NCBI GenBank assembly: GCA_009777575.1 | Contig: WRLO01000010.1 | Span: 1-61,496, forward strand | Length of the DNA: 61,496 nt | Reading direction: 5' to 3' | Origin: Candidatus Cloacimonadota bacterium | Lineage (GTDB): Bacteria; Cloacimonadota; Cloacimonadia; Cloacimonadales; WRIO01 | Shown: positions 1 to 61,496 of the stretch, piece by piece | Layout of the letters: the number at the start of each line of letters is the position of its first letter | Numbering within the stretch: position 1 is the stretch's first letter | The notes under the pieces: model-generated | The model's input: only the letters and a program-made list of their open reading frames with translations | Database searches by the model: none | What the model was told of the DNA's origin: nothing | Translations under genes and position numbers: made by a program

Positions 1-342
1 ATCTTTTTTATCTTTTTTAGTTGTTTTTTTATGTTGTTTTGGGCATTTTTGGTGATTATTCGTTTCAGAGTTTGTTTCATCTTCTGGTTCATCGTCATCG
101 ACAACAAATATGTTGATAGCTATAAATTCCTGAATATCATAATCATGTTCTGTGATTTCATCGGAGGAAATAGATAAGCTGGGTAAAGGAAAACTAAATA
201 AACTGGTAATAAGATAAAAAAGAGCAGTTAAAATAAATAATGTTTTTTTTAGGCTTCTTCTCAATCGCTCAAAAATCTGTCTATTTAAAACAGTTTGAGT
301 CAGAAATAACGAAATGTCGCTAAACTCTTTTGTTTTTAGCAT
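1..342 (-). CDS. Partial CDS (N-terminal ~114 aa; gene runs off the window start). Hypothetical protein with a hydrophobic segment (TLFILTALFYLITSLFSF), then an acidic and a Lys-rich region.
   Basis: Minus-strand ATG at 342-340 preceded by AAGAGG-type RBS (rc of 350-358). Open frame continues to position 1 with no stop. Absent from the ORF track because it has no stop in the window. Confidence 0.4.
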   Translation of the reverse strand, partial: MLKTKEFSDISLFLTQTVLNRQIFERLRRSLKKTLFILTALFYLITSLFSFPLPSLSISSDEITEHDYDIQEFIAINIFVVDDDEPEDETNSETNNHQKCPKQHKKTTKKDKKD

Positions 343-651
343 TTTAACCTCTTTATATCCTAAAAAAAGCTTATATAAAACTCCATTTAAACTAATATTT
401 TTGTCATAATGTGCCAGTATATTTATTTGGTTTTATTTGTCAAAAAAAAATATTTTTTGTATTTCAACTTTACATGTAGTTGTCCTTGCGAGGAACGCAG
501 TGAAAGGTCTTAAGATTCCTCGCTGCGCTCGGAATGACAAGGTTTGCGTTCGGATTGACAAAGCAGCTACATAAATCGATAAAGAGAAAATATCTTGACA
601 AATAAAGTGTTTTTAAAATATAGGCAATAAACACTAAAAAAAGAGGTGCTT

Positions 652-2094
652 ATGAAATATCAAGAAATTGCTATGGGCATAGCAAAGGATTTAGGTGCTG
701 ATTATGCTGACATCCGTATTCAAAGGACAACTCAGGAATGGATTTATCTTGAGGATACGAGTTTTAAGCAGAACGCACAAGGAACCATTTACGGATATGG
801 TATAAGAGTGCTAAAAGATGGTGCTTGGGGATTTTCTCATTCAAATATCTTCAGCGAAGAGGCTGTAAAAAAAACTACACAGAAAGCATTTGATATTGCG
901 AAATTTTCAGCTAAACTCAAAAAAGGCGATGGTATAAAGCTCGCCAATGAAAAGAGCTATATTGCGAAATACGATACCCCGCTTATTAAAGACCCTTTTA
1001 AAGTTCCAATTAGGGAAAAAACTGAATTAATGCTGGAAATTTCAAAAAAAATGCTAAATTATGAACCTATCAAAAAAACTATGGTTTATTTTTATAGTAA
1101 AAAAGAAGAAAAAATATTTGCTTCAACAATTGGGACTGAACTTGAAATCAATACTTGTTTTATCAATCCGATGATAGTTGCTTATGCTTTCAACGAAAAT
1201 GACAATCAATCAAGGCAATTTGACGATGGTGGAAGAGCTACAGGCTGGGAATGGATAGAAAGTCTTGACTTTATAAAAAAGGCTGACACCATTGCTCAAG
1301 AAGCTATCACAAAGGTCAATGCCGATGTTTTAGGCGAAGAAAAGAGAAGAACCCTGATACTCGATCCCAATCATCTTGGACTTACCATGCACGAATCAGT
1401 CGGTCACCCCACAGAACTGGATAGAGTATTGGGTTGGGAAGCTGATTATGCTGGTGTATCCTTCGCCACTCCTGAAAAATTGAAAAACTATCAATATGGC
1501 TCTCCTATAGTAAATTTTGTTGGTGACAACACCTTGAAAGAAGGTCTTGCAACCTCAGGATTTGACGATGATGGAGTTCCGGGGCAAAAATGGTTTATCA
1601 TAAAAGATGGCATATTAAATGAGTATGGGACAACTCGTGAAACTGCTCCTTATATAGGATTAGATTATTCAAGAGGCTGCAATAGAGCTACATTTTATTA
1701 TGATCAGCCAATGAATAGAATTCCCAACCTTTATCTATTGCCCGGAAAAAATAAATATTCCTTATCTGACATGATTCGTGATACAGAAGATGGTGTATAT
1801 ATTCAGGGTAGAGGCTCATTTTCTATCGACCAACATAGAGTAAACTTCCAGTTTGGTGGGGATTATTTTTGGGAAATAAAAAATGGCAAGCTACATAGAC
1901 CCTTGAAAAAAGTTTTATATAGGTCAAACAATCCGGAATTTTGGAATGCTTGCGATGCTATCTGCGATGAAAGGTATTGGAAACCTTTTGGAGTTGTTAA
2001 TTGTGGTAAAGGTCAACCTAATCAAACTGCCATAATGACACATGGAGCATCTCCCTCAAGATTTAGAAATATACGCGTTGGAGGTTCACAATGA
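652..2094 (+). CDS. tldD: TldD-type metalloprotease (TldD/PmbA family, HExxxH-containing member).
   Basis: HESVGHPTELD motif and overall TldD/PmbA family features. ATG at 652 with GAGG RBS is preferred over the GTG at 646 given in the ORF track. Stop overlaps the start of the next gene (ATGA). Confidence 0.85.
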   Translation: MKYQEIAMGIAKDLGADYADIRIQRTTQEWIYLEDTSFKQNAQGTIYGYGIRVLKDGAWGFSHSNIFSEEAVKKTTQKAFDIAKFSAKLKKGDGIKLANEKSYIAKYDTPLIKDPFKVPIREKTELMLEISKKMLNYEPIKKTMVYFYSKKEEKIFASTIGTELEINTCFINPMIVAYAFNENDNQSRQFDDGGRATGWEWIESLDFIKKADTIAQEAITKVNADVLGEEKRRTLILDPNHLGLTMHESVGHPTELDRVLGWEADYAGVSFATPEKLKNYQYGSPIVNFVGDNTLKEGLATSGFDDDGVPGQKWFIIKDGILNEYGTTRETAPYIGLDYSRGCNRATFYYDQPMNRIPNLYLLPGKNKYSLSDMIRDTEDGVYIQGRGSFSIDQHRVNFQFGGDYFWEIKNGKLHRPLKKVLYRSNNPEFWNACDAICDERYWKPFGVVNCGKGQPNQTAIMTHGASPSRFRNIRVGGSQ

Positions 2095-3371
2095 AAGAAA
2101 AAATCATGTCAATCGCAGAATTTATGAAGAAAAACATCAATGCGGATGATTTCAAACTTTATGTAAATTATAATGACGAACAATGCACCCGGTTCGCTCA
2201 AAATACTATAACTCAACATATCAGTGGTGACTACATAGAAGTCTCTTATGTTTGCATCAAAGACCAAAGAATAGGCACAGCATCTACAAGGCAAATAGAT
2301 GAAGAAAACTTATTGAAAATCATACAAAAAGCAGAAGAAATTGCTGTTAATAACTCACCAGACACTGATATGGAAACAACTCTTTCAAAAGAAGATTATC
2401 CCGAATTAAAGAATTATTTTCCAGCTATAGAAACCCTTGATACTGCAAAAATGATTGAAATCATAAAGAAATGTATAGATTTTGCTGAGACAAAACAGGG
2501 TATTCTTTCAGGTATTATCACAAAAAGCATAAATGAGTTTGTCTATATGACAAAAAATGGTTTTTTGGGGTATGATAAATCATCTGAAATTGAACTTTCC
2601 ATGACCTTACGCAAAGAACATATTGAGACAAAGACTACTTTTACCAATAAAGATTTTGAAAAGCTCTGTTTGGATGGTATATTATCGCGTCTAAATGAGC
2701 AATTTGATTCGCTTAAAGAAATGAGATCGATGGATTTTGAGGCTATACCTGTAATTTTGAGACCACAAGCAGTTGAACAGTTGTTTATGTTTTTCAACTG
2801 GTATATGTTGGACAGAAAAAGAGCTGATGAAGGTTTAACACCACTCACAAATCAAATAGGTCAAAAATTCTTTGGAGAAAAGTTTAATATCATCTCAGAT
2901 ATCAATGACAAAGACCTGACCACACAACCTTTTAGCTCAAACAATGTTCATAAAACAGTTCAATGGGTGAAAGATGGTGTCATATTAGACCTCCCTACTT
3001 CGAGACAATGGGCACAAAAACACAATCTAATACCGAGCTACATGTTCAATTTTATCATTGAAGGCGAAGGTGTCTCCGAGAAAGAGATGATGAAAATGGT
3101 GAAAAGAGGGCTTATCATAAACAATCTCTGGTATATCAGGCTGAATGACTTAAAAACTGCTGATTTTACAGGTATGACACGCGACGGAGTCATGTATTTT
3201 GAAGACGGAGAGATAAAATATGCTGTGAACAATTTCCGTTTTAATGAGCAGATACACGATGTGACAAAAAGAATACTTGCCACTGGAGAAAGTGTTCAAC
3301 AAGGCTCAAATTCAAAAGTTCCAGCAATGTTGATAAAGGATTTTGTTTTTGTAGACAAGACAACTTTTTAA
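2091..3371 (+). CDS. pmbA: PmbA/TldE-type partner protein of TldD (TldD/PmbA family member lacking the HExxxH motif).
   Basis: Translationally coupled to tldD (4-bp overlap). Length of 426 aa and family resemblance fit, and the metal-binding motif is absent, as is typical for PmbA/TldE. Confidence 0.75.
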   Translation: MKEKIMSIAEFMKKNINADDFKLYVNYNDEQCTRFAQNTITQHISGDYIEVSYVCIKDQRIGTASTRQIDEENLLKIIQKAEEIAVNNSPDTDMETTLSKEDYPELKNYFPAIETLDTAKMIEIIKKCIDFAETKQGILSGIITKSINEFVYMTKNGFLGYDKSSEIELSMTLRKEHIETKTTFTNKDFEKLCLDGILSRLNEQFDSLKEMRSMDFEAIPVILRPQAVEQLFMFFNWYMLDRKRADEGLTPLTNQIGQKFFGEKFNIISDINDKDLTTQPFSSNNVHKTVQWVKDGVILDLPTSRQWAQKHNLIPSYMFNFIIEGEGVSEKEMMKMVKRGLIINNLWYIRLNDLKTADFTGMTRDGVMYFEDGEIKYAVNNFRFNEQIHDVTKRILATGESVQQGSNSKVPAMLIKDFVFVDKTTF

Positions 3372-3409
3372 GAAAGTATTTTTGTTTCTCTTAGGCTTAA
3401 CACAACATA

Positions 3410-3443
3410 AAAAATCCCCCTGAAAAGGGGGATTTTTTATTTT
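3410..3443. terminator. Bidirectional rho-independent terminator between convergent pmbA and the downstream minus-strand gene.
   Basis: ATCCCCC-TGAAAA-GGGGGAT hairpin followed by TTTTTATTTT. On the other strand it is preceded by an A-run. Confidence 0.6.
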
Positions 3444-3453
3444 CCGATTCTAT

Positions 3454-4086
3454 TTAATCCCACCCGTCTTGCGAATAATCAAGCTCAAAAGTATCAACTA
3501 TTATGTTGATCTCACTATATTCCATCACATCTCTTTGAATAGGAAAAAGAATGGACCAATAAGCCATCATCCTATTACCAATTTCAGGAACATGTCGATT
3601 TATAGTGATATTTAGGGTTTCATTCGCAATTTCTGGTTCTTCTGCACTAATTCTATTTGAACCGCTTGCTTCACTACGAAAAACCATAATTATCTGATTA
3701 TTCAAAAAATAATCTTCATTATATTCTCTTAATTCTGAAGCGATTTGAGGAGCATGAGTATAATCCCACATTTGTCCCATTTCATTCATTTTTAAAGAGA
3801 TAAAATCTTCAATATCCTGAAGTGAATCTAGGACAATAAAGGAAGTATTATTATTTTCTTGATGGGAAGGTGCCATAGATTGACTAGAACCAAGTATTTT
3901 TATTTCTGTCCGTTGGACATTATGATTTTGAGGCATTGAGGCTCGCTCATTACGCCCCATTGCATTTAGTTCATAAGTCAAAAAAGTAAAAAACATTACA
4001 AAAAATACCAAAACAAAAACAGAAATACTAGTAGTATCTGCTTTTTTAGTAAATAAAATCATCATTGTCTCCTTAAATTTTTCCAT
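3454..4086 (-). CDS. Hypothetical membrane-anchored protein (single N-terminal TM helix).
   Basis: 210-aa ORF with a hydrophobic N-terminal segment VFVLVFFVMFFTFLTY. No recognisable catalytic motif. Confidence 0.45.
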   Translation of the reverse strand: MEKFKETMMILFTKKADTTSISVFVLVFFVMFFTFLTYELNAMGRNERASMPQNHNVQRTEIKILGSSQSMAPSHQENNNTSFIVLDSLQDIEDFISLKMNEMGQMWDYTHAPQIASELREYNEDYFLNNQIIMVFRSEASGSNRISAEEPEIANETLNITINRHVPEIGNRMMAYWSILFPIQRDVMEYSEINIIVDTFELDYSQDGWD

Positions 4087-4100
4087 AAACCGATTTCATA

Positions 4101-4715
4101 TTATATCGGTCTGATATTTCCAAGCCCTGTTACACGGACATTCATAACTGGTCTGCCACGAAACATTATATCACCAGTTCCTGAAAGAGTTCCATTCAAA
4201 GAATTATTTGCAGAAATCCTCGCATTGCCAGCTCCGGATAGTATAATATAGACATTGTCTACTTCATAATTCGCAGTATTGACATTGCCAACGCCGGATA
4301 AATTGATTGTCAGACTAGCGGCATTTCCACTATCAATATTGATGCTTCCAGCACCTCTTAAATTTAAACTTCTCAACTCTGGTAGGTAAACATCATATTC
4401 CAAACGAGTAAAGTTTATGTTCACATCACGTTCTTGCCCTATGTGCAATGTATTATCATTGACATTGAGTATCACTGCTTGATGGATGTTTCTGTCTGTG
4501 TGAACTTCCACTTTAACTTCATCTGAAAAATGAATATTGACATTTCCTACTCCGTCAAAAACAATATTGTCAAAAATTCGGTGAAATGTCTCCTGACTTG
4601 TTATTGCACCATTTCCAACTATGGTTCTGGAGTCATTGATAGCTGGACAACAAGCTGTTATAAAAACAGCTAAGATAATGATAAACAGACCCATTTTTTT
4701 CGAGTTTTTAATCAT
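4101..4715 (-). CDS. Lipoprotein with a repetitive beta-helix-like region (DUF2807 / putative adhesin head GIN-domain-like).
   Basis: Signal peptide with lipobox-like ...FITAC. Repeated G-x-G-N-V/I-N/R segments (GAGSINIDSGNA, GVGNVNTANYEV, GAGNARISANNS). Confidence 0.45.
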   Translation of the reverse strand: MIKNSKKMGLFIIILAVFITACCPAINDSRTIVGNGAITSQETFHRIFDNIVFDGVGNVNIHFSDEVKVEVHTDRNIHQAVILNVNDNTLHIGQERDVNINFTRLEYDVYLPELRSLNLRGAGSINIDSGNAASLTINLSGVGNVNTANYEVDNVYIILSGAGNARISANNSLNGTLSGTGDIMFRGRPVMNVRVTGLGNIRPI

Positions 4716-4776
4716 CTTTTTTACTCCTATGAATTATTTTTTAGGGAAATATAACCTCTTTTTTTTTCATATACAC

Positions 4777-7056
4777 CTATATAAAATCCTCATCAAAGCT
4801 ATCCATCGGCAACATTGTCTCTGGCATGATTTCAAGAGCGTTTGTTGGTTTTTTGTTGGGAAGTTGAGCATGAGTTTTTCTTCTCTCATTGGGTAAATTA
4901 TGAGTTTTTCTAAAAGCTGTATTATTGCTCATATTACTGAATTTTCTACTAAGGGTGAAAGACTCAACCATATCTTTTAATTCGTCAGCTTGACTATTTA
5001 ATTCTTCCGCTGCAGAGGCAGATTCTTCGGCATTCGCTGCATTTTGTTGAGTTCCGCGGTTCATCTCATTTACACCAGTAGAAATTTGCCCAACACCAGA
5101 TGCTTGTTCGTCAGAAGAGGCAGAAATCTCATTTACAATGCTTTTCACTTTATTGAAATGTTCTTTCATTTCAATAAAAGATTTAGTGACTTGCTCGACT
5201 ATTTTTGCTCCCATTTCAGAATTTCGGCTCGATTCATCTATAAGAGCATTTGTGTTTTTAGCAGCTTCAGCACTTCTGAGAGCGAGATTTTTAACTTCTT
5301 CGGCAACAACTGCAAAACCTTTTCCAGCGTCACCAGCATGAGCGGCTTCTACGGCAGCATTCAAAGCGAGAAGGTTAGTTTGAAAAGCAATATCTTCTAT
5401 AGTTTTGATGATTTTTCCTGTTTCCTGTGATGATTTCAAGATAGCTTCCATAGCTTTATTCATTTTCTCCATTGATTCATTACTAGAATCAACAGATCGA
5501 ACAGCTTGATCTGCAAGTTTTAAACCCGCTTTAGCGTTATCGGCGTTGTTTGCGGTCAGAGAATTTATCTCTTCAAGAGAACTTGAAATCTCTTCGAGAG
5601 AGGAAGCCTGTTGCGAAGTAGAATTAGCGAGGTTTTGCGAGCCGGCTGTAATTTCGTTTGATGCAGAAGTTATTTGCTCAACAGCGAGTTCTACTTGCGT
5701 AATGGCTTCTTCCAGAGTATTGCCAGCATTATTAATATTTTGCATGAGAAAATCAAAATCGCCGGGATATTTATTAATAATGCGAGCAGTTAAATCTTTT
5801 TTAGAAAGTCTATCCATAACATCGAGGCATTCTTTCATAGGATAAGCAACAGATTCGAGGATGTTGTTCATACCATCGACCAGTTTTGCATAATCATTTT
5901 GATGTTTTTTCACATCAATCCGAGTTTTAAGTTTACCAGCAAAAGCTTCTTTGGTTAAATAATCACAATCAGATAAAACTCTTTGAATAGCATTTACCAT
6001 ATTTTGCATAGCTTTAGCTAAATCACCTAATTCGTCTTTTGATTTCACATTTATATTCAGATTTGTGTTGCCGTTTTCGATGTTACGGGCAATATCAAGG
6101 CATTCATGGATAGGTTTGGAAATCATTCTGGCAAAAGCTATAGCAACAATTACACCTAAAACAAGAAAAATAAAACCAATAACGAGTATTGTATTACGCA
6201 CCTGAGCCAGTTCAGAATTCATAACATCCTCGTCTAAAGTAAAGAAAAGTTTCCAAGGATAACCTGTGATTTCAGTATAAGCTGCAATGTATTTTTTCCC
6301 ATCTTCAGTAAATCTCGCATTCCCAGACCTTGAGTTTAGTGCAACAGATACCATATCAGCTTTTGAGCGATAGTCTGGATTATTTGCTGCCTCAGAAATT
6401 ACATTAACTTGATTAAAGACCATATCTCTGTCTGGATGAGCGACAATAGTGCCTGAGTTATTAATCATAAAAGCATAAGAACCTTCCATAGTTCTGGCAT
6501 TGTTTACCAAGTCAATAAGCGCAAGATTTCCGTCTCTGCGTGCTACAATCATGCCTATCACCCTAGCCCCAGGTCCATTATGAGACATAATAGGTGCAGC
6601 ATACATCAAAACGAGGCTGTTTGTAACTCGACTGATTATCAAATCAGAGACTGCGTTTCTGCCAGTCAAAGCTACTTGAACATAATCTCTATCACCCAGA
6701 TTTAAGTTTGCATCAGGAACTTCTGATATGTGCCTATATCTACCATCCGGAAACACCATCCCCATTTCTTGAGCACCAATACGCTGCACATCAGGAATCA
6801 GATTTTCCCGGATGACGCCTTCCCAGTCTAAAGTTCTAGATTCAGTCCTGTTTGCAATTTCAAAAAGCCTATTCAATTCTGCGTCTAGATTCGTTTTGAT
6901 TAAATCAGCATTTGAGGTTGCGATAATATCCAATTTATCGAGATATGTCTTTTCAAAATTGCGATTCAATATCATTTCCACAGGGATTACTATTCCTACA
7001 ATACACACAAATAAAGCAATCCCAAACAAAAGAGAGATTTTCATATTAAGTTTCAT
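4777..7056 (-). CDS. Methyl-accepting chemotaxis protein (TM1 - dCache-like periplasmic domain - TM2 - HAMP - MCP signalling domain).
   Basis: Two TM helices flank a ~250-aa periplasmic domain. Conserved MCP signalling hairpin ([36 protein letters not shown]) and Ser/Ala/Glu-rich methylation helices. Confidence 0.9.
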
Positions 7057-7157
7057 CTCTAAACATTCTCCATTTCTTTTCAGTTCATATTTAAAAATTA
7101 CACAGTTCGCCTATCTCAAATTAGAAAAGTATTTTCCCTAACTTGATAAAGGCTCGA

Positions 7158-7649
7158 TTACATATCTTGTATTTGCATCAATTCTTTATTGGTCAATATT
7201 TTACCAATATCCAATAAAGAGACTACTTTGTTTTTTACCTTTGCCATAGCGAGGATAAATTGCGTATCAAGATCTACTCCAAAGGAAGGGGAGCTTTCTA
7301 TCTCATTTTTATTGATGTCTATAACTTCATTTACTTTATCGACAATGACACCGATAAAAATTTCTCTTCCATCCAATTTCATTTTTATGATGATAACGCT
7401 GGTTCTGTCATCATAAACTTGCTCCTCAAGAAGAAACTTTAACCTCAGGTCAACTACAGGTATAATTCGACCTCTTAAATTAATTACACCTTTTACGAAA
7501 GCAGGGGTTTGAGGAATTTTCGTTATATCAGGAATTGCAATTATTTGAAGTATGCTCCCGACACTGACACCGTAAAATTCTTCCAATAGATTGAAAGTAA
7601 GATATTTACCTTCAAATTCTGCTGTATCTACACTCATATTATCCTCCAT
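7158..7649 (-). CDS. cheW: Chemotaxis coupling protein CheW.
   Basis: 163 aa. CheW-like domain (YGVSVGSILQIIAIPDITKIPQTPAFVKGVINLRGRIIPVVDLRLKF). Confidence 0.9.
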   Translation of the reverse strand: MEDNMSVDTAEFEGKYLTFNLLEEFYGVSVGSILQIIAIPDITKIPQTPAFVKGVINLRGRIIPVVDLRLKFLLEEQVYDDRTSVIIIKMKLDGREIFIGVIVDKVNEVIDINKNEIESSPSFGVDLDTQFILAMAKVKNKVVSLLDIGKILTNKELMQIQDM

Positions 7650-7863
7650 TTTTTAAATGTATATTTTCATAAGTGCCAATTATTTAAAAATGCTTTTTTT
7701 GTCAACAGTTTTAATCTTGTTAGGATAAAGATATTTAAAGTAAGTTATTTGATGTGAGAAGGAGTGAAAGCTCCTTTTTTTCATTATATGGTTATCATTC
7801 ATTATCGAAATGCGATCATTTTTGCGGTGGCAAAGAGAGAAATTCAAAAAATAAAAAAAATTG

Positions 7864-8075
7864 TTGACAAAAAAACTATATCAAATTTTCTCGTCTATAA
7901 CTTCTTTTTTTAACAAAGAGTTTTTCCTGTGGTAATTCTGCGAGCTATTTCACAAGCTCAATATCTCTTGAACCGAGAGCACACAGAGGTAGAGAACACA
8001 GAGAAATACGGAGTTTTTTGAAGTTACCCCCTTGGATTGTTCGACCCACTGGTCCCGGAAGCTCGATGATAGCCT
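7864..8075 (+). repeat. Copy of a mosaic intergenic repeat family in the cheW-kamD divergent region (5' leader of kamD). It carries CACAGAG direct repeats and a GTTCGACCC-containing module.
   Basis: Long stretches align to the reverse complement of 21341-21540 (TCTCG.CTATAACTTCTTTTTTTAACA, GAGAACACAGAGAA, TTTTGAAGTTACC, GGTTCGACCC.CTGGTC.CGG) and to the IR arm at 26358-26404 (GGTAATTCTGCGAGC...ATATCTCTTGAACCGA). Confidence 0.55.
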
Positions 8076-8189
8076 CCATCCACAATTTTATTTAGGGGTA
8101 GAGGTAATGCTATTCCTCGATAAAATAGCACGATAGGTAACATCCTCCTTTATAAAGGGATTAGAGAATAGATATATCAGGAGATAAAA

Positions 8190-9782
8190 ATGATAAAACT
8201 AACAATCAATCAAAAAAAAATAACAGAAGCAAGAGCTTATGCAAAGAAAATCACCAATGAAATTACATGGCTTTTTGAGGGATATAGCTCTGTGACCATA
8301 GAGAGAGCTGTATTAAGACTTCTCGGTGTAGATGGAGCTACCGCAGACGGGACACCTTACCCTAATGTGATAGTGGACTATTTAAAAGACAAAAAAATCA
8401 TTGATAAGGGAGCTGCTTATCATATTTGTAATGCAATGATTTATTTGTGTGATAGTGGGAATGTCGGATTACAAGGTAATTTTACAACTCAAGAAATTGC
8501 TGAGAAAATAATAAAAAACGAAATAAACCTATCAGAAATACCAGCTCAAGACCCAAAAAAAGTTTATGAATTAATGCAGTCTGAAACCAGTAAATCTTTG
8601 GAAAATATCACACAGCAAAAAGAATATAGAAACTGTCAATTTACCAAGTATGGAGAAAGAAAAAAGCCTTCTCTTTATGTGATTGTAGCCACAGGAAATA
8701 TTTATGACGATGTAGTCCAAGCAAAAGCAGCTGCTAAACAAGGTGCAGACATCATTGCTGTCATCCGGTCAACAGGACAATCATTACTCGATTATGTGCC
8801 TTATGGGGCTACTACAGAGGGGTTTGGTGGAACTTTTGCTACCCAAGAAAATTTCCGAATCATGCGAAAGGCACTTGATGAAGTAGGTGAAGAAATAGGT
8901 CGTTATATCTGTCTGACCAATTATGCTTCCGGTCTTTGTATGCCTGAAATAGCAGCAATGGGAGCAATGGAAAGACTCGATGTCATGCTTAACGATGCAA
9001 TGTATGGCATTTTATTCAGAGATATAAATCCACGAAGAACATTGTTAGACCAGTATTTTTCGAGAATGATAAACGGTTTTGCGGGTATTGAGATTCAGAC
9101 CGGTGAAGACAATTATTTGACCACTTCAGATGCAGTAGAAAAGGCATATACAGTGACAGCATCTCAATTGATAAATGAACAATTTGCGATTTTGTCAGGA
9201 GTGAAAGCAGAAAAAATGGGGATAGGACATGCTTTTGAAATAGACCCAGATATTGAAAATGGCTTTCTTTACGAAATAGCTCATGCAATGCTGACAAAAG
9301 AATTGTTTCCTAATTCACCGACTAAATACATGCCTCCAACAAAGTTTATCACTGGCAATATATTTAAGGCATATTTGATGAACGCCATGTTTAATTTTGT
9401 TGCTCAACTCACAGGACAAGGAGTGCAGCTACTCGGGATGCTCACTGAGGCTGTTCACACACCGCACCTTCAAGATAGGGCATTGGCTATCGAAAATGCA
9501 GAATATATTTTTAAAACAATGAAAGATTTGCCTAAAGAAATTTTCATAACTGAAGATGGCTTTATCAACCGAAGAGCAAATTTTGTTTTAGAACAAGCAA
9601 CTGACTTTCTAGCAAAAGTGTCCGAAAAAGGTCTTTTGACCTCTATGGCACAGGGAGAATTTGCAGATATAAAAAGACCAGAAGAAGCTGGTAAAGGTCT
9701 CGAAGGGGTGTTTAAAAAAGCAGAAGATTATGTCAATCCTTTTATGGAGAGGATGAAGATAGAACTGGCTACTAAGAAATAA
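8190..9782 (+). CDS. kamD: D-lysine 5,6-aminomutase alpha subunit.
   Basis: 530 aa. Long identical stretches to KamD as I remember it (LYVIVATGNIYDD..AKAAAKQGADIIAVIRSTGQSLLDYVPYGATTEGFGGTFATQENFR, LCMPEIAAMGAMERLDVMLNDAMYGILFRDIN, KYMPPTKFITGNIFK). Confidence 0.9.
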   Translation: MIKLTINQKKITEARAYAKKITNEITWLFEGYSSVTIERAVLRLLGVDGATADGTPYPNVIVDYLKDKKIIDKGAAYHICNAMIYLCDSGNVGLQGNFTTQEIAEKIIKNEINLSEIPAQDPKKVYELMQSETSKSLENITQQKEYRNCQFTKYGERKKPSLYVIVATGNIYDDVVQAKAAAKQGADIIAVIRSTGQSLLDYVPYGATTEGFGGTFATQENFRIMRKALDEVGEEIGRYICLTNYASGLCMPEIAAMGAMERLDVMLNDAMYGILFRDINPRRTLLDQYFSRMINGFAGIEIQTGEDNYLTTSDAVEKAYTVTASQLINEQFAILSGVKAEKMGIGHAFEIDPDIENGFLYEIAHAMLTKELFPNSPTKYMPPTKFITGNIFKAYLMNAMFNFVAQLTGQGVQLLGMLTEAVHTPHLQDRALAIENAEYIFKTMKDLPKEIFITEDGFINRRANFVLEQATDFLAKVSEKGLLTSMAQGEFADIKRPEEAGKGLEGVFKKAEDYVNPFMERMKIELATKK

Positions 9783-9956
9783 AAAGATTGATTTATTATC
9801 TACTAAAAAATTTAAACCCTTTTTGATAAATTATATAATTGTTGACAAAATTTAATGCTTTTTTTTTATGTAGGTTGAAGAGTTATAAATATAGGAAGTG
9901 TTGGCTGGGAGATGCTAATAATTGACAGATGATAATAAAAATAAAGGAGTGAGATA

Positions 9957-10994
9957 ATGACACAAAAACATTTGAACACTGCAAAGATTAACAAGGCTGA
10001 TGAGTTTTATACTCAGATGACTGATATCGATAAAGAGATGAAGTATTATAAGGCTTTATTTAAGAATCAAATTATTTTTTGTAATTGTGATGACCCTTAT
10101 GAAAGTAACTTTTTTAAATTTTTTGCTATGAGTTTCAATCATTTGGGGTTAAAAAAACTCATTGCAACTTGTTATGATGGTTCACCAATTGCTAGTACCC
10201 AATTGACATTGTTTGATTATGAACCACCTGAAAATAAAACTACTAAAAACGCTCACAAAATAGTAATGGAAGAACTGACAGATGAAAATCATGATGGTGC
10301 CACTGGATTAGCAGATGTAGAACTAATCCTCAGAAACAAAAAAAATGTGTTAACAAGATTAAAAGGCAATGGCGATTTTCGCTCGCAGGAATGTATAGAA
10401 TTACTGAAAGAAACCGATATAGTAATAACCAATCCTCCTTTTTCATTGCTCAGAGAGTATATAGCACAGCTGATAGAATATGATAAAAGATTTATCATAA
10501 TCGGAAATATAAACGCAGTAAGTTACAAAGAAATTTTCAAACTGATAAAAGAAAATAAATTATGGCTCGGGGAGAGCATTACTAGCGGTGATAGAGAATT
10601 TAAGGTTCCAGATTATTATCCCCTTGATGCAGCAACTACACGGATTGATGAAAACGGTAATAAATATATCCGTGTAAAAGGTGTTCGTTGGTTCACAAAT
10701 ATTGATGTTCCTAGAAGACATGAAAAACTTTATTCATACAAAAAATATACACCTGAGGAGTTTCCACAATATGATAATTTTAACGCTATTGAGGTGTCAA
10801 AAGTTGTAGATATTCCAATAGATTGGGATGGAATTATGGGAGTACCAATATCGTTCTTAGATAAATATAACCCAGAGCAATTTAAAATCGTAGGAAATGA
10901 AGAAACTCTAAATATTCCTAAAGGTAGATGCTATATAAATGGTAAAAGATTATATGCAAGAATTTTTATCAAAAGACTAGGAGATATTAAATGA
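9957..10994 (+). CDS. N6-adenine DNA methyltransferase of the EcoRI-methylase-like family.
   Basis: N-terminal DEFYTQ, NCDDPY..NFFKFFA, catalytic ITNPPFSLLREY (NPPF motif IV). Good RBS. Stop overlaps the next gene's start (ATGA). Confidence 0.7.
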   Translation: MTQKHLNTAKINKADEFYTQMTDIDKEMKYYKALFKNQIIFCNCDDPYESNFFKFFAMSFNHLGLKKLIATCYDGSPIASTQLTLFDYEPPENKTTKNAHKIVMEELTDENHDGATGLADVELILRNKKNVLTRLKGNGDFRSQECIELLKETDIVITNPPFSLLREYIAQLIEYDKRFIIIGNINAVSYKEIFKLIKENKLWLGESITSGDREFKVPDYYPLDAATTRIDENGNKYIRVKGVRWFTNIDVPRRHEKLYSYKKYTPEEFPQYDNFNAIEVSKVVDIPIDWDGIMGVPISFLDKYNPEQFKIVGNEETLNIPKGRCYINGKRLYARIFIKRLGDIK

Positions 10995-12073
10995 AAATAG
11001 AGTTAAAAGAAATATCAATCAGAGAGGTTGCTTTAGGATACATTGATGACAAAGAAGAAGGTGTATTAGGGTATGAGCGAAGATTAAACATCCGTCCTAA
11101 ATATCAAAGAGAATTTGTATATGATGACAAGAAAAGGGATGCAGTGATAGATACCATCGTAAAAGGTTTTCCTTTAAATGTGATGTATTGGATAGTCAAT
11201 GAAGATGGCACTTATGAGGTTTTAGACGGGCAACAAAGAACTATCAGTTTTTGTCAATATATCAATGGTGATTTTCAAGTGGATAATTTACGATTTTATA
11301 ATATGACTGATATAGAACAATCGCAAATCCTCGATTATAAACTCATGATTTACTTCTGCGAGGGCAATGACAAAGAAAAACTCGATTGGTTTCGAATAAT
11401 TAATATTGCTGGCGAGAGACTTTATGAACAGGAACTCCGAAATGCAGTTTACACAGGTCCTTGGCTTTCAGAAGCAAAAATAATTTTTAGCAAAACTGGT
11501 TGTTCAGCATATAAATTAGCACAAAACTATGTCACCGGCTCCCCCATTCGTCAAGACTATCTCGAAACCGCAATAAAATGGATAAACAAAGGTCAGATTG
11601 AGGAATATATGTCTATTCATCAACATGATCCCAATGCGAATGAGCTTTGGACATATTTTCAGAATGTGATAAACTGGGTAAAACTGACTTTTCCAAAATA
11701 CCGCTCAGAAATGAAAGGTCTCGACTGGGATGGTCTATATGATGAACATCATAAAAAGTTATTCGACACAGCAAAGCTCGAAAAAGAGATAGAAAACCTG
11801 ATGGTAGATGACGATGTAACAAATAAAAAAGGGATTTACAGTTATGTCCTCAATCGAAAAGAAAAACATCTCAATATCAGAGCCTTTACTGAGAGCCAGA
11901 GAAGGCAAACCTTTGAGAGACAAAATGGAGTCTGTTCTAAATGTCAGAAAACCTTTGAAATAAAACAAATGGAAGCTGATCATATAACACCTTGGAGCAA
12001 AGGAGGGAAAACGGTTGTGGAAAACTGTCAGATGCTATGTAAGGAATGTAATAGAAGGAAGAGTGGGGTGTGA
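10991..12073 (+). CDS. DUF262 (ParB/GmrS-like, DGQQR motif) fused to a C-terminal HNH endonuclease.
   Basis: IRPKYQREFVYD and LDGQQRT motifs in the N-terminal half. C-terminal CSKCQ...ADHITPWSKGG...NCQMLCKECNRRK HNH zinc-finger nuclease motif. Translationally coupled to the upstream MTase. Confidence 0.8.
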   Translation: MKIELKEISIREVALGYIDDKEEGVLGYERRLNIRPKYQREFVYDDKKRDAVIDTIVKGFPLNVMYWIVNEDGTYEVLDGQQRTISFCQYINGDFQVDNLRFYNMTDIEQSQILDYKLMIYFCEGNDKEKLDWFRIINIAGERLYEQELRNAVYTGPWLSEAKIIFSKTGCSAYKLAQNYVTGSPIRQDYLETAIKWINKGQIEEYMSIHQHDPNANELWTYFQNVINWVKLTFPKYRSEMKGLDWDGLYDEHHKKLFDTAKLEKEIENLMVDDDVTNKKGIYSYVLNRKEKHLNIRAFTESQRRQTFERQNGVCSKCQKTFEIKQMEADHITPWSKGGKTVVENCQMLCKECNRRKSGV

Positions 12074-12189
12074 AATACAGTAAGGGAAACATTTACCCAT
12101 TTAACATTAATATTATTATCTTTGATGCAATGAAGGTATGAAAAAGATTATCATTTTAAAATGAATTTTAATTAATTATTTAAGATAGA

Positions 12190-12495
12190 GGAATATTTTG
12201 TACGACCACTAGAGCAAATTATATCGAGATTTTACGCCGTTTTAAACAAGAATATGGTGAAAAATAAGGTATTATAAGTATTGGATTATTTGGGTCTGTA
12301 GCACGAGATGAGCATACAGAAGAAAGTGATGTAGATGTTTTGGTAGAAGCGCCAACGATGAGTATATTCACTTGTATGGATATCGCAGAAAAGTTGGAAG
12401 AAATGATGGGTGTAAAAGTGGATATAGCTACAAAATCTAAATTTAAGCGTCCTCGATTTAAGGCAAGAATTGAAAAGGAGGTGGTTTATGTATGA
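12190..12495 (+). pseudogene. Nucleotidyltransferase (MNT/MntA-like antitoxin) gene with an in-frame TAA nonsense codon and no clear start.
   Basis: Frame reads ...EILRRFKQEYGEK*GIISIGLFGSVARDEHTEESDVDVLVE..., with the stop at 12265-12267 falling where a Tyr is expected (GEKYG). GS-x-ARDE..SDxD polymerase-beta-fold signature. Confidence 0.55.
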
Positions 12496-12600
12496 TAAAA
12501 CATTGGTTATTGACCATTTGATATTGATAAAAAACTTAGTTTCGTTATAAAAAGGCAGGTAGAATAGCTTTTGAATCAACTTTATAGGAGTTGTAGTTAT

Positions 12601-12894
12601 ATGGATAATAAGATTCCAGAAAATTATCAAAAAGACATCGAAGTTGCGGTAGATTTTCTTAAAAGCGAGGGTTGCGAAGCAGTTTATCTATTTGGATCAT
12701 TATTAACTGGAAATATTCACGAAAGATCAGACATTGACTTAGGAATTAAAGGGTTACCTCCTAAAAAATTCTTTCGAGTATACGCAAAACTTGATGATAG
12801 AGTAATAAATGAGATTGATCTAGTTGATTTTGATGAACAGTCAAAATTTTATGATTTATTGTGTTCACTTGGAGAGGTAATAAAACTTGGATAA
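12601..12894 (+). CDS. Nucleotidyltransferase-domain (MNT-like) protein, apparently an orphan antitoxin-like component.
   Basis: VYLFGSLLTGNIHERSDIDLGI signature. AGGAG RBS 9 nt upstream of the ATG at 12601. The downstream HEPN-like partner is reduced to a 36-codon fragment (12887-12997). Confidence 0.55.
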   Translation: MDNKIPENYQKDIEVAVDFLKSEGCEAVYLFGSLLTGNIHERSDIDLGIKGLPPKKFFRVYAKLDDRVINEIDLVDFDEQSKFYDLLCSLGEVIKLG

Positions 12895-13078
12895 AACTAT
12901 AGGGAAAAAAATATTATTCGAAATCGAACAGCTTGATGAACTAATGGAAAAATCAAGACCTTTTTTATCTATCTGTCTCGAAAGAGAACCAAACTAAAGA
13001 GGGCAAGGTAGCTGTAGATGTTTTGTTTAAGGATACAAGCGTTTGGTTAAATCAAGAATATAAAATTAGGAGAATATA

Positions 13079-13708
13079 ATGCCAATAAACAAAAATAGTT
13101 TAATAAAATGTTTAATTGAAATGAAAAAGATTTATTTAAAAGACCCTATAGGTTCAGTTCGTAGCCAAGGTTTTATAAATTTCTTACACGAATATTGTAT
13201 TGATGAGCTACAAAAGGTAGGCATAAATGAAAATCATTTTCAGATACTAAAAGAAGCTACTTTATACGGTTCTCACAAATCCAAAGATGTAGATGTAGCA
13301 GTCATTGAAAACATAAACGGTCCACAAATCATTGTAGGTATCCGTAGCCAAATGTCTTCAATAAGTAAGAATATTTTAACATACTATGAAGAAATAATAG
13401 GAGATTGCATTTCCTTGCACGACAGGTTTCCCATGGCAGTTTTGTGTTATATCTATTTGCTACCTAAAAAGCCTATCAAAACAGGAGTAACTGAAAAGGT
13501 TAATCTTGAAAGAGCTGAAAAGCTATATATGAGAATAACTGGTAGAGAAGATTGGAGGTCTCCAAAGGATAAATATGAACATTTTGCTTTTTTGAAAGTA
13601 GATTTCGAAACAGACCCTCCCACCATTTTGGAAACTGACCCTTTATTGTGTATTGAGCATTTTTTTGACAAAATAGTTCATACTTACAATGAAAGGAAAC
13701 CATTATAA
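13079..13708 (+). CDS. Hypothetical protein. Candidate restriction endonuclease partner of the overlapping downstream MTase.
   Basis: 209-aa ORF with strong RBS. 20-bp overlap with the following gamma-class MTase. Possible PD-(D/E)xK-like DVDVAVIEN...GIRSQ segment (weak). Confidence 0.35.
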   Translation: MPINKNSLIKCLIEMKKIYLKDPIGSVRSQGFINFLHEYCIDELQKVGINENHFQILKEATLYGSHKSKDVDVAVIENINGPQIIVGIRSQMSSISKNILTYYEEIIGDCISLHDRFPMAVLCYIYLLPKKPIKTGVTEKVNLERAEKLYMRITGREDWRSPKDKYEHFAFLKVDFETDPPTILETDPLLCIEHFFDKIVHTYNERKPL

Positions 13709-15437
13709 GGAAAGAATTAGTATGTCTCCACATAAGCAAAAGCAAACAGGGTCATTTTATACTGAAAGTGTAGTAGTAGAAAGTATGATAAAATGGGCAA
13801 TCAGAGAAGGTAAAGAAAGTGTTTTAGAACCATCATTTGGAGAAGGCATTTTTATCGAAAAGTCTTTGAATCGCTTTAATGAATTAGGCAATGATAATCC
13901 TAAGCTTGTGGCTATAGAGATACAACCTGAAGTCGCAGATAGTTTCAGAAATAAAGAGAAATTGGAAACATCTTATGTTATAAACAGTGATTTTTTGGCT
14001 TTTCATTCTGATGAAAAATTTGATGTTGTGATAGGCAATCCGCCTTATGTCTGCCTTAAAAACATTTCATCGGAACAAAGATATACAGCTCAAAAAGTCA
14101 TTGAACAGTATTTAACTAGATGCCCAAACAATGGCAGCTTATGGTTTCCATTTGTTTTAAAATCTATTTCGTTATTAAAGCCAGAAGGTCGCATGGCTTT
14201 TGTCTTGCCTTTTGAGATAACTTATACACGATATGCTTATGCTTTGTGGGAGACCTTATCACAAAACTTTTCAAGCCTGTCTATCAGTCGTATATATGAA
14301 GACTTTTTCCCAAATGTCGATGTTGAAACTATTATTTTTTACGCAGCAGGTAAAAATGGGACAACCGACTTTATAGATTACAATATTTATAATGGGGTAG
14401 AGGATTTACAAAATAACAATATAAATAAAAAAGAAATTATCTGTTTGTCAGAAATATTCAACAATGAAAAGCCCTTTATATCTAGGACACTTGACAAAAC
14501 ACAACAGAAACAATTGATCAATATAAAAAACAAAGGTTTTTTGAAACCCATAATAGATAGCTGTAAATTTAAAATAGGTTATGTGTCTGCTGATAAAAAC
14601 TATTTTCATCCACAATCAAACATTATTCGTCATTTTTCAATTCCAGATGAAAATTTGATACCTACGATTTTAAATGCTAAAGAAATAAATGGAGGATCAA
14701 ACATAGGCTTGGAAGTACTTAAAGGAGATTGTTCTTCAAAGCTATACTGTCCTAAAAATATTTCAGAAGGTGATAGGTTATACTTAGAAAATGGAAAAAT
14801 GATGCAAGTTCATAAAAAATATAAATGCAAGAATCGCAAACCATGGTATATTACTCCCAACATTGAGTATCCAGACATGATATTAACCGTTTTTGGTGAA
14901 GTGCCTAAACTTATTGCCAATAAAGGAGGATATGCTGTTTCAAACAGTCTCTTGTGTGGCAGTTTGAAAGGCATTTCAAAAGAGCAATTTATCTGTAGAT
15001 GGTATAACAGCCTTACTTTATTATCTTTGGAGCTGAATATCCATTCTTTGGGTGGAGGAACTTTGGTTATCATACCGGGTGAAGCTGATAGGTTAAATAT
15101 CGTTGAAAATATTCCTCGCAGTATTGTTAGCTCAATATATGAGAAATTGAATGAAGAAACTCAAAAAAACGGAATCGAATACACTTATGCTTTAGGTGAT
15201 AAAATAGTCTTACAAGACATTTTTGGAGTTACTGATGAAGAATTGAAGTATATTCATGAATCAATAAAACTTCTTCGTAGCTGGAGAAACCCTATAAATA
15301 GAAGAAAAGATTGTTTAAAAAAGAATGTTTTTAACACAATAGAAAATAAAGATTTCTTTGCTCAGAAAAAGAAAAATGATATATTAAATAAACATCGTAT
15401 AACACACCTCTCCCAAATAGAGGTAAACAAATATTAG
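13689..15437 (+). CDS. Gamma-class N6-adenine DNA methyltransferase (type II, TaqI/Eco57I-like arrangement).
   Basis: GSFYTE (motif X-like), LEPSFGEGIF (motif I, FxGxG), VIGNPPYV (motif IV NPPY). Long C-terminal target-recognition region. Confidence 0.8.
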   Translation: MKGNHYKERISMSPHKQKQTGSFYTESVVVESMIKWAIREGKESVLEPSFGEGIFIEKSLNRFNELGNDNPKLVAIEIQPEVADSFRNKEKLETSYVINSDFLAFHSDEKFDVVIGNPPYVCLKNISSEQRYTAQKVIEQYLTRCPNNGSLWFPFVLKSISLLKPEGRMAFVLPFEITYTRYAYALWETLSQNFSSLSISRIYEDFFPNVDVETIIFYAAGKNGTTDFIDYNIYNGVEDLQNNNINKKEIICLSEIFNNEKPFISRTLDKTQQKQLINIKNKGFLKPIIDSCKFKIGYVSADKNYFHPQSNIIRHFSIPDENLIPTILNAKEINGGSNIGLEVLKGDCSSKLYCPKNISEGDRLYLENGKMMQVHKKYKCKNRKPWYITPNIEYPDMILTVFGEVPKLIANKGGYAVSNSLLCGSLKGISKEQFICRWYNSLTLLSLELNIHSLGGGTLVIIPGEADRLNIVENIPRSIVSSIYEKLNEETQKNGIEYTYALGDKIVLQDIFGVTDEELKYIHESIKLLRSWRNPINRRKDCLKKNVFNTIENKDFFAQKKKNDILNKHRITHLSQIEVNKY

Positions 15438-15446
15438 GAGAATAAA

Positions 15447-16193
15447 ATGTCATTTATTATAGACCATACAAGAGTCAAACCCTACGGGGATACATTAAAC
15501 GATGGTAGGATACAGCTGTCATTTTCTATGCCAGTTACCTGTGATGAAAAAGGAAAAGAAGCGGCAAAAATTTTGCTAAAATCTATGGGTTTTGAAAACA
15601 TAGAGATTTGTTTTTTGAAAGAATTACATGAAGGTTTTACGCAGTTTATAGCCTACGGAAACACTTCTGTCACTGTAGATACCACCAAAATCATAGTCAA
15701 TGTAGTAGAAACAGAAGTTATGACTATGGATGAAACAGACGATTTTATCGAAAAAAACATAGGTCGGAAAATAACTGTCATAGGTGCTTGTATAGAGACT
15801 GATGCACATACTGTGGGCATCGATGCTATCATGAATATGAAAGGCTACAATCATCGATACGGATTGGAAAGATATAAATATTTCAATGCAATAAATCTTG
15901 GTGCTCAAATACCTTCGGAAGAACTGCTTAAAAGAGCAAGAGAGTTCAATGCTGATGTGATTTTAGTCTCTCAAATAGTTACTCAAAAAGATATTCATGT
16001 CAAAAACCTTACTAGACTAATAGAACTTGCAGAAGCAGAAAGATTGAGAGATAAAATGCTTTTCATCTGCGGTGGTCCAAGACTAAATCACGAACTCGCT
16101 ATCGAACTTGGCTATGATGCAGGTTTTGGAGCAGGAAGTTATGCTACTAATGTGGCGAGTTATATTGCTGTAGAGATGGAGAAAAGGAAGTGA
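15447..16193 (+). CDS. kamE: D-lysine 5,6-aminomutase beta subunit (B12-binding).
   Basis: 248 aa. RVKPYGDTLNDGRIQLSF..., GRKITVIGACIETDAHTVGIDAIMNMKGY..., GGPRLNHELAIELGYDAGFG match KamE as I remember it. Begins 10 bp after the MTase stop with its own RBS. Confidence 0.9.
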   Translation: MSFIIDHTRVKPYGDTLNDGRIQLSFSMPVTCDEKGKEAAKILLKSMGFENIEICFLKELHEGFTQFIAYGNTSVTVDTTKIIVNVVETEVMTMDETDDFIEKNIGRKITVIGACIETDAHTVGIDAIMNMKGYNHRYGLERYKYFNAINLGAQIPSEELLKRAREFNADVILVSQIVTQKDIHVKNLTRLIELAEAERLRDKMLFICGGPRLNHELAIELGYDAGFGAGSYATNVASYIAVEMEKRK

Positions 16194-16313
16194 TAATATA
16201 TAAAAATATGTCGAAAATAGTCTTAAACACAGAGATTTTAGAAAAGGCACAGAGAGTTGCTCTGAGGCTATTTTCGCTCAAGACTGTCGGATTTGGTTTT
16301 AAGGATTGTTAAT

Positions 16314-17099
16314 ATGTTACTTTTTGATGAGTTTGTAAATATAGTAAATAAACTAAGAGACCCCGAAAAAGGCTGTCCTTGGGACATCAAACAGACTTCA
16401 AAGTCTTTGATACCCAATTTTATAGAAGAAGTATATGAGGCAGTCGAAGCCATCGAAGAAAGCGATGACACACTTTTGCTAGAAGAGCTTGGTGACATTT
16501 TACTACATGTCATGTTACAGGCAAAAATAGCAGAAGAAAAAGGAGTATTTACTCTTGATGATGTTTTGAAAAGTATCAATAATAAATTGATCAGAAGACA
16601 TCCTCATGTCTTTGCAGATTTAGAAATAGAAACTTCAGACCAAGCAAAACTCAACTGGGAAAGGATAAAACTTCAAGAAAAGAAAAAAGAGAGAAAATCT
16701 GTTCTGGAGGGTGTGCCGAAAAATTTGCCAGCTTTGATTCAAGCTCAAAGAATACAAGAAAAAGCTGCCTCTGTTGGCTTTGATTGGGATTCTATTGAGC
16801 CTATATTTGAGAAGATAAAAGAAGAGATTGATGAGGTGAAAGCGGAGATAGATCCACCTCTCCCCCACCTTGCAAAGAGGGGTAATTTAGAAATGGAAAT
16901 AGGAGATCTATTTTTTGCAGTAGTTAACCTTTCGAGAAAACTAAAAATAGACTCAGAATCGGCACTTAGACTGAGTAATGAAAAGTTTAAAACAAGGTTC
17001 AATAAAGTAGAAAAACTCTGTGAAGAGAAACAACTCAATATGCTGGAAATGGATTTGAAAGCGCTTGACGAACTTTGGGATATCGTTAAAAAGGATTGA
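16314..17099 (+). CDS. mazG: MazG-family nucleoside triphosphate pyrophosphohydrolase.
   Basis: Tandem MazG domains (EEVYEAVEAIEE.., LEELGDILLHVML; second EEIDEVKAEI..IGDLFFAVVNL). ATG at 16314 is preferred over the upstream TTG at 16293. Confidence 0.85.
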   Translation: MLLFDEFVNIVNKLRDPEKGCPWDIKQTSKSLIPNFIEEVYEAVEAIEESDDTLLLEELGDILLHVMLQAKIAEEKGVFTLDDVLKSINNKLIRRHPHVFADLEIETSDQAKLNWERIKLQEKKKERKSVLEGVPKNLPALIQAQRIQEKAASVGFDWDSIEPIFEKIKEEIDEVKAEIDPPLPHLAKRGNLEMEIGDLFFAVVNLSRKLKIDSESALRLSNEKFKTRFNKVEKLCEEKQLNMLEMDLKALDELWDIVKKD

Positions 17100-17102
17100 G
17101 CA

Positions 17103-18116
17103 ATGGATGTTTTTTCTATAAAAAGATTTGATGATAAATTTAAAATCTTAGATCAGACGCTGCTCCCACTCGAAGAAAAATATCTTTTGATTGATGATTA
17201 TAAAGATATGATAGAGGCTATCAAACAGCTCAAAATAAGAGGTGCACCAGCAATAGGTATAGCTGGTATAGCTGCTACTTATTTAGCAGGAAAAAAATAT
17301 CTCAATGAAACTGATTTTAAAAAGAAAATGCTGGTTGCTATGTCTGAGATTGAGAATAGCAGGCCTACTGCAGTTAATCTATTTCATGCTATTGAAAAAG
17401 TGAGAGATATTTTGCTGATTCAAAATGACTCCAATAAATTTAATCAAAATACCATTCTTTGTGAAATCAACAAACTTGTAGACGAATTAATGCAATATGA
17501 ATATGAAGCCTGTCAGAAAATGGCTATTAATGGTTTTGATTATATCCCTAAACATATTAATAGATTTTTGACCCACTGTAATACAGGTTCTTTAGCTACT
17601 TATGGCAGCGGAACTGCCCTCGGAGTCATAAAAGAGATAGCAAAACATAGAGAAATAGAGGTTTATGTAGACGAGACAAGACCGCTTTTTCAAGGTTCTA
17701 GATTGACAATGTGGGAATTACAAAAATCAGATATTAATTGCACACTAATCACTGATAATATGGCTGCTTGGACAATCAAAACGAAAAATATTCAAGCTAT
17801 CATCACCGGAGCAGATAGAATAGCTCAAAACGGAGATACAGCAAACAAAATAGGAACTTTGAATCTTGCTCTACTGGCTAATCATTTTGCGATACCGTTT
17901 TATATAGTAGCTCCAGAATCGACTTTCGATAAAAAAATCAATAGTGGAAAAGATATTGTTATCGAGGAAAGAGATTGTGAGGAAGTTTCTTTTTTTAAAG
18001 GGGTTTCTCTTACTCCAAAATGTATAAAAGTTTTTAATCCAGCTTTTGATGTCACAAATAGAGATTTGATATCAGCAATAATTACTGATCAAAAAGTTTA
18101 TGATAATGGAGGATAA
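17103..18116 (+). CDS. mtnA: eIF-2B alpha/beta/delta-like isomerase, most likely S-methyl-5-thioribose-1-phosphate isomerase.
   Basis: GAPAIGIAG..., TGADRIAQNGDTANKIGT motif typical of the MtnA / ribose-1,5-bisphosphate isomerase family. Confidence 0.7.
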   Translation: MDVFSIKRFDDKFKILDQTLLPLEEKYLLIDDYKDMIEAIKQLKIRGAPAIGIAGIAATYLAGKKYLNETDFKKKMLVAMSEIENSRPTAVNLFHAIEKVRDILLIQNDSNKFNQNTILCEINKLVDELMQYEYEACQKMAINGFDYIPKHINRFLTHCNTGSLATYGSGTALGVIKEIAKHREIEVYVDETRPLFQGSRLTMWELQKSDINCTLITDNMAAWTIKTKNIQAIITGADRIAQNGDTANKIGTLNLALLANHFAIPFYIVAPESTFDKKINSGKDIVIEERDCEEVSFFKGVSLTPKCIKVFNPAFDVTNRDLISAIITDQKVYDNGG

Positions 18117-19286
18117 ATGAAAACAAGAGTTATAATAAAAGAACATAAAGAATATATTTTAGATGAGATAGTATTTTCTATCCGAGAGTTTTTTAACGAA
18201 TTTGATTTATTTGATAAATTAAAAGACAAAAAGCTCATTTTATTAAAACCAAATCTTTTAGGTGCACATCACCCAGATAAAGCTGTTACAACTCATCCTG
18301 TTGTTTTAGAGGCTTTAATCATGATTTTGAAAGATATGGAAAAAGAAATCATTGTCGGTGATAGTCCTGGTGGAACTGCAAAAGCTTCAGTAGTTTGGAA
18401 AACGACTGGTATACAAGAAATTTGTGAAAGGCACAATGTCAGACTTATTGACTTTGGCAAAGAAGGGATAATCAATATCCAGACAAATTTAACGAAATTC
18501 TTTTTTGATAAATACATTATAGAATGCGACGCTATCATAAATCTCGCTAAGATGAAAACCCATTCTCTAATGCTCTACACAGGAGCAGTGAAAAATCTTT
18601 ATGGAGCCATACCCGGCTTATATAAATCAGAGTTACATAAACAATTTCCTAGTCCAAAAGAGTTTTCTTCTGTTTTATCCGCAATTTACGGATTGCTCAA
18701 GCCTAGTTTAGCATTGAACATTATTGATGGCATTATCGGTATGGAAGGCGATGGCCCATCAGCAGGAAAACCATATCCTTTTGGAGTATTGATAGCTTCT
18801 GAAATAGCCTCTGCTACCGATTTTGTAGCGTCTGGATTGATGGGCTTTGATGTAGATAATATCGTATATTTAAAACAAAGTCTGCAAGACGATGAAGTGA
18901 AATATTTAGAAAATGATATAGATATTCTTTGTAGAGAAAAAAAATTAAATCTCCAAGAAATAAAGGAAATATTAAATTATAAAAAGATAAATATCAAATC
19001 TGTCATATTCTCAAATAATCTTCTTGATAAATTGCCAAAATTTATTAAAAATATTTTTAAAGCTTTATTAGATTATTATCCAGATTTTAATAAAGAATGC
19101 CAAATGTGTTTGGTTTGTGCCCAGAGCTGTCCTGTCCAAGCCTTAGATTCAAAAGGGAATGAACTTATTTTAAATAAAAAGAAATGTATAAAATGCCTTT
19201 GTTGCCACGAAATGTGCCAATATAATGCTATATTTCTAAAAAAGAGATTTTTGGCAAAAATTATTTATAGAAATATTGATAGTTGA
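18117..19286 (+). CDS. DUF362-domain protein with a C-terminal 4Fe-4S dicluster ferredoxin domain.
   Basis: LLKPNLLGAHHPDKAVTTHP (DUF362-like N-terminus). C-terminal CxxCxxCP and CxxCxxCxxxC motifs (CLVCAQSCP...CIKCLCCHEMC). Confidence 0.65.
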   Translation: MKTRVIIKEHKEYILDEIVFSIREFFNEFDLFDKLKDKKLILLKPNLLGAHHPDKAVTTHPVVLEALIMILKDMEKEIIVGDSPGGTAKASVVWKTTGIQEICERHNVRLIDFGKEGIINIQTNLTKFFFDKYIIECDAIINLAKMKTHSLMLYTGAVKNLYGAIPGLYKSELHKQFPSPKEFSSVLSAIYGLLKPSLALNIIDGIIGMEGDGPSAGKPYPFGVLIASEIASATDFVASGLMGFDVDNIVYLKQSLQDDEVKYLENDIDILCREKKLNLQEIKEILNYKKINIKSVIFSNNLLDKLPKFIKNIFKALLDYYPDFNKECQMCLVCAQSCPVQALDSKGNELILNKKKCIKCLCCHEMCQYNAIFLKKRFLAKIIYRNIDS

Positions 19287-19488
19287 GTAATGCCTCCTAA
19301 ACAATAAATAATTTGTTATAAATCAATGAAAATTTATAACAACAATAGACACAAAATAGCAAATAGTATCGTTAGTTTTAGGCAATCTTGGGTTCGTCAT
19401 ATCATTCGTAGTAAAGTCCGTGCCGATCAAATATTTCGAAATCAAACTAACTTGAAATATTGTCGTGACAAAAACTAAAATGACTCAT

Positions 19489-20169
19489 CTACTGCAACGA
19501 TTTTAGCATTCTATTTCTTTCGTTTATTTTTGTTATCAACGAATTTGAGCCAGCTATTATCTCCTCTTTATTATCTGATACAACATTGCGTTCCAATTCC
19601 CTTATTGATGCAAGTATACTTTCTTCTACCTCTGTCAAATCTGGATGTGTTTTTATTGGACTTGAATAAAGCAAATCATAAACTTTTTCTATGCTCTTTT
19701 GGGGTTCTTTATCTTTTGTTCTTTCTATTAATCCTTTGATTTTTTCAGAAGAAACTTTGATGTAATTGATCTGAGTTTTTCTCATCTCTTCAGCATCTGC
19801 AGTTCTTTCGTTTGCAATTAATAGCGATACCAGTATAATGCTGTAGAAAAAGGCGATAGTAAGTTGTGACAACAAGGCATAAGTATGCTTATCAGGGCTT
19901 ATCAAAATAAATACGATGCCTGTCACAAATGCTGTAAGGAAATATATTGATGAAATGTAATAAATCGAAAACCCAAATACAGCAGAACTTTTTCCCTTTC
20001 GTGTTAGAATAGGTGTGAGTAGGAGCATAAAATATGCAAAGTGAATAAATGAATAAGAAATCCAGACAGACGCTTTATTTTCAGCTCCTCTCAAAGTAAA
20101 AAAAAAGACATTAAAAGCTATCAAAAAGATAGAATTTAAAATTATCCAAAGTTTATTTTCTTTTTTCAT
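19489..20169 (-). CDS. Hypothetical membrane protein (4-5 TM helices) with a C-terminal coiled-coil.
   Basis: 226-aa ORF with a hydrophobic N-terminal half. Likely co-transcribed with the SPFH gene immediately upstream (10-bp gap). Confidence 0.5.
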   Translation of the reverse strand: MKKENKLWIILNSIFLIAFNVFFFTLRGAENKASVWISYSFIHFAYFMLLLTPILTRKGKSSAVFGFSIYYISSIYFLTAFVTGIVFILISPDKHTYALLSQLTIAFFYSIILVSLLIANERTADAEEMRKTQINYIKVSSEKIKGLIERTKDKEPQKSIEKVYDLLYSSPIKTHPDLTEVEESILASIRELERNVVSDNKEEIIAGSNSLITKINERNRMLKSLQ

Positions 20170-20179
20170 GATTTCCTCC

Positions 20180-21328
20180 TTACATCCTACTCATGATTTC
20201 AGCTTTTTTTGCATCAAACTCCGATTGCTCAATTAGACCTAAATCAAGCATTTCTTTGAGTTTTTTCAAAGTAGCTACAGGGTCTTCTGTATTTGTCTGA
20301 GAAGTTTCTGCGGATTTTTGTGTAAATCTGCCTGAAGGATGTGGCGATGTTGGTTGCTGAGGTGGTTGTTGAATAGGTGTCAACATTTGCTGTGCCATGC
20401 CTCCAAATATTCCACCAGCTGCCATGCCCATACCGAGTCCAGCTCCTGTAGCTGCAACTCCGCCTGAACCTGGATTATCAGCAAGTTTGCCCAGTATATT
20501 TGCTGCTTGTTGTCTTCCCCAGTCATCACCCAGTACATCCATCACACCTTTATCTGCTTGAGCGTTTCTGAGTTTAGCAATCGCATCCATGCCTATTTCA
20601 TCATATCGTCTGCGAAGCTCATCATCATCAATATCCAAAGCAGCTATAGAAAATTTAATTATTCTCAGACCATAATCTTCTAATACTTCTCCGAAAAATG
20701 GTTCGACTGCTTCTGAAAACTCCAATATTCTTGCCTCAATTCCCAGAAGCTCTGTTTGTGTCTCATTGAGAGCTCTGGTGATACTTGCTTTTATTTTGCT
20801 TTGAAATTCATTGGCAAAATAATCATCTAAAAGTGTTTGACTGGTAATCATATTAGCATTATTGCCAACCAATTTTGTCAGAAACTTTTGTGGATTGTTG
20901 ACTTGGATTCTATATGCACCTCTGGCACGAATTTTGGTCGCAATACCAAGCAGTTTATCACGCACTTGAATTGGTGATGTAGTTCCCCATTTCACCTCTA
21001 AACTATGAGTTGTTTTTACAAAATAAACAACGCAATTAAAGGTGCTAATACCACCAGTAAACATATTTCGTAGTCTACTGATAAATGGGTAATTCTCTGT
21101 AGAAAGTTTATATGAGCCATTGTCAAAAACTTGCTCAATCACTCCACCTTTGATAAAGATAGCCTCTTCACCGGGCATAACTATAAGCGTGGAATTAGTA
21201 TTGAAATCTTCTTCTGGTTGCCTCCAGATAAGTAAATCACCGGGACCAGAGTTTTTTATTACTTCTGCCCAGTTTTTTTTCCCGCCTGCAAAAGCAGTTT
21301 CGTTAGGGTTTTTAGTAAAAATTCCCAT
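20180..21328 (-). CDS. SPFH/Band-7-like domain protein with a Gly-rich linker and a C-terminal SHOCT domain.
   Basis: YdjI-like SPFH region. C-terminal VATLKKLKEMLDLGLIEQSEFDAKKAEIM matches the SHOCT motif. RBS GGAGAAATAT before the ATG at 21328. Confidence 0.6.
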   Translation of the reverse strand: MGIFTKNPNETAFAGGKKNWAEVIKNSGPGDLLIWRQPEEDFNTNSTLIVMPGEEAIFIKGGVIEQVFDNGSYKLSTENYPFISRLRNMFTGGISTFNCVVYFVKTTHSLEVKWGTTSPIQVRDKLLGIATKIRARGAYRIQVNNPQKFLTKLVGNNANMITSQTLLDDYFANEFQSKIKASITRALNETQTELLGIEARILEFSEAVEPFFGEVLEDYGLRIIKFSIAALDIDDDELRRRYDEIGMDAIAKLRNAQADKGVMDVLGDDWGRQQAANILGKLADNPGSGGVAATGAGLGMGMAAGGIFGGMAQQMLTPIQQPPQQPTSPHPSGRFTQKSAETSQTNTEDPVATLKKLKEMLDLGLIEQSEFDAKKAEIMSRM

Positions 21329-21340
21329 ATATTTCTCCTG

Positions 21341-21540
21341 TTTATTTTATATAAAATCATACCTTACACATGCCGAAGCCGCCGCGACCAGAGGGTCGAA
21401 CCATCAAAGCGGTAACTTCAAAATACTCCCTTATTCTCTGTGTTCTCAATCTCTGTGCGTTCTGTGCCTTCTCTCAAAAAACTCTGTGTTAAAAAAAGAA
21501 GTTATAGGCGAGATGTGTAAGGAATATCAATAATTTGACC
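21341..21540. repeat. Member of the mosaic structured repeat family, immediately 5' of the SPFH gene.
   Basis: Ends ATAAAATCATACCTTACACA...ATGTGTAAGGAATATCAATAA are shared with the element at 26004-26436. The internal region is homologous (as reverse complement) to 7864-8075, with CTCTGTG (CACAGAG on the minus strand) direct repeats. Confidence 0.55.
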
Positions 21541-21568
21541 CTTGAAAATTACGATATAGATAGAAAAT

Positions 21569-21865
21569 CTATTTTCGTTTAAATCCTTCGGCGATAATCC
21601 TTTTAGCATTTTCGGGTCTCTCCCTGAGAGTCACGAGAAAATTATACACTCCTACCCCATCCATAAAAGGAGCAAGTTTGTATATCATTTCTGCACTATA
21701 ACCCTCAATTGAAATCATATTTTCAGTTGGAAATATTTTATTTTCTATCCAACTTTCAAGTTCAAATCTAATATCATCATGTTTTGCAAAAGATGATGCT
21801 ATTTTTTCAGCCACTAAAGGTTTTTGTTTTTTTTCATTGATTATATAGTTTAATATCTTATCCAT
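21569..21865 (-). CDS. Hypothetical 98-aa protein directly downstream of the HExxH protein (possible cognate immunity/partner).
   Basis: ORF with a 16-bp gap to the upstream gene on the same strand. No recognisable motif. Confidence 0.4.
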   Translation of the reverse strand: MDKILNYIINEKKQKPLVAEKIASSFAKHDDIRFELESWIENKIFPTENMISIEGYSAEMIYKLAPFMDGVGVYNFLVTLRERPENAKRIIAEGFKRK

Positions 21866-21880
21866 TATTACCCTCCTATT

Positions 21881-22648
21881 TTATATATCAAATCTATCCC
21901 TATACCCTGCAGCAAAATCTCTTGCCTCTGCCTCTACCATCTGGTTTTCATAAGCCTCAAAATCCATATCCGGTGTGATATAGTTTTCAAAACCTTCTTG
22001 ATATTCAGCACCTCTCGGATTTGAGGGATCTTGTGAACATTCATACTGATAAGCATGCCACATTTCATGGGCTATGGTATCAGCAGCTTCTGGTCCGTCA
22101 TCAAGCATATTTTCATTTATTTCGATAATATTTGTTTCTTGATTATAACCACCATAATTATTTTCACCCATATCGCCGCTAAAAACTATCTCTGGTGGGT
22201 TCTTCATACCTGTGTCAGCGATAACATCGTTTGCAAGTTCATTCATTGCCAATTTTTGTTCATCAAGTGTCATATCACTCCAACGACCTATTTCTTGATT
22301 TTCTGGTGCTTTATCATTATACTGGGTCTTGTTAAAGTCAGTATATTCACTACCTGTATATTCCTTGGTCTCTGGTGGTGATTCTACTTCTAAAGGGTTT
22401 TGAACTTCTCCACTTTCTAGATAATCATCATAAGTATAGTCTTTAGAAAATTTGTTTAAATCAACCCCTAAGTTATTTTCTTCATGTATTTCAGGTTTGT
22501 TTTCTATTTCACTAGGTTTATTATTTAAATCGACCCCTGCATCAGTTGCCAAATCTCCCCCAAAGTCATTTGTTAGATTATTGACATCATCTTGAGATAT
22601 TTTATTATCTGGTATTATATCTCTATTTAGTTCATATTTTTCATTCAT
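21881..22648 (-). CDS. Acidic hypothetical protein with a C-terminal zincin-like HExxH motif (IAHEMWHAYQYE).
   Basis: 255 aa. D/E/N-rich N-terminal two thirds. HEMWH..QY resembles the HELVH..QY module at the C-terminus of the 1781-aa protein (46665..52010). Confidence 0.45.
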   Translation of the reverse strand: MNEKYELNRDIIPDNKISQDDVNNLTNDFGGDLATDAGVDLNNKPSEIENKPEIHEENNLGVDLNKFSKDYTYDDYLESGEVQNPLEVESPPETKEYTGSEYTDFNKTQYNDKAPENQEIGRWSDMTLDEQKLAMNELANDVIADTGMKNPPEIVFSGDMGENNYGGYNQETNIIEINENMLDDGPEAADTIAHEMWHAYQYECSQDPSNPRGAEYQEGFENYITPDMDFEAYENQMVEAEARDFAAGYRDRFDI

Positions 22649-22689
22649 AAGATTTTTCCTTTATAAAAATTAAAATAATATATTTTTCC

Positions 22690-22845
22690 TTTCGCATGCC
22701 CGAAGGGTATGTGACGCTTAGTAGAAAACGAACAACAACACAATCCCCCTCCCTACCCCACCAGCAAAGCTGGTGGGGTAGGGAAAAAATAACATCATGG
22801 ACATTCCGTTTTCTACTAAACGATGCACACCTCTGGTGTGCGAGG
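22690..22845. repeat. Highly structured ~155-bp element: terminal hairpins plus a central perfect 15-bp-stem hairpin.
   Basis: CGCATGCCC-GAA-GGGTATGTG at the 5' end. CCCTACCCCACCAGC-AAA-GCTGGTGGGGTAGGG at 22751-22783. CGCACACC-TCT-GGTGTGCG at the 3' end. Flanking imperfect IR CTTAGTAGAAAACG/CGTTTTCTACTAAACG. Homologous to the unit tandemly repeated at 26132-26236. Confidence 0.55.
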
Positions 22846-22858
22846 AAACTAAATATAT

Positions 22859-25534
22859 TCATACTATATTCTCCAAAGTTTTCTGGACAGTAGCATCAGA
22901 CACATTTATCTTCGTTCCATATCTAATTCTGCGAAGTAAATGCAATTCAACACAAGCAAGTAATTTCTGATCATAAACCTCATCGTTCAGCTCGTATTTA
23001 ATAAGCCTTTCTATTTGATTAAATACATTTTTAACGATGGAAGAATCTGCACTATCAGGTTTAAAATTCTTTACAAATATTCTTCTGGCTATTTCTCTAC
23101 CTAAAATTCTTTTATCGTATTCACATCCATCTACACAAAAGCGACAATAACCACATTCAGGATAAGGTCGCAGTTTATCTTTACGGTTATTCCAGTATGT
23201 AGAAAGTGACTTTATACTTTCATCAGAAAGGGTGATACTAATATTTTGAGCGAGTCTATAGTCTTCTGTTTTTATCTCTTCAGGTTCATCAAGCTTTCCA
23301 AAAAATAAAAAGGCTTCACCCGGTTTTAGTTTAGCAAGTCTTTTCTCTTGAATTTCCGTCATATTTGAACTATTGGCTATCATCTCTTTATCCGTGCCTT
23401 CTACAAGCCTAAAAGTGACTTTTATATCCGTCAATGACACAACATCAGTCGAGACTTTTCTCGGTGATTGGTCAGCAATGACTATACCTACTCCATAAGA
23501 GCGAATCTCAGCAAGCATGCGTTTTACTAGTCCTTGAGCTATTGCAGCTGGGTTTGCTTCACCTTCACCAGCATTGGAATCAGCATCAAGCAAAACATGG
23601 GCTTCTTCAAGTAAAATCACATTTTTAAGATTACCTTCACCAAGATAATTACTATTCACATAAGCCAAAATAGATAATAAAAGTAAAGATATTATCAATG
23701 CTTTTTGGTCGCTATTCTCAATAGCAGCAAGCTCAATAACAGTAGGTTTGGTTAATAAATCTTCTATCGGAATAGAATGATAATTATCAAACAAATTTAC
23801 AAGGCTTTGCAACCTTACTAACCCTGCTCTTCCAATATTTTTTGCATCTCCTGTATATCCTATTGCCTCAAAGGTTTCTTCAAAGCATTTAATGAAATCC
23901 GTGATATTAAAAACTTTTCCTTTATTATCGCTGGTATATGTGTCCAACCAACGAAAATCAGAATAACAATTATTGACAGTTTCTTCAAAGATCTTATCAA
24001 GAGGTGATGACATCGCCACACCAGCAGCAAAGGCTGTTTTTAATGTGTTTTTATAGGTCTCAAGTTTTACATTCTTGGGTGGCACAAAAGGATTAAACAC
24101 GAACGGGGATATAAAGTTTTTTCCCGGTGTAAACACCTGCAAGTCTGGAATACTCTGTACCAAAGCTCGATACTCATTTTTTGCTGGTTCAATCACGAGA
24201 AATGGTATTTTATGGTCTTTCCACAGCCTATCAAGCAAACTTACAGAAAATGTAGTTTTACCAGAGCCAGGCGTTCCCACCACAAGCATATGCTTAGTAA
24301 GGTCTTTCAAGGAAATGCCGATAGTATCACCTTGAGAAGATGATTTTAGCCTACCAAGCATGATGTCTCCACCACCAACCACATTATCAGCATAAGTCCG
24401 ACTTATTTTTCCTGATTCGTTCACTACCAGACCAGCATATACTGTGTCACTGCCAATAGGAAGCCTGAAAAATTCTGACGCTTCTTCAGCAGTGATGATA
24501 TAAGGCAATTTATAAAAATCATTTAAATTTTGCCCTACATTCCAAACAGATGGATTTCTATCGGTGGCAAGTAATAATTCGTGAACTGCCCAAGGAAGTG
24601 GGTAGAAGTTGTCGTCTTTCCTTACATCGTTTGGTTGCAATGATGTTATTCTTAGTTCATTACTATTGTTTAATTGAGCCAAAATTCTAGTGGCGATGGC
24701 ATTTGTTTCGCTTTGAGAACCATAAACAAGAATATTAAAGGCAAAAGCAGCTGTGTTCTTTTTCTGAGAATAATATTTATAAGTTTCTGCATGTTTTTCT
24801 GCGAGAGCAAAGCTGATATTACCAACACCATGTTCCATGACACCTTTGGATAGAGTTCCCAGCATTTGAGCATTTCTGTCTATAGCTGAGGCTTCTAGTG
24901 GTGAATAAATGACAGGCATCAACTGAAATGAAACAGCACAATTTGGAAAATCTATAAGCGAACTTACAATACGACTGAGGTCGTTTTCTGTCTCAGCAAT
25001 TTTACTAAAAGCAAAACAATATGGAATCATATTATTTTGTAAGTTCTCAAGATGTTCGCTTTTGACCACTGCTTTTATAGATTGATTATTTGTATTTTTT
25101 ATTTTCGCTATTAAATTATTGATGTCTGCATCTTTATATTCAAATTTACCAAAATCAAGGGTGGATTTGCATACCCTCAAAACAGAGGAAATAGTATTCT
25201 CTATTTCTGCATTATTATTCCCGATTGCTCTGATGATTATATGTAAAGTGATAGCGGCTTTATAGGGTTGGTTCTTCACTTCCTGAGTTGACCATAAGAT
25301 TTCTAGCGATATATCCTGGCTTCCCCCCACATAAATGTGGGGAGGACTTAATTTATAATTCTGATATACCTCCGACAGCAAGCGTGCCATATCCTGCTTG
25401 TACTCGGTATCAATGTTGTCAACTGTAGTAAATCTCTTTTGTAAGATAGACAAGTGCGGTATGCTGGTTATTTCGATTGCACAAAGACCTACATATTCAC
25501 CGTTTGATAATTCGACTATAGAAATATTATTCAT
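22859..25534 (-). CDS. HerA/FtsK-superfamily (DUF87-like) ATPase with a ~380-aa N-terminal extension and a C-terminal Cys cluster.
   Basis: Walker A MLVVGTPGSGKTT, HerA-like IEPAKNEYRAL (DPxGEY-like), Walker B LLEEAHVLL, VIADQSPRKVSTDV. C-terminal CGYCRFCVDGC. Confidence 0.75.
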   Translation of the reverse strand: MNNISIVELSNGEYVGLCAIEITSIPHLSILQKRFTTVDNIDTEYKQDMARLLSEVYQNYKLSPPHIYVGGSQDISLEILWSTQEVKNQPYKAAITLHIIIRAIGNNNAEIENTISSVLRVCKSTLDFGKFEYKDADINNLIAKIKNTNNQSIKAVVKSEHLENLQNNMIPYCFAFSKIAETENDLSRIVSSLIDFPNCAVSFQLMPVIYSPLEASAIDRNAQMLGTLSKGVMEHGVGNISFALAEKHAETYKYYSQKKNTAAFAFNILVYGSQSETNAIATRILAQLNNSNELRITSLQPNDVRKDDNFYPLPWAVHELLLATDRNPSVWNVGQNLNDFYKLPYIITAEEASEFFRLPIGSDTVYAGLVVNESGKISRTYADNVVGGGDIMLGRLKSSSQGDTIGISLKDLTKHMLVVGTPGSGKTTFSVSLLDRLWKDHKIPFLVIEPAKNEYRALVQSIPDLQVFTPGKNFISPFVFNPFVPPKNVKLETYKNTLKTAFAAGVAMSSPLDKIFEETVNNCYSDFRWLDTYTSDNKGKVFNITDFIKCFEETFEAIGYTGDAKNIGRAGLVRLQSLVNLFDNYHSIPIEDLLTKPTVIELAAIENSDQKALIISLLLLSILAYVNSNYLGEGNLKNVILLEEAHVLLDADSNAGEGEANPAAIAQGLVKRMLAEIRSYGVGIVIADQSPRKVSTDVVSLTDIKVTFRLVEGTDKEMIANSSNMTEIQEKRLAKLKPGEAFLFFGKLDEPEEIKTEDYRLAQNISITLSDESIKSLSTYWNNRKDKLRPYPECGYCRFCVDGCEYDKRILGREIARRIFVKNFKPDSADSSIVKNVFNQIERLIKYELNDEVYDQKLLACVELHLLRRIRYGTKINVSDATVQKTLENIV

Positions 25535-25943
25535 TTCCTACCTTCATAAGTAAATCCACAAATGATTCTGGTAAACTCACATTATTCATTTTTATTGCCT
25601 CTTTAAAAAGAGGAGCAATTTCCTCATCTTTAAAACCTGCAATGCCGCAACCTATGCGAGTTACATAAAAAAATAACTCTTGATGTTCTTTAGCAAAATC
25701 CAAAAAATCATTTACATAAGGAATTATACTATCTACTCCTCCTTGCATAGTGGGAATAGCATAACTCTGACCTTGTAATCCGACACCTTGACCATAAATC
25801 GCTCCGAATTTTTCATGAGCAGTTTGAGCCGCTCCACCAGCGTGTTGACCTGCAAGATTACTCCCAAAAACAAAAACTTCATTGGGAGCTAAGGAGCTTA
25901 TTTTTTCGGGTGTTATTAATTTTTTATTCGTTATTATTGTCAT
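25527..25943 (-). CDS. Small Gly-rich Rossmann-like protein translationally coupled to the HerA-like ATPase. Family uncertain (SLOG/LOG/DprA-like at best).
   Basis: 138 aa. VFVFGSNLAGQHAGGAAQTAHEKFGAIYGQGVGLQG. 8-bp overlap with the downstream ATPase gene. Confidence 0.45.
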   Translation of the reverse strand: MTIITNKKLITPEKISSLAPNEVFVFGSNLAGQHAGGAAQTAHEKFGAIYGQGVGLQGQSYAIPTMQGGVDSIIPYVNDFLDFAKEHQELFFYVTRIGCGIAGFKDEEIAPLFKEAIKMNNVSLPESFVDLLMKVGNE

Positions 25944-26003
25944 TTTATTATCCTCAATTTTTATTGTATCTCATTTGAGTCCACTCCGAAAAGTATATTT
26001 TCA

Positions 26004-26436
26004 TAAAATCATACCTTACACACACCGAAGTGTCGGTTCAAGAGATAAGAGGCTATGCCGAATAGCTCGCAGAATTACCTCATGAGAATATCATGCAACC
26101 AACAACATCCACCCCTAAGGGGTGGAACTCTAAAAAGTATATTTGTATAAAATCATACCTTACGCACGCCGAAGGTGTGTGACTCTTTATAGAAAAACGG
26201 CAACCAACAACATCCACCCCTAAGGGGTGGAACTCTAAAAAGTATATTTGTATAAAATCATACCTTACGCACGCCGAAGGTGTGTGACTCTTTATAGAAA
26301 AACGGCAACCAACAACATCCACCCCTAAGGGGTGGAACTCTATGTAGTACAACAATGAGGTAATTCTGCGAGCCATTCGGCATAGCCTCATATCTCTTGA
26401 ACCGATCTCTCCAAGATGTGTAAGGAATATCAATAA
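26004..26436. repeat. Composite foldback repeat element: nested inverted repeats (~47 bp, 2 mismatches) enclosing a tandemly duplicated core.
   Basis: Outer ends ATACCTTACACA / TGTGTAAGGAAT. Inner IR 26028-26081 versus 26358-26404 (CGGTTCAAGAGATAAGAGGCTATGCCGAATAGCTCGCAGAATTACCTC and its reverse complement). Confidence 0.6.
26096..26341 (+). repeat. Tandem duplication of a 105-bp unit (2.3 copies). It superficially resembles a CRISPR array but is not one.
   Basis: 36-mer CAACCAACAACATCCACCCCTAAGGGGTGGAACTCT at 26096, 26201 and 26306. The two intervening 69-bp segments are identical to each other (AAAAAGTATATTTGTATAAAATCATACCTTACGCACGCCGAAGGTGTGTGACTCTTTATAGAAAAACGG). Confidence 0.85.
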
Positions 26437-26558
26437 ATAACTAAAAATCGACTTTTCGGAGAGGACTCCAAATGGAGCATGGTTTGATTTTGAAGAGGGA
26501 TTCTCTTCAATCAGTTTATTTGCACTGTATTCCTTATTCTCTAAATCTGATACTTTCA

Positions 26559-28259
26559 TTAAACTTTTGTTTCCCAATAACCTGTTTTGTCAGAGCCTTT
26601 ACGCTCTATAATATCTAATTTCTTCAATTGGTTAATGTTCTTCTTTACACCGGGTATAGACATACCTACCTCAGAAGCAAGTTGTTCAAGTGTAATTTCA
26701 GGATTTTTTATCAAGATATTAATAATTTTGTTTTGAGTGTCATTTACAGGATACTTTATAGGATACTTTATAGGATACTTTACAGGATACTTTTGAGTAT
26801 CCAATAAATGCTCATTGTTGCTTAATATCCACTGTCCATTTTTATTACCACCTTTACGCTCTATAATGCCTAATTTCTTCAATTGATTAATATTCTTCTT
26901 TATACCAGGTATAGATATCCCTATCTCAGTTGCAAGTTGTTCAATTGTAATTTCAGGATTTTTTGATATAGCATTTATTATTCCGTTTTTAGTTTCATTT
27001 ATAGGATACTTTATAGGATACTTTACAGGATACTTTTCATTCAAATCATTTGCACCGATAATTTCACCATTGTTTGCACTATAAATTTCACCAATATTTG
27101 CACCGATAATTTCACCATTGTTTGAAAGTGGAATACTATTAAAAGTAATATCTGTTCCAGATCTGTTTGATGAAAAAACAGGTAAAGGGTTATCATATTC
27201 TTTACAGGCAATCATGATTTTTTCTATTCCTCTTCCCCAAGCCTCAATCATACCAGAACGGAAAAAAACTTCAGCAATAAATGGATTTCTTTGAACAGAG
27301 CTATGAGGAGATAAAAGAGTATCCACTGTCCAGCTTTCGGGAAGCCCACCAGTATTAAAAACTATCACTTTATCAGGAAATACTTTAATCTGTATCGGCA
27401 CGCCTGTATTATAATCTTTATGCACAACAGCATTCAACAAAGCCTCTCGAAGGGCAGAACGAGCCACAATATAAGAATCTATTCGTTGTATCCCCTCATA
27501 TCGAATAATACCCTTTAAATATTTTGTATAGATTGTATCTAACGCTCTGTCGGGCATTGAGATTAGTGGACCTCTTATTTCATCTTGATAGATTAAATCT
27601 GCACCTGTTTGAAAAAAACCTATTTTTATATAGGCTCCTGTAACCCAATATTCTGGATTTTGGTGAAATAATAAAATTGCTGCTCTTTTTAAATAATTGT
27701 TTTCAGTTAGAGTCAAGTTTTGTATCAAAGTAGCATCATCAATATCTAAATCTTCCTTTGATAGGCGCTGACTTTCTAATGCTTTCTTTCTGAAATAACG
27801 CAAAGCATCCCTTTCTAAATCATCCACCTTTACATAAGGCATAGGAACACCATCCCATGTTTTACCTTGTTTGCGTAAAATAAACTCATCGAGAGCATTA
27901 CCTGTCAATTCCTGTGTTGTGCTACCAGAACGGATATAATATATGCCTCTATAGCTTATGGGAAAAGGATAAGCATTAACATTGATTGAAATATATTCTT
28001 TGCTATTTTTATTCTGGAGAGATATTTCTGCAATGATTGCCATAGCATTCTTTATCTTATTTGGTATATCCTCCATGAGCTTTTTTGATTCAGCCAATCC
28101 AATTATCATGCCTTCGTCATTTCTGACTATCTCTAAACAGCCACCAGACGCATTTGCAAAACCACAGATGGTTTTCAAATATTCATCATGCCAAGATTCT
28201 TTAAATTCAATGTTTTGATTTTCTATTACTTTTTCATCCATTTTCTTTAATGTTTCCAT
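26559..28259 (-). CDS. Schlafen/AlbA_2 (divergent AAA) domain protein with an HATPase_c_4-like region and two tandem C-terminal winged-helix modules. Putative transcriptional regulator.
   Basis: N-terminal NIEFKESWHDEYLKTICGFANASGGCLEIV (AlbA_2). Duplicated ...NPEIT(I/L)EQLA(T/S)E(I/V)G(I/M)SIPG(I/V)KKNINQLKKL(G/D)IIERKG... wHTH, each preceded by KYPVKYPIKYPI peptide repeats. Confidence 0.7.
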   Translation of the reverse strand: METLKKMDEKVIENQNIEFKESWHDEYLKTICGFANASGGCLEIVRNDEGMIIGLAESKKLMEDIPNKIKNAMAIIAEISLQNKNSKEYISINVNAYPFPISYRGIYYIRSGSTTQELTGNALDEFILRKQGKTWDGVPMPYVKVDDLERDALRYFRKKALESQRLSKEDLDIDDATLIQNLTLTENNYLKRAAILLFHQNPEYWVTGAYIKIGFFQTGADLIYQDEIRGPLISMPDRALDTIYTKYLKGIIRYEGIQRIDSYIVARSALREALLNAVVHKDYNTGVPIQIKVFPDKVIVFNTGGLPESWTVDTLLSPHSSVQRNPFIAEVFFRSGMIEAWGRGIEKIMIACKEYDNPLPVFSSNRSGTDITFNSIPLSNNGEIIGANIGEIYSANNGEIIGANDLNEKYPVKYPIKYPINETKNGIINAISKNPEITIEQLATEIGISIPGIKKNINQLKKLGIIERKGGNKNGQWILSNNEHLLDTQKYPVKYPIKYPIKYPVNDTQNKIINILIKNPEITLEQLASEVGMSIPGVKKNINQLKKLDIIERKGSDKTGYWETKV

Positions 28260-28374
28260 AAGTATTCATCCTCTGAAAGTTTATAGTTCCACATATTTTT
28301 TTCGCTCTTTTTTGTCAATCAGAGATTGATGCTACAAGATACCATCACGATGCTTCGACTCTTGGGTGGCGGAG

Positions 28375-28636
28375 CATAAGTGTCAACTTTTCTGTTTGTG
28401 CTTTACCTTTAATGCCCCAGAGGGGCAATGGCTTGGTAGAAATCGGAGACAAAAAGGAATTATTTCTCGTAGCGGTTCAAGAGATTCGAGATTTATCGAG
28501 AAGCTCGTAAAATTACGACATAGCATTATCCCTACAGGATATATCCTCTGTTTTGAGAACACTCTACCAAGCCATAATTCCTCTGGAATATTTAAGGTAT
28601 AATTATAAAAATAGAAAGTTGACACTTATGGTAGCA
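28375..28636. repeat. ~260-bp element bounded by 16-bp perfect (about 35-bp imperfect) terminal inverted repeats. MITE-like or structured leader.
   Basis: CATAAGTGTCAACTTT at 28375-28390 and its reverse complement at 28616-28631. The interior has a GCCCCAGAGGGGC palindrome and a CGGTTCAAGAGAT module shared with the 26004-26436 element. Confidence 0.5.
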
Positions 28637-28655
28637 ATTTCTCTTCTGTAGATCC

Positions 28656-29021
28656 CTACTGCTTTAAAGCAAAAACGAGCATGTTGAAGATTTCATAAGT
28701 TGCAGTTTTAATTTGCAATCCTATCAGAACTCCAAGACCTAGACCTACAATGCCACCTAGAATGGTAAAATCATCACCTCTACCTCCAAGAGTTGAACCA
28801 ATTGCATATCCTATCGCAGCAAATAAAATAGCTACAAATAAAAATGCTACTACATTAAGCTTCTTTTTCGTCACTGGTACTTGCTGAATCAATAACAATT
28901 CCCAGCCCCCAACAGCTTCCTGATCGATTAGAGCTGCATATTTCCTGACAGCTCCTTCATATCCTTCATTTCCTTCTACGACCAGTCCAACTGGTCCCGC
29001 AATCGTTTTGTATTGTGTCAT
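28656..29021 (-). CDS. Small membrane protein (N-terminal soluble domain, possibly DUF4177-like, plus two TM helices).
   Basis: 121 aa. Hydrophobic segments VVAFLFVAILFAAIGYAIG and ILGGIVGLGLGVLIGL. Confidence 0.45.
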   Translation of the reverse strand: MTQYKTIAGPVGLVVEGNEGYEGAVRKYAALIDQEAVGGWELLLIQQVPVTKKKLNVVAFLFVAILFAAIGYAIGSTLGGRGDDFTILGGIVGLGLGVLIGLQIKTATYEIFNMLVFALKQ

Positions 29022-29118
29022 AACACATTACCTCCGTTTATTTTTCCACAGATATTTTTATACCTGCGTTTTTTTTTATCAAAATTTATTTATGACGGCA
29101 GTCCTAAAAGTCGAATTC

Positions 29119-29216
29119 GTAGGGGCGTATTGTATACGCCCGATTTTCGAAACGAATATAAACGATTTAAAAGGCGTATGCAATACGCCCCTACATAGAA
29201 TACCTCCAAAAAAACA
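29119..29216. other. Long hairpin/cruciform: 22-bp near-perfect inverted repeat separated by ~50 bp.
   Basis: CGTAGGGGCGTATTGTATACGCCC ... GGCGTATGCAATACGCCCCTAC. It lies between two co-directional minus-strand genes, so it may act as a terminator or operator. Confidence 0.5.
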
Positions 29217-29269
29217 CCGAAAATACGCAAATATGACTTTTCGGACTGCATTAATATATCCTTTCCCTT

Positions 29270-29818
29270 TTATAATATAAACCAATTTTTCGGTATCATA
29301 AAAAGCAAACAACCGCTTTTCTTAGCTATTTCTTTATCAAATTTGCCTTGTTTGACAGATTCTACAAAATTCATATTTTCCTTAATCTTGTTTTTATAAG
29401 CATCAGCAATATCTTGGGGAGCGTAGTCAATTGCTCTCATAGCATATTTTTGTAGAGTCTCATCAATTATTCTTGCTTTCGTTAATGGACCTTTATTCCC
29501 ATATTTATCTCTATATCCATAATAATCATCGAAATACGAATTGCACCGATAAAGTCCCCACCAAGCCTCATGGCAATTTGGTTTGATTTTCAAAATTTCA
29601 TTAAAAAGCCCAACTGCTTTTTCATAATTTCCATCTTGTATACTATGTTCTGCTGTCTCCAAAAGACTCCTCGCAGTTGGTAAACCATCGATAGTGATTA
29701 CATCTATCACTTTATGTGGTGTCTTACAAAATTCACATTTACTAATACCATTCAAATCGATATCATCGACTTTGATATTACCACCACAGCTACTACATAT
29801 TGCTGGTTGAAGTGCCAT
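29270..29818 (-). CDS. Zinc-ribbon plus TPR-like hypothetical protein.
   Basis: N-terminal CSSCGG...CEFCKTPH (C4 zinc ribbon) followed by a TPR-like helix pair (GNYEKAVGLFNEILKIKPNCHEAWWGLY). Confidence 0.5.
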   Translation of the reverse strand: MALQPAICSSCGGNIKVDDIDLNGISKCEFCKTPHKVIDVITIDGLPTARSLLETAEHSIQDGNYEKAVGLFNEILKIKPNCHEAWWGLYRCNSYFDDYYGYRDKYGNKGPLTKARIIDETLQKYAMRAIDYAPQDIADAYKNKIKENMNFVESVKQGKFDKEIAKKSGCLLFMIPKNWFIL

Positions 29819-29904
29819 ATTTATAAATCCTTTTGATTATTATTTTTTCTATATCTTTTACAACTCACATTTCATTAACTTCCTATTCATAAATGAGATA
29901 TGAA

Positions 29905-29970
29905 ATAGCCTCAACAATTCTCTCTGTGAACTCTGTGCCTTCTCTGTTTTTCTCTGTGTTAAAAAACATT
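29905..29970. promoter_or_regulatory. CACAGAG direct-repeat array (read on the minus strand) 5' of the zinc-ribbon/TPR gene. Same module as in the kamD and SPFH-gene leaders.
   Basis: Plus strand CTCTCTGTGAACTCTGTGCCTTCTCTGTTTTTCTCTGTGTTAAAAAAC, compared with 21441-21500 and the reverse complement of 7961-8005. Confidence 0.45.
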
Positions 29971-29982
29971 AATATTTTTTCC

Positions 29983-30270
29983 TTAAAAAGCCGAAGTATC
30001 ACCAGACACTCCTTCATAAATACCCGTGAGTGCCATTTTCCGTTCTTTAAATTGTTGTATCTTAGCTGGTAATTCACCTTCAAAACATCTCAAATCATTT
30101 TCTGCATTTGCTCTTTGATAATCATGTTGTTTTCCTTTTTTTACTACAGAAGGCAAAAACGCAATAAATAACATTGCACCTATAGCAAAAGCAATCACAT
30201 ATCCAATATCAACTTGACTGAAATAAGCTACAGCAGTCGCTATAAGAAAAACAATAAGTCCAAAAATCAT
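29983..30270 (-). CDS. Possible small membrane protein. The start is uncertain, and the longer ORF overlaps the C-terminus of the upstream gene.
   Basis: An internal Met (MIFGLIVFLIATAVAYF...) would give a non-overlapping ~95-aa two-TM protein. Weak RBS. Confidence 0.3.
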   Translation of the reverse strand: MIFGLIVFLIATAVAYFSQVDIGYVIAFAIGAMLFIAFLPSVVKKGKQHDYQRANAENDLRCFEGELPAKIQQFKERKMALTGIYEGVSGDTSAF

Positions 30271-30344
30271 CCAACCTGTTTTATTGGAAGGGATTGATTT
30301 TAAAATATTTTTTTTCAAATTATGGGTATTTTGACAATGTATAA

Positions 30345-32513
30345 TTATAAAATAGGTATTCCCCATTCAGGTTTATCATAAACTTTATAGTCAACTTTCT
30401 CAACTTTATCTGGATTTTCAGAACGCTCTTTTTCAGTTATATATTTCATAATAGAAGCAATATCTAGAAAATCGAGTTTTGAATTGTTTGCGTAGTTTGG
30501 GTCATCCCAATCCTTTTCAGAAATTAAAAAATCCTCAGAGCTTTCTACTATAAAAGGATGTAATTTTAAACCCAAATGTTTATGCCCATCTCTATGTTCT
30601 TCTTTATTATAAGCATAGTAATTCCATTGAGATTTCGTAGGTGCTATAAATCCTTTTGATCGCATGAATGCGTTCCAGCGACGATGTTCTAACCATGTCA
30701 AAGAGTTAGATACAGGAGTATTATTTTTTACTATTTCGAGATATTTCTCTATTTTTTCATCTGATAGTATTTTAAAATCATCATCTTCTCTATACAGCCC
30801 GATAGAATACATCTTATATTTAAAATGTAAATCACGAGCAATGCTAGACCACCATCCATATTCATCTTTGAGAAATTTGGTCATGTCTTTTTCGCTGTGA
30901 GTGTTACTTATATCATAAGCAAATTTATTTATGTCATTCATAAATATATTTCTGCAGCTATAGATATTTTTTAATGAGGCAAAAGCTCTACGAAATGATT
31001 TGTTACTTAGTAGTCCAATATTATTTAAAACTTCATTGGTTTTTGAATCAAAGACTGAATAAGCTATTATTGGTTTGTAAACACCAATGTCATTTAATAA
31101 TTTTTTTCTCACCATTCTATCAATATTTGATGCTGTTACTATATTTAGTTCGTCTGTGCCTAAAGCAACGATAAAATAATCTGATGATAATAAAGAGTTT
31201 TCATTTAAAACATTCATAAGTTTATCCGTTTTTACATCAACATCTTCAAAGTAGAATTTTGCATAAGGCTGTGAATATTTTTCCAGTCCGGGAAATATTC
31301 TTAAAAGCTCGTGATTATCGATTACGGTTTGCATTATTTCGGGATTTGTGAGATTTATCTTTGCTTCAAATATTTTTGAATTTTCGGTTATCACATTTAT
31401 TTTTAGCCTACAATTTAATAATTGTCCACACCAATAGGCATTTAAAAAAGCTTCTTGCCCTATTAACCCACCTCCGATGATAGTTATTTCTAACTCTTTT
31501 TCCTCGATGTAATTTGGAGGATATTTTGATAATAATGGCGTAAACAAAGGTATCTCATTGAACAGATTATAAACTATACTGGTAAATTCTTGAATTATCT
31601 TTATTACGATATTGGATTTATTTAACCATTCGTCTTCATAAAGTTTTTTCACAATAGAACTTGCCTCTGGATTTTGAGAAAAGACATAGATATTACAACC
31701 CTTTTTCCAGTTGTCTTTGTCCATAGTTACAAACGAAGTCAACGCATTGATGTTACATATATCTTCTTCATCGATGAGAATATAATGCAATTTTTTTGTT
31801 TTAGTAAAAGGGATTTTAAGCAGGTCATCTCTCACACAAACAGCACCTATTTCCTTTGCTCTTTGAAATAATTCTGACACAGTCTCGCTTTCATTGTCAA
31901 TATATGCATCAGTGAATACAATTAGAGGTAAATGTCTTGTATTTACTTTTCTTGCTTCTCTAATAATATCTTCAGCGAGCCAAATAGCCCGTTCATTCAG
32001 CTCTGAAAATACATATTTTTCCTGATATGGAGTGAAAAACAAGACAAGACCTGGAAATAACCTTGTTAGTATTCCCAATATAACAGCACCACCTGCAAAA
32101 GGAGCACATAAATTTAAAATTGCAGAGAATAAACCGTAAAATCCTGATAAAAACCGAGAATTAAATTCTTCTAAAAATAATTCTTTTCCTAAAAGAATCG
32201 TTTCTGCATATTCTTCATCCAAGCTGAATGTTTGCAATGTTCTGACTAGGCTATTGAACATTTTTTCAAACCAACTATAATTAACTGTTGTCATAGCATC
32301 AAGAGATGTTAAAAATATTGTGTATATACCGATTATGTAACGAAGGCAGAAGATACTAGCTAATAAACACAATATGGGAATAAATAGTTTTTCGTTTATA
32401 TTTTTACCCTTATGTTTTCTATTTTGTTTAAAAAAAGAAACAATAGCAAAAATAAAACCACATACAGACCCTACTAATAATAATAGGATAAATATTTTTT
32501 GGAAATAGGTCAT
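30345..32513 (-). CDS. Large membrane protein: N-terminal TM bundle, two Rossmann-like (TrkA_N-like?) regions and a possible C-terminal RyR-like domain.
   Basis: 4-5 TM helices in the first 150 aa. ITIIGGGLIGQEAF glycine-rich dinucleotide-binding-like motif. C-terminal ...TWLEHRRWNAFMRSKGF... is reminiscent of bacterial RyR domains (low confidence). Confidence 0.45.
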   Translation of the reverse strand: MTYFQKIFILLLLVGSVCGFIFAIVSFFKQNRKHKGKNINEKLFIPILCLLASIFCLRYIIGIYTIFLTSLDAMTTVNYSWFEKMFNSLVRTLQTFSLDEEYAETILLGKELFLEEFNSRFLSGFYGLFSAILNLCAPFAGGAVILGILTRLFPGLVLFFTPYQEKYVFSELNERAIWLAEDIIREARKVNTRHLPLIVFTDAYIDNESETVSELFQRAKEIGAVCVRDDLLKIPFTKTKKLHYILIDEEDICNINALTSFVTMDKDNWKKGCNIYVFSQNPEASSIVKKLYEDEWLNKSNIVIKIIQEFTSIVYNLFNEIPLFTPLLSKYPPNYIEEKELEITIIGGGLIGQEAFLNAYWCGQLLNCRLKINVITENSKIFEAKINLTNPEIMQTVIDNHELLRIFPGLEKYSQPYAKFYFEDVDVKTDKLMNVLNENSLLSSDYFIVALGTDELNIVTASNIDRMVRKKLLNDIGVYKPIIAYSVFDSKTNEVLNNIGLLSNKSFRRAFASLKNIYSCRNIFMNDINKFAYDISNTHSEKDMTKFLKDEYGWWSSIARDLHFKYKMYSIGLYREDDDFKILSDEKIEKYLEIVKNNTPVSNSLTWLEHRRWNAFMRSKGFIAPTKSQWNYYAYNKEEHRDGHKHLGLKLHPFIVESSEDFLISEKDWDDPNYANNSKLDFLDIASIMKYITEKERSENPDKVEKVDYKVYDKPEWGIPIL

Positions 32514-32667
32514 TTATTAACCCTCCTCTTTTTCATTAATCATTTTACTTATTTTGTAGACAAATTCTACACTTTTTACTGTATCTGAAGTATTTCTTTC
32601 TCATCAGAATTTTAAAGGATATTAAAATATCATAATTTCATTTTTTTTTATTAAACCTGTATATTTC

Positions 32668-33792
32668 TTATGTCATCACCAAAGCGCAGATAATAAATAA
32701 AATTATTAGAAATCCAAAATTATAAAAAGAGAACATCTTTAGATAATACCATGTTTTGCCAGGGTTATTTTTTGTATATTCTCTAAAGGTAATCAGGCTT
32801 GCTAATGAAGCTATCAAGGTTCCTACACCTCCAATATTTACAGCAACTAATAATTGCGGATAATTCTCGGTAAATCTTGATAACAAAATAGCACTGGGAA
32901 CATTGCTAATCAGCTGGCTTGAGAGTGTTCCCACTAAAAGAGTGTGGCTATTGACAAGAGAGCCTAAAAAATTACTGACAGCATCAATTCTCGACATATT
33001 TCCAGAAAAAACAAAGAAAGCAGCAAATGTAAATAACAAGGGGTAGTCTACTTGTTTCAATGCTTTTTTGTCGAGAAAGAGCAATGATATAGGAACTATG
33101 AACAACCCCCAAATATAAGGGATAAATCGAAAAACTATAAGGATTGAGAAGATGAACAACAATGTATAAATAATGGATTTCTTTATAGGCAATGTTTTAT
33201 TTTCATTGTTATTTAGTGTTAGCGGTTCAGGTTTGATAAATAAACAACAAACAGCAATTAGAACAATGGATATGATAAATGGTAAAAACATTATCTTCAT
33301 AAACTCAATATTCCCTATGTGAAAATATGTATAAAGATACAAATTCTGCGGATTACCAAAAGGAGTTAGCATCCCACCTAAATCAGCTGCTATACATTGC
33401 ATAATAAAAGTAAAAGCCATATAATGCTGTTTATTTGTAAATGTCAGCACAAAATATCCAAGAGGTAAAAAAGTTAATAATGCCATGTCATTGGCGATAA
33501 ACATGGAGGCAATTAGAGTTATAAACACTAGGGCAAGGATAGTGGAACGCAAATTTATGAATTTACAGACAATTTTTTTGGCTATAATGTCAAAAAAATG
33601 TATATTTCTAAAAGCATTCACAACTGATAAAACACAAAACAAACAAGTGAGGGTCTTAAAATCAAAGTAATCGAAATACTTCTTATCAAGAGGAACGATA
33701 AAACTTGTTATAAGTGCTGCAATAAATGCTATAACAAACACCATGTTTTTTTTTATCCATATCCAAAAGCTATTTTCTATCTTTTCACTCAT
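32668..33792 (-). CDS. Polytopic permease (ArsB/NhaD/CitMHS-like anion transporter superfamily, tentative).
   Basis: 374 aa with ~10 predicted TM helices. 3-bp gap to the downstream TIR-LRR gene. Confidence 0.45.
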   Translation of the reverse strand: MSEKIENSFWIWIKKNMVFVIAFIAALITSFIVPLDKKYFDYFDFKTLTCLFCVLSVVNAFRNIHFFDIIAKKIVCKFINLRSTILALVFITLIASMFIANDMALLTFLPLGYFVLTFTNKQHYMAFTFIMQCIAADLGGMLTPFGNPQNLYLYTYFHIGNIEFMKIMFLPFIISIVLIAVCCLFIKPEPLTLNNNENKTLPIKKSIIYTLLFIFSILIVFRFIPYIWGLFIVPISLLFLDKKALKQVDYPLLFTFAAFFVFSGNMSRIDAVSNFLGSLVNSHTLLVGTLSSQLISNVPSAILLSRFTENYPQLLVAVNIGGVGTLIASLASLITFREYTKNNPGKTWYYLKMFSFYNFGFLIILFIICALVMT

Positions 33793-33794
33793 AC

Positions 33795-35387
33795 TTAAGA
33801 TTTTTTATTCCTCACATATTTTATTTGATTCTTTTCACAATATGATGCAGCTATCTCATTGTCATTACAAATAACAGTAATCTTTTTACAACCTCTGAAA
33901 ATTTCCCATCCAAAGTCAACAACACTTGGAGGGATTGAAATTTCCTTTAAGTTTATACAGCCTCTAAACACACTATCATCAATTTTGGTAACTCCATCGG
34001 GTATTTCAATTTTTTCGATTGATGTACAATTTGAAAAAGCACCTATATTAATTGTGTTTAAACTATCATGCAGTATGATTTTTTTGAGGCGTATAGCACC
34101 ATAAAAAGCATATCCATTGATATTTGTTACGCTGTCTGGAACTTCATATTCAACGAAGTCTTTATTTGATGGATAGATCAATAATGTTGATTTATTTTTA
34201 TTAAAAAGAATCCCGTCAGTTGACCTAAAGTACCTATTTTTAGGGTCAACGATGATATTATGTAGTTTACTACATCCTTTAAAAGGACCTATCCCAATTT
34301 CATTAACTTTTGAAGGAATATAAATTGTTTCTAATGAAGAACAATTTAAGAAAACATAATGAGTAATTTTTGTCAACTCCTCTGATAAAACAATGTCTTC
34401 AAGATTTATACATCCTGCAAAAGCTCTATTATTGAGCATTATTACATTCGGTGACAAGGTGATTCTTTTTAGGCTAATACAGTCTGATAATGCGTTTTCA
34501 CCCAATACAGCTAAATCTTCTGGAAGTTTTATATTGTCCAAACTACAGCAACTGTTAAAGACTCCGTTATTTATTTCGATTAAGTCGTCAGGCAGTGATA
34601 TGTTTTTTAATTGAGGGCAGTTTTCAAAAGCTCTTTCAGCTATATCAATTTCTTTTTCAATAACCAAATCAGTCAAATCGATACAATCTCTAAATGCGCT
34701 ATCTCCGATATAAAGGACGGTCTGAGGGATAAAAAGTTTTTTTAACCTACTGCAACCTCGAAAAGCTTCGTTTCCTATATATGTAACTGTTTTAGAAAAT
34801 ACGATAGATTCGAGCTTACGACAATGTTTAAATGCTGAATCAGCAATAGTTTTGATACTTTCATCTAATATGATTTCCTTACTTCCGTCTTTGCATTTTG
34901 TCAAAACACCATCTTTAACAATTAATTGTCTCATTGTTTCAATAGGCAGACTGGCTACAAGATTATCAATATATTTATCGTTTCCATCGGTTGAATAACC
35001 CTTTAAATGTTGCAAGTTTTCGAGTAACAATTTGAAACTATTGGGTATTTCTGCATCACTTTCAAGATATATTGGATAAATTCTTTTGTCGTATTTAAAT
35101 GCTGTGATAATCTCCATTCCCACATACTTTGACTGCATAGATGCAGTTGAGATAAATAGGATGAATGCTCCGCATTTTTCTATTCTTGTTCTGAGTTCTT
35201 CTCTAAAGTCAGAGCCTATCTCCATCGTATCATCATACCATATTCTGAATCTTTCACTATCGAGTTTATTCAAAATCTTATACACAATATCTGTATTCGT
35301 ATGAGAATAACTAACAAATAGAAACGGATTTGAGCCGTTGTAAACTTCAAAGTTTATATTCGGTTTTGTAAAATTGTTTTCCGACAT
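33795..35387 (-). CDS. TIR-domain protein fused to BspA-type leucine-rich repeats (LRR_5).
   Basis: N-terminal FLFVSYSHTNTD...RIWYDD...ILFIS...SKYVGMEI (TIR_2-like, including a candidate catalytic Glu). C-terminal repeats of ...IGDSAF..C..L..I.IP..V..IG..AF. Confidence 0.75.
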   Translation of the reverse strand: MSENNFTKPNINFEVYNGSNPFLFVSYSHTNTDIVYKILNKLDSERFRIWYDDTMEIGSDFREELRTRIEKCGAFILFISTASMQSKYVGMEIITAFKYDKRIYPIYLESDAEIPNSFKLLLENLQHLKGYSTDGNDKYIDNLVASLPIETMRQLIVKDGVLTKCKDGSKEIILDESIKTIADSAFKHCRKLESIVFSKTVTYIGNEAFRGCSRLKKLFIPQTVLYIGDSAFRDCIDLTDLVIEKEIDIAERAFENCPQLKNISLPDDLIEINNGVFNSCCSLDNIKLPEDLAVLGENALSDCISLKRITLSPNVIMLNNRAFAGCINLEDIVLSEELTKITHYVFLNCSSLETIYIPSKVNEIGIGPFKGCSKLHNIIVDPKNRYFRSTDGILFNKNKSTLLIYPSNKDFVEYEVPDSVTNINGYAFYGAIRLKKIILHDSLNTINIGAFSNCTSIEKIEIPDGVTKIDDSVFRGCINLKEISIPPSVVDFGWEIFRGCKKITVICNDNEIAASYCEKNQIKYVRNKKS

Positions 35388-35399
35388 ATTTCTAACTCC

Positions 35400-37862
35400 T
35401 TACACTTTTTTTTCTTTGCAGATTGTAAAAAATTCCTTATTCTCACCGATAGATTCTGAATCCATTGTTTCCCAAAGATCAAACGCTTGTTTAAAATATT
35501 CTATGGCTTGTTCTTGCTCTTGCATCAGTTTAGATAGAAGCCCCATATCATAGAATAATTTTGCGAGATCGTTTTTATATTTAATGACATCTGGAGTTTG
35601 GTTAAGTAATGTTTCTCGAAGTGATAAGGCTTTATGGCAGTATTCTAAGGCTTCAGGGAAGAGGCTGGTCTCTTTTAACAATATTGCGTAATTTGCATAG
35701 ATGTTGGATAAAAATTCCCGATATGCATCAGGATTTGTTGAAAACAATCGCTCAGTGATATTTATAGCTTTGTGGTAATATTTTTCTGTTTCTGGATAGT
35801 TTTTTAGAGCATAAAGAGATAAACTTATATAATAATATTGAAACCCCAGATTATGCTCAATAGTAAAATATACCTCTTTATCCAAGCTCTCAAGAATCTC
35901 AATTGCCATTATAAGATTATCAATAGATTCTGTATATTGATGTGTTTTTGACAGCATCTTTCCTAAATCACCGTATGCAGTTGCTAATCCTACTATATAT
36001 GTATCAAAGCTAAGATTGATTAATCGCTTACCTATTTTGATTGCACATCTAACCTGTTCTATACCTTCTGTATATTGTTTTAAAAGATAATATAGATGAC
36101 TTGATTCTCTATGAAGATCCATCAAATAAGGTTCAACAAAATTTGGATTAATATTTGCGCCTTTTTTTAGAAGTATTAAAGCTAGTTTGAAATATTCTTC
36201 AGATTCTACGAGTTGATATTTATTTAGATATAAACTTCCAAGTAAGCTATAACATTGTCCTAAGTCAATCTGGTAGAGGTATGTATCTTCATAATCTAAT
36301 GTTGAATAAATATTTTTTGCCAACATCATGAAGTGTTCTGCATCACTATATTGAGCAGTCTTGTAATTAGTAGGGTGACTGTATATCATGCCAATATTAC
36401 AATATGTGTCTGCTAACAATCTTAATCGATTAAATGATTTTTCGACTATTTCATCTTGCATTAAGGAAACATTTTTTAAAAATATATCCTTTGCGGCATC
36501 CATCTTTCCTTGAAAGAAATTAATCTCACCATAATTGTTAAGCATCTTACATTGTTTATAGTTATATATTTTTTGATTACTTTGATTTATTTTATCGCTA
36601 ATATCAATACTCTTTTTAAAAAAATATTCTGCATCATCAAATTTAAATTTATACCCTGAAATTAGACCTATATTTTGAAGGATTTCTGCAATTCTATATA
36701 GACATTCTTCTGTTTTGTCATAGTAAATCTCTGCCCATTTTAGGTAATCTTGTGCATGTTTTAAGGCTATATCAAAATATCTTTGCTCTATTAAATACTC
36801 CACAAACTTCGTCTGTGACTCTCTCTCCAGTCCAGCTTCTTTTTCGAGCTTAATAGCTTTTTCAAAGGAGTGTTCTATCTCTGTAAACCGATTCTCGTTT
36901 TGTGTATCAATTATAAGGACATCTACCCTTTGCATCCAGTCACCAACGAGGGCTTGGATTTTCTTTTTATGTTCTTCGAGGATTTCGAGTTCTCTTTTCT
37001 CTTCAAGTTCGAGTTCGTCAACTGAGAGTATTTGTTTTGCTCCCTCTATATCACCTTCTTCGAGGCATTGTCTGGCGGATATTTGTCTTGGTGAGATATA
37101 TCCTGTGCCGGATTTTTCCAAAAAAGAGGTTTCCATTTTGATGATGTCGAGTTGGAGGTTGTGAATGGCTTCGCTAGCTTTATTTTTTCTCCCGCTGATT
37201 CCTAAATATTCTGCTAGGAGGTCATCATCGTCAGGGTTTTTCTTGATGAGTGCTCTATGTGCCATGAATTCTTTTTCGATTTCTAAAAATTCGTTTTTTA
37301 ATAAGCTTAAATTTTTATTATTAAAGATGATAGGTATGTTCTCGAGGGTCATTAGTTCTTGTCCATCTAGTAGTAGTGATGTTTCGTTTACATCGACTTT
37401 TATATGTTCTAAACCGAGTGTTTTTAATTGCAAAATTAAATTAAGTTTCAGCGTGTCGAGATGGGTGTAACTGCTGTCGTAGTGACCGAGTTCATTTCTT
37501 AGTTTTTCCATGAAGTTGATAACTGTTTTATTTTGTTTTTTGTTATCAAGTTTTTTATAATAAGTGCAGATTTTAGGTGTTTTTTTATTGATGAAAGCAT
37601 TATAAGCTGCTTCAAATTCAGCTTTTGCTTTTTCTTGAGGTTCGTCATGGAAGATGATATAAAATAGTTCGCTATTTGCAGCTGCTTTGAGGTCTTCGGC
37701 GGGGTCATTTTCACCGCTTATATTCAGATAAAAGTATATTCCGAGCCTTTGATAATTATCGTTTAGGCTGTCAATAAAGGCACCGAATTCCTGAATGTCT
37801 TTTTCTAATTTGTCTAAAGATGAAGTGAGAAAAAGTTTAATTTTTTTCATTTGTTCTTTCAT
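35400..37862 (-). CDS. DUF4062-like N-terminal domain followed by a coiled-coil and an extensive TPR-repeat region.
   Basis: N-terminal KIKLFLTSSLDKLEKD... resembles DUF4062 and is paralogous to the next gene. The C-terminal 450 aa is packed with TPR-like A/Y/F-rich helical repeats. No P-loop. Confidence 0.55.
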   Translation of the reverse strand: MKEQMKKIKLFLTSSLDKLEKDIQEFGAFIDSLNDNYQRLGIYFYLNISGENDPAEDLKAAANSELFYIIFHDEPQEKAKAEFEAAYNAFINKKTPKICTYYKKLDNKKQNKTVINFMEKLRNELGHYDSSYTHLDTLKLNLILQLKTLGLEHIKVDVNETSLLLDGQELMTLENIPIIFNNKNLSLLKNEFLEIEKEFMAHRALIKKNPDDDDLLAEYLGISGRKNKASEAIHNLQLDIIKMETSFLEKSGTGYISPRQISARQCLEEGDIEGAKQILSVDELELEEKRELEILEEHKKKIQALVGDWMQRVDVLIIDTQNENRFTEIEHSFEKAIKLEKEAGLERESQTKFVEYLIEQRYFDIALKHAQDYLKWAEIYYDKTEECLYRIAEILQNIGLISGYKFKFDDAEYFFKKSIDISDKINQSNQKIYNYKQCKMLNNYGEINFFQGKMDAAKDIFLKNVSLMQDEIVEKSFNRLRLLADTYCNIGMIYSHPTNYKTAQYSDAEHFMMLAKNIYSTLDYEDTYLYQIDLGQCYSLLGSLYLNKYQLVESEEYFKLALILLKKGANINPNFVEPYLMDLHRESSHLYYLLKQYTEGIEQVRCAIKIGKRLINLSFDTYIVGLATAYGDLGKMLSKTHQYTESIDNLIMAIEILESLDKEVYFTIEHNLGFQYYYISLSLYALKNYPETEKYYHKAINITERLFSTNPDAYREFLSNIYANYAILLKETSLFPEALEYCHKALSLRETLLNQTPDVIKYKNDLAKLFYDMGLLSKLMQEQEQAIEYFKQAFDLWETMDSESIGENKEFFTICKEKKV

Positions 37863-38403
37863 TTCCTAATGTTATAATTTTATTAAGCCTTTGTTGTATT
37901 TCATTTGTAAGTTCATTTTTCAAGATTTCGAGTATCACGCTTAGTAATATTTCTTTGAAATCAGTTATTTCTGTGAACTTTAACTTTAGGGTATCTGAGG
38001 GGATGTTTTCAAAAAAAACATTGATAGTACTCTCGCTATCATCACAAATCTTGAAACCAGCTATAATTATAGGGAAACCTTCAACTTGCTGTTTTTTTAG
38101 ATTTTTAGCATATTCATATTCTTCAAAGGTATATTTTCCCATTTTTTTACCTATTAAGAGTAAAAAAATATTACAATCATCTATTTCTGTTAAAAATTGT
38201 TCTTGTTTTCTTCCATTTGTAATAGCTTTATCAGAAAATTCACAGATAAACATATTGATCATGATGTTATGGTCTATAACAACATTTTTTATTTGTCGGA
38301 TAAAATTTTTTAGTGATTGACGCTCATCTGCAAACTCCTCTATTGAGGAAGCGAGGAAGATTTTTATGTTTATCTTCGGTTTCGTGAAAATGTTTGCTGA
38401 CAT
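37837..38403 (-). CDS. Stand-alone DUF4062-like domain protein.
   Basis: KIFLASSIEEFADERQSLKNFI...CNIFLLLIGKKMGKYTFEEYEYA fits the DUF4062 pattern (FISSxFxDLxxER...CDIxxxIIGxRYG). 26-bp overlap with the downstream gene. Confidence 0.55.
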   Translation of the reverse strand: MSANIFTKPKINIKIFLASSIEEFADERQSLKNFIRQIKNVVIDHNIMINMFICEFSDKAITNGRKQEQFLTEIDDCNIFLLLIGKKMGKYTFEEYEYAKNLKKQQVEGFPIIIAGFKICDDSESTINVFFENIPSDTLKLKFTEITDFKEILLSVILEILKNELTNEIQQRLNKIITLGNERTNEKN

Positions 38404-38576
38404 ATTTATTAATCCTTTAGGAGAATAAACAACTTTTCGTTTATATTTTTCCCTTTATGCTTTTTATGTTGTTTGTAAAATGATAAATGTCATATGTAAA
38501 GGAAATAATTGGCATTAAAAGAAAAAATATTATGAAACCTTCGTGTAGATAGTTCATAAATTAATATTCTTCTTTA

Positions 38577-39374
38577 TTAAATATTATTCCGCCAGTTAGA
38601 GAATCTTTCCACTATGTCATCACGAGTAGGTAATAAATGGGCATGTTTGCTTCCACGAGTTATTAATTCATTTTCGCAGGCAACTCCTAATTCATTTTCA
38701 ATATATAGTTTAAAATCACTACAATTGATAAACTGACATGAAAAAATATCTGCAAAACAAGTTTTCTCTTCAATGTTATAGTGTAGAGCAATATGACTTT
38801 CTGCTATCATGGTCATTCCTGATATAAAAATAGGTTTCTTTACATTGTCTGTTATAACCATTGGACGCATTATTGGTGTCATACTTAGTTTTGGAGGCAA
38901 TTTATCTAATATAGCATAGATTCTAGAAAAATCTAAAGAGATTGTCTCAAGATTTTTTATTAAATAATGTGGACCAAAATCCTTATTTTCATCAATTATT
39001 GTTTTTGCTTTTTGTTCATTGATATTGACATTTCTATTGATGTTGTAAATTTTTTCTGTTCCATAAGGTAGTTCTTTTTTTAAAACCAGAACAAATTTAT
39101 CTGAATCAAAAAAGCTACTGTAAAGTAAATCTACGAAATAACACTCTCTTTCAGGAAAGGTATGAATTGTAAAATGACCGCCTTTAAGTAGTACGAAAGC
39201 ACTGATTCCGTCATCAGATTGCTCCTTACCATAAAAATATGGTATGATAATCGGTGGCATTATAGTTTTTAAAGATAAATAATCAGTTATCTTTGATATT
39301 GTGTTGTATAGTGCTCGCATATCATTTAGTTTTGAGTCTGAGCATTTATACGCGTCCAGCATTATATGTTCCAT
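38577..39374 (-). CDS. S-adenosylmethionine decarboxylase (SpeH class 1b)-like N-terminal domain with a ~160-aa C-terminal extension. The self-processing Ser is replaced (GGH instead of ESH).
   Basis: HIMLDAYKCSDSKLNDM...GISAFVLLKGGHFTIHTFPERECYFVDLLYSS aligns with SpeH HVISELWGCDFDKLNDM...[32 protein letters not shown]. Last gene of the TIR-led operon. Confidence 0.55.
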   Translation of the reverse strand: MEHIMLDAYKCSDSKLNDMRALYNTISKITDYLSLKTIMPPIIIPYFYGKEQSDDGISAFVLLKGGHFTIHTFPERECYFVDLLYSSFFDSDKFVLVLKKELPYGTEKIYNINRNVNINEQKAKTIIDENKDFGPHYLIKNLETISLDFSRIYAILDKLPPKLSMTPIMRPMVITDNVKKPIFISGMTMIAESHIALHYNIEEKTCFADIFSCQFINCSDFKLYIENELGVACENELITRGSKHAHLLPTRDDIVERFSNWRNNI

Positions 39375-39392
39375 CTATTTCTCCTATTTTAT

Positions 39393-40163
39393 TTATTCAA
39401 ATATATCTAATTTCAATTTTTGGTAGACATTAAGTTCAAAGATTTCGTTGTGATAATTCAAACCATCCAAAGAACAATATACTACTTTATACTTATTACT
39501 TTCATTTTCAATGGAATATAAGAACCAATAACGACCATCTACTTTACTCCTAATCAAAAAATATGATGTGTCGAATAATTCGTTTGTAGATTTTAACCGT
39601 AAATTAACTGAATTAAAATCCGAGTTATCCTCTTTTTTTTCCAAAATTTCAAGATCATAGAGAAATATTAAGGTGTTACATAACCCCAATAATCTTTGAA
39701 GTAAAAACTCCTCGTTATCCTCTGCACACCTTGCACTAGTAAGCCAAGTCTTTATTAAATCTTTAAATATAGGTATTTTCATTGTATTTTCACTACTTGA
39801 AATAATATTACTAAAATAAGATTCATTCCCTTGGATTGACACATCTTCCTGCATTTCTGTAAGTACATGATTAATTAAAGGTAATCCAAAGTTGTTTCCC
39901 TTGAAGATTGATTTCAGCAAATCAAAAACATTACTAGCTTTTGTTGAATTAAATAACCTTTCCTCTTCGCTTTTCTCTTTTTTATTGTGATAATACTTAA
40001 TGAAAGTTAAGATAAATGCTGTATTTAATAATCGATTTAAAACATCAATACCCTTTAAATCTCTACCTCTTAGGTTTGGCATGCCAAAAATCATCTCTTT
40101 TAAGGTTGGACATGTTATTTCATTATTAAGTTTTTGAGCAAACGATTTATAGCTTATTTCCAC
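39393..40163 (-). CDS. Hypothetical protein (256 aa).
   Basis: ORF in an operon. Start overlaps the stop of the upstream ParA-like gene. No recognisable motif. Confidence 0.45.
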   Translation of the reverse strand: MEISYKSFAQKLNNEITCPTLKEMIFGMPNLRGRDLKGIDVLNRLLNTAFILTFIKYYHNKKEKSEEERLFNSTKASNVFDLLKSIFKGNNFGLPLINHVLTEMQEDVSIQGNESYFSNIISSSENTMKIPIFKDLIKTWLTSARCAEDNEEFLLQRLLGLCNTLIFLYDLEILEKKEDNSDFNSVNLRLKSTNELFDTSYFLIRSKVDGRYWFLYSIENESNKYKVVYCSLDGLNYHNEIFELNVYQKLKLDIFE

Positions 40164-41056
40164 TATTCATCTCCCATCTCAGCAATTACTTCAGACAATT
40201 TCTGGTATCGATTTGCTGCTTCTTTTTCATCCTCTAAAAGAGTTATTTTGTCTATATGTTCTAATTTATATAGAACATCTTCACGCCATTTAAAACGTTC
40301 TACTTCATTTATACCAAGTTTATCGTAATCAATAAAACTTGAATTTATATTCTTTAACTCGAATATTTTTATTTTTTCCATGATATCTTCTAACGCTGCA
40401 TTGAGTTGTTTTTTTCCATCTATTTCTCTGTCAAGCCGAGGTACAACAGTTGGTAAAAGGATTATGTCTTTATCTTTGTTTATTCTTTTGTATCTGTCGA
40501 GGTATCGAAATGTGCCAGTTCTAAATTGAGTTGTAGCCCGTAGGCAACACACAACTATAGAAGCTGCATTAACGGAGAGCTTAGCGGAAAATTGATCACC
40601 AGCCGAACTATCAATTACTATGCCGGCAAAATGATTGTTTGTGCAAAAGCGTTCCAAATTTTTAAAATGTTGTTCCTGCATTCCGTCTTTGTCGTCAAAT
40701 CCGATTTTTTTGGGATTATCATCAACACCTAGAAATACAACTGACTCATGCTCAACACCCAAACAATTCCCGACGGGTACAAATTGTTTAAATAATCTAT
40801 GATCATGCAAACTCTGTTCTGTTGTTGACCACTGGATTGATCCTTTTAGAAAATCTTTTATGTCAAATTTATCTTTAAAACTCCATTCTTGCTTCATCAA
40901 GTATGTCATACCAGCACTATCAAGATCCATATCGAGTAACAAAATAGGAGTTTCTTTCGTTGCTCCAAGTGACGAAACCAAATATGGTAAAGTATTCTGG
41001 GTGGTAGAACTTCTTCCTGATCCCCCCTTAAATGAGTAAAAAGTGATTATTTTCAT
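40163..41056 (-). CDS. ParA/MinD-superfamily P-loop ATPase with a deviant Walker A (KGGSGRSST. The canonical Lys is replaced by Arg).
   Basis: KIITFYSFKGGSGRSSTTQNT compared with the canonical KGGVGKTT. Later VIDSSAG matches the ParA-type DxxP/G motif. Confidence 0.55.
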   Translation of the reverse strand: MKIITFYSFKGGSGRSSTTQNTLPYLVSSLGATKETPILLLDMDLDSAGMTYLMKQEWSFKDKFDIKDFLKGSIQWSTTEQSLHDHRLFKQFVPVGNCLGVEHESVVFLGVDDNPKKIGFDDKDGMQEQHFKNLERFCTNNHFAGIVIDSSAGDQFSAKLSVNAASIVVCCLRATTQFRTGTFRYLDRYKRINKDKDIILLPTVVPRLDREIDGKKQLNAALEDIMEKIKIFELKNINSSFIDYDKLGINEVERFKWREDVLYKLEHIDKITLLEDEKEAANRYQKLSEVIAEMGDE

Positions 41057-43134
41057 TCTTTTATCTCCTTATTCTTCTTCTCAATCAAAATAAAAATGTC
41101 TTTTAGAGATGTTCTTTTTTCTTCTGGTTTATCTATGTTAGCCACTATAAACTCAAAGAACTTTAGTACCGCTCCATCTATTTCTTTTTTGGACAATTCC
41201 TTAATAGCATCATCATCATCGAGTTTTTCTGATAAGTGTTTTACAAGCTGTAAAGGATAATGGTATCGACTTTCAAAATAATTATTTAATGAATTACACA
41301 ATAATTTTGAATTTTTATTTAGATTGTCAATATTTCTGTCAATAGGTGTATTTTTTACATAGAATCTGCTTACTTCATCTAAAGTGTCGCATATTGATTT
41401 TATTGCTTCGTTATGGATTTTTCGAATAATAGAATTTTCTATTATATATTCTTCTCTTACTTGAGCAATTTCATTTTTTTTCTCCTCTTCCAATCGTTTT
41501 AGAACTGGTTGTTGTGATTTTTTCACTTGCTCAGTAATGCTTTTTGTTAATTTTTTTTCTAGGGTTGGAGTTACACTCTCTTCAGCTTCCTTTTTGTCTT
41601 TGAAAGTGGTGGTATAGTCTCTTTCAAAATCATCGTAGTAGTTATAAAAATCTGCAATGGCTTCAATATATCTCGCTGTAGTTAGAAGATCATATTGACG
41701 ATTTTCCCATAACCATTCTTTAGAAAGCTTTGATTCCAATATCAGATCAAAAAGCGAACCTAAATCCTTTTGAGGAAATCGGTGTATATGTGATGCTACT
41801 AAGTTGTTTACTCGTGCCAACAAAGGCAATAAACTAGATGCTTGAATTGACGCTGCATTCAATTCCTTTCCAAATCTTTTTATTGAATCGTGTGGCTGGT
41901 CAAAATTGATAATATGTTTTTCTACAATACTATCTAAATCAAGTTCCTTTAGTTTATTATAGTATTGTTGTATTTTCAATAAACCATCAACGATTGTTTT
42001 TTTAACATCGTTTTCAAGATCAATCATCCATTTTTCTTTTTTATCTTCATCAATTATGTTCTCACGAACAGTGTAATTATTCTTATAGGTATAAAAAAGA
42101 ATGAAAATGACATACAAACTGTTAAACAATACCGAAGATCTGGATGATTTTTCAATTTCTGCTTCTTCAATATTATTAACATCATTGTTTATTTTATCTT
42201 CAAAAAAGTTTTTTTTGAGTTTATGTTCAAAATAATCCCAAGCTTTATCACCTATTTTAAAACAGATTTTCATAAATTGATTTTGCAATGGTTCATCGTA
42301 GTTACCCTCATTAATGAATTTTAACAATTCGACATCTTCTGTACTTCCTTCAGATTTGCTTAGGTTTAAACAATTGTCATCAAAATCTGCAAAAGCTTCT
42401 ACAACAGAATAGGTGAAAAATAGAGAAGGCTCTTCACAACCATTTGCATATCCATAACCAATATACTCTCTGGATATTTTATCTTTTTCATCGATTATCT
42501 CGTTACAATCAATGAAATTATTGATAAAAAATCTAATATTCTCTCTGATATTTTGAAATATCTTTTGTTCTTGTTCATGTGAAATATCAATTTTTTTATC
42601 CAATTGAGCCTTTCTTGCAGCAAGAAACATGGAGAATGCCCATGTCCGTGCTCCAATATAATCAACTTTTGTGTTATTTGCAGTTCTTCCTTTATGAAAA
42701 AACTTTTCATTTATTTCTTCATCTAAATATGGAGATAAATCATAACCATATTCCTCTATATAACTAATGGTTTTAGTAAGATAATTTTGAATTATTTCTT
42801 TGTCTTCTTTTGAATCAACAGCAATTTCAAAACTATTTATCAAACTCAACAAACCAACTATTCCATATAAATCGGTCATCAGACCAGGTGTCCTATCACG
42901 CTCATTGAGATAAAATCGACTACCATTATTTAATGTTTCATTTGAAGATTCTTTCAATCTTTTCATTAGAGCATCATAAATCAATTTCCCTGCTGATTGT
43001 TTTTTCTTAAATAGTCGCAGAGTTCCTATTTGTCCACTGTCTGCTGTAGTGTCTAATAATTCTTTTAACGCGTTTTCACGCTTAATTGTGTTTTCACTCA
43101 CAATATTTTCATTTTTTGTTTTGTTTTCAATCAT
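41053..43134 (-). CDS. Large hypothetical protein (693 aa), predominantly alpha-helical. No recognisable motif.
   Basis: ORF with a 4-bp overlap to the downstream ParA-like gene and a 22-bp gap to the upstream agmatine-deiminase-family gene. Confidence 0.45.
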   Translation of the reverse strand: MIENKTKNENIVSENTIKRENALKELLDTTADSGQIGTLRLFKKKQSAGKLIYDALMKRLKESSNETLNNGSRFYLNERDRTPGLMTDLYGIVGLLSLINSFEIAVDSKEDKEIIQNYLTKTISYIEEYGYDLSPYLDEEINEKFFHKGRTANNTKVDYIGARTWAFSMFLAARKAQLDKKIDISHEQEQKIFQNIRENIRFFINNFIDCNEIIDEKDKISREYIGYGYANGCEEPSLFFTYSVVEAFADFDDNCLNLSKSEGSTEDVELLKFINEGNYDEPLQNQFMKICFKIGDKAWDYFEHKLKKNFFEDKINNDVNNIEEAEIEKSSRSSVLFNSLYVIFILFYTYKNNYTVRENIIDEDKKEKWMIDLENDVKKTIVDGLLKIQQYYNKLKELDLDSIVEKHIINFDQPHDSIKRFGKELNAASIQASSLLPLLARVNNLVASHIHRFPQKDLGSLFDLILESKLSKEWLWENRQYDLLTTARYIEAIADFYNYYDDFERDYTTTFKDKKEAEESVTPTLEKKLTKSITEQVKKSQQPVLKRLEEEKKNEIAQVREEYIIENSIIRKIHNEAIKSICDTLDEVSRFYVKNTPIDRNIDNLNKNSKLLCNSLNNYFESRYHYPLQLVKHLSEKLDDDDAIKELSKKEIDGAVLKFFEFIVANIDKPEEKRTSLKDIFILIEKKNKEIKE

Positions 43135-43155
43135 TTTACTCCTCCTTATTAGGAT

Positions 43156-44163
43156 TTAAATATTTCGACTGATACAATGAATTCCCCCGCCACCAAGAAC
43201 AACTTCTCTTGCATTGAATGGGACTATTTTTCTATTAGGAAATGTTTGCTGGAAAACTTCCAATGCTTTTTTATCTTGCTCAACTCCAAATTGTGGAGCT
43301 ATTATGCCGCCGTTCACGAACATAAAATTGATATAGCTTGCCTGAATAGAATCACCAACCAACCTTTTTTTGCTATCTTCTCTAATCTCAATTCCTTCTC
43401 TATCATCTTGTGATGCAAAAAAAATGTCTGGAGTCGGGATTTTCACTATTTTATATGGAATGCCATTTATATTTTCAGATTTTTCTAATGTTTTGAAAGC
43501 TTCTCGTACTACATGATATTGTGGATTGTTTTTGTCATCTGTCCAAGAAAGAATTACTGTGTTTGAATCAGCAAAAGTACATATATTGTCTATATGTCCG
43601 CCTGTTTCATCAAAAACAAGACCCCTATTTATCCAGATTATCTGTTTTATTTTTAAGACTTGTTTTAGTTCTTTCTCAATATCTTCTATAGAAATAGAAT
43701 TTCGTTTAATTACACTTTCTTTTACAAGTAATAATGTTCCATTTCCATCAGAAACAATATTTCCACCCTCTAACACTAAACTGCTTTCTTCAATTTTTAC
43801 CTTAAGGATTTGAGTTATTTGCTGAGCAACCGTGCTGTCTTTAGTTACATCACCTATTAACCCTCCATAAGCATCATATTGGAAAGCAGTAAATATGTCA
43901 TCGAAAATTGGTATAGCTCCTGTATCTCTAACCCAAATATCGTCATAATCAATTTTTTTAAAATGTATCTCATAATTGAGTTTATTCATTTTACTTGGAA
44001 CATTGTTTTCATTATATCCCAATATTACAGGTTCAAACTCTGATACAAACTCGGCCAAGTTTTCGACTATTCTTTTAATTGGGTCAGCATTCATCCGCCA
44101 AACATCACTTCTTTCAGGATATAGCAAAATAGTATATTGGTGTTTTTCAAATTCAGACTTCAT
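43156..44163 (-). CDS. Agmatine deiminase / porphyromonas-type peptidyl-arginine deiminase family enzyme (guanidino-group modifying).
   Basis: WVRDTGAIPIF. C-terminal SYINFMFVNGGIIAPQFG...VLGGGGIHCISRN is almost superimposable on the AguA C-terminus, including the catalytic Cys. Confidence 0.75.
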   Translation of the reverse strand: MKSEFEKHQYTILLYPERSDVWRMNADPIKRIVENLAEFVSEFEPVILGYNENNVPSKMNKLNYEIHFKKIDYDDIWVRDTGAIPIFDDIFTAFQYDAYGGLIGDVTKDSTVAQQITQILKVKIEESSLVLEGGNIVSDGNGTLLLVKESVIKRNSISIEDIEKELKQVLKIKQIIWINRGLVFDETGGHIDNICTFADSNTVILSWTDDKNNPQYHVVREAFKTLEKSENINGIPYKIVKIPTPDIFFASQDDREGIEIREDSKKRLVGDSIQASYINFMFVNGGIIAPQFGVEQDKKALEVFQQTFPNRKIVPFNAREVVLGGGGIHCISRNI

Positions 44164-45280
44164 TTTCTGCCTCTTTATACAAATTTATTAATTTGGGAAA
44201 CTTTTTAATAATCTGATTTTGGGGTATGGGAATGAATGCTTTATGATAAATTTTCCCGAAAGACTTATGATTTATTAAAAAACTAAATCCCAATCTTTTC
44301 ATTTGATTTTCAACTTCAGGTGAAAAAACATTTATACACCATTCTTTAAAAAAAACTCCTTTTTCTGCGTATTCTTCAATTTGCCCATAAAAAGACTCCG
44401 TCAGTTTCATGTAATTATCCAAATTACGATAATCGGGTAAAATAGAGATAGCGAGTATATATCCATAATAAAAATCTGGAAAAGCAATTAGTTCTATTTT
44501 TTCATAATCAATATCTTTTTCCATCAATAATCCTTCTTTTGCTTTTTCAAAAACATCTTTTTTCAGAGCAACGATCTGCCAGTCACCAACTATCTCATTT
44601 TCAAAATTTAACATAAAACGAGATGTTTCACTAGAATCTTGAATAAATTGTTGCCACTGACTAGCTGTTCCTTCAACTTCATCTGGTATTTCATTAAAGT
44701 TTATATAATCATTTTTAACAAGTTGCGAGGCTATTTTCTCAGCAGTATATCCTAATTTAAGTAATTCATTGTACTTCGCCATACGTGTGATAGATATGTT
44801 TGAATCATAGTCTTCTGGTTCTTCTCTTTTTTTGTGCACTATTTTTTTTTCTTTTGATTCATTAGATTCAGTAGATATAGGTATCTCCTGACTAGCAACT
44901 TTTTTATTTACTAATGACACTAACTCACTTAGTTTACATATTGTAGTGGCATCTATAAACTGCTTTCGAGCTAACCAATAACGCATCTCATCATCTAAAG
45001 CAATTTCTTCAAGCTTATATGGTATGATGATTTTCTTGTTTGTATAAGCCTCGTCGACCTCAGTTCTAATATGATCTGATTTTAGAGAGTTTTTTGTCAG
45101 TAACAAAATGAAAACCTTACAGTTTCTAATTGCTTTAGGTATTTCTTCAGCGTATGATTTTCCACCTTCAACATCACGATAACTTATCCAACATTTGATG
45201 TCATTTAACTCTAATTCTTTCATGGTTTTTTCAGCTGTTTCTTTTTCATCACTCGCATATGATATGAACACATCATGCAT
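44153..45280 (-). CDS. TIR-domain protein with a ~240-aa C-terminal domain of unknown function (possibly GNAT-like).
   Basis: N-terminal DVFISYASDEKETAE...IKCWISYRDVEGGKSYAEEI...VFILLLTKNSLKSDHIRTEVDEA (TIR with a candidate catalytic Glu). First gene of a six-gene operon. Confidence 0.7.
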   Translation of the reverse strand: MHDVFISYASDEKETAEKTMKELELNDIKCWISYRDVEGGKSYAEEIPKAIRNCKVFILLLTKNSLKSDHIRTEVDEAYTNKKIIIPYKLEEIALDDEMRYWLARKQFIDATTICKLSELVSLVNKKVASQEIPISTESNESKEKKIVHKKREEPEDYDSNISITRMAKYNELLKLGYTAEKIASQLVKNDYINFNEIPDEVEGTASQWQQFIQDSSETSRFMLNFENEIVGDWQIVALKKDVFEKAKEGLLMEKDIDYEKIELIAFPDFYYGYILAISILPDYRNLDNYMKLTESFYGQIEEYAEKGVFFKEWCINVFSPEVENQMKRLGFSFLINHKSFGKIYHKAFIPIPQNQIIKKFPKLINLYKEAENEV

Positions 45281-45461
45281 AATTTTCCTCCTAATTTATT
45301 AATTTATGGACTGTTTCTTGTGTCTCCATGGCAATGCGTTTTCTTTGTTTATAGTTTTCACATCTTTACAGATATCAACTGTTATTTTAATAATAGTATT
45401 ATTTCCCACTAAAGTTAAAAATATTCCTGATGTAAATCTTAATTTTTTTTTTCTCATAAAC

Positions 45462-46643
45462 TTATTTTCCTTTAATAAATTCTAAGTAATTCAATTCAGC
45501 AATTAGTCTATGCCCCTCAACATTTGGATGAACCATATCCAAAGAAATTGAATCTCTGAGAGGATTAAGGTTGAAACTCATCAGATTTAATCGATTTGAC
45601 ATGTGTGCATGAACATCAGTTACTAAAAAACCTTTTTGTTCACTTGCTTCTATAATCATAGAGTTCATAGCTTCGAGATATATACTTGCCCATTCTGACA
45701 ATGGTATAGAAAGCAACAATATTTCCTCAGGAATAGGATTAAAGATTGTGTTAACTATGATAGTCGCATTAGGTGCATTATTTTCAATCCAAATGATGAT
45801 TTCTTGAAATTCTGATGTGAATGTTTGTAGACCTGAATCAAAAGCTACCATCAATTCATCAGAAATATTACCATCAAGGACAGAATACACTGTTGGAGCA
45901 CCCACGATAACATCTTTGGCACCAGTAAATAAGCTACCAAAACCAGAACCGATGCGTTTTATTCCTTCCCATGCTCCTTTTGCATCAAAACTTGATTGAT
46001 CGTTTTCAGAAACAACACTTCGGACACCAGAAGATATTTCGTTGAATAAGTCGAGAGACCCTGCAACTACTTCCTCCCCACCCACTTTTATACTAGATAA
46101 TCCAGCAGCTAATTGAGTATTTGACACATAATCAATAAAGGGTAATAATACATTATTACCACCTATATTCACCGAAACAACTCGTGCTTTTTTAAACTTT
46201 TTTAACTCTTTTTTAGTTTGATTGTTCAACATTTCTAATAAATCAGAAGTTGTAAAACCATTCTGTGCCAAGTTGTAGTGTTCTTTTACATAACCATCGG
46301 TTTGTAACTTATGAAATAGTTGAAATGTATAGTATTGGGATTCTTCATCTATTCCAAAACCTGAAGAAACAGAATCTCCAAGAGCTATGTAAATATATGG
46401 TTTTGAATCTTTTGTAAAATATAAGATTAGAAAACCAATAAGAATAACTACAATTACACAGATAATAATTATTGGATTAAAATTTTTGTTACCAGATTTA
46501 GAGGGAGTCAATTTTCTTGAGGTTCCCTTTCTTGAATCTTCATTATTTTTATATCCTGTGTAACTTTTTGGCTTTGTCCCACCAGACACAGTTGATGCCT
46601 TATAACCAGTGGTTCCCTTGGATGCACCATATTTACTTGTCAT
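45462..46643 (-). CDS. SGNH/GDSL-family hydrolase with an N-terminal Ser/Gly/Thr/Lys-rich segment and a TM anchor.
   Basis: IYIALGDSVSSGFG (GDSxxxG block I). TM helix IIIICVIVVILIGFLILYF. Last gene of the tubulin-like/vWA operon. Confidence 0.65.
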   Translation of the reverse strand: MTSKYGASKGTTGYKASTVSGGTKPKSYTGYKNNEDSRKGTSRKLTPSKSGNKNFNPIIIICVIVVILIGFLILYFTKDSKPYIYIALGDSVSSGFGIDEESQYYTFQLFHKLQTDGYVKEHYNLAQNGFTTSDLLEMLNNQTKKELKKFKKARVVSVNIGGNNVLLPFIDYVSNTQLAAGLSSIKVGGEEVVAGSLDLFNEISSGVRSVVSENDQSSFDAKGAWEGIKRIGSGFGSLFTGAKDVIVGAPTVYSVLDGNISDELMVAFDSGLQTFTSEFQEIIIWIENNAPNATIIVNTIFNPIPEEILLLSIPLSEWASIYLEAMNSMIIEASEQKGFLVTDVHAHMSNRLNLMSFNLNPLRDSISLDMVHPNVEGHRLIAELNYLEFIKGK

Positions 46644-46664
46644 TTTTTACATCCTTTTAAATTT

Positions 46665-49600
46665 TTATTTATCATACTTATTTATTCTTTCATTCCATTT
46701 TTCTTCTGTCCAAAATATTGGAATATCAAGAGGGATATTATTTTTAAAAGGGTTTTTATTTTTATTGAGTGTGGTAAGACCTAAATTTTTGATAAAACCA
46801 TTGATACCAAGATTATATTTATCATCAAGACCATATTGATAGTAGTAATTTGCAAAACCTCTTCCATACTCTGATCTATCAAAACATATCCATGATGTTA
46901 ACGCTCTCTCTATCCTTGATTTAATCATCTCTTTATCCGCCGTAATCGAATGCTTTTTAGTTTTATTAAATTTCTTTAATAACCCTTTAATCTTACTATC
47001 TGTATCTCCAACATAGTATAATAAGTATTGTATTTCAGACCAGCGAGCAAGGCCTTCAAGAACCATACTTCTTTCACTCTCATTTCCATACATAACAATA
47101 AGAGTTTCATAGTTCCAATTTTTGTTTGGATTTGTATACTGCCATATATGAACTAATTCATGAGCGGTTGTTTTTAGCATACTGATCAATGGAGAACCAT
47201 TTTCTATCCATATTTCGCGTATATCCCCATATTGCCTTGCAAAACCCAGAAAACGAGCATCAAAACCTGGTGTTGGTCTAAATTCAGTTCCCCATGCTTT
47301 TGCTATTTCATTTGCATTTTTCACAAAAAGCTCAATCTTAACATCAAAGTTTACACCGAGATGTTTTTTAAGTCTATCTCTTATTTCTTGGTATAAAGTA
47401 ACAAAATCATTTTTTTCTTTTATAACTGATTTAGAGCATTCAGAACATCTATCGCGACCATCTGGTAACTCTTCATATTCTTCCTCAGGGTTTATTATAC
47501 AGCCGTCAAAATCACATATTCTAGTGCCTGTTTTATCGGTTTTTTTCTTGGTTCGTTTTCGCCACTTATCTCTTGTCCAAAAGCGTTTTTTCTTACGATC
47601 ATCATATTGGTCGTCAAAGGGTGTTCCACCGCCTCCTATTACTTCAGTTAATTCGTCATCATCAAACTGATTGAAAAAATCACTTATCCCTACATTGTGG
47701 ACATCTTCAAGTCCATATTGCTTGTAACATTCAGCAAAAGACATTCCTGCTTCTTGGGTGTTGTTTAGTAGGACTAAAATCATTCTCTTTGCATAAGCTA
47801 CTTCATTTAAGTGTAAAAGATACTGGATCTTTGTCCACTCACCCATGTTTATTTCATCATCGTTTTTTTCTTCAGAGTTAGAATTCATCTTTCTTTTTTC
47901 TTTTTGCCAGATATTCGTCAACTCATAAACAATATTTATCAAAGTAGTTAATTTGGGTGCACCATTTTCTACCCAGATACGATATTCCCCTTCTTTGATT
48001 TCTTCAAGATATGTAGTTGGTCTTTCGTCATATTTTTTTGTAGGTTTGAATATCAGATTGTGCATTTTAGCGATTTTCTTTGCATTAGTCATAAAGACAT
48101 CGATTTTTATTCTCTCTGAGTTTTCACTCAATTTATCAAGATTTACATTAAAAAAGAAAATCATATCCCGAAAAGCTTTGAGATATATTCTCTTTAGTTG
48201 CTCAGAATTGGTAACAGCTGAATTGTGGCATATAGTACAACTGATTCTTCCATCATCTAAAACCCTTTTGGCAACTTCAGATAATTTTATCGCACAGAAA
48301 TCACAATACACTGAATCTATATCGTCAAAATAATTAATGTTTATATCTAAAGAAGAGTCTTTTTTCGATTTTCTAGCATTATGTAATGCTGTTTTCAGGT
48401 AATCATTTTTTTTCAAAAAGCCAAGAGTCGATTCTGCATCAAAAACTTTCAATGTTTCATCATCAGAAGCTAATCCAAAATTTAAATAATTTACATATTC
48501 TCTTTTAGAATTTATCTCTTTTTCAGAAATAGATTCTTTGGTTGCATGATCTTCTTCATCAGATTCTCTTATGCGACTAGTCTTTGTAAATTCGTCTTCT
48601 TCATTCTCTTTGCTTAGCATTTCTTCTTCAATATCTACTTCATCATCAGATTCTTCAGATTCAAAATCTATCGTATCTTTATTTTCTGAATTATTCATCA
48701 TGTTTCCTATAGTAATATTGCCGGTCTGTTCAGCAGGTTTTACTTTGTCTTTATCGACAGACATTTCTATATTCCAGGATAGGTAGTCAGCAATTATTTC
48801 AAGGAGTCCTTTTAGATTATTTGAAATAGCATCAAGCAAACCTAAATCAATTTCTGAGTCCTCTATAATATATATAGCATTCTCATCGAAACCATCTAGA
48901 TTCATGGAATGTAAAAGCATAGAAATATTAGTTTCATGTTTATTACTACCAATCATAATTGATATATAGTGGTAATTTTCTGGGAATACAGAAACAATCA
49001 ATTCATTGAGTAATACAGCTAAGGTAAACAATGACCTCGAGTCTTTGTTTTCTTTTAGTTTTAGACACATTACATTCTTTTTCAAATAGGTTCGATATCT
49101 AACATTATCTGGTAATACTGGCATATTAGGAAAAATATCTAAGTTATTCCTCGATTTTTGTTCAAAAAATCCTTTTGTTTCTACTTTCACTTCATCACAG
49201 ACTCCTCTGGTAATATCTATACCTTTGGATCTTGCCATATAAGATTGATCTATTTCAAAATTTGAGAGACAATATTCTCGTATTTGTCGATAATAATAAA
49301 TATCATTACTAAAGCTACTTGTAGCATCTGTAATTATATTTTTCTCTGTTACAGTATGTATTCTGTAATACTGTCCATCGTAAGAGAAATACTGCTTAGG
49401 TAAATATTTTTGAGAAACTTGATTTCTTAGCAAAGTTATTGGATGTTCTTTTTTATTCGGTAGAATAATCTCCGTGAAAAGGAATTTGTTAGCATATTTC
49501 CCGAGTTCAGTATCACCGTTTAGTTTTATGTATGTAGTATTTACAACTTTTGTTTCAGCATCTGGAAGATCAATGACATCGTATTTAGACTCAATCGCAA

Positions 49601-52010
49601 ATTCTATATCTTCATTTAATAGGAAATATTTTTTAATCAAAGAAACAAGTTTTAGATAAACATCTTTATTAGAGATACACGCAGGTACAATCTGTCTCTC
49701 TTCTTCTGAGAACCCTGTAATCTCAATGCTTTCTTCGGTAAATTTTTCTTGTAAATCACACTCTTTTATTCCTTCATCAAGCATCCTTAATAATAATTCA
49801 ACTATGATGTTTCTTTCTGTTCTACGATAATTTGAAGTTATAAAAGGAATTGTATCAGGAAGTTTGGCAAAAATATGAGGATTATCCGCAATATAATCTC
49901 TTAAGAGATAGTTATCACTAACAGTATTAATAAAGCAAATGTTTTGAGCTCTAGTACCGAACAACCTTGATGTTTCAAAGATATTATTTATTTCATCTTC
50001 AACTGTGATAAAGGCAGCATCTGAGATACCTAAATCCCAGAGATTCTTTTTGACATCTATTTTTTTATCGAGTTCTGTATCATTTACTCCAAGATAACCA
50101 CTAAGTATTTTCTTATTCTTATTCTTTATGTCAATAGCAGGGAAATTTGTGCTACTTAACCAAATAGAAATAGGAACATCATTTTTTAAAGCTATTAGCG
50201 ACAATAAAACATCCATACTTAATTCCTTGGGGACATGCTTTAGATCATCAATTGAATGTTGAATTGGTTTATCTCTAGCCGCATCCCAGTTCATGATATA
50301 GCATATTGCTTGGGAGGAGGTATCATAGTTAACTTCATTTATATAGTCTTTTTTTTCTTTCAATATCATTCTCAAAACATCATTGAGATCCTTACTTTCT
50401 CTATCACAAGCACAATATATCACATTTTCTCTATCTAAATGATCAACGATAATGGTAAGACCTATTTGTCCTGTTGATATCATATGCGAAGGCTCGATAA
50501 GCAAAACAATACTGACTTGTTTAAGAAATTCTTTTTTATTAGCTAGTATTTGTCTGTTGTATATATCAGTAAAGCTAAGAATACCAATGTCATACTCAGG
50601 ATCTCTTTTGGTAATTTTACTACTTTTCCAAAGAGTTTTTGTGCCAGAAAATTTTTCAATTGCATTATCTATCCATACTTTCACATCGTCGGCTGTATTG
50701 TCACGTCCAGCTATTATTAAAACCTTATTATATGCCATTAATTCAAGCATAATAGGTATGACTATATAGTTATCTAGATCTTTGTAAAAAGGAGAATTTA
50801 TAAGAACTGATTCTCTTTTCTTAATCATATCAATTGTTATTTGAACAAGCTCAGTATTTATTTGTTCACCTTTTTCTTTAAGTTTGGTAAAAAATTTGCC
50901 TATAGCTTGTTCTGTTTTACACTCACTATTTTCGAGTTTTTCTAAATGCTCAAAAATAGAGGTGCTAAAAGAGCTTGATATAACTGTCTCCGCAAGAACT
51001 CGATTGGGGTCGTTAATCCCTTTTTTCAATATAGGATAAATTTTCCGAAAATTATAGATAATCTGAGATTTAGAATCTTCACTTAAATCTATATAAGTAT
51101 CTTCTTCTTCAACTCCTATGGGATCATGGTGAGGTTCTCCTTTATTTCCTGATAGAAAATTCAACAACTCTCCTATAATCAGTAAACCAAACACAGGGAA
51201 TATGCTTACATTGAGTATATAAGACAATGGTCGTATCTTAGTATAAACCATAATAGCAATAGATATACCGATAGCCCACCAAAAGACTTTTTTTAGCAAA
51301 TCACTCGCATGCTCATATTTTTTTGCTAATACAAATGAATCTTCTGTTCCGTCATATTCATAGAAACCGAAAAGGTTTATAGGATGGTAAGCACTATTAA
51401 TCCACATAGAATCAAGCTTTGGTAAATTTTTCATGAAAATCCGCTTGAACCCTATAAAGAAAAGTATGATAAAAATATTAATAGTATAATATCCCCACTT
51501 CTCTAAATCCATTACCTGTAAAAATTTCAAGTGACCAAGTAACCATGTATAAAAAGTAGATATTGTCTCTTGAGTCATCATTGGTATGTATTCTGAATAA
51601 AGTCTTGAAATCAAACTATACCACCCTGATAGCTTTATAATCAACCAATTGTATAATTTAATGTATGCAAAGACTATTAACAAAAAGTAAAGTAATGCTG
51701 TAAATGGCATTATCGATTGTTGATACCGTTGAGACTTTGAAAGATTGAGTTTTTCACTCGTTATATCTAACAAACACCATAGAAAAATTCCACAGGCAAC
51801 AAGGTTCATTGCATATTGAGGAATATATCGATTTATGATATAAAAACCTATTAAAATCAAAATAAAATATAAAAATTTTATTTTTCTCAAAATGTATGCA
51901 AAGAGCTTAATAATCTTAACTATGAGCCATAAAAAAACTAATGATATGGCTAAAAATAAGAGATTGTTTGCAGTTACAAACTGTAATATATCATTCATTA
52001 TTACCCCCAA
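46665..52010 (-). CDS. Giant (1781 aa) multi-domain protein: ~9-TM N-terminus, ~800-aa cytoplasmic region, acidic linker, then two tandem Zn-ribbon + zincin-like modules (the second with an intact HELVHIWQY).
   Basis: Hydrophobic helices in aa 1-300. DE-rich stretch (ESEESDDEVDIEEEML...). Duplicated CDFC...CTIC / CDFDGC...CSEC ribbons each followed by a W(V/I)ENG(A/S)P module and YELTNIWQ (degenerate) / AHELVHIWQY (HExxH). Confidence 0.6.
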   Translation of the reverse strand: MGVIMNDILQFVTANNLLFLAISLVFLWLIVKIIKLFAYILRKIKFLYFILILIGFYIINRYIPQYAMNLVACGIFLWCLLDITSEKLNLSKSQRYQQSIMPFTALLYFLLIVFAYIKLYNWLIIKLSGWYSLISRLYSEYIPMMTQETISTFYTWLLGHLKFLQVMDLEKWGYYTINIFIILFFIGFKRIFMKNLPKLDSMWINSAYHPINLFGFYEYDGTEDSFVLAKKYEHASDLLKKVFWWAIGISIAIMVYTKIRPLSYILNVSIFPVFGLLIIGELLNFLSGNKGEPHHDPIGVEEEDTYIDLSEDSKSQIIYNFRKIYPILKKGINDPNRVLAETVISSSFSTSIFEHLEKLENSECKTEQAIGKFFTKLKEKGEQINTELVQITIDMIKKRESVLINSPFYKDLDNYIVIPIMLELMAYNKVLIIAGRDNTADDVKVWIDNAIEKFSGTKTLWKSSKITKRDPEYDIGILSFTDIYNRQILANKKEFLKQVSIVLLIEPSHMISTGQIGLTIIVDHLDRENVIYCACDRESKDLNDVLRMILKEKKDYINEVNYDTSSQAICYIMNWDAARDKPIQHSIDDLKHVPKELSMDVLLSLIALKNDVPISIWLSSTNFPAIDIKNKNKKILSGYLGVNDTELDKKIDVKKNLWDLGISDAAFITVEDEINNIFETSRLFGTRAQNICFINTVSDNYLLRDYIADNPHIFAKLPDTIPFITSNYRRTERNIIVELLLRMLDEGIKECDLQEKFTEESIEITGFSEEERQIVPACISNKDVYLKLVSLIKKYFLLNEDIEFAIESKYDVIDLPDAETKVVNTTYIKLNGDTELGKYANKFLFTEIILPNKKEHPITLLRNQVSQKYLPKQYFSYDGQYYRIHTVTEKNIITDATSSFSNDIYYYRQIREYCLSNFEIDQSYMARSKGIDITRGVCDEVKVETKGFFEQKSRNNLDIFPNMPVLPDNVRYRTYLKKNVMCLKLKENKDSRSLFTLAVLLNELIVSVFPENYHYISIMIGSNKHETNISMLLHSMNLDGFDENAIYIIEDSEIDLGLLDAISNNLKGLLEIIADYLSWNIEMSVDKDKVKPAEQTGNITIGNMMNNSENKDTIDFESEESDDEVDIEEEMLSKENEEDEFTKTSRIRESDEEDHATKESISEKEINSKREYVNYLNFGLASDDETLKVFDAESTLGFLKKNDYLKTALHNARKSKKDSSLDININYFDDIDSVYCDFCAIKLSEVAKRVLDDGRISCTICHNSAVTNSEQLKRIYLKAFRDMIFFFNVNLDKLSENSERIKIDVFMTNAKKIAKMHNLIFKPTKKYDERPTTYLEEIKEGEYRIWVENGAPKLTTLINIVYELTNIWQKEKRKMNSNSEEKNDDEINMGEWTKIQYLLHLNEVAYAKRMILVLLNNTQEAGMSFAECYKQYGLEDVHNVGISDFFNQFDDDELTEVIGGGGTPFDDQYDDRKKKRFWTRDKWRKRTKKKTDKTGTRICDFDGCIINPEEEYEELPDGRDRCSECSKSVIKEKNDFVTLYQEIRDRLKKHLGVNFDVKIELFVKNANEIAKAWGTEFRPTPGFDARFLGFARQYGDIREIWIENGSPLISMLKTTAHELVHIWQYTNPNKNWNYETLIVMYGNESERSMVLEGLARWSEIQYLLYYVGDTDSKIKGLLKKFNKTKKHSITADKEMIKSRIERALTSWICFDRSEYGRGFANYYYQYGLDDKYNLGINGFIKNLGLTTLNKNKNPFKNNIPLDIPIFWTEEKWNERINKYDK

Positions 52011-52012
52011 AT

Positions 52013-53668
52013 TTAATACTTTAGATGAATGCTTTCTATAAAACTATAAGGTGCGTTACACTCTTGACCCGTTTGATCAAGAGGAATTTTTTCACCAATA
52101 TCATCTTTTGAAAATGTATAAAAATCATCTTTTAATGATTTTTTAATAAAATCATCTATTTTCTCGAGATTATCAAGTGGATTAATTTCTTCTCTGAGTC
52201 TTATATTTAAAGCCGCATGAAGTTTTCTTGTTCTATCAATCTCTTCTTTAAGAAAATGTTGATTTATTATAAAGGATTTTTTTTTGTCTCTATTTTTTTC
52301 ATGTCTTTGTTCAAGATTCTTTATAATAGCCTTATGATACATATAATTTCTTACTTTAGAAAAATATTTGTTAAAAGAAAGTGTCCCTTCCTCATACTTT
52401 ACTCGTTTAGGTTTTTTAAAAACTATTGTTTTTATCGATGATTCCAATGAGTTTAAAATATTTTTCTTATGAAAATTACTTATATATATCAAGAATCCAA
52501 CTGAAAAAACTCCTATACTAGTAGCGAAAATAAGCTGAAAAAGGCTGCCACGCATGAATAAAAAAGTAAAAAGATAGGTAAAAAAACAAAGACTAAAAGC
52601 AATTGTAGATCCTTTGATCAATAAACCTAAACTATAATCAACTTCATTACGATCATATTCACTCTCTTTACCCTCTAATACAATCTCTTGCTCTGCTTCA
52701 AGCAATGTCTGATCTGCTTCTAAACCTATTCGAGAATAGATAAGTTCATTAGCCAATGTCTGGATTGTTTCATTTACCTTTTTGGTTTGAGTTGTTGACC
52801 ATTCAGAATGCTCATGCTCATTTAAAAAAGTGTTTGTTTCATCTCTAGTTAGCTTGGCTGTTTTTTCTATTTTTTCTTCTAAATCCATATCCAACTCTTC
52901 TGTCATTTCAGAATATTCTATCAAATTTCTCTCTTTTCCTTTTTGAGTTTGCTGGCTTTCTTCATTTGCTAAAAATATTTTTATTTGATTATCAATAGTG
53001 ATTAACTTACTTATATACTTCTGATAAACACTTTGTAGTTTTTCTTTATTCCTATTTGTTGTTATATAAGCATCGTATACTCTAGTACGATGTAAATTGG
53101 CTGGTTGTATATCGCTTAAGGCAATTGTAAGTGTTGACAAAAAATACAACCATATATCAGCTTTCTCCAAATAGGTGTCTGCGCTAAATGATTTATAAGA
53201 ATCTGAGTTTAGAGTATAGTATAAAAATTTGCATCCATATGAATATAAATTTCCTACTGGATCTTGAACTTTAGCTTTTTTATCGGACTTATTTATCATT
53301 AAATATAGTAATACTTCTGAAGCGTGGTGAGTTTCATAAAGCTTCTCTGACAAATACATTAATGATGTTTTTTTTTCAGTATCTTGGCTTTCACTAAAAC
53401 GAAACGGGTTATTAGGAAATGCGGTGTTTTTTTCATTGCAAAGAATTATTGCTCGCCATTCTTCATGACCCCTTATTTCCTCATATAAACCTGGCACAGA
53501 ATTTTCAATGCCATCTCCTGTCTCATCCCAGTTGAAAATTGAGATAGCATTTTTATTTTTATAAAATGAAAATAGATGAATATAATCATCTATTAATATA
53601 GACATTTTTTTGTCTGTTATAATTATAGTATGCATTATATCTCCCTTTATTTCCCAAAACGCTGACAT
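52013..53668 (-). CDS. Hypothetical protein with two central TM helices (551 aa).
   Basis: TM segments TIAFSLCFFTYLFTFLFM and LIFATSIGVFSVGFLIYI. 3-bp gap to the downstream giant gene. Confidence 0.5.
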   Translation of the reverse strand: MSAFWEIKGDIMHTIIITDKKMSILIDDYIHLFSFYKNKNAISIFNWDETGDGIENSVPGLYEEIRGHEEWRAIILCNEKNTAFPNNPFRFSESQDTEKKTSLMYLSEKLYETHHASEVLLYLMINKSDKKAKVQDPVGNLYSYGCKFLYYTLNSDSYKSFSADTYLEKADIWLYFLSTLTIALSDIQPANLHRTRVYDAYITTNRNKEKLQSVYQKYISKLITIDNQIKIFLANEESQQTQKGKERNLIEYSEMTEELDMDLEEKIEKTAKLTRDETNTFLNEHEHSEWSTTQTKKVNETIQTLANELIYSRIGLEADQTLLEAEQEIVLEGKESEYDRNEVDYSLGLLIKGSTIAFSLCFFTYLFTFLFMRGSLFQLIFATSIGVFSVGFLIYISNFHKKNILNSLESSIKTIVFKKPKRVKYEEGTLSFNKYFSKVRNYMYHKAIIKNLEQRHEKNRDKKKSFIINQHFLKEEIDRTRKLHAALNIRLREEINPLDNLEKIDDFIKKSLKDDFYTFSKDDIGEKIPLDQTGQECNAPYSFIESIHLKY

Positions 53669-53720
53669 ACACTACTATATATGCCAACGCTTTGGGTTCA
53701 TTAAGCCACTAGGGCATATT

Positions 53721-56700
53721 TCATTCTTCATCCTCGGTCATCACTGTCGCTTCTGTTCTTTTATTTCTTTGCCTTATTTTCTCTTCTATTTCAGATGCTA
53801 TTTCCCATGTGGTTTTATCTCTCATGTATTCTATCACTTTGTCACAGATGTTAGACACATATTCACTCATCTTAAACTCTCTTTCCTTATCTCTTGAGTA
53901 TTGTCCAGCTCCAGTAAATAAAGTATCAAGTTGTTCATTAACTATTTCTTTGAGTTTTGAAAAACGTTTTATCTCTTCCATGTAGTAAGAACCAAGACCT
54001 GAGTTGATAATATCAAGTATATGTTCTATCAAAGATGGAATAGTATCTCTATCAAATTTAGCTTCAGGAGTACTAAATCGGTAAAGAGTAGCTATTTCGA
54101 AAATACTCGTTTTACGTTTTGGAAAAACCTCAAGTAACTTAAAGTTTTCTAAACCTAACGAAAGTTTTCCCTTGCTGTATACTATGCCTTCTTCAAAATC
54201 TTTTTCTAAACTATTCTTAGTTTGAGAGATTAATCTGTCAAGTAGCTGTTGGTTAGTGTTTAAAGTCTCAATGACTTCATACAATTTTTTGCCTGATCTT
54301 TCAGGTTGTAATTTTTCTATATAGATTTCATAACAGTTTAAATCCTTATTAAAACGGATATGGTTAAATATCAAACCTTTAATAAGTGCTTCATAAGCCT
54401 GAATTGGTCCTCCACCTGTTCCAGCAAGATCAGTCATTACAGAGATACTATGCCAATTGCTTCTCATATGAGGTGTTACAAATAATTTGTCATTTGATGT
54501 CTGGATATAATCTTGATAAAGATTATAGTATAGACCTGAATTTATATCTGCCTTACCACCAGAAGGAGCTGCAAACTTGACCAATTTTGAAGGAGATAAA
54601 TTGTAAATATATCTAAAGAAAAGGATTTTTTCTTTTCCTGTCAAAGAATCTGCTGTAGCATTTTTATCATAATTCTCAAGATGCTCATCAATAAATGCTT
54701 GCTTCCACCCAGTGTATAGTGTGGGATCGAAAGAACAGGTATATTCTAATCTACCCCTAGCTGATGCTTCACGAGTAGATATATAAGGACTAGCTAGGCT
54801 TTTTGCTTTATTTACTAGCTCCATCATATATACATTATCATCTGTGATCCCTTTTAATTCTGCTTCTTTTTTCATTGCTTCAAAAACATCCATATCAAGT
54901 GTATTTGAGTGTTTCCTAACAATATTTACAAAGAAGCCAACAATATCATTTTCAAGGACACTATCAAAAAATTCTCTTGCATTTATCCTGTCTTCATCAG
55001 GCACATGACTACCAGATTTACCTGAAAAAAGTTTAACTTGATTGTATATTTTTTTAAACAAAGCACTCGTTTCCTCATCAATGGTAGCTGGTATAGGTGT
55101 CTTTTTTGCTAATTCTTGCAGACACTGTTTTGAGGCACAAATATTAAGAACAGCTACTCCTGTCTCATCTGTGTATTTTTTCTCTAACGCCACTATATTG
55201 CTTTCTATATTGGCTACTTGAGTTTTAAATGTAAGATAGAAAGTCTCGTAAGATTTACTTAATTCATTGAGACGGTTTAAACCTCTTTCTAGTACTTCAA
55301 CAGTCACAGCGTTTATTAGATATTCATCTATTTCTTCCTTTGCTTTTTGCATTTCATCTACAAATCCTGGCATATAGAGTTTACCAAGAGGACGTCCTAA
55401 AATATATTTCACTTTTGAATCATGTTCTGCCACATGTATAGCATTTTCTATATCATCTGTTGCTTTTCCTAGAAAGTCGTCCATCATATGATCAACCATC
55501 TTGAAGAGATGTTCTGGTATTTCTTTTATCCTGTTTTCAAATCTGATTTTTTCTGATTTGAAAACTTCCAATGCATGATATAAAAAATATCTCTTTGAAT
55601 TTGGATGCATTATGATCCCTTCATTGTCTTTTAAGAAGTTTTCCAACATGATGCTATCAAACCAAAGGTCATCATCCATATCTTCTACATCTGGGAAAAG
55701 TTCATTTGCTAACTTAATTCCCGTCTTCTCTATATTTTTAATCACAAAGTTTTTGTATGAAATGAGTGCCTTGTGAGTATCGACAAACAAATTTGGGTCA
55801 AGTTTTAGTGTTACGCTATCTCTTTGTTCTATAAGGGTAGGTAAATTGTTTTCTACGACATTTTTATCTTCAGTTTTTTCAAAACTACCAGCATTAGTAG
55901 CTATATAGTTTTTTACACTTTCAAAATATTTTTCATATCTTGAACCAGGTAGTAAAGTTCCTTCAGAATCGTATAATTGAGATGCTCTTTGGATTTCTTC
56001 AGCGAAAGTATTTCTTTTTACTATTTCATCTACACTCTCAATATATAGTTCACCTTGGTCTGGTGGTGTTTTCTTTTTATCTTTTGATTTTGCAAGCTCA
56101 TCTACTGCTTGATAATACTTTTTATCAAACATAGTCCATTCATTTTCTAAGATTTCTTGTGCCCATTTTAAAGAGACATATCTATACACATCATTCTTAG
56201 GATAATTTATTTCAGATGAGCCGAGCCCAACATAACAATTTACTCCTTGATTGTTACTCGCGTGAGCTGTTGCACTGTTGTCGGCTCCAGATGCCGCTTT
56301 TCGCCCCATAGGCGATAGAATCTTGTTATAAAGACATGTAGCTATGTGATTCTTGTATTGTTCTGCATTGCTTAAAAAAGTGCCATCAATATTTTCTTTG
56401 TCAAACAGATAACACCATTTAAACGGGGTATACTTCATCTCTTTTAACACCCCTTTATCATCTGGTAAGTATAATTGTAACCTATCGCTTTGTTGCTGTG
56501 ATAAATGTCCTTTGCCTTTCAAAGTAAAAGCATTAATTTCTCTAAGTGTAGCGTAAGCATTAATTTTTGTTCTGTCCTTATCTTCTTTTTTCTTTAAGAG
56601 ACCTTCTATTATCTCAGGTAAAACAAAAACACCATAAATGTTACTACTTTTTGCACTAAGACCCATGTTCAACCTAAAATAATCCTGTAGATACATTGCT

Positions 56701-57200
56701 AGTGGCAAAACTAATCCAGCACCAGTTCCACCAGCTATAGAACATATCAAATAAACTTCTACTGTTTGGGTTGTAGTATCAGCATCTTTTTTAAGCAAAT
56801 CATCGATTGCCTTATGTATAAGTCCAAGCTCTGTACTATTTACCAATGTATCTAAGAAAGCTAAGTATGATATAGCACGAACTTGTCCCGCTCCTTCAAG
56901 TATAAGTTTTTCATATAAATGTTTAACATTGGGAAATAAAATTTTTTCATCTTCATTTTTTTCCAACAAACCGTCTAAACATTCAGCAACAGTTTTTCCT
57001 GATGCCATCAAAATTGAACCTATGCTCTGACCTTTTCCAGTTTTTGAGTTAATACTCAAAATTTGATGCAACAATTTATCTGTATCAAAAGCAATAAACC
57101 TCGTAGTTTTTTTATACGAGTCGTCTGTAGCCATTTGAGCAAGTTTTATAAGGATTTCTGATCCTATCCCGCCCAATCCTATTATCAATGTACGAGTCAT
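53721..57200 (-). CDS. Tubulin/FtsZ-superfamily GTPase domain (N-terminal ~330 aa) with an ~800-aa helical C-terminal extension. FtsZ-like-1 (FtsZl1)-type protein.
   Basis: T1 loop IIGLGGIGSEIL, T3 LEGAGQVRAIS, T4/tubulin signature SIAGGTGAGL. No FtsZ C-terminal domain. Confidence 0.6.
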   Translation of the reverse strand: MTRTLIIGLGGIGSEILIKLAQMATDDSYKKTTRFIAFDTDKLLHQILSINSKTGKGQSIGSILMASGKTVAECLDGLLEKNEDEKILFPNVKHLYEKLILEGAGQVRAISYLAFLDTLVNSTELGLIHKAIDDLLKKDADTTTQTVEVYLICSIAGGTGAGLVLPLAMYLQDYFRLNMGLSAKSSNIYGVFVLPEIIEGLLKKKEDKDRTKINAYATLREINAFTLKGKGHLSQQQSDRLQLYLPDDKGVLKEMKYTPFKWCYLFDKENIDGTFLSNAEQYKNHIATCLYNKILSPMGRKAASGADNSATAHASNNQGVNCYVGLGSSEINYPKNDVYRYVSLKWAQEILENEWTMFDKKYYQAVDELAKSKDKKKTPPDQGELYIESVDEIVKRNTFAEEIQRASQLYDSEGTLLPGSRYEKYFESVKNYIATNAGSFEKTEDKNVVENNLPTLIEQRDSVTLKLDPNLFVDTHKALISYKNFVIKNIEKTGIKLANELFPDVEDMDDDLWFDSIMLENFLKDNEGIIMHPNSKRYFLYHALEVFKSEKIRFENRIKEIPEHLFKMVDHMMDDFLGKATDDIENAIHVAEHDSKVKYILGRPLGKLYMPGFVDEMQKAKEEIDEYLINAVTVEVLERGLNRLNELSKSYETFYLTFKTQVANIESNIVALEKKYTDETGVAVLNICASKQCLQELAKKTPIPATIDEETSALFKKIYNQVKLFSGKSGSHVPDEDRINAREFFDSVLENDIVGFFVNIVRKHSNTLDMDVFEAMKKEAELKGITDDNVYMMELVNKAKSLASPYISTREASARGRLEYTCSFDPTLYTGWKQAFIDEHLENYDKNATADSLTGKEKILFFRYIYNLSPSKLVKFAAPSGGKADINSGLYYNLYQDYIQTSNDKLFVTPHMRSNWHSISVMTDLAGTGGGPIQAYEALIKGLIFNHIRFNKDLNCYEIYIEKLQPERSGKKLYEVIETLNTNQQLLDRLISQTKNSLEKDFEEGIVYSKGKLSLGLENFKLLEVFPKRKTSIFEIATLYRFSTPEAKFDRDTIPSLIEHILDIINSGLGSYYMEEIKRFSKLKEIVNEQLDTLFTGAGQYSRDKEREFKMSEYVSNICDKVIEYMRDKTTWEIASEIEEKIRQRNKRTEATVMTEDEE

Positions 57201-57213
57201 GATAAACCCTCCT

Positions 57214-59157
57214 TTATCTTATTTGTAAAGTATTTGTAGTGACTTTATCATCATTGTTTTTAAATACTGTTGTGAAAACAACACTACAGTTTATTTCATA
57301 ATTTGTTCTTTCCAAGTTTTCTATTGTTGATGCTCCAAATTTAATGCTCTCTATACCATATTCCCTCAGTCTAGCATTAGTAAATCTGTCAGGGTTTAAT
57401 ATTCGCATCCTACCTCCACCTAAAGCTTCTAATTCCACTCGTGGTAACCTGGCATTGGTACTGATTTTGAGAGTTCCTTTTTCACAAGCTCCTTTTCTGT
57501 CTGTAAACCTGAATTCAAATGGTCTTTTAGATGGTTTTTCTTTTGAGCCATCAATTTTTTCTATAATGTAGTTATTACCACTATATTTACTTGGAAATTT
57601 TTTTCGACTGACATTTCGTATTTTATTGATAAAAATAATCAGAATTACCAATAAAACGATAAACACTATTCCCCAGTTTTTTGCATAATCTCCTATACCC
57701 CATTCCCTTGAGACCCCAGTAATTCTTTTTTCGACATGATTTATCCCGAGAAATGATGCTGTAACTCTGATATCAAAGTCACCTGCCATAATATCAATAG
57801 AATCTCCTGAACGATGATTTGAAAAATCACCTTCTGGGTTTTTATAAGTTATAATGATATCAGCATCGCCTATCAGTGCGTATAAAGCATTTTCGGATAT
57901 TTCTATTTCAGTGTCTATTGGCACAAGTTTGACATCAAAGGAATATGTTCCATGAGGAAAATCATTTACTAAATCATCAAAATTTATTTCCCTATTGAAG
58001 AAAAGGTTATGATCTTGAGAAACCTTAATATCAAGCATTAATGCAGGTCTATAAAATATTTCAACATTTTCTGGTGAGCCCTCAATGTTTATCGTATATT
58101 CGCCAGCAGGTATATTTCGATAAGTAAGTAAAGAACCCAAAAGTGTTGGTCTTATGACATTGGTGGGACGTTCTAACCTTGGGGGACGTTGTCTATTTGC
58201 AGGGAAAAATTCTGGATTGTATCTCACCGTCACTGGAGCATCTATCCAATTTATTGTTTCTGAACCTCTAATCATGCTCTGTATTACAACATTTCTACCT
58301 TGGGCAAATACAACAAGTTCCTGCATTGGTATTTCTATGTCAAATTTGTATTGATTACCTTCCCTTGCAAAGCTAAGTGCATTTCTATTGAAAACCCTTT
58401 TGCCAAATTCGTTTACCTCACGCAATATTTCATCATCATTTTCTGCTTTATGAAAATATCTGTTCATGGCTTCACGAACTTCGGCAGCATAAGTTCCCAT
58501 AGCAAAATGTATTATTTTAATATCGGGATTATCGCTGACAAATCTTCTATATATTCTCTCGACATCAACTCTCCTATGTTCTTCTGTTTCATTAAAATTT
58601 AAACCAGCTATTTGGTTGAAATGTCCATCAGTAAAAACAATCAACCATCTTTGATCCGCTGATTGATTCAAAAGATCAGCATAAGCCATCAATACAGGAT
58701 CAAATGGAGTGCCTGCTGAATATGTAACTCTATTCCTAAATTGACCTATGCGAACAGCTGAATCTTCAGACCCTTGTATGAGCATGGGATCGCGACCTCT
58801 TCTATTTCCAGCTAACATGGATTCCAAAGTTGCTGAAACAGTTTCATTTATTTGGTCTTCTCGTATCAATCCATCGCGTGGTTGACCTGATACAAAAAAA
58901 TCTTCCATAAAATATATACGCAACAAGTCATCTTTTTCCATTTTAGAAATAAACACTTCCATTGCATATCTCGCATGTGCCCATCGTCCGTAATAACGAC
59001 CCGGTATTCTATCATTGAATATCATGCTCCCAGAGTCATCATATACAAGATGAATAACTCTACTCGGTTGGTTTGATACTTGTGTCTGTGCATTCAAACA
59101 CAAAGAAAATATGTTAAATACTAAAAACAAAAATAAAAATGAGACATTCTTTTTCAT
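57214..59157 (-). CDS. Secreted von Willebrand factor A (vWA) domain protein with a C-terminal TM anchor and a ~130-aa cytoplasmic tail.
   Basis: Signal peptide MKKNVSFLFLFLVFNIFSLCLNA. MIDAS VIHLVYDDSGSM. TM GIVFIVLLVILIIFI near the C-terminus. Confidence 0.75.
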   Translation of the reverse strand: MKKNVSFLFLFLVFNIFSLCLNAQTQVSNQPSRVIHLVYDDSGSMIFNDRIPGRYYGRWAHARYAMEVFISKMEKDDLLRIYFMEDFFVSGQPRDGLIREDQINETVSATLESMLAGNRRGRDPMLIQGSEDSAVRIGQFRNRVTYSAGTPFDPVLMAYADLLNQSADQRWLIVFTDGHFNQIAGLNFNETEEHRRVDVERIYRRFVSDNPDIKIIHFAMGTYAAEVREAMNRYFHKAENDDEILREVNEFGKRVFNRNALSFAREGNQYKFDIEIPMQELVVFAQGRNVVIQSMIRGSETINWIDAPVTVRYNPEFFPANRQRPPRLERPTNVIRPTLLGSLLTYRNIPAGEYTINIEGSPENVEIFYRPALMLDIKVSQDHNLFFNREINFDDLVNDFPHGTYSFDVKLVPIDTEIEISENALYALIGDADIIITYKNPEGDFSNHRSGDSIDIMAGDFDIRVTASFLGINHVEKRITGVSREWGIGDYAKNWGIVFIVLLVILIIFINKIRNVSRKKFPSKYSGNNYIIEKIDGSKEKPSKRPFEFRFTDRKGACEKGTLKISTNARLPRVELEALGGGRMRILNPDRFTNARLREYGIESIKFGASTIENLERTNYEINCSVVFTTVFKNNDDKVTTNTLQIR

Positions 59158-59197
59158 TCCTTTTTATCCTCCAGATAAAAGACATAATTTATTTTCA

Positions 59198-59596
59198 TCA
59201 ACAGATATCACTCCCAATGAATTGTTTTTCAAGGTCATCAGCAAAAGAAATTATTGTTAATATCAAACCCATCACTCTTTCAATTGAAATTTCTGATATG
59301 TTTAAGGTTTGCCTGAGATAGTGGTATTCATGAATTTTACTTTTAACCAAACCACCACAAACTACAGTACTGTTAATTTTTGCAAGCACTTGATTTATTT
59401 TGTTTTCTGGTAACATTCCTATATATGAATAGAATTGCACCCAGTGATTTCCGAAAGCATCTTGTACATTTTCAATGATAATTTGTTGTTTTCTATCTCC
59501 TGACGTGTTAAAACTTATTCTCACAATGTTTTCAGCAGGTTCAATAATATTCCATTGCTGTGATAATCTTTCTTTGACTTGAAGCCATGTTGCCAT
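59198..59596 (-). CDS. Small cytoplasmic protein, paralogue of the next gene (possible YbjN/T3SS-chaperone-like fold, low confidence).
   Basis: 132 aa beginning MATW..VKE.L.Q. Shares W(V/I)QFYS.IG..PE... and ADD/ADNxEK(E/Q)F motifs with the adjacent 150-aa ORF. Confidence 0.4.
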   Translation of the reverse strand: MATWLQVKERLSQQWNIIEPAENIVRISFNTSGDRKQQIIIENVQDAFGNHWVQFYSYIGMLPENKINQVLAKINSTVVCGGLVKSKIHEYHYLRQTLNISEISIERVMGLILTIISFADDLEKQFIGSDIC

Positions 59597-59625
59597 AATT
59601 CTCTCCTTTTTGTTTTATTATTATA

Positions 59626-60078
59626 TTATCTCTTATCTACACCAAGAAATTCTTTTTCAATATTATCTGCTAACATTCCAATTAATTGCATTTCAAATAA
59701 ATAATGTTCTGTTGAAATATCAGCAAGTGATACACTGTGTCTGATACAGTGTATTCCATTATCTAAAACTAATTCGCCAAAAATATTCTTCTCAGAAAGC
59801 AATTCAAGAACAGGATTAAGTAATTTTTCTGGAATCACTCCTATTGGCGAATAGAATTGTATCCAATTGTCATCATATTTCGTAGTAGAAAGGGTTTTCT
59901 GAAGATGAATAAAAACATCTTGTAATCTATTATTTGGTAATAGCAATCTGATTTGTAAAAGACTATCATTTTTAGCTACTGCGTTAAATTTTTGATGTAA
60001 AACATTTTTTACTTCATTCCATGTTGCCATGTTTTTTCCTCCGTATATTTTCTCATTCATCCCTAAAGAAATTACCAT
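59626..60078 (-). CDS. Small cytoplasmic protein, paralogue of the previous gene.
   Basis: 150 aa, MATWNEVKNVLHQKF.... 26-bp overlap with the upstream M48-like gene. Confidence 0.4.
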   Translation of the reverse strand: MVISLGMNEKIYGGKNMATWNEVKNVLHQKFNAVAKNDSLLQIRLLLPNNRLQDVFIHLQKTLSTTKYDDNWIQFYSPIGVIPEKLLNPVLELLSEKNIFGELVLDNGIHCIRHSVSLADISTEHYLFEMQLIGMLADNIEKEFLGVDKR

Positions 60079-61306
60079 CCAACTGGAATTTCGGTTTATT
60101 TCCTACGGGTTGAATATATCTACTCACATCGAGGATGATGTGTTTTATTCTATCTTCTTCTATGTGCAATCTTTCGGCTATTTCAAACAAGACTGCTTTT
60201 TCGTGTTCATCCAGTCTGCCATCTATGATTGCGAGAAAAGCCATCTGTTCGCATAGGTAATATTTAAAGTCATTTTTGGTTTGTGAATAGTGTTCACAGA
60301 TTGTATTTTTTCTTTCTATGACTTCTTGAAAATCTTTAAATCTCAGATACATTTCTGGTTGTGAAGTATATCTGGCTATATATTCGTATAAAATTTCCAT
60401 CTCGCCAGAATGAATAGACTTATCTGAGCCTGCTATATAGAGACCTACAGCTGCCAAAAATTCAACAGCGTTTTTTTGATCATCATTTCTTGGGTGGTAT
60501 TCAAGTAGGTTCAAAACTTCGTACATTTCTTTTTGTAAATCAGTCAAAAGCATTGGAGTATCTTGGCATTCACTATATAGCTCAGATTTTGAGAAGAGTT
60601 CAAGGCATTTCAATCTTACTAAATTATTTGGATGTGATGAATAAAATTCGTTGCGTGGCATGTCCTTAATCTTCTCAAGTTGTTTCATGTATTCCTTGAT
60701 ATTGAAGTTTAAATGTTCTTCTGATAAACCGCTGGCAAATTTGAAAAAAACTTTGCCTATAATTTCCAGATTTGGTTGAGCAAGGAAGCCCATCCTGTCA
60801 GAGCTTATCTCTGCATATTTGCTCCATCTAGCAAAGGTATTGATTATTTGTGCTGGAATTTTCTTTGATTCTGAATTTGACAAAAGAAATCTGACAACAT
60901 TTAACTGACTATGCATAAAGATCAAATGCCCTATCTCATGCCCTATAACAAAGGTTAGTTCTTCATTGGTAAATTTTTCGACCAATGCTGAAGTAAAACA
61001 AATCATATGCGGAACATATCCGAAACCATTGATCGAATAAGCATTGAAATTGACAGAAGAAGTGATATAGAAATCAATGTCTTCTTTAAAATGCAAAACT
61101 TCTTTTACTTTGTTACAAATCTCATAAAGTCTGGGTGCTATTACATGGTTTAGCTTCACTCCATTTGCTAGTAAAGAATTTACCACATTTTTCAAACCTT
61201 CCTCATTGTCAAAAATGTCATAATATGTCCTGAAAGCAAAATCTTCTTCTAAAACTTTCACTAAAACAGTCTCTTCCTCAAAACGGTATTTTGTGTAATC
61301 AATCAT
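60053..61306 (-). CDS. Soluble M48-like zinc metallopeptidase (HExxH) with a C-terminal helical (TerB-like?) extension.
   Basis: FVIGHEIGHLIFMHS. 417 aa with no TM helices. RBS CAGAGG upstream of the ATG at 61306. Confidence 0.55.
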   Translation of the reverse strand: MIDYTKYRFEEETVLVKVLEEDFAFRTYYDIFDNEEGLKNVVNSLLANGVKLNHVIAPRLYEICNKVKEVLHFKEDIDFYITSSVNFNAYSINGFGYVPHMICFTSALVEKFTNEELTFVIGHEIGHLIFMHSQLNVVRFLLSNSESKKIPAQIINTFARWSKYAEISSDRMGFLAQPNLEIIGKVFFKFASGLSEEHLNFNIKEYMKQLEKIKDMPRNEFYSSHPNNLVRLKCLELFSKSELYSECQDTPMLLTDLQKEMYEVLNLLEYHPRNDDQKNAVEFLAAVGLYIAGSDKSIHSGEMEILYEYIARYTSQPEMYLRFKDFQEVIERKNTICEHYSQTKNDFKYYLCEQMAFLAIIDGRLDEHEKAVLFEIAERLHIEEDRIKHIILDVSRYIQPVGNKPKFQLDGNFFRDE

Positions 61307-61338
61307 TTTTTACCTCTGGATATTTTTTGCATAAAAAA

Positions 61339-61386
61339 AAGACATCTCTTTTGCGAGAGTCTAATTTTCTCACAAAAGAGATGTCT
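61339..61386 (-). terminator. Strong hairpin (15-bp perfect, ~25-bp extended stem) followed on the minus strand by T8. Intrinsic terminator or attenuator ~25 bp upstream of the M48 gene start.
   Basis: AAGACATCTCTTTTG ... CAAAAGAGATGTCTT. The minus-strand reading gives the hairpin and then TTTTTTTTATGC. Confidence 0.5.
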
Positions 61387-61433
61387 TGGTTTAAGTAGTA
61401 TGGGTTTTTGCTTAATTTTAGCGGAAAAAAATC

Positions 61434-61455
61434 GGGGGGGGGGGGGGGGGGGGGG
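61434..61455. repeat. 22-nt poly-G homopolymer followed by an AGACGTCT palindrome and T8/A10 runs at the window edge.
   Basis: Direct reading of the sequence. It could be an assembly or sequencing artefact, or a genuine slippage-prone tract. Confidence 0.85.
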
Positions 61456-61496
61456 AGACGTCTTTTTTTTAAAGAAAAAAAAAATATTCTTTGTCT

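Follow-up and report, generated by a model that had tools for sequence, protein, structure and literature searches.

The window, 61,496 nucleotides of contig WRLO01000010.1 from a Candidatus Cloacimonadota bacterium, is a long defence island with R-M, GmrSD, HerA, Schlafen, TIR-LRR and DUF4062-TPR genes. Six minus-strand ORFs run from 45280 to 38577 (ORF listing of the window), and the overlaps and gaps reported for them in the original prediction are borne out by the ORF coordinates.

45281..45461, no strand: gap upstream of the TIR gene, 181 bp by ORF spacing
44153..45280, minus strand: gene 1, TIR protein, 375 aa
43156..44163, minus strand: gene 2, agmatine-deiminase-like guanidino hydrolase, 335 aa, core
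41053..43134, minus strand: gene 3, (alpha/alpha)6 toroid plus long coiled coil, 693 aa, core
40163..41056, minus strand: gene 4, ParA/MinD-like ATPase, 297 aa, core
39393..40163, minus strand: gene 5, helical bundle plus small beta domain, 256 aa, core
38577..39374, minus strand: gene 6, tandem AdoMetDC-fold (SpeD-SpeD) fusion, 265 aa, core
38404..38576, no strand: gap separating the cassette from the DUF4062/TPR pair, 173 bp by ORF spacing

The operon represents one form of a five-gene cassette, undescribed so far, that centres on two enzymes of the arginine/polyamine type. The combination had not been recognised in the original prediction, and neither PADLOC and NCBIfam nor the literature that could be searched contained a matching system. 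Related loci, found by their gene-3 homologue, number more than 30 on contigs from three phyla, and 24 of these come from GTDB species genomes. Wherever the contig reaches, all carry the five core genes in identical order: agmatine-deiminase-like enzyme, toroid/coiled-coil protein of ~650 aa, KGGxGR ATPase, small helical/beta protein and tandem AdoMetDC-fold protein. Further metagenome core loci come from Bacillota, Fibrobacterota (Chitinispirillia) and Cloacimonadota. The linkage of the genes is not a chance adjacency, since the five recur together across phyla, and the idea that they form a functional unit is likewise upheld by the retention of the set across three phyla. The description of the operon as "TIR-led" has to be given up, because the conserved unit consists of the five genes, to which the TIR gene is added as one exchangeable partner among several. 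The 693-aa and 256-aa proteins both belong to the core; in place of the TIR gene some loci have a CorA-like gene. The 121 genes flanking homologous loci contain no recurrent family, which argues for an autonomous and mobile cassette. No copies on phages, plasmids or viral contigs were found in our searches.

The TIR gene is outside the conserved core and fills an exchangeable effector slot, for which three fillings were observed. Type-A loci possess a homologue of the CRISPR-type CorA together with a C-terminal extension of gene 5, type-B loci a different TIR protein of ~600 aa and a short gene 5, and the window its 375-aa TIR protein. The 24 GTDB species loci divide into 13 with the CorA-like and 11 with the TIR-X architecture. 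CorA-like gene and gene-5 extension are either both present or both absent at every locus. The CorA-like proteins have two C-terminal TM helices, and 10 of the 12 downstream 2TM proteins match CRISPR-type CorA models of PADLOC, at best with E 6.7e-12. Compared with one another, the three kinds of effector show no detectable homology in their non-catalytic domains. The core of the window resembles type A (44-66% identity to L010), its gene 5 is short and stops at a domain boundary without any CorA remnant, and its TIR gene is placed as that of the type-B loci. In these short-gene-5 loci synteny stops after the AdoMetDC-fold gene, as it does here at 38404..38576. The window variant is a clean effector swap.

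Gene 1 carries a TIR domain at aa 4-112 (Pfam TIR_2, E 3.7e-22). Its catalytic-type Glu74, within IRTEVDEA (45047-45070), aligns with the invariant Glu of the type-B TIR proteins, which agrees with the conserved Glu proposed earlier. The effector-associated C-terminal domain of ~215 aa (aa 160-375, 44156-44803) is tentatively GNAT-like by sequence; its match to GNAT is weak (E 0.002), and a profile search added no strength. The family of this domain comprises 562 clusters at E<1e-3 and is elsewhere fused to TIR, SIR2, HD, HEPN, kinase, protease and Schlafen domains. For the TIR protein PADLOC and NCBIfam gave only weak matches, at the level of the TIR domain.

The combination of this TIR with this C-terminal domain in 375 aa occurs in none of the other core loci examined. 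The TIR family is large and also exists without the cassette; in unrelated contexts its members stand alone, pair with a true GNAT or are fused to one. Unrelated defence genes crowd the window. Such a pattern would be expected if the TIR gene were an independent defence gene abutting the cassette and the window copy a derivative of type A that has no effector and is possibly decaying. We regard this as unlikely. The end of the TIR gene overlaps the start of the AguA-like gene by 11 nt, the gene holds the same position as the type-B TIR gene, and, as in type B, both the CorA-like gene and the gene-5 extension are lost. Moreover, gene 5 ends clean at its domain boundary, all five core ORFs are intact with their catalytic residues kept, and downstream of the closest TIR homologue (45% identical) lies what remains of an AguA N-terminus (13.8 bits, a score reached by 0 of 2000 shuffles).

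The assignment of gene 2 to the agmatine-deiminase family was correct (Pfam PAD_porph/agmatine deiminase, full length, E 7e-89). The protein is homologous over its full length to AguA/AIH (A. thaliana 3h7c, E. faecalis 2jer), aligning with the A. thaliana agmatine iminohydrolase 3h7c at E 7.7e-65, and shares their Asp, His, Asp and Cys motifs. In contrast to these enzymes, it stays below the NCBIfam AguA equivalog cutoff (TIGR03380, 302 bits, cutoff 381.8), lacks an N-carbamoylputrescine amidohydrolase or AgDI-pathway partner, and belongs to a non-metabolic cassette. Its catalytic motifs are each invariant in 27 homologues.

43918-43935, minus strand: WVRDTG
43585-43602, minus strand: GGHIDN
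43174-43194, minus strand: GGGGIHC

Gene 6 (Pfam AdoMet_dc, E 1.4e-25, found in two stretches) is an internal duplication. Both halves align to the T. maritima AdoMetDC 1tlu, and both match the same single-domain phage speH.

39150-39185, minus strand: N-domain processing site KGGHFTIHTFPE, degenerate
39114-39131, minus strand: N-domain DLLYSS, with Ser at the Cys83 equivalent
38781-38804, minus strand: C-domain AESHIALH (aa 191-198), intact processing site
38736-38747, minus strand: C-domain IFSC, intact

The original prediction read Gly-Gly in place of Glu-Ser, which is true of the first of the two AdoMetDC-like motifs, and took the protein for a probable pseudo-enzyme or ligand-binding module without processing serine that is unable to form the pyruvoyl cofactor. 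This does not stand, as the tandem fusion has one intact processing and active site. In its C-terminal half Glu192-Ser193, His198 and Cys213 align onto Glu62-Ser63, His68 and Cys83 of the T. maritima enzyme; the Glu-Ser processing site is retained in all 25 homologues, in whose alignment Ser, His and Cys are invariant. Because the C-terminal half keeps Glu-Ser, His and Cys, we predict a live pyruvoyl decarboxylase with one composite active site. Self-cleavage between Glu192 and Ser193 would yield chains of 22.2 and 8.5 kDa (computed masses). Eukaryotic class 2 AdoMetDC is a single-chain pseudo-dimer whose half without the processing site retains a His and a Ser that act across the interface. 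Gene 6 likewise consists of two AdoMetDC-fold halves in one polypeptide with a single processing site, but its domain order is reversed, sequence similarity to the class 2 enzymes is not detectable, and AdoMet is probably not what it acts on.

Functional SpeD homologues are recognised by a conserved Gly, Ser, His and Cys (Li, Liang, Phillips, Michael, JBC 2023, PMC10407285, Fig. S5), and the C-domain of gene 6 conserves all four. With this class 1b AdoMetDC fold it resembles the SpeD-derived pyruvoyl arginine/ornithine decarboxylases, some of which share its linkage to an agmatine deiminase, and also the SpeD-SpeD fusions of ~265-320 aa, in which one of two SpeD domains is degenerate (PMC10407285). 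In the fusions described there, the active AdoMetDC domain comes first and a degenerate or ODC domain follows, and their genes lie beside speE in polyamine operons (PMC10407285). In gene 6, by contrast, the N-domain is degenerate and the C-domain active, and the cassette has neither speE nor aguB, its partners being conflict-type genes. Like the AguA-like protein, gene 6 scores under its NCBIfam equivalog cutoff (TIGR03330), so the substrates of both could deviate from the canonical ones.

The three remaining core proteins contain the following conserved elements.

42424-42447, minus strand: gene 3 ANGCEEPS, part of a near-invariant segment
41009-41029, minus strand: gene 4 P-loop KGGSGRS
40910-40933, minus strand: gene 4 Walker A' DMDLDSAG
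40598-40618, minus strand: gene 4 Walker B-like VIDSSAG
39840-39863, minus strand: gene 5 LTEMQEDV, part of a conserved motif

The 693-aa and 256-aa proteins have no family in Pfam, NCBIfam or PADLOC, as had been anticipated. The AlphaFold model of gene 3 (pLDDT 83, pTM 0.73) displays an (alpha/alpha)6 toroid at about aa 40-480 and a coiled coil at aa 483-690; the protein has 64 homologues and conserved acidic and aromatic residues, and the segment ANGCxEPSLFFTYSVxEAFADFDD is near-invariant. Gene 5, modelled as a helical bundle (aa 1-170) and a small beta domain (aa 172-242; pLDDT 81, pTM 0.81), has the conserved motif LDLxIYVLTExQxDV...SYF and corresponds by homology to the first ~250 aa of the 736-804-aa type-A proteins, whose additional C-terminal extension of ~480 aa is missing in the window. 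Gene 4 shares with the deviant-Walker-A ATPases of the ParA/MinD group the signature Lys, the Walker A' and Walker B-like motifs and a length of ~300 aa, but has no ParB-like or centromere partner. The Arg noted earlier in place of the P-loop (Walker A) Lys is confirmed, KGG(A/S)GRS being invariant in 26 sequences including the Arg. It is no novelty in itself, since KGGVGR-motif variant AAA ATPases with the same replacement are already catalogued as NF047398, a family that gene 4 matches below cutoff (E 1.9e-13, 51 bits, cutoff 90). A weak match to PADLOC PDC-M28B is confined to the P-loop region.

The two enzymes correspond to successive reactions in an established pathway to putrescine, and in genuine polyamine operons arginine decarboxylases derived from SpeD are found clustered with AguA (PMC10407285). 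The (alpha/alpha)6 toroid is widespread among enzymes, and the majority of homologous loci are surrounded by housekeeping genes, outside defence islands. A metabolic cassette that makes N-carbamoylputrescine, putrescine or a specialised arginine product, with ATPase, toroid and gene 5 serving in assembly or positioning, would account for this; we nevertheless consider it quite improbable. AguB, SpeB, SpeE, putrescine carbamoyltransferase, carbamate kinase and an antiporter are not recurrent in or beside the cassette among the families shown, both enzymes are divergent, the distribution is sporadic with varying insertion sites, and a TIR or CRISPR-type CorA effector accompanies the cassette in all loci examined.

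We interpret this coupling to TIR or CRISPR-type CorA, depending on the lineage of gut bacteria, as suggesting a new kind of small-molecule-controlled conflict system, probably anti-phage. A signalling or conflict role, as initially proposed, remains the best reading and is backed by the effector swapping. The gating molecule of the known CorA effectors is SAM-AMP (PMC10600005); in the type III CRISPR CorA/SAM-AMP module of Bacteroides fragilis and Clostridium botulinum, SAM-AMP lyase or NrN are obligatory enzyme partners of CorA (PMC10600005, PMC12255297). Type-A cassettes are similar in that their CorA homologue, with a soluble N-domain and two C-terminal TM helices, adjoins an enzyme of a fold that works on SAM-like molecules at their amino-acid end. 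They differ in lacking Cas10, crRNA, other CRISPR genes, NrN and SAM lyase, the partner enzymes being an AdoMetDC-fold decarboxylase and an agmatine-deiminase-like hydrolase, and the window has the TIR protein instead of a CorA-like gene. In parallel with the SAM-AMP lyase or NrN partners of CorA, the signal could be imagined as SAM-centred, the AdoMetDC-fold enzyme making or trimming it by decarboxylating SAM or a SAM-containing messenger at its aminocarboxypropyl end. Besides the gene 6 fold and the homology of the type-A effector to the SAM-AMP-gated CorA, this version could draw on the need of CorA immunity for a messenger-degrading enzyme, which in one class does so by attack on the methionine moiety (PMC10600005, PMC12255297), and on gene 6 of the window itself, which has Glu at the position of the ribose-binding Glu72 in both domains (1tlu alignments). 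Yet the equivalent of Glu72 is non-conserved in both domains over the family (E/Q/S/K/D/A), gene 6 falls short of TIGR03330, neither Cas10 nor another nucleotidyl-transferase that might build a SAM conjugate was found at the loci (Pfam, NCBIfam, PADLOC, neighbourhoods), and the co-conserved agmatine-deiminase-like enzyme would be left without a guanidino substrate. A SAM-centred signal therefore appears rather implausible to us.

We tentatively favour the explanation that the window holds one version of a five-gene cassette that is self-contained, moves horizontally and is coupled, in different lineages, to alternative cell-killing or arrest effectors in an abortive-infection-type system run by a small molecule. 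Gene 6 would self-cleave at Glu192-Ser193 to generate its pyruvoyl cofactor, act as a single-site pseudo-dimer similar to eukaryotic class 2 AdoMetDC with reversed domain order, and decarboxylate L-arginine to agmatine, as do other neofunctionalised SpeD homologues. Arginine is a plausible substrate in view of the partner enzyme and the loss of one AdoMet-contacting residue. The AguA-like enzyme may then convert agmatine to N-carbamoylputrescine; alternatively, the enzymes may process a related ligand. N-carbamoylputrescine or a conjugate of it would be the ligand whose level the effector, TIR or CorA-like, senses through its non-catalytic domain, and this ligand could either activate or restrain the effector. 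KGGxGR ATPase, toroid/coiled-coil protein and gene 5 might form the sensor or scaffold that links the enzyme output to infection; the core proteins bear no resemblance to a known signal synthase or known sensor. Firing of the effector, here by NAD+ cleavage, would halt the infected cell. Gene 1 is comparable to the TIR effectors of Thoeris, CBASS/Pycsar and TIR-SAVED in combining a TIR of catalytic-type Glu with a non-catalytic C-terminal domain, and the cassette TIR is likewise encoded beside possible small-molecule-making enzymes and interchangeable with a membrane effector. In contrast to these systems the cassette has no ThsA/ThsB pair, CD-NTase, cyclase, SAVED, SLOG or STING domain, and its candidate signal chemistry is that of amino acids and polyamines, not nucleotides.

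The gap towards the DUF4062 side, earlier given as 172 bp, is 173 bp by ORF spacing; a promoter/terminator scan found no terminator-like site in it. In the AT-rich DNA of the window the scan returned 47 promoter-like sites against 38 expected, which is no real enrichment. The 181-bp gap upstream of the TIR gene is a likely promoter region and contains a single sigma-70-like match (9/12, minus strand, 45418-45390).

Six minus-strand open reading frames occupy positions 38577-45280 of the window (6.7 kb). An ORF check recovered them with the overlaps and short gaps by which the original prediction had joined them into one operon, and gaps of 181 bp (upstream) and 173 bp (downstream) flank the unit; scans of the window DNA (30% GC) for consensus promoters and terminators were uninformative. 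The predicted identities of the TIR protein (gene 1, 375 aa), the agmatine-deiminase-family (AguA-like) protein (gene 2, 335 aa) and the AdoMetDC-like protein (gene 6, 265 aa) are backed by the profiles TIR_2, PAD_porph and AdoMet_dc, respectively, and the 693-aa and 256-aa products of genes 3 and 5, earlier called unrecognisable, indeed find no family match in profile searches of Pfam, PADLOC and NCBIfam. Likewise, the view that the genes are not mere neighbours stands for five of the six, since gene neighbourhoods display the same order in more than 30 loci, which rules out chance adjacency for these five.

Genes 2-6 constitute a conserved, mobile five-gene unit. In the neighbourhoods read, which comprise metagenome contigs, 24 GTDB species genomes and further JGI contigs, the order AguA-like protein, gene 3, ATPase, gene 5 and SpeD-SpeD fusion is constant wherever the contig is long enough. 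The hosts are mostly gut and rumen Clostridia, in addition to Chitinispirillia and the Cloacimonetes of the window, whose contig belongs to a Candidatus Cloacimonetes MAG (JGI metagenome). A Pfam scan of 121 genes flanking the cassettes revealed a heterogeneous, mostly housekeeping assortment in which no family recurs, none having more than 3 members, which indicates that the cassette is autonomous and was inserted at many sites. Searches of plasmids, phage records and viral contigs found no copy. The 24 GTDB loci are of two types:

Type A (13 of 24 loci): gene 5 of 730-804 aa, of which the first ~250 aa correspond to gene 5 of the window; CorA-like effector of ~500-535 aa directly downstream of the core.
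Type B (11 of 24 loci): gene 5 of ~230-245 aa; TIR effector protein of ~580-625 aa directly upstream of the core.

The effector position is therefore exchangeable and filled by TIR or CorA-type proteins. In the 24 GTDB loci the gene-5 extension and the CorA-like gene are always present or absent together, and in type B the TIR protein, with an unrelated C-terminal region of ~450 aa, takes the place of both. The type-A downstream protein consists of a soluble part of ~400 aa followed by two C-terminal transmembrane helices, and its homology to CRISPR-associated CorA is evident from the PADLOC models PDLC01175 (matched by 10 of 12 proteins) and PDLC01043 (4 of 12), with a best E-value of 6.7e-12. 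CRISPR CorA effectors bind SAM-AMP made by Cas10 and require a partner enzyme that degrades this messenger (PMC10600005, PMC12255297). The type-A relatives, by contrast, have no link to Cas10 or type III CRISPR, and cas genes are missing from every core locus. Profile searches of PDB sequences with the gene-5 extension, the CorA-like N-domain and the type-B TIR C-domain gave no match, and the idea of a sensor domain common to the three effector types was dropped because hhalign detected none. The most divergent type-B locus (L040:7600-12319) is followed by a ClpB-like AAA+ gene (PADLOC PDC-M37B/DolB, E 1e-28) and an unknown 632-aa protein, a pair which is probably an adjacent but separate defence candidate.

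The gene 6 protein matches PF02675 in two AdoMet_dc stretches (Pfam, E 1.4e-25), and its internal duplication is confirmed by the match of both halves to one single-domain phage speH gene. The original prediction saw in it a dead SpeH-like pseudo-enzyme, which is excluded by the intact Glu-Ser, His and Cys of the C-terminal domain. Aligned to the AdoMetDC of T. maritima, the N-half carries Gly65-Gly66 in place of Glu62-Ser63 and Ser86 in place of Cys83, and retains Ser58, His71 and Glu75 at positions 55, 68 and 72. In the C-half, Ser185, Gly186, Glu192-Ser193, His198, Glu202 and Cys213 correspond to Ser55, Gly56, Glu62-Ser63, His68, Glu72 and Cys83 of the T. maritima enzyme. Among 25 aligned homologues the (E/Q)-S-H, the His and the FSC Cys of the C-domain are invariant, and the G-G of the N-domain nearly so. 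Functional AdoMetDC/SpeD homologues are recognised by a conserved Gly, processing Ser, His and Cys (PMC10407285 Fig. S5); the C-domain possesses all four (Gly186, Ser193, His198, Cys213), and the N-domain lacks the Gly, Ser and Cys in the alignment. The protein is predicted to self-cleave at Glu192/Ser193 into chains of 22.2 and 8.5 kDa. In class 1b AdoMetDC the dimer interface forms the active sites. The class 2 enzyme of eukaryotes is a fused pseudo-dimer that has a single site, and the pattern of conservation in gene 6 fits one composite active site. In described SpeD-SpeD fusions an ornithine decarboxylase or a degenerate domain comes second (PMC10407285), whereas here the domain order is reversed, with the degenerate domain first and the intact one second.

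Nevertheless, gene 6 does not qualify as a bona fide S-adenosylmethionine decarboxylase, as it scores 63.9 bits against the SpeH/SpeD equivalog TIGR03330 (NCBIfam cutoff 75.65) and the Glu72-equivalent, the AdoMet ribose-binding Glu of HTWPE, is variable in both domains across the 25-homologue alignment. speE is absent from every core locus examined. Arginine decarboxylases that derive from SpeD are known, and they cluster with AguA (PMC10407285); for this reason, as well as for the unconserved ribose-binding Glu, we regard arginine as a plausible substrate. A SAM-centred role for the AdoMetDC-fold decarboxylase, prompted by the CorA homology of the type-A effector, appears improbable to us in view of the same Glu.

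The gene 2 protein matches PF04371 (PAD_porph) at E 7e-89 and aligns to 3h7c over aa 1-333, with the agmatine deiminase fold and the catalytic Asp, His-x-Asp and Cys in place; across 27 sequences of its family WxRD, GGHID and GGGG(I)HC do not vary. Its score of 302 bits for the AguA equivalog remains below both NCBIfam cutoffs (381.8 and 483). As judged from these alignments, the enzymes of genes 2 and 6 both keep intact catalytic residues. Among the families listed, neither AguB nor PTC with carbamate kinase recurs in or beside any core locus, and no polyamine-pathway partner recurs among the 121 flanking genes scanned with Pfam; we consider a purely metabolic role of the cassette to have little probability.

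The remaining core proteins are less readily assigned. The ATPase of gene 4 (297 aa) had been predicted to carry Arg instead of the Walker A Lys, and this is confirmed by its motif KGGSGRS, in which Arg15 is invariant in 26 homologues. It retains the signature Lys10, and the replacement of the P-loop Lys by Arg15 is as in NF047398 (NCBIfam "KGGVGR-motif variant AAA ATPase"), a model it matches with 51 bits, below the cutoff of 90. In one type-A locus (L041:3565-4464) the KGGxGR ATPase is split into ORFs of 209 and 88 aa, by a frameshift, a sequencing error or decay of this copy. Gene 3 has 64 homologues at 28-44% identity. Glycosidases, epimerases and cyclases were rejected as relatives, as were complement/alpha2-macroglobulin thioester domains, whose CGEQ motif is missing; with all of these only the fold is held in common, at identities of at most 13%. 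A near-invariant Cys lies within the toroid in a C-x-E-P context (ANGCEEPS, window 42424-42447). The fold resembles that of complement thioester domains, but the C-x-E-P lacks the Gln, which excludes a classical thioester. Gene 5 is modelled (pLDDT 81) as a putative helical bundle plus beta domain with weak HEPN-like matches, and an HEPN RNase was rejected because there is no Rx4-6H catalytic motif. Its homologues were found only with a profile; a word-based search from gene 5 alone returned nothing but itself.

The window core is closest to type A (e.g., 42-66% identity to the type-A locus L010), yet its gene 5 ends at the domain boundary. No CorA-like gene or remnant occurs anywhere in the window, and a decayed type-A locus was rejected as an explanation since no pseudogene remnants were found. 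Instead, gene 1 lies upstream of the core, its end sharing 11 nt with the start of AguA. The TIR_2 match of gene 1 (E 3.7e-22) includes the conserved Glu that had been predicted: Glu74 falls on a Glu that is invariant in 12 related TIRs and shared by the neighbouring TIR-LRR protein, the alignment being confined to these sequences, so that gene 1 has the catalytic Glu expected of a putative NAD-cleaving TIR effector.

The C-domain of gene 1 is unrelated to the C-terminal region of the type-B TIR proteins. Its family comprises 562 clusters at E<1e-3, elsewhere fused to TIR, SIR2, HD, HEPN, kinase, protease, Schlafen and other conflict-type domains, or stand-alone. We call this domain GNAT-like only tentatively. 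A single-sequence match to Naa20 is weak (E 0.002, over beta4-alpha3-beta5), motif A reads RNLDNY where R/Q-x-x-G-x-G/A is expected, the family profile reaches archaeal NATs at E 0.7 only, and the Pfam GNAT matches within the family stem from an extra, true GNAT domain; a firm assignment was not reached at these E-values. Full-length gene 1 homologues also occur without the cassette. Two of them (L048:370-2083 and L049:9001-10699, among housekeeping genes) form tight pairs with a true GNAT acetyltransferase gene that overlaps them, and in six family members, of ~555-807 aa, TIR, C-domain and GNAT are fused into one protein. The TIR-GNAT two-gene module looks like a separate, undescribed candidate system.

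Such cassette-free homologues would be expected if the window TIR were an unrelated neighbour of an effector-less core, and no intact second TIR/AguA junction of the window type was seen in the loci examined. However, the end of the closest gene 1 homologue (45% identical) overlaps by 4 nt a 39-aa ORF, the last 19 residues of which match the AguA-family N-terminus with 13.8 bits, a score reached by 0 of 2000 shuffles; an AguA N-terminus is also the best BLAST match among 1326 ORFs. This remnant suggests that a TIR/AguA junction probably exists outside the window as well, and we consider the unrelated-neighbour explanation unlikely. At L045:2744-2998, and in L046 and L047, the AguA-like N-terminal remnant is followed by a stop, GC-rich palindromic repeats and the contig end. 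The break at the same remnant in these three independent assemblies suggests insertion of a repeat or mobile element into the cassette.

Known TIR defence systems differ from the window operon in partner genes and in above-cutoff models. The partners that Thoeris, CBASS, Pycsar or retron-TIR would need (ThsA, CD-NTase, cyclase, RT) were not detected by Pfam among the operon genes, and TIR system models match weakly and at domain level only (ThsB at E 3e-5 or worse, Retron_TIR 33.8 bits vs 600, ThcB4 22 bits vs 220). PADLOC v2 has no match for genes 2, 3, 5 and 6 and only a weak P-loop match of gene 4 to the candidate PDC-M28B, NCBIfam 2026 holds no system name for the core genes, and full-text literature searches that paired the components with defence terms gave no relevant result. 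The component families are known, and enzymes with a swappable ligand-gated effector follow a known logic; the composition of the core and the chemistry it implies are new.

Our favoured picture, to which we give somewhat less than an even chance, is that the cassette enzymes turn arginine into an N-carbamoylputrescine-type ligand that controls the effector. The gene 6 fusion would decarboxylate arginine, the AguA-like enzyme would then yield N-carbamoylputrescine, and the non-catalytic domain of the effector would read this compound or a derivative; the ATPase, gene 3 and gene 5 would tie the enzyme output to infection. That this is the first immune-type signalling with a messenger made from an amino acid or polyamine instead of nucleotides, in which an infection-controlled pyruvoyl arginine decarboxylase and an agmatine deiminase yield N-carbamoylputrescine or a conjugate that gates TIR NADases or CorA-type effectors, is a bolder and less likely proposition that still has a real chance. 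If it were true, CorA-family effectors would be general ligand-gated executioners outside CRISPR, and the messengers of bacterial immune signalling would no longer be confined to nucleotide derivatives but include one derived from arginine or polyamines. A physiological setting would also emerge for the neofunctionalised AdoMetDC-fold decarboxylases discovered recently, and gene 6 would be a reverse-order counterpart, found in nature, of the eukaryotic single-chain AdoMetDC. Since phages encode polyamine enzymes (PMC9992855), signalling of this kind would moreover point to a new arena in which the metabolism of phage and host conflict. The compact size of 6.7 kb, the clear catalytic residues and three natural effector variants make the hypothesis directly testable.

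The window cassette resides in a defence island of ~50 kb, bordering housekeeping genes (lysine 5,6-aminomutase, MCP, TldD/PmbA) and containing R-M, GmrSD-HNH, HerA-like, Schlafen, SPFH, TIR-LRR and DUF4062-TPR genes and a Tubulin_2 giant:

9957-15437 (plus strand) and 19489-28259 (minus strand): EcoRI-type adenine methylase, GmrSD_N-HNH, Eco57I-type methylase, SPFH/Band7-SHOCT, SprT-like, 891-aa HerA/DUF87 ATPase and Schlafen AlbA_2/HATPase_c_4/HTH.
33795-38403 (minus strand): 188-aa DUF4062 protein overlapping an 820-aa TPR protein, then a 530-aa TIR-BspA-type LRR protein, downstream of the cassette.
46665-52010, 52013-53668 and 57214-59157 (minus strand): proteins of 1781, 551 and 647 aa without Pfam match, co-directional with the Tubulin_2 protein.
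53721-57200 (minus strand): 1159-aa protein with N-terminal Tubulin_2 (PF13809, E 1e-49).
60053-61306 (minus strand): M48 metallopeptidase-TerB fusion at the window edge, co-directional with the tubulin-like cluster.

With the two further TIR-like or TIR modules downstream of the cassette, the window contains three TIR-class genes in a stretch of 12 kb. The Tubulin_2 run directly upstream of the cassette may represent another uncharacterised multi-gene conflict system.

What the first reader, a model, noticed from the sequence alone, without database searches (positions are those of the whole stretch)
45462..59157. Five-gene operon built around a 1159-aa tubulin/FtsZ-like GTPase and a secreted vWA protein, with a 1781-aa multi-TM protein carrying duplicated Zn-ribbon/HExxH modules
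The minus-strand genes are vWA (57214..59157), a tubulin/FtsZ-like GTPase with T1 GGIGSEI, T3 GAG and T4 GGTGAG loops (53721..57200), a two-TM protein, a 1781-aa giant membrane protein, and an SGNH hydrolase. Gaps between them are 14, 53, 3 and 22 bp.

The GTPase lacks the FtsZ C-terminal domain. It has an ~800-aa helical extension instead. My recollection of Makarova and Koonin's computational description of FtsZ-like families is that FtsZl1 genes sit in operons with TM proteins and a vWA protein and were proposed to remodel membranes. This cluster fits that pattern. It adds an extraordinary 1781-aa protein with two tandem CxxC...CxxC zinc-ribbon plus zincin-like modules (only the second retains HExxH) and an SGNH esterase. 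None of this has been characterised experimentally, to my knowledge.
Basis: partly seen in the sequence, partly recalled or inferred. Interest (0 to 1): 0.82.

Follow-up and report, generated by a model that had tools for sequence, protein, structure and literature searches.

The report
Tubulin-like GTPase, vWA receptor, pseudo-helicase cassette
The genes are real and form a widespread but never-tested four-gene membrane module built around a tubulin-like GTPase; the gene order was already tabulated in 2010, but its giant protein turns out to be a membrane-anchored, apparently ATPase-dead DNA-repair-type helicase fused to a zinc protease, which points to surveillance or defence rather than plain membrane remodelling.

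Summary
All five ORFs exist as described, apart from small corrections. B is a Pfam Tubulin_2 (FtsZl1) protein (E 1e-49). A is a membrane-anchored protein, not a secreted one, with a vWA domain outside the cell; this is confirmed by an AlphaFold model and Foldseek. E is an SGNH hydrolase.

Only four genes form the conserved unit. The order A(vWA)-B(tubulin-like)-C(two-TM)-D(giant) recurs in every one of about 80 loci where the contig allows it, with one exception. These loci span Clostridia, Actinobacteria, Myxococcota, Treponema and Cloacimonetes. The SGNH gene is not conserved. Its slot holds fast-changing accessory genes: FtsK-like ATPase, channel-like proteins, transglutaminase, GmrSD-type nuclease, TIR-LRR and hydrolases.

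New here: D's 750-residue core folds like the whole MrfA/YprA SF2 helicase (Foldseek E 2.7e-22). However, Walker A and B are replaced by invariant NPFYxDL and EPS. The core is followed by a Zn-ribbon/HExxH peptidase, conserved in 63 of 66 modules.

Makarova and Koonin's 2010 supplement already lists this exact four-gene arrangement, so the locus is a divergent member of a known, uncharacterised kind.

The best reading, held with moderate confidence, is a membrane-associated conflict or surveillance system. Membrane remodelling remains a live rival.

The parts
57214..59157 (-). Gene A: type I membrane protein with signal peptide, extracellular vWA and Ig-like domains, one TM helix and a cytoplasmic beta domain
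   Evidence: ORF. AlphaFold model with pLDDT 86.4. Foldseek PDB hits are vWA proteins: SpaC pilus adhesin 1e-10, Sec23/24, Ku80 vWA, PilB pilin, TFIIH p44. 87 homologues found.
58378..59061 (-). vWA domain of A (aa 33-260) with MIDAS motif D40-x-S42-x-S44 ... T150 ... D177
   Evidence: T150 and D177 are invariant; D40, S42 and S44 are conserved in at least 90% of the 87 homologues. Fold match. Pfam VWA_2 gives only weak hits, in 3 of 7 members.
57706..58368 (-). Beta-sandwich (Ig-like) stalk domains of A (aa 264-484)
   Evidence: All-beta secondary structure in the model. Best whole-chain matches are vWA plus Ig-like pilus adhesins: SpaC and Mfa5. Length varies among homologues.
57604..57696 (-). 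TM helix of A (aa 488-518)
   Evidence: Hydropathy scan; helix 495-516 in the model.
57223..57519 (-). Cytoplasmic beta-rich domain of A (aa 547-645)
   Evidence: Confident model segment, pLDDT about 85-93. Conserved among homologues. Fold not identified.
53721..57200 (-). Gene B: cytoplasmic FtsZl1/Tubulin_2 GTPase with a long C-terminal extension
   Evidence: Pfam Tubulin_2 E 1e-49, 170 bits against a cut-off of 27. PF00091 Tubulin scores 20.4 bits, below its cut-off of 33. 401 full-length homologues. NCBI names it 'tubulin-like domain-containing protein'.
56148..57188 (-). Tubulin-like nucleotide-binding domain of B (aa 5-351): T1 GLGGxGS, EGAGQVR, T4 AGGTGAG
   Evidence: Extent of the Pfam match. 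Invariant G8 L9 G10 G11 G13, E102 G103 A104 Q106 V107 R108 and G157 G158 T159 G160 G162 in 44 homologues. Signature match.
53724..56147 (-). C-terminal extension of B (aa 352-1159), conserved along its full length in the family
   Evidence: Homologues align over 90-99% of the query. Many conserved positions, e.g. P910 H911 W916 H917. No Pfam or PDB match. Helical or coiled-coil character is taken from PMC2875224, not tested here.
52013..53668 (-). Gene C: uncharacterised protein with a cytoplasmic N-terminal region, a TM hairpin (aa 354-397; nt 52478-52609) and a C-terminal region
   Evidence: ORF. TM scan. Homologous to the gene after B in every locus. No Pfam family in 70 members. No PDB relative. 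Labelled 'B5' in PMC2875224 Additional file 5.
46665..52010 (-). Gene D: giant membrane protein made of a TM anchor, an MrfA/YprA-like pseudo-helicase, an acidic linker and Zn-ribbon/zincin modules
   Evidence: ORF. Homologous to the fourth gene of every locus. Family of 877 50%-identity clusters at E<=1e-3. Labelled 'B12' in PMC2875224.
51141..52010 (-). TM region of D (aa 1-290). The first two helices (aa 8-64) are specific to this window; four are shared with relatives.
   Evidence: Hydropathy scan. The alignment shows that relatives start near residue 59.
48741..51053 (-). SF2 helicase-like core of D (aa 320-1090): RecA1, RecA2, winged helix, OB, connector and C-terminal domain, in the order seen in MrfA
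48501..48728 (-). Acidic low-complexity linker of D (aa ~1095-1170; 33% Asp+Glu)
   Evidence: Composition. Variable in length and unalignable among homologues. Absent where the module is a separate gene.
47676..48488 (-). Zn-ribbon/zincin-like module, copy 1 (aa 1175-1445): CxxC...CxxC retained, HExxH degenerated to YELTN
   Evidence: Found only in this window.
46728..47534 (-). Zn-ribbon/zincin-like module, copy 2 (aa 1493-1761): Cx4C...CxxC, HELVH, downstream EGLARW
   Evidence: HE[LMV]TH[IV]WQ is conserved in 63 of 66 modules. Weak Pfam matches to metallopeptidase families: DUF6055 4e-6, DUF6782 2e-4, BSP, M61, DA1-like.
45462..46643 (-). Gene E: membrane-anchored SGNH/GDSL hydrolase (TM helix aa 51-81, catalytic domain predicted outside the cell). 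It occupies the variable accessory slot and is not part of the conserved core.
   Evidence: Pfam Lipase_GDSL_2 5.9e-15. TM scan. No homologue next to any other cassette.

Best explanation
What it is (shown): a divergent Cloacimonetes copy of a conserved four-gene membrane module.
- A is a surface receptor-like protein. Its MIDAS-bearing vWA domain sits outside the cell on an Ig-like stalk. One TM helix links it to a small cytoplasmic beta domain.
- B is a cytoplasmic tubulin/FtsZ-superfamily GTPase of the FtsZl1 (Tubulin_2) family with an ~800-aa extension.
- C is a TM-hairpin protein of unknown fold.
- D is anchored by four to six TM helices. It carries a complete MrfA/YprA-type SF2 helicase architecture whose ATP-binding motifs are gone. 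A flexible acidic tether follows, then a Zn-ribbon plus HExxH metallopeptidase.
- A fifth, rapidly exchanged gene follows D. Here it is an ecto-SGNH hydrolase.

How it most likely works (inferred):
1. The module is a membrane-based conflict or surveillance system, not a housekeeping cytoskeleton.
2. The vWA ectodomain, the helicase-like module of D, or both, detect an invader. Candidate signals are a ligand at the surface, or nucleic acid appearing at the inner face of the membrane.
3. This nucleates GTP-dependent assembly of B on the A/C/D membrane platform, which acts as a threshold switch.
4. Assembly positions or activates D's tethered zincin.
5. The zincin processes a target or unleashes the variable accessory protein: lipase/esterase, channel-like protein, nuclease, TIR, transglutaminase-like peptidase or FtsK-like ATPase.
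For: Components:
- Pfam Tubulin_2 E 1e-49.
- vWA fold with a conserved MIDAS motif.
- Helicase fold of D with MrfA as the best whole-architecture match.
- Loss of Walker A in 125 of 129 D homologues, with invariant replacement motifs.
- HExxH conserved in 63 of 66 modules.

The four genes behave as a unit:
- A-B-C-D order holds in all 88 loci, limited only by contig ends, with one A-B-only exception.
- Pairwise identities of the four proteins correlate at r 0.72-0.94.
- In Actinobacteria the zincin module is a separate overlapping ORF, which shows it is an autonomous part.

Conflict-system signature:
- The slot after D holds at least seven unrelated families typical of effectors: FtsK-like in 18 loci, two channel-like families in 11 and 7, transglutaminase in 9, GmrSD_C nuclease in 7, TIR-LRR in 4 and abhydrolase in 3.
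- These differ between cassettes whose B proteins are about 90% identical, and even between contigs with an identical B.
- Distribution is patchy across five phyla, in at least 368 of 185,579 species genomes.
- Flanking genes differ in every locus.
- In this window the cassette sits in a 40-kb run of TIR, TIR-LRR, DUF4062, KGGVGR ATPase, HerA, Schlafen/AlbA_2 and SPFH genes.

Precedents:
- Kaur et al. 2020 (PMC7159879) interpret related tubulin plus extracellular-vWA operons as NTP-thresholded conflict systems that often use inactive NTPase domains.
- YprA/MrfA-family helicases are the core of DISARM, Dpd, Druantia and ARMADA (10.1101/2025.09.15.676423).
Against: - No experiment exists for any member.
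- None of the five proteins matches a PADLOC model.
- Flanking genes across 148 neighbours are mostly housekeeping. Only about 10 hit defence models at E<=1e-10, so a general defence-island association is weak.
- The cassette is almost absent from plasmids and phages: 2 distant hits and 1 hit.
- The accessory genes could be mere neighbours in a variable region.
- Channel-like and FtsK-like partners also fit transport or remodelling roles.
- The helicase-like module may be a dead scaffold that binds no nucleic acid.
- GTP binding and polymerisation of FtsZl1 proteins are unproven. The 2010 authors could not align T6-H7, the elements needed for FtsZ-type filaments.
Confidence: 0.42

Rival explanations
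1. Membrane-remodelling or vesicle-forming machine, the original Makarova-Koonin proposal. B polymerises on the inner face of the membrane, anchored by A, C and D, and deforms or organises it as a constitutive or stress-induced cell-biological function. D's protease and the accessory genes are regulators or cargo.
For: - Three of the four core proteins are membrane proteins and B belongs to a cytomotive superfamily.
- The 2010 analysis reached this view from the same kind of context.
- Channel-like, SGNH and transglutaminase partners act on or at the envelope.
- The cassette is chromosomal and flanked mostly by housekeeping genes.
- Dynamin-like remodelling and defence are not mutually exclusive.
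Against: - This view gives no role to a complete but ATPase-dead MrfA-type helicase architecture, nor to nuclease, TIR and FtsK-like partners.
- A patchy presence of roughly 0.2% of species and accessory turnover at about 90% core identity are unusual for a basic cell-biology module.
- The 2010 authors could not align the T6-H7 filament-forming elements of FtsZ in this family.
Confidence: 0.25
2. Surface adhesion, or DNA/protein translocation apparatus. The vWA/Ig-like ectodomain of A is an adhesin, like pilus-tip vWA adhesins. The cytoplasmic parts (helicase-like D, with an FtsK-like ATPase in some loci) handle DNA or substrates passing the membrane, as in uptake, transfer or secretion, with B as organiser.
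For: - The best structural matches of A are pilus adhesins SpaC, PilB and Mfa5.
- FtsK/SpoIIIE-family ATPases are the commonest accessory gene, in 18 loci.
- D has a DNA-helicase architecture at the membrane.
Against: - No pilin, sortase, secretin, relaxase, WXG or other transport hallmark was seen in or beside the cassette.
- The FtsK-like protein has no TM segment and is present in only about a quarter of loci.
- D lacks the motifs needed to power translocation.
- The cassette is rare on plasmids.
Confidence: 0.13
3. The cassette is a remote, GTPase-less derivative of the DO-GTPase/GAP1-N2 conflict systems of Kaur et al. 2020. C would be a diverged GAP1-like adaptor, and the system would work in the same way, but with D replacing the GTPase pair as the regulated switch.
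For: - About half of GAP1-N2 systems contain tubulin-domain proteins plus membrane-bound extracellular vWA proteins, in Firmicutes and Actinobacteria.
- Makarova and Koonin gave C the same family label ('B5') as a component of the GTPase-type operons.
- GAP1 is often fused to C-terminal TM segments.
Against: - No P-loop motif is present in any of the five proteins.
- There are no Pfam hits of any kind in 70 C proteins or in D.
- None of the 88 loci has a small GTPase gene between A and D.
Confidence: 0.15

Closest known systems
FtsZl1 (Pfam Tubulin_2)/vWA operons of Makarova and Koonin 2010 (PMC2875224), specifically the vWA-FtsZl1-B5-B12 arrangement in their Additional file 5 (Ruminococcus lactaris RUMLAC_01529..01526; Bacteroides capillosus BACCAP_04124..04121)
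   Same: - Same four genes in the same order, with similar sizes (732/1136/678/1418 aa there; 647/1159/551/1781 aa here).
- B12 was already annotated as a membrane-associated zincin protease fused to a Zn finger.
- B matches Tubulin_2.
   Different: - The window's copy is only 25-30% identical to any relative and comes from a different phylum.
- D has a duplicated, half-degenerate zincin module and two extra TM helices.
- An SGNH gene follows D.
- The 2010 work did not recognise the helicase-like core, the generality of the four-gene unit or the variable fifth gene. It proposed membrane remodelling.
DO-GTPase/GAP1-N2 conflict systems with tubulin and vWA components (Kaur, Burroughs, Iyer, Aravind 2020, PMC7159879)
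   Same: - Tubulin-domain protein with a helical C-terminal extension.
- Membrane-bound protein with an extracellular vWA domain plus a beta-rich domain.
- Found in Firmicutes and Actinobacteria.
- Inactive NTPase domains and variable effectors.
- Proposed NTP-dependent assembly used as a threshold.
   Different: - No DO-GTPase and no recognisable GAP1.
- No separate FNIII-repeat protein.
- Instead there is a C/D pair, with D a pseudo-helicase-zincin fusion.
MrfA/YprA (DUF1998) SF2 helicases: B. subtilis MrfA (PDB 6ZNP, PMC7797055) and the helicases of DISARM, Dpd, Druantia and ARMADA (10.1101/2025.09.15.676423)
   Different: - No sequence-level match to any helicase Pfam family.
- Walker A and B are replaced.
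- There is no four-Cys DUF1998 site in the corresponding region.
- D is membrane-anchored and fused to a zincin, not a nuclease.
- The YprA survey mentions no tubulin, vWA or transmembrane context.
Integrin-type and pilus-tip vWA adhesins (SpaC, PilB, Mfa5)
   Same: MIDAS-bearing vWA domain displayed on Ig-like domains outside the cell. As in integrins, a single TM helix links it to a cytoplasmic tail beside a cytoskeletal-type protein. This last point is an analogy only.
   Different: No sortase or pilin signals. The cytoplasmic partner is a tubulin homologue. No evidence of adhesion.
Zorya-type membrane-triggered defence (comparison from general knowledge, not tested)
   Same: The concept of an envelope-embedded sensor that recruits or activates cytoplasmic nucleic-acid-directed components near the entry site.
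   Different: No homology to ZorA-D was detected (PADLOC). The comparison is purely a mechanistic analogy.

Membership tests
FtsZl1 / Pfam Tubulin_2 (PF13809) | Match to the family HMM above the curated cut-off, over the N-terminal nucleotide-binding domain | tested here: met
   170.1 bits against a cut-off of 27, E 1e-49, residues 5-351 on profile positions 1-355 of 356.
FtsZl1 / Pfam Tubulin_2 (PF13809) | No FtsZ_C or Tubulin_C domain; a long C-terminal extension instead | tested here: met
   No Pfam hit beyond residue 351 except noise. The extension is conserved in 401 homologues. Its helical or coiled-coil nature was not tested.
FtsZl1 / Pfam Tubulin_2 (PF13809) | Adjacent vWA-domain gene | tested here: met
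   A lies directly upstream (13-bp gap) and is a vWA protein. This holds wherever the contig reaches upstream of B.
Tubulin/FtsZ superfamily | Glycine-rich T1 loop and T4 signature GGGTG[ST]G / [SAG]GGTG[SA]G | tested here: met
   GLGGIGS at 8-14 and AGGTGAG at 156-162. Both are invariant in 44 homologues.
Tubulin/FtsZ superfamily | Match to PF00091, or to solved FtsZ/tubulin structures | tested here: inconclusive
   PF00091 scores 20.4 bits, below its cut-off of 33. A family profile finds no FtsZ/tubulin chain in the PDB at E<=1. hhalign against E. coli FtsZ aligns only S1-S3, with probability 12%.
Tubulin/FtsZ superfamily | T7 catalytic loop and GTP-dependent polymerisation | not testable with these tools
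   T6-H7 could not be aligned by the 2010 authors. Needs biochemistry or a structure.
von Willebrand factor A domain | vWA (Rossmann-like alpha/beta) fold | tested here: met
   Model pLDDT 86.4. 78 PDB matches at E<=1e-3, led by vWA-containing proteins. Sequence HMMs alone are weak: VWA_2 best E 0.062.
von Willebrand factor A domain | MIDAS motif DxSxS...T...D | tested here: met
   D40, S42 and S44 are conserved in at least 90% of 87 homologues; T150 and D177 are invariant.
MrfA/YprA (DUF1998) SF2 helicases | Seven-domain architecture with a dual RecA core | tested here: met
MrfA/YprA (DUF1998) SF2 helicases | ATPase motifs I (GxGKT) and II (DExH) | tested here: not met
   GxxxxGK[ST] occurs in 4 of 129 homologues and not in the window. 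The motif I position is NPFYxDL and the motif II position is hhhhEPS.
MrfA/YprA (DUF1998) SF2 helicases | Four-cysteine Zn site of DUF1998 in the C-terminal domain, and a match to helicase or DUF1998 HMMs | tested here: not met
   There is no Cys cluster between residues 983 and 1235 of D. No DEAD, Helicase_C or DUF1998 Pfam hit.
Zincin (HExxH) metallopeptidases | HExxH plus a downstream third ligand | tested here: met
   HELVH at 1617 with EGLARW about 30 residues downstream. HE[LMV]TH[IV]WQ is present in 63 of 66 modules. Copy 1 (YELTN) does not meet this feature.
Zincin (HExxH) metallopeptidases | Match to a curated peptidase family | tested here: inconclusive
   Only weak hits in some members: DUF6055 4e-6, DUF6782 2e-4, BSP 0.011, M61, DA1-like. 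No PDB sequence match. No structure model was made.
DO-GTPase/GAP1-N2 systems (Kaur et al. 2020) | One or two DO-GTPase genes | tested here: not met
   No Walker A motif in A-E. No GTPase Pfam hit. No extra gene lies between A and D in 88 loci.
DO-GTPase/GAP1-N2 systems (Kaur et al. 2020) | GAP1 protein (GAP1-N2/M/C domains) | tested here: inconclusive
   No Pfam hit in 70 C proteins. However, I could not confirm that GAP1 models are in the library, and the 2010 paper labels C 'B5' like a component of GTPase-type operons.
SGNH/GDSL hydrolases | Match to the family HMM above cut-off, and a GDS block | tested here: met
   Lipase_GDSL_2 56.7 bits against a cut-off of 32.9; Lipase_GDSL 41 against 23.6. 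The sequence contains ALGDSVSSG.
Known anti-phage defence systems (PADLOC 2.0) | Match of any component to a catalogued defence protein model | tested here: not met
   No hits for A-E at E<=0.01.

The most novel reading that the evidence does not exclude
The ABCD cassette is a previously unrecognised class of immune system. In it, a tubulin-superfamily GTPase polymerises at the membrane in response to an integrin-like extracellular vWA receptor, to a membrane-tethered catalytically dead YprA-type helicase that captures incoming foreign DNA, or to both. The polymer then licenses a tethered zincin to fire exchangeable effectors. This would be the first defined cellular function for the FtsZl1 branch of the tubulin superfamily. 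It would also be a new link between the helicase core of DISARM/Druantia-type defence and a cytoskeletal switch.
Probability: 0.2. Interest if true: 0.85.

Novelty: new member of a known kind. Interest (0 to 1): 0.55.

Why it matters
FtsZl1 is the most diverged branch of the tubulin/FtsZ superfamily and has had no assigned function since 2010.

This analysis shows that one of its operon types is a tight four-gene unit. It is present in hundreds of species, including cultured gut and soil bacteria, so it can be tested directly.

The giant partner protein is a membrane-anchored helicase look-alike from the family that drives DISARM, Druantia and related defences. That gives concrete assays: nucleic-acid binding by D, phage challenge, and HExxH and GTPase point mutants.

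If the defence reading holds, it would add a tubulin-type polymer to the list of cytoskeletal proteins used in prokaryotic immunity. If it fails, the same experiments test the older membrane-remodelling idea.

Tried and rejected
- Sequence-only detection of vWA in A failed: no Pfam hit for the window protein, no PDB hit with family profiles (the 'Pizza' hits are repeat artefacts), and hhalign to the integrin alpha-M I domain aligned only the MIDAS loop. The question was settled by structure prediction instead.
- A family profile of B found no solved FtsZ/tubulin chain.
- The homologue search with full-length D returned only 7 proteins, probably because low-complexity words dominated. A chimeric A+D profile retrieved mostly A homologues. 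D homologues were finally obtained from the exhaustive representative search.
- Profile searches of the zincin module and of C against the PDB gave nothing.
- The promoter/terminator scan was no better than shuffles in this AT-rich DNA, so operon boundaries rest on spacing and synteny only.
- I tested whether the cassette is generally embedded in defence islands. Neighbours are heterogeneous and only about 6% hit PADLOC models, so I do not claim enrichment.
- I considered plasmid or phage carriage and rejected it.
- I considered that the SGNH gene, the TIR gene or the three upstream genes belong to the system. None recurs beside other cassettes.
- One literature search ('Tubulin_2') was uninformative.

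Full report
**Observation.**
- The gaps are 13, 52, 2 and 21 bp.
- Gene D starts at a TTG in the mechanical ORF list. NCBI and the metagenome gene caller use the ATG four codons later.
- The window is a contig of a Candidatus Cloacimonetes MAG. NCBI already calls B a 'tubulin-like domain-containing protein'.
- The motifs quoted for B are present, including AGGTGAG, an exact tubulin signature.
- Both Zn-ribbon/zincin modules of D are present. The first has YELTN in place of HExxH and the second has HELVH.

**The four conserved proteins.**

*B* matches Pfam Tubulin_2, the family built on Makarova and Koonin's FtsZl1, at E 1e-49 over residues 5-351.
- PF00091 is hit only below its cut-off.
- A family profile finds no solved relative, so the fold assignment rests on the Pfam family and on invariant T1/T4 motifs.
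- I did not model B.

*A* has no Pfam hit of its own. An AlphaFold model built on 87 homologues (pLDDT 86) gives these parts:
- a signal peptide;
- a vWA domain whose best PDB matches are all vWA proteins (SpaC pilus adhesin, Sec23/24, Ku80, PilB, TFIIH p44);
- beta-sandwich stalk domains;
- one TM helix;
- a confident ~100-residue cytoplasmic beta domain.

The MIDAS residues are conserved: T150 and D177 are invariant, and D40, S42 and S44 are kept in at least 90% of homologues. A is therefore a receptor-like type I membrane protein, not a freely secreted one.

*C* has a TM hairpin. It has no detectable family in Pfam across 70 members, and no relative in the PDB.

*D* begins with TM helices. 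Its conserved 750-residue core had no Pfam match.
- A model built on 60 homologues is confident (pLDDT 88, pTM 0.90).
- The best Foldseek match, by fourteen orders of magnitude over Hel308, Brr2 and Mtr4, is B. subtilis MrfA/YprA, the DUF1998 helicase (6ZNP; E 2.7e-22, TM about 0.5 over the whole chain).
- The order of secondary-structure blocks follows MrfA's RecA1-RecA2-WH-OB-connector-C-terminal layout.
- The ATPase is gone. Among 129 family members, only 4 have any GxxxxGK[ST].
- The P-loop position is an almost invariant N-P-F-Y-x-D-L, and the Walker B position is h-h-h-h-E-P-S.
- The DUF1998 four-Cys site is also absent.
- Other invariant acidic clusters (EDE..N; ED.xxD.G) are unexplained.
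- After an acidic, unalignable linker comes the Zn-ribbon/HExxH module. It weakly resembles several metallopeptidase families. HE[LMV]TH[IV]WQ is kept in 63 of 66 modules.

**Conservation of the unit.** Contexts of five distant B homologues all showed the same four genes.
- A scan of one genome per species found 368 loci with a B relative.
- In the best 80, plus the earlier loci, local HMMs found A-B-C-D in that order wherever the contig reaches. The counts were 58 ABCD and 13 ABCD with the zincin module as a separate overlapping ORF (mainly Actinobacteria). The rest were truncated by contig ends.
- One locus keeps only A-B.
- Carriers include Clostridia, Erysipelotrichales, Treponema, Myxococcota, Proteobacteria MAGs and Microbacteriaceae, among them several cultured strains.
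- The D family has 877 clusters at 50% identity.
- Pairwise identities of the four proteins correlate (r 0.72-0.94, highest for C-D).
- The window's duplicated module and its two extra TM helices are unique to it.

**The fifth gene.** The SGNH hydrolase (Pfam-supported, with a TM anchor and a predicted outside-facing domain) has no counterpart beside other cassettes. The position after D, on the same strand, is instead filled by unrelated families:
- an FtsK/SpoIIIE-type ATPase (18 loci);
- a 4-TM protein with a Rossmann motif and a C-terminal region I read, by eye, as RyR-like (11 loci);
- a transglutaminase-like protein (9 loci);
- a 2-TM protein with weak, sub-threshold similarity to the CASTOR/POLLUX channel mid-domain (7 loci);
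- a GmrSD_C nuclease (7 loci, Actinobacteria);
- TIR-LRR (4 loci) and an alpha/beta hydrolase (3 loci).

These differ between cassettes whose B proteins are about 90% identical. In one case they differ between two contigs with the very same B protein.

**Context.**
- In the window the cassette lies in a long same-strand run of conflict-type genes.
- Across other loci the neighbours are heterogeneous and only mildly defence-flavoured.
- The cassette is almost absent from plasmid and phage collections.

**Literature.**
- Makarova and Koonin 2010 defined FtsZl1, noted the vWA partner and proposed membrane remodelling.
- Their Additional file 5 lists precisely this arrangement in Ruminococcus lactaris and Bacteroides capillosus. 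[quoted passage not shown]
- Kaur et al. 2020 reinterpreted the GTPase-containing tubulin/vWA operons as NTP-thresholded conflict systems. The present cassette lacks their defining DO-GTPase.
- The 2025 YprA-family survey does not mention tubulin, vWA or transmembrane contexts.
- I found no experimental work on any member.

**Interpretation.**
- Shown: the identity and architecture of A, B, D and E, the four-gene unit, and the variable fifth slot.
- Inferred: that this is a conflict or surveillance module. In that model, surface and/or nucleic-acid sensing triggers B assembly, which controls D's tethered protease and the accessory protein.
- I put this at about 0.4. Membrane remodelling is at about 0.25, and the other readings are below that.

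**Novelty and score.** The locus is a divergent new member of a computationally known, experimentally untouched kind. The new element is the recognition of D's pseudo-helicase core and of the core-plus-variable-slot organisation. Interest is moderate (0.55): the pattern itself is not new, but it now offers specific experiments on a fifteen-year-old open question.

Noticed in passing
window 33795-45280 (- strand): Directly downstream of the cassette lies a same-strand run of genes. In order: TIR protein (44153-45280), Porphyromonas-type arginine/agmatine deiminase (43156-44163), 693-aa unknown, KGGVGR-motif ParA-like ATPase (40163-41056), 256-aa unknown, AdoMet-decarboxylase-like (38577-39374), DUF4062 (37837-38403), 820-aa TPR protein and TIR-LRR_5 (33795-35387). 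It looks like a second conflict system that includes polyamine-type enzymes.
   Followed up: partly
window 20180-28259 (- strand): More conflict-type genes: SPFH/Band 7 with SHOCT (20180-21328), SprT-like/DUF6782 metallopeptidase (21881-22648), HerA/DUF87 ATPase (22859-25534) and a Schlafen AlbA_2 + HATPase_c_4 + HTH protein (26559-28259).
   Followed up: no
window 59198-61306 (- strand): Two small paralogous proteins (132 and 150 aa; 31% identity, E 2e-21) and an M48 peptidase-TerB fusion sit immediately upstream of gene A on the same strand (gaps of 40 and 29 bp, then a 26-bp overlap). They may be co-transcribed but do not recur beside other cassettes.
   Followed up: partly
L003 vs L004, 19895-23426: Two assemblies carry an identical B protein and the same cassette. 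One has an extra 251-aa TIR gene inserted after D. Both have a tyrosine recombinase and a transglutaminase-like gene just upstream of A.
   Followed up: no
L056, L057, L062, L068, L071-L073, L080, L081, L085 (Actinobacteria) and L017, L022, L027, L059, L078: The Zn-ribbon/HExxH module is encoded as a separate ORF of about 275-575 aa. It typically overlaps the stop codon of the helicase-like D gene instead of being tethered by an acidic linker.
   Followed up: partly
L067 7830-18144: A Peptococcaceae locus keeps A and B, followed by HEAT-repeat, FeoB and GlgB genes instead of C and D. It may be a decayed or rearranged copy.
   Followed up: partly
L005 18849-19676; L047; L018, L025, L045: A few cassettes have lost the zincin histidines (CELTK in L005, FELTH in L047). 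The three Myxococcota copies lack the module altogether.
   Followed up: no
GenBank MT836542.1 (hit H3), 6994-9774: A 9.8-kb unannotated 'Bacteriophage sp.' record from human faeces encodes a B homologue (29% identity over 82% of the query). It is either a mis-binned bacterial fragment or a rare phage-borne copy.
   Followed up: no
L072 (Naasia aerilata NBRC 108725 chromosome) 7701-19602: In this complete genome A, C and D are each split into two or three ORFs. This suggests a pseudogenised cassette or sequencing errors.
   Followed up: no
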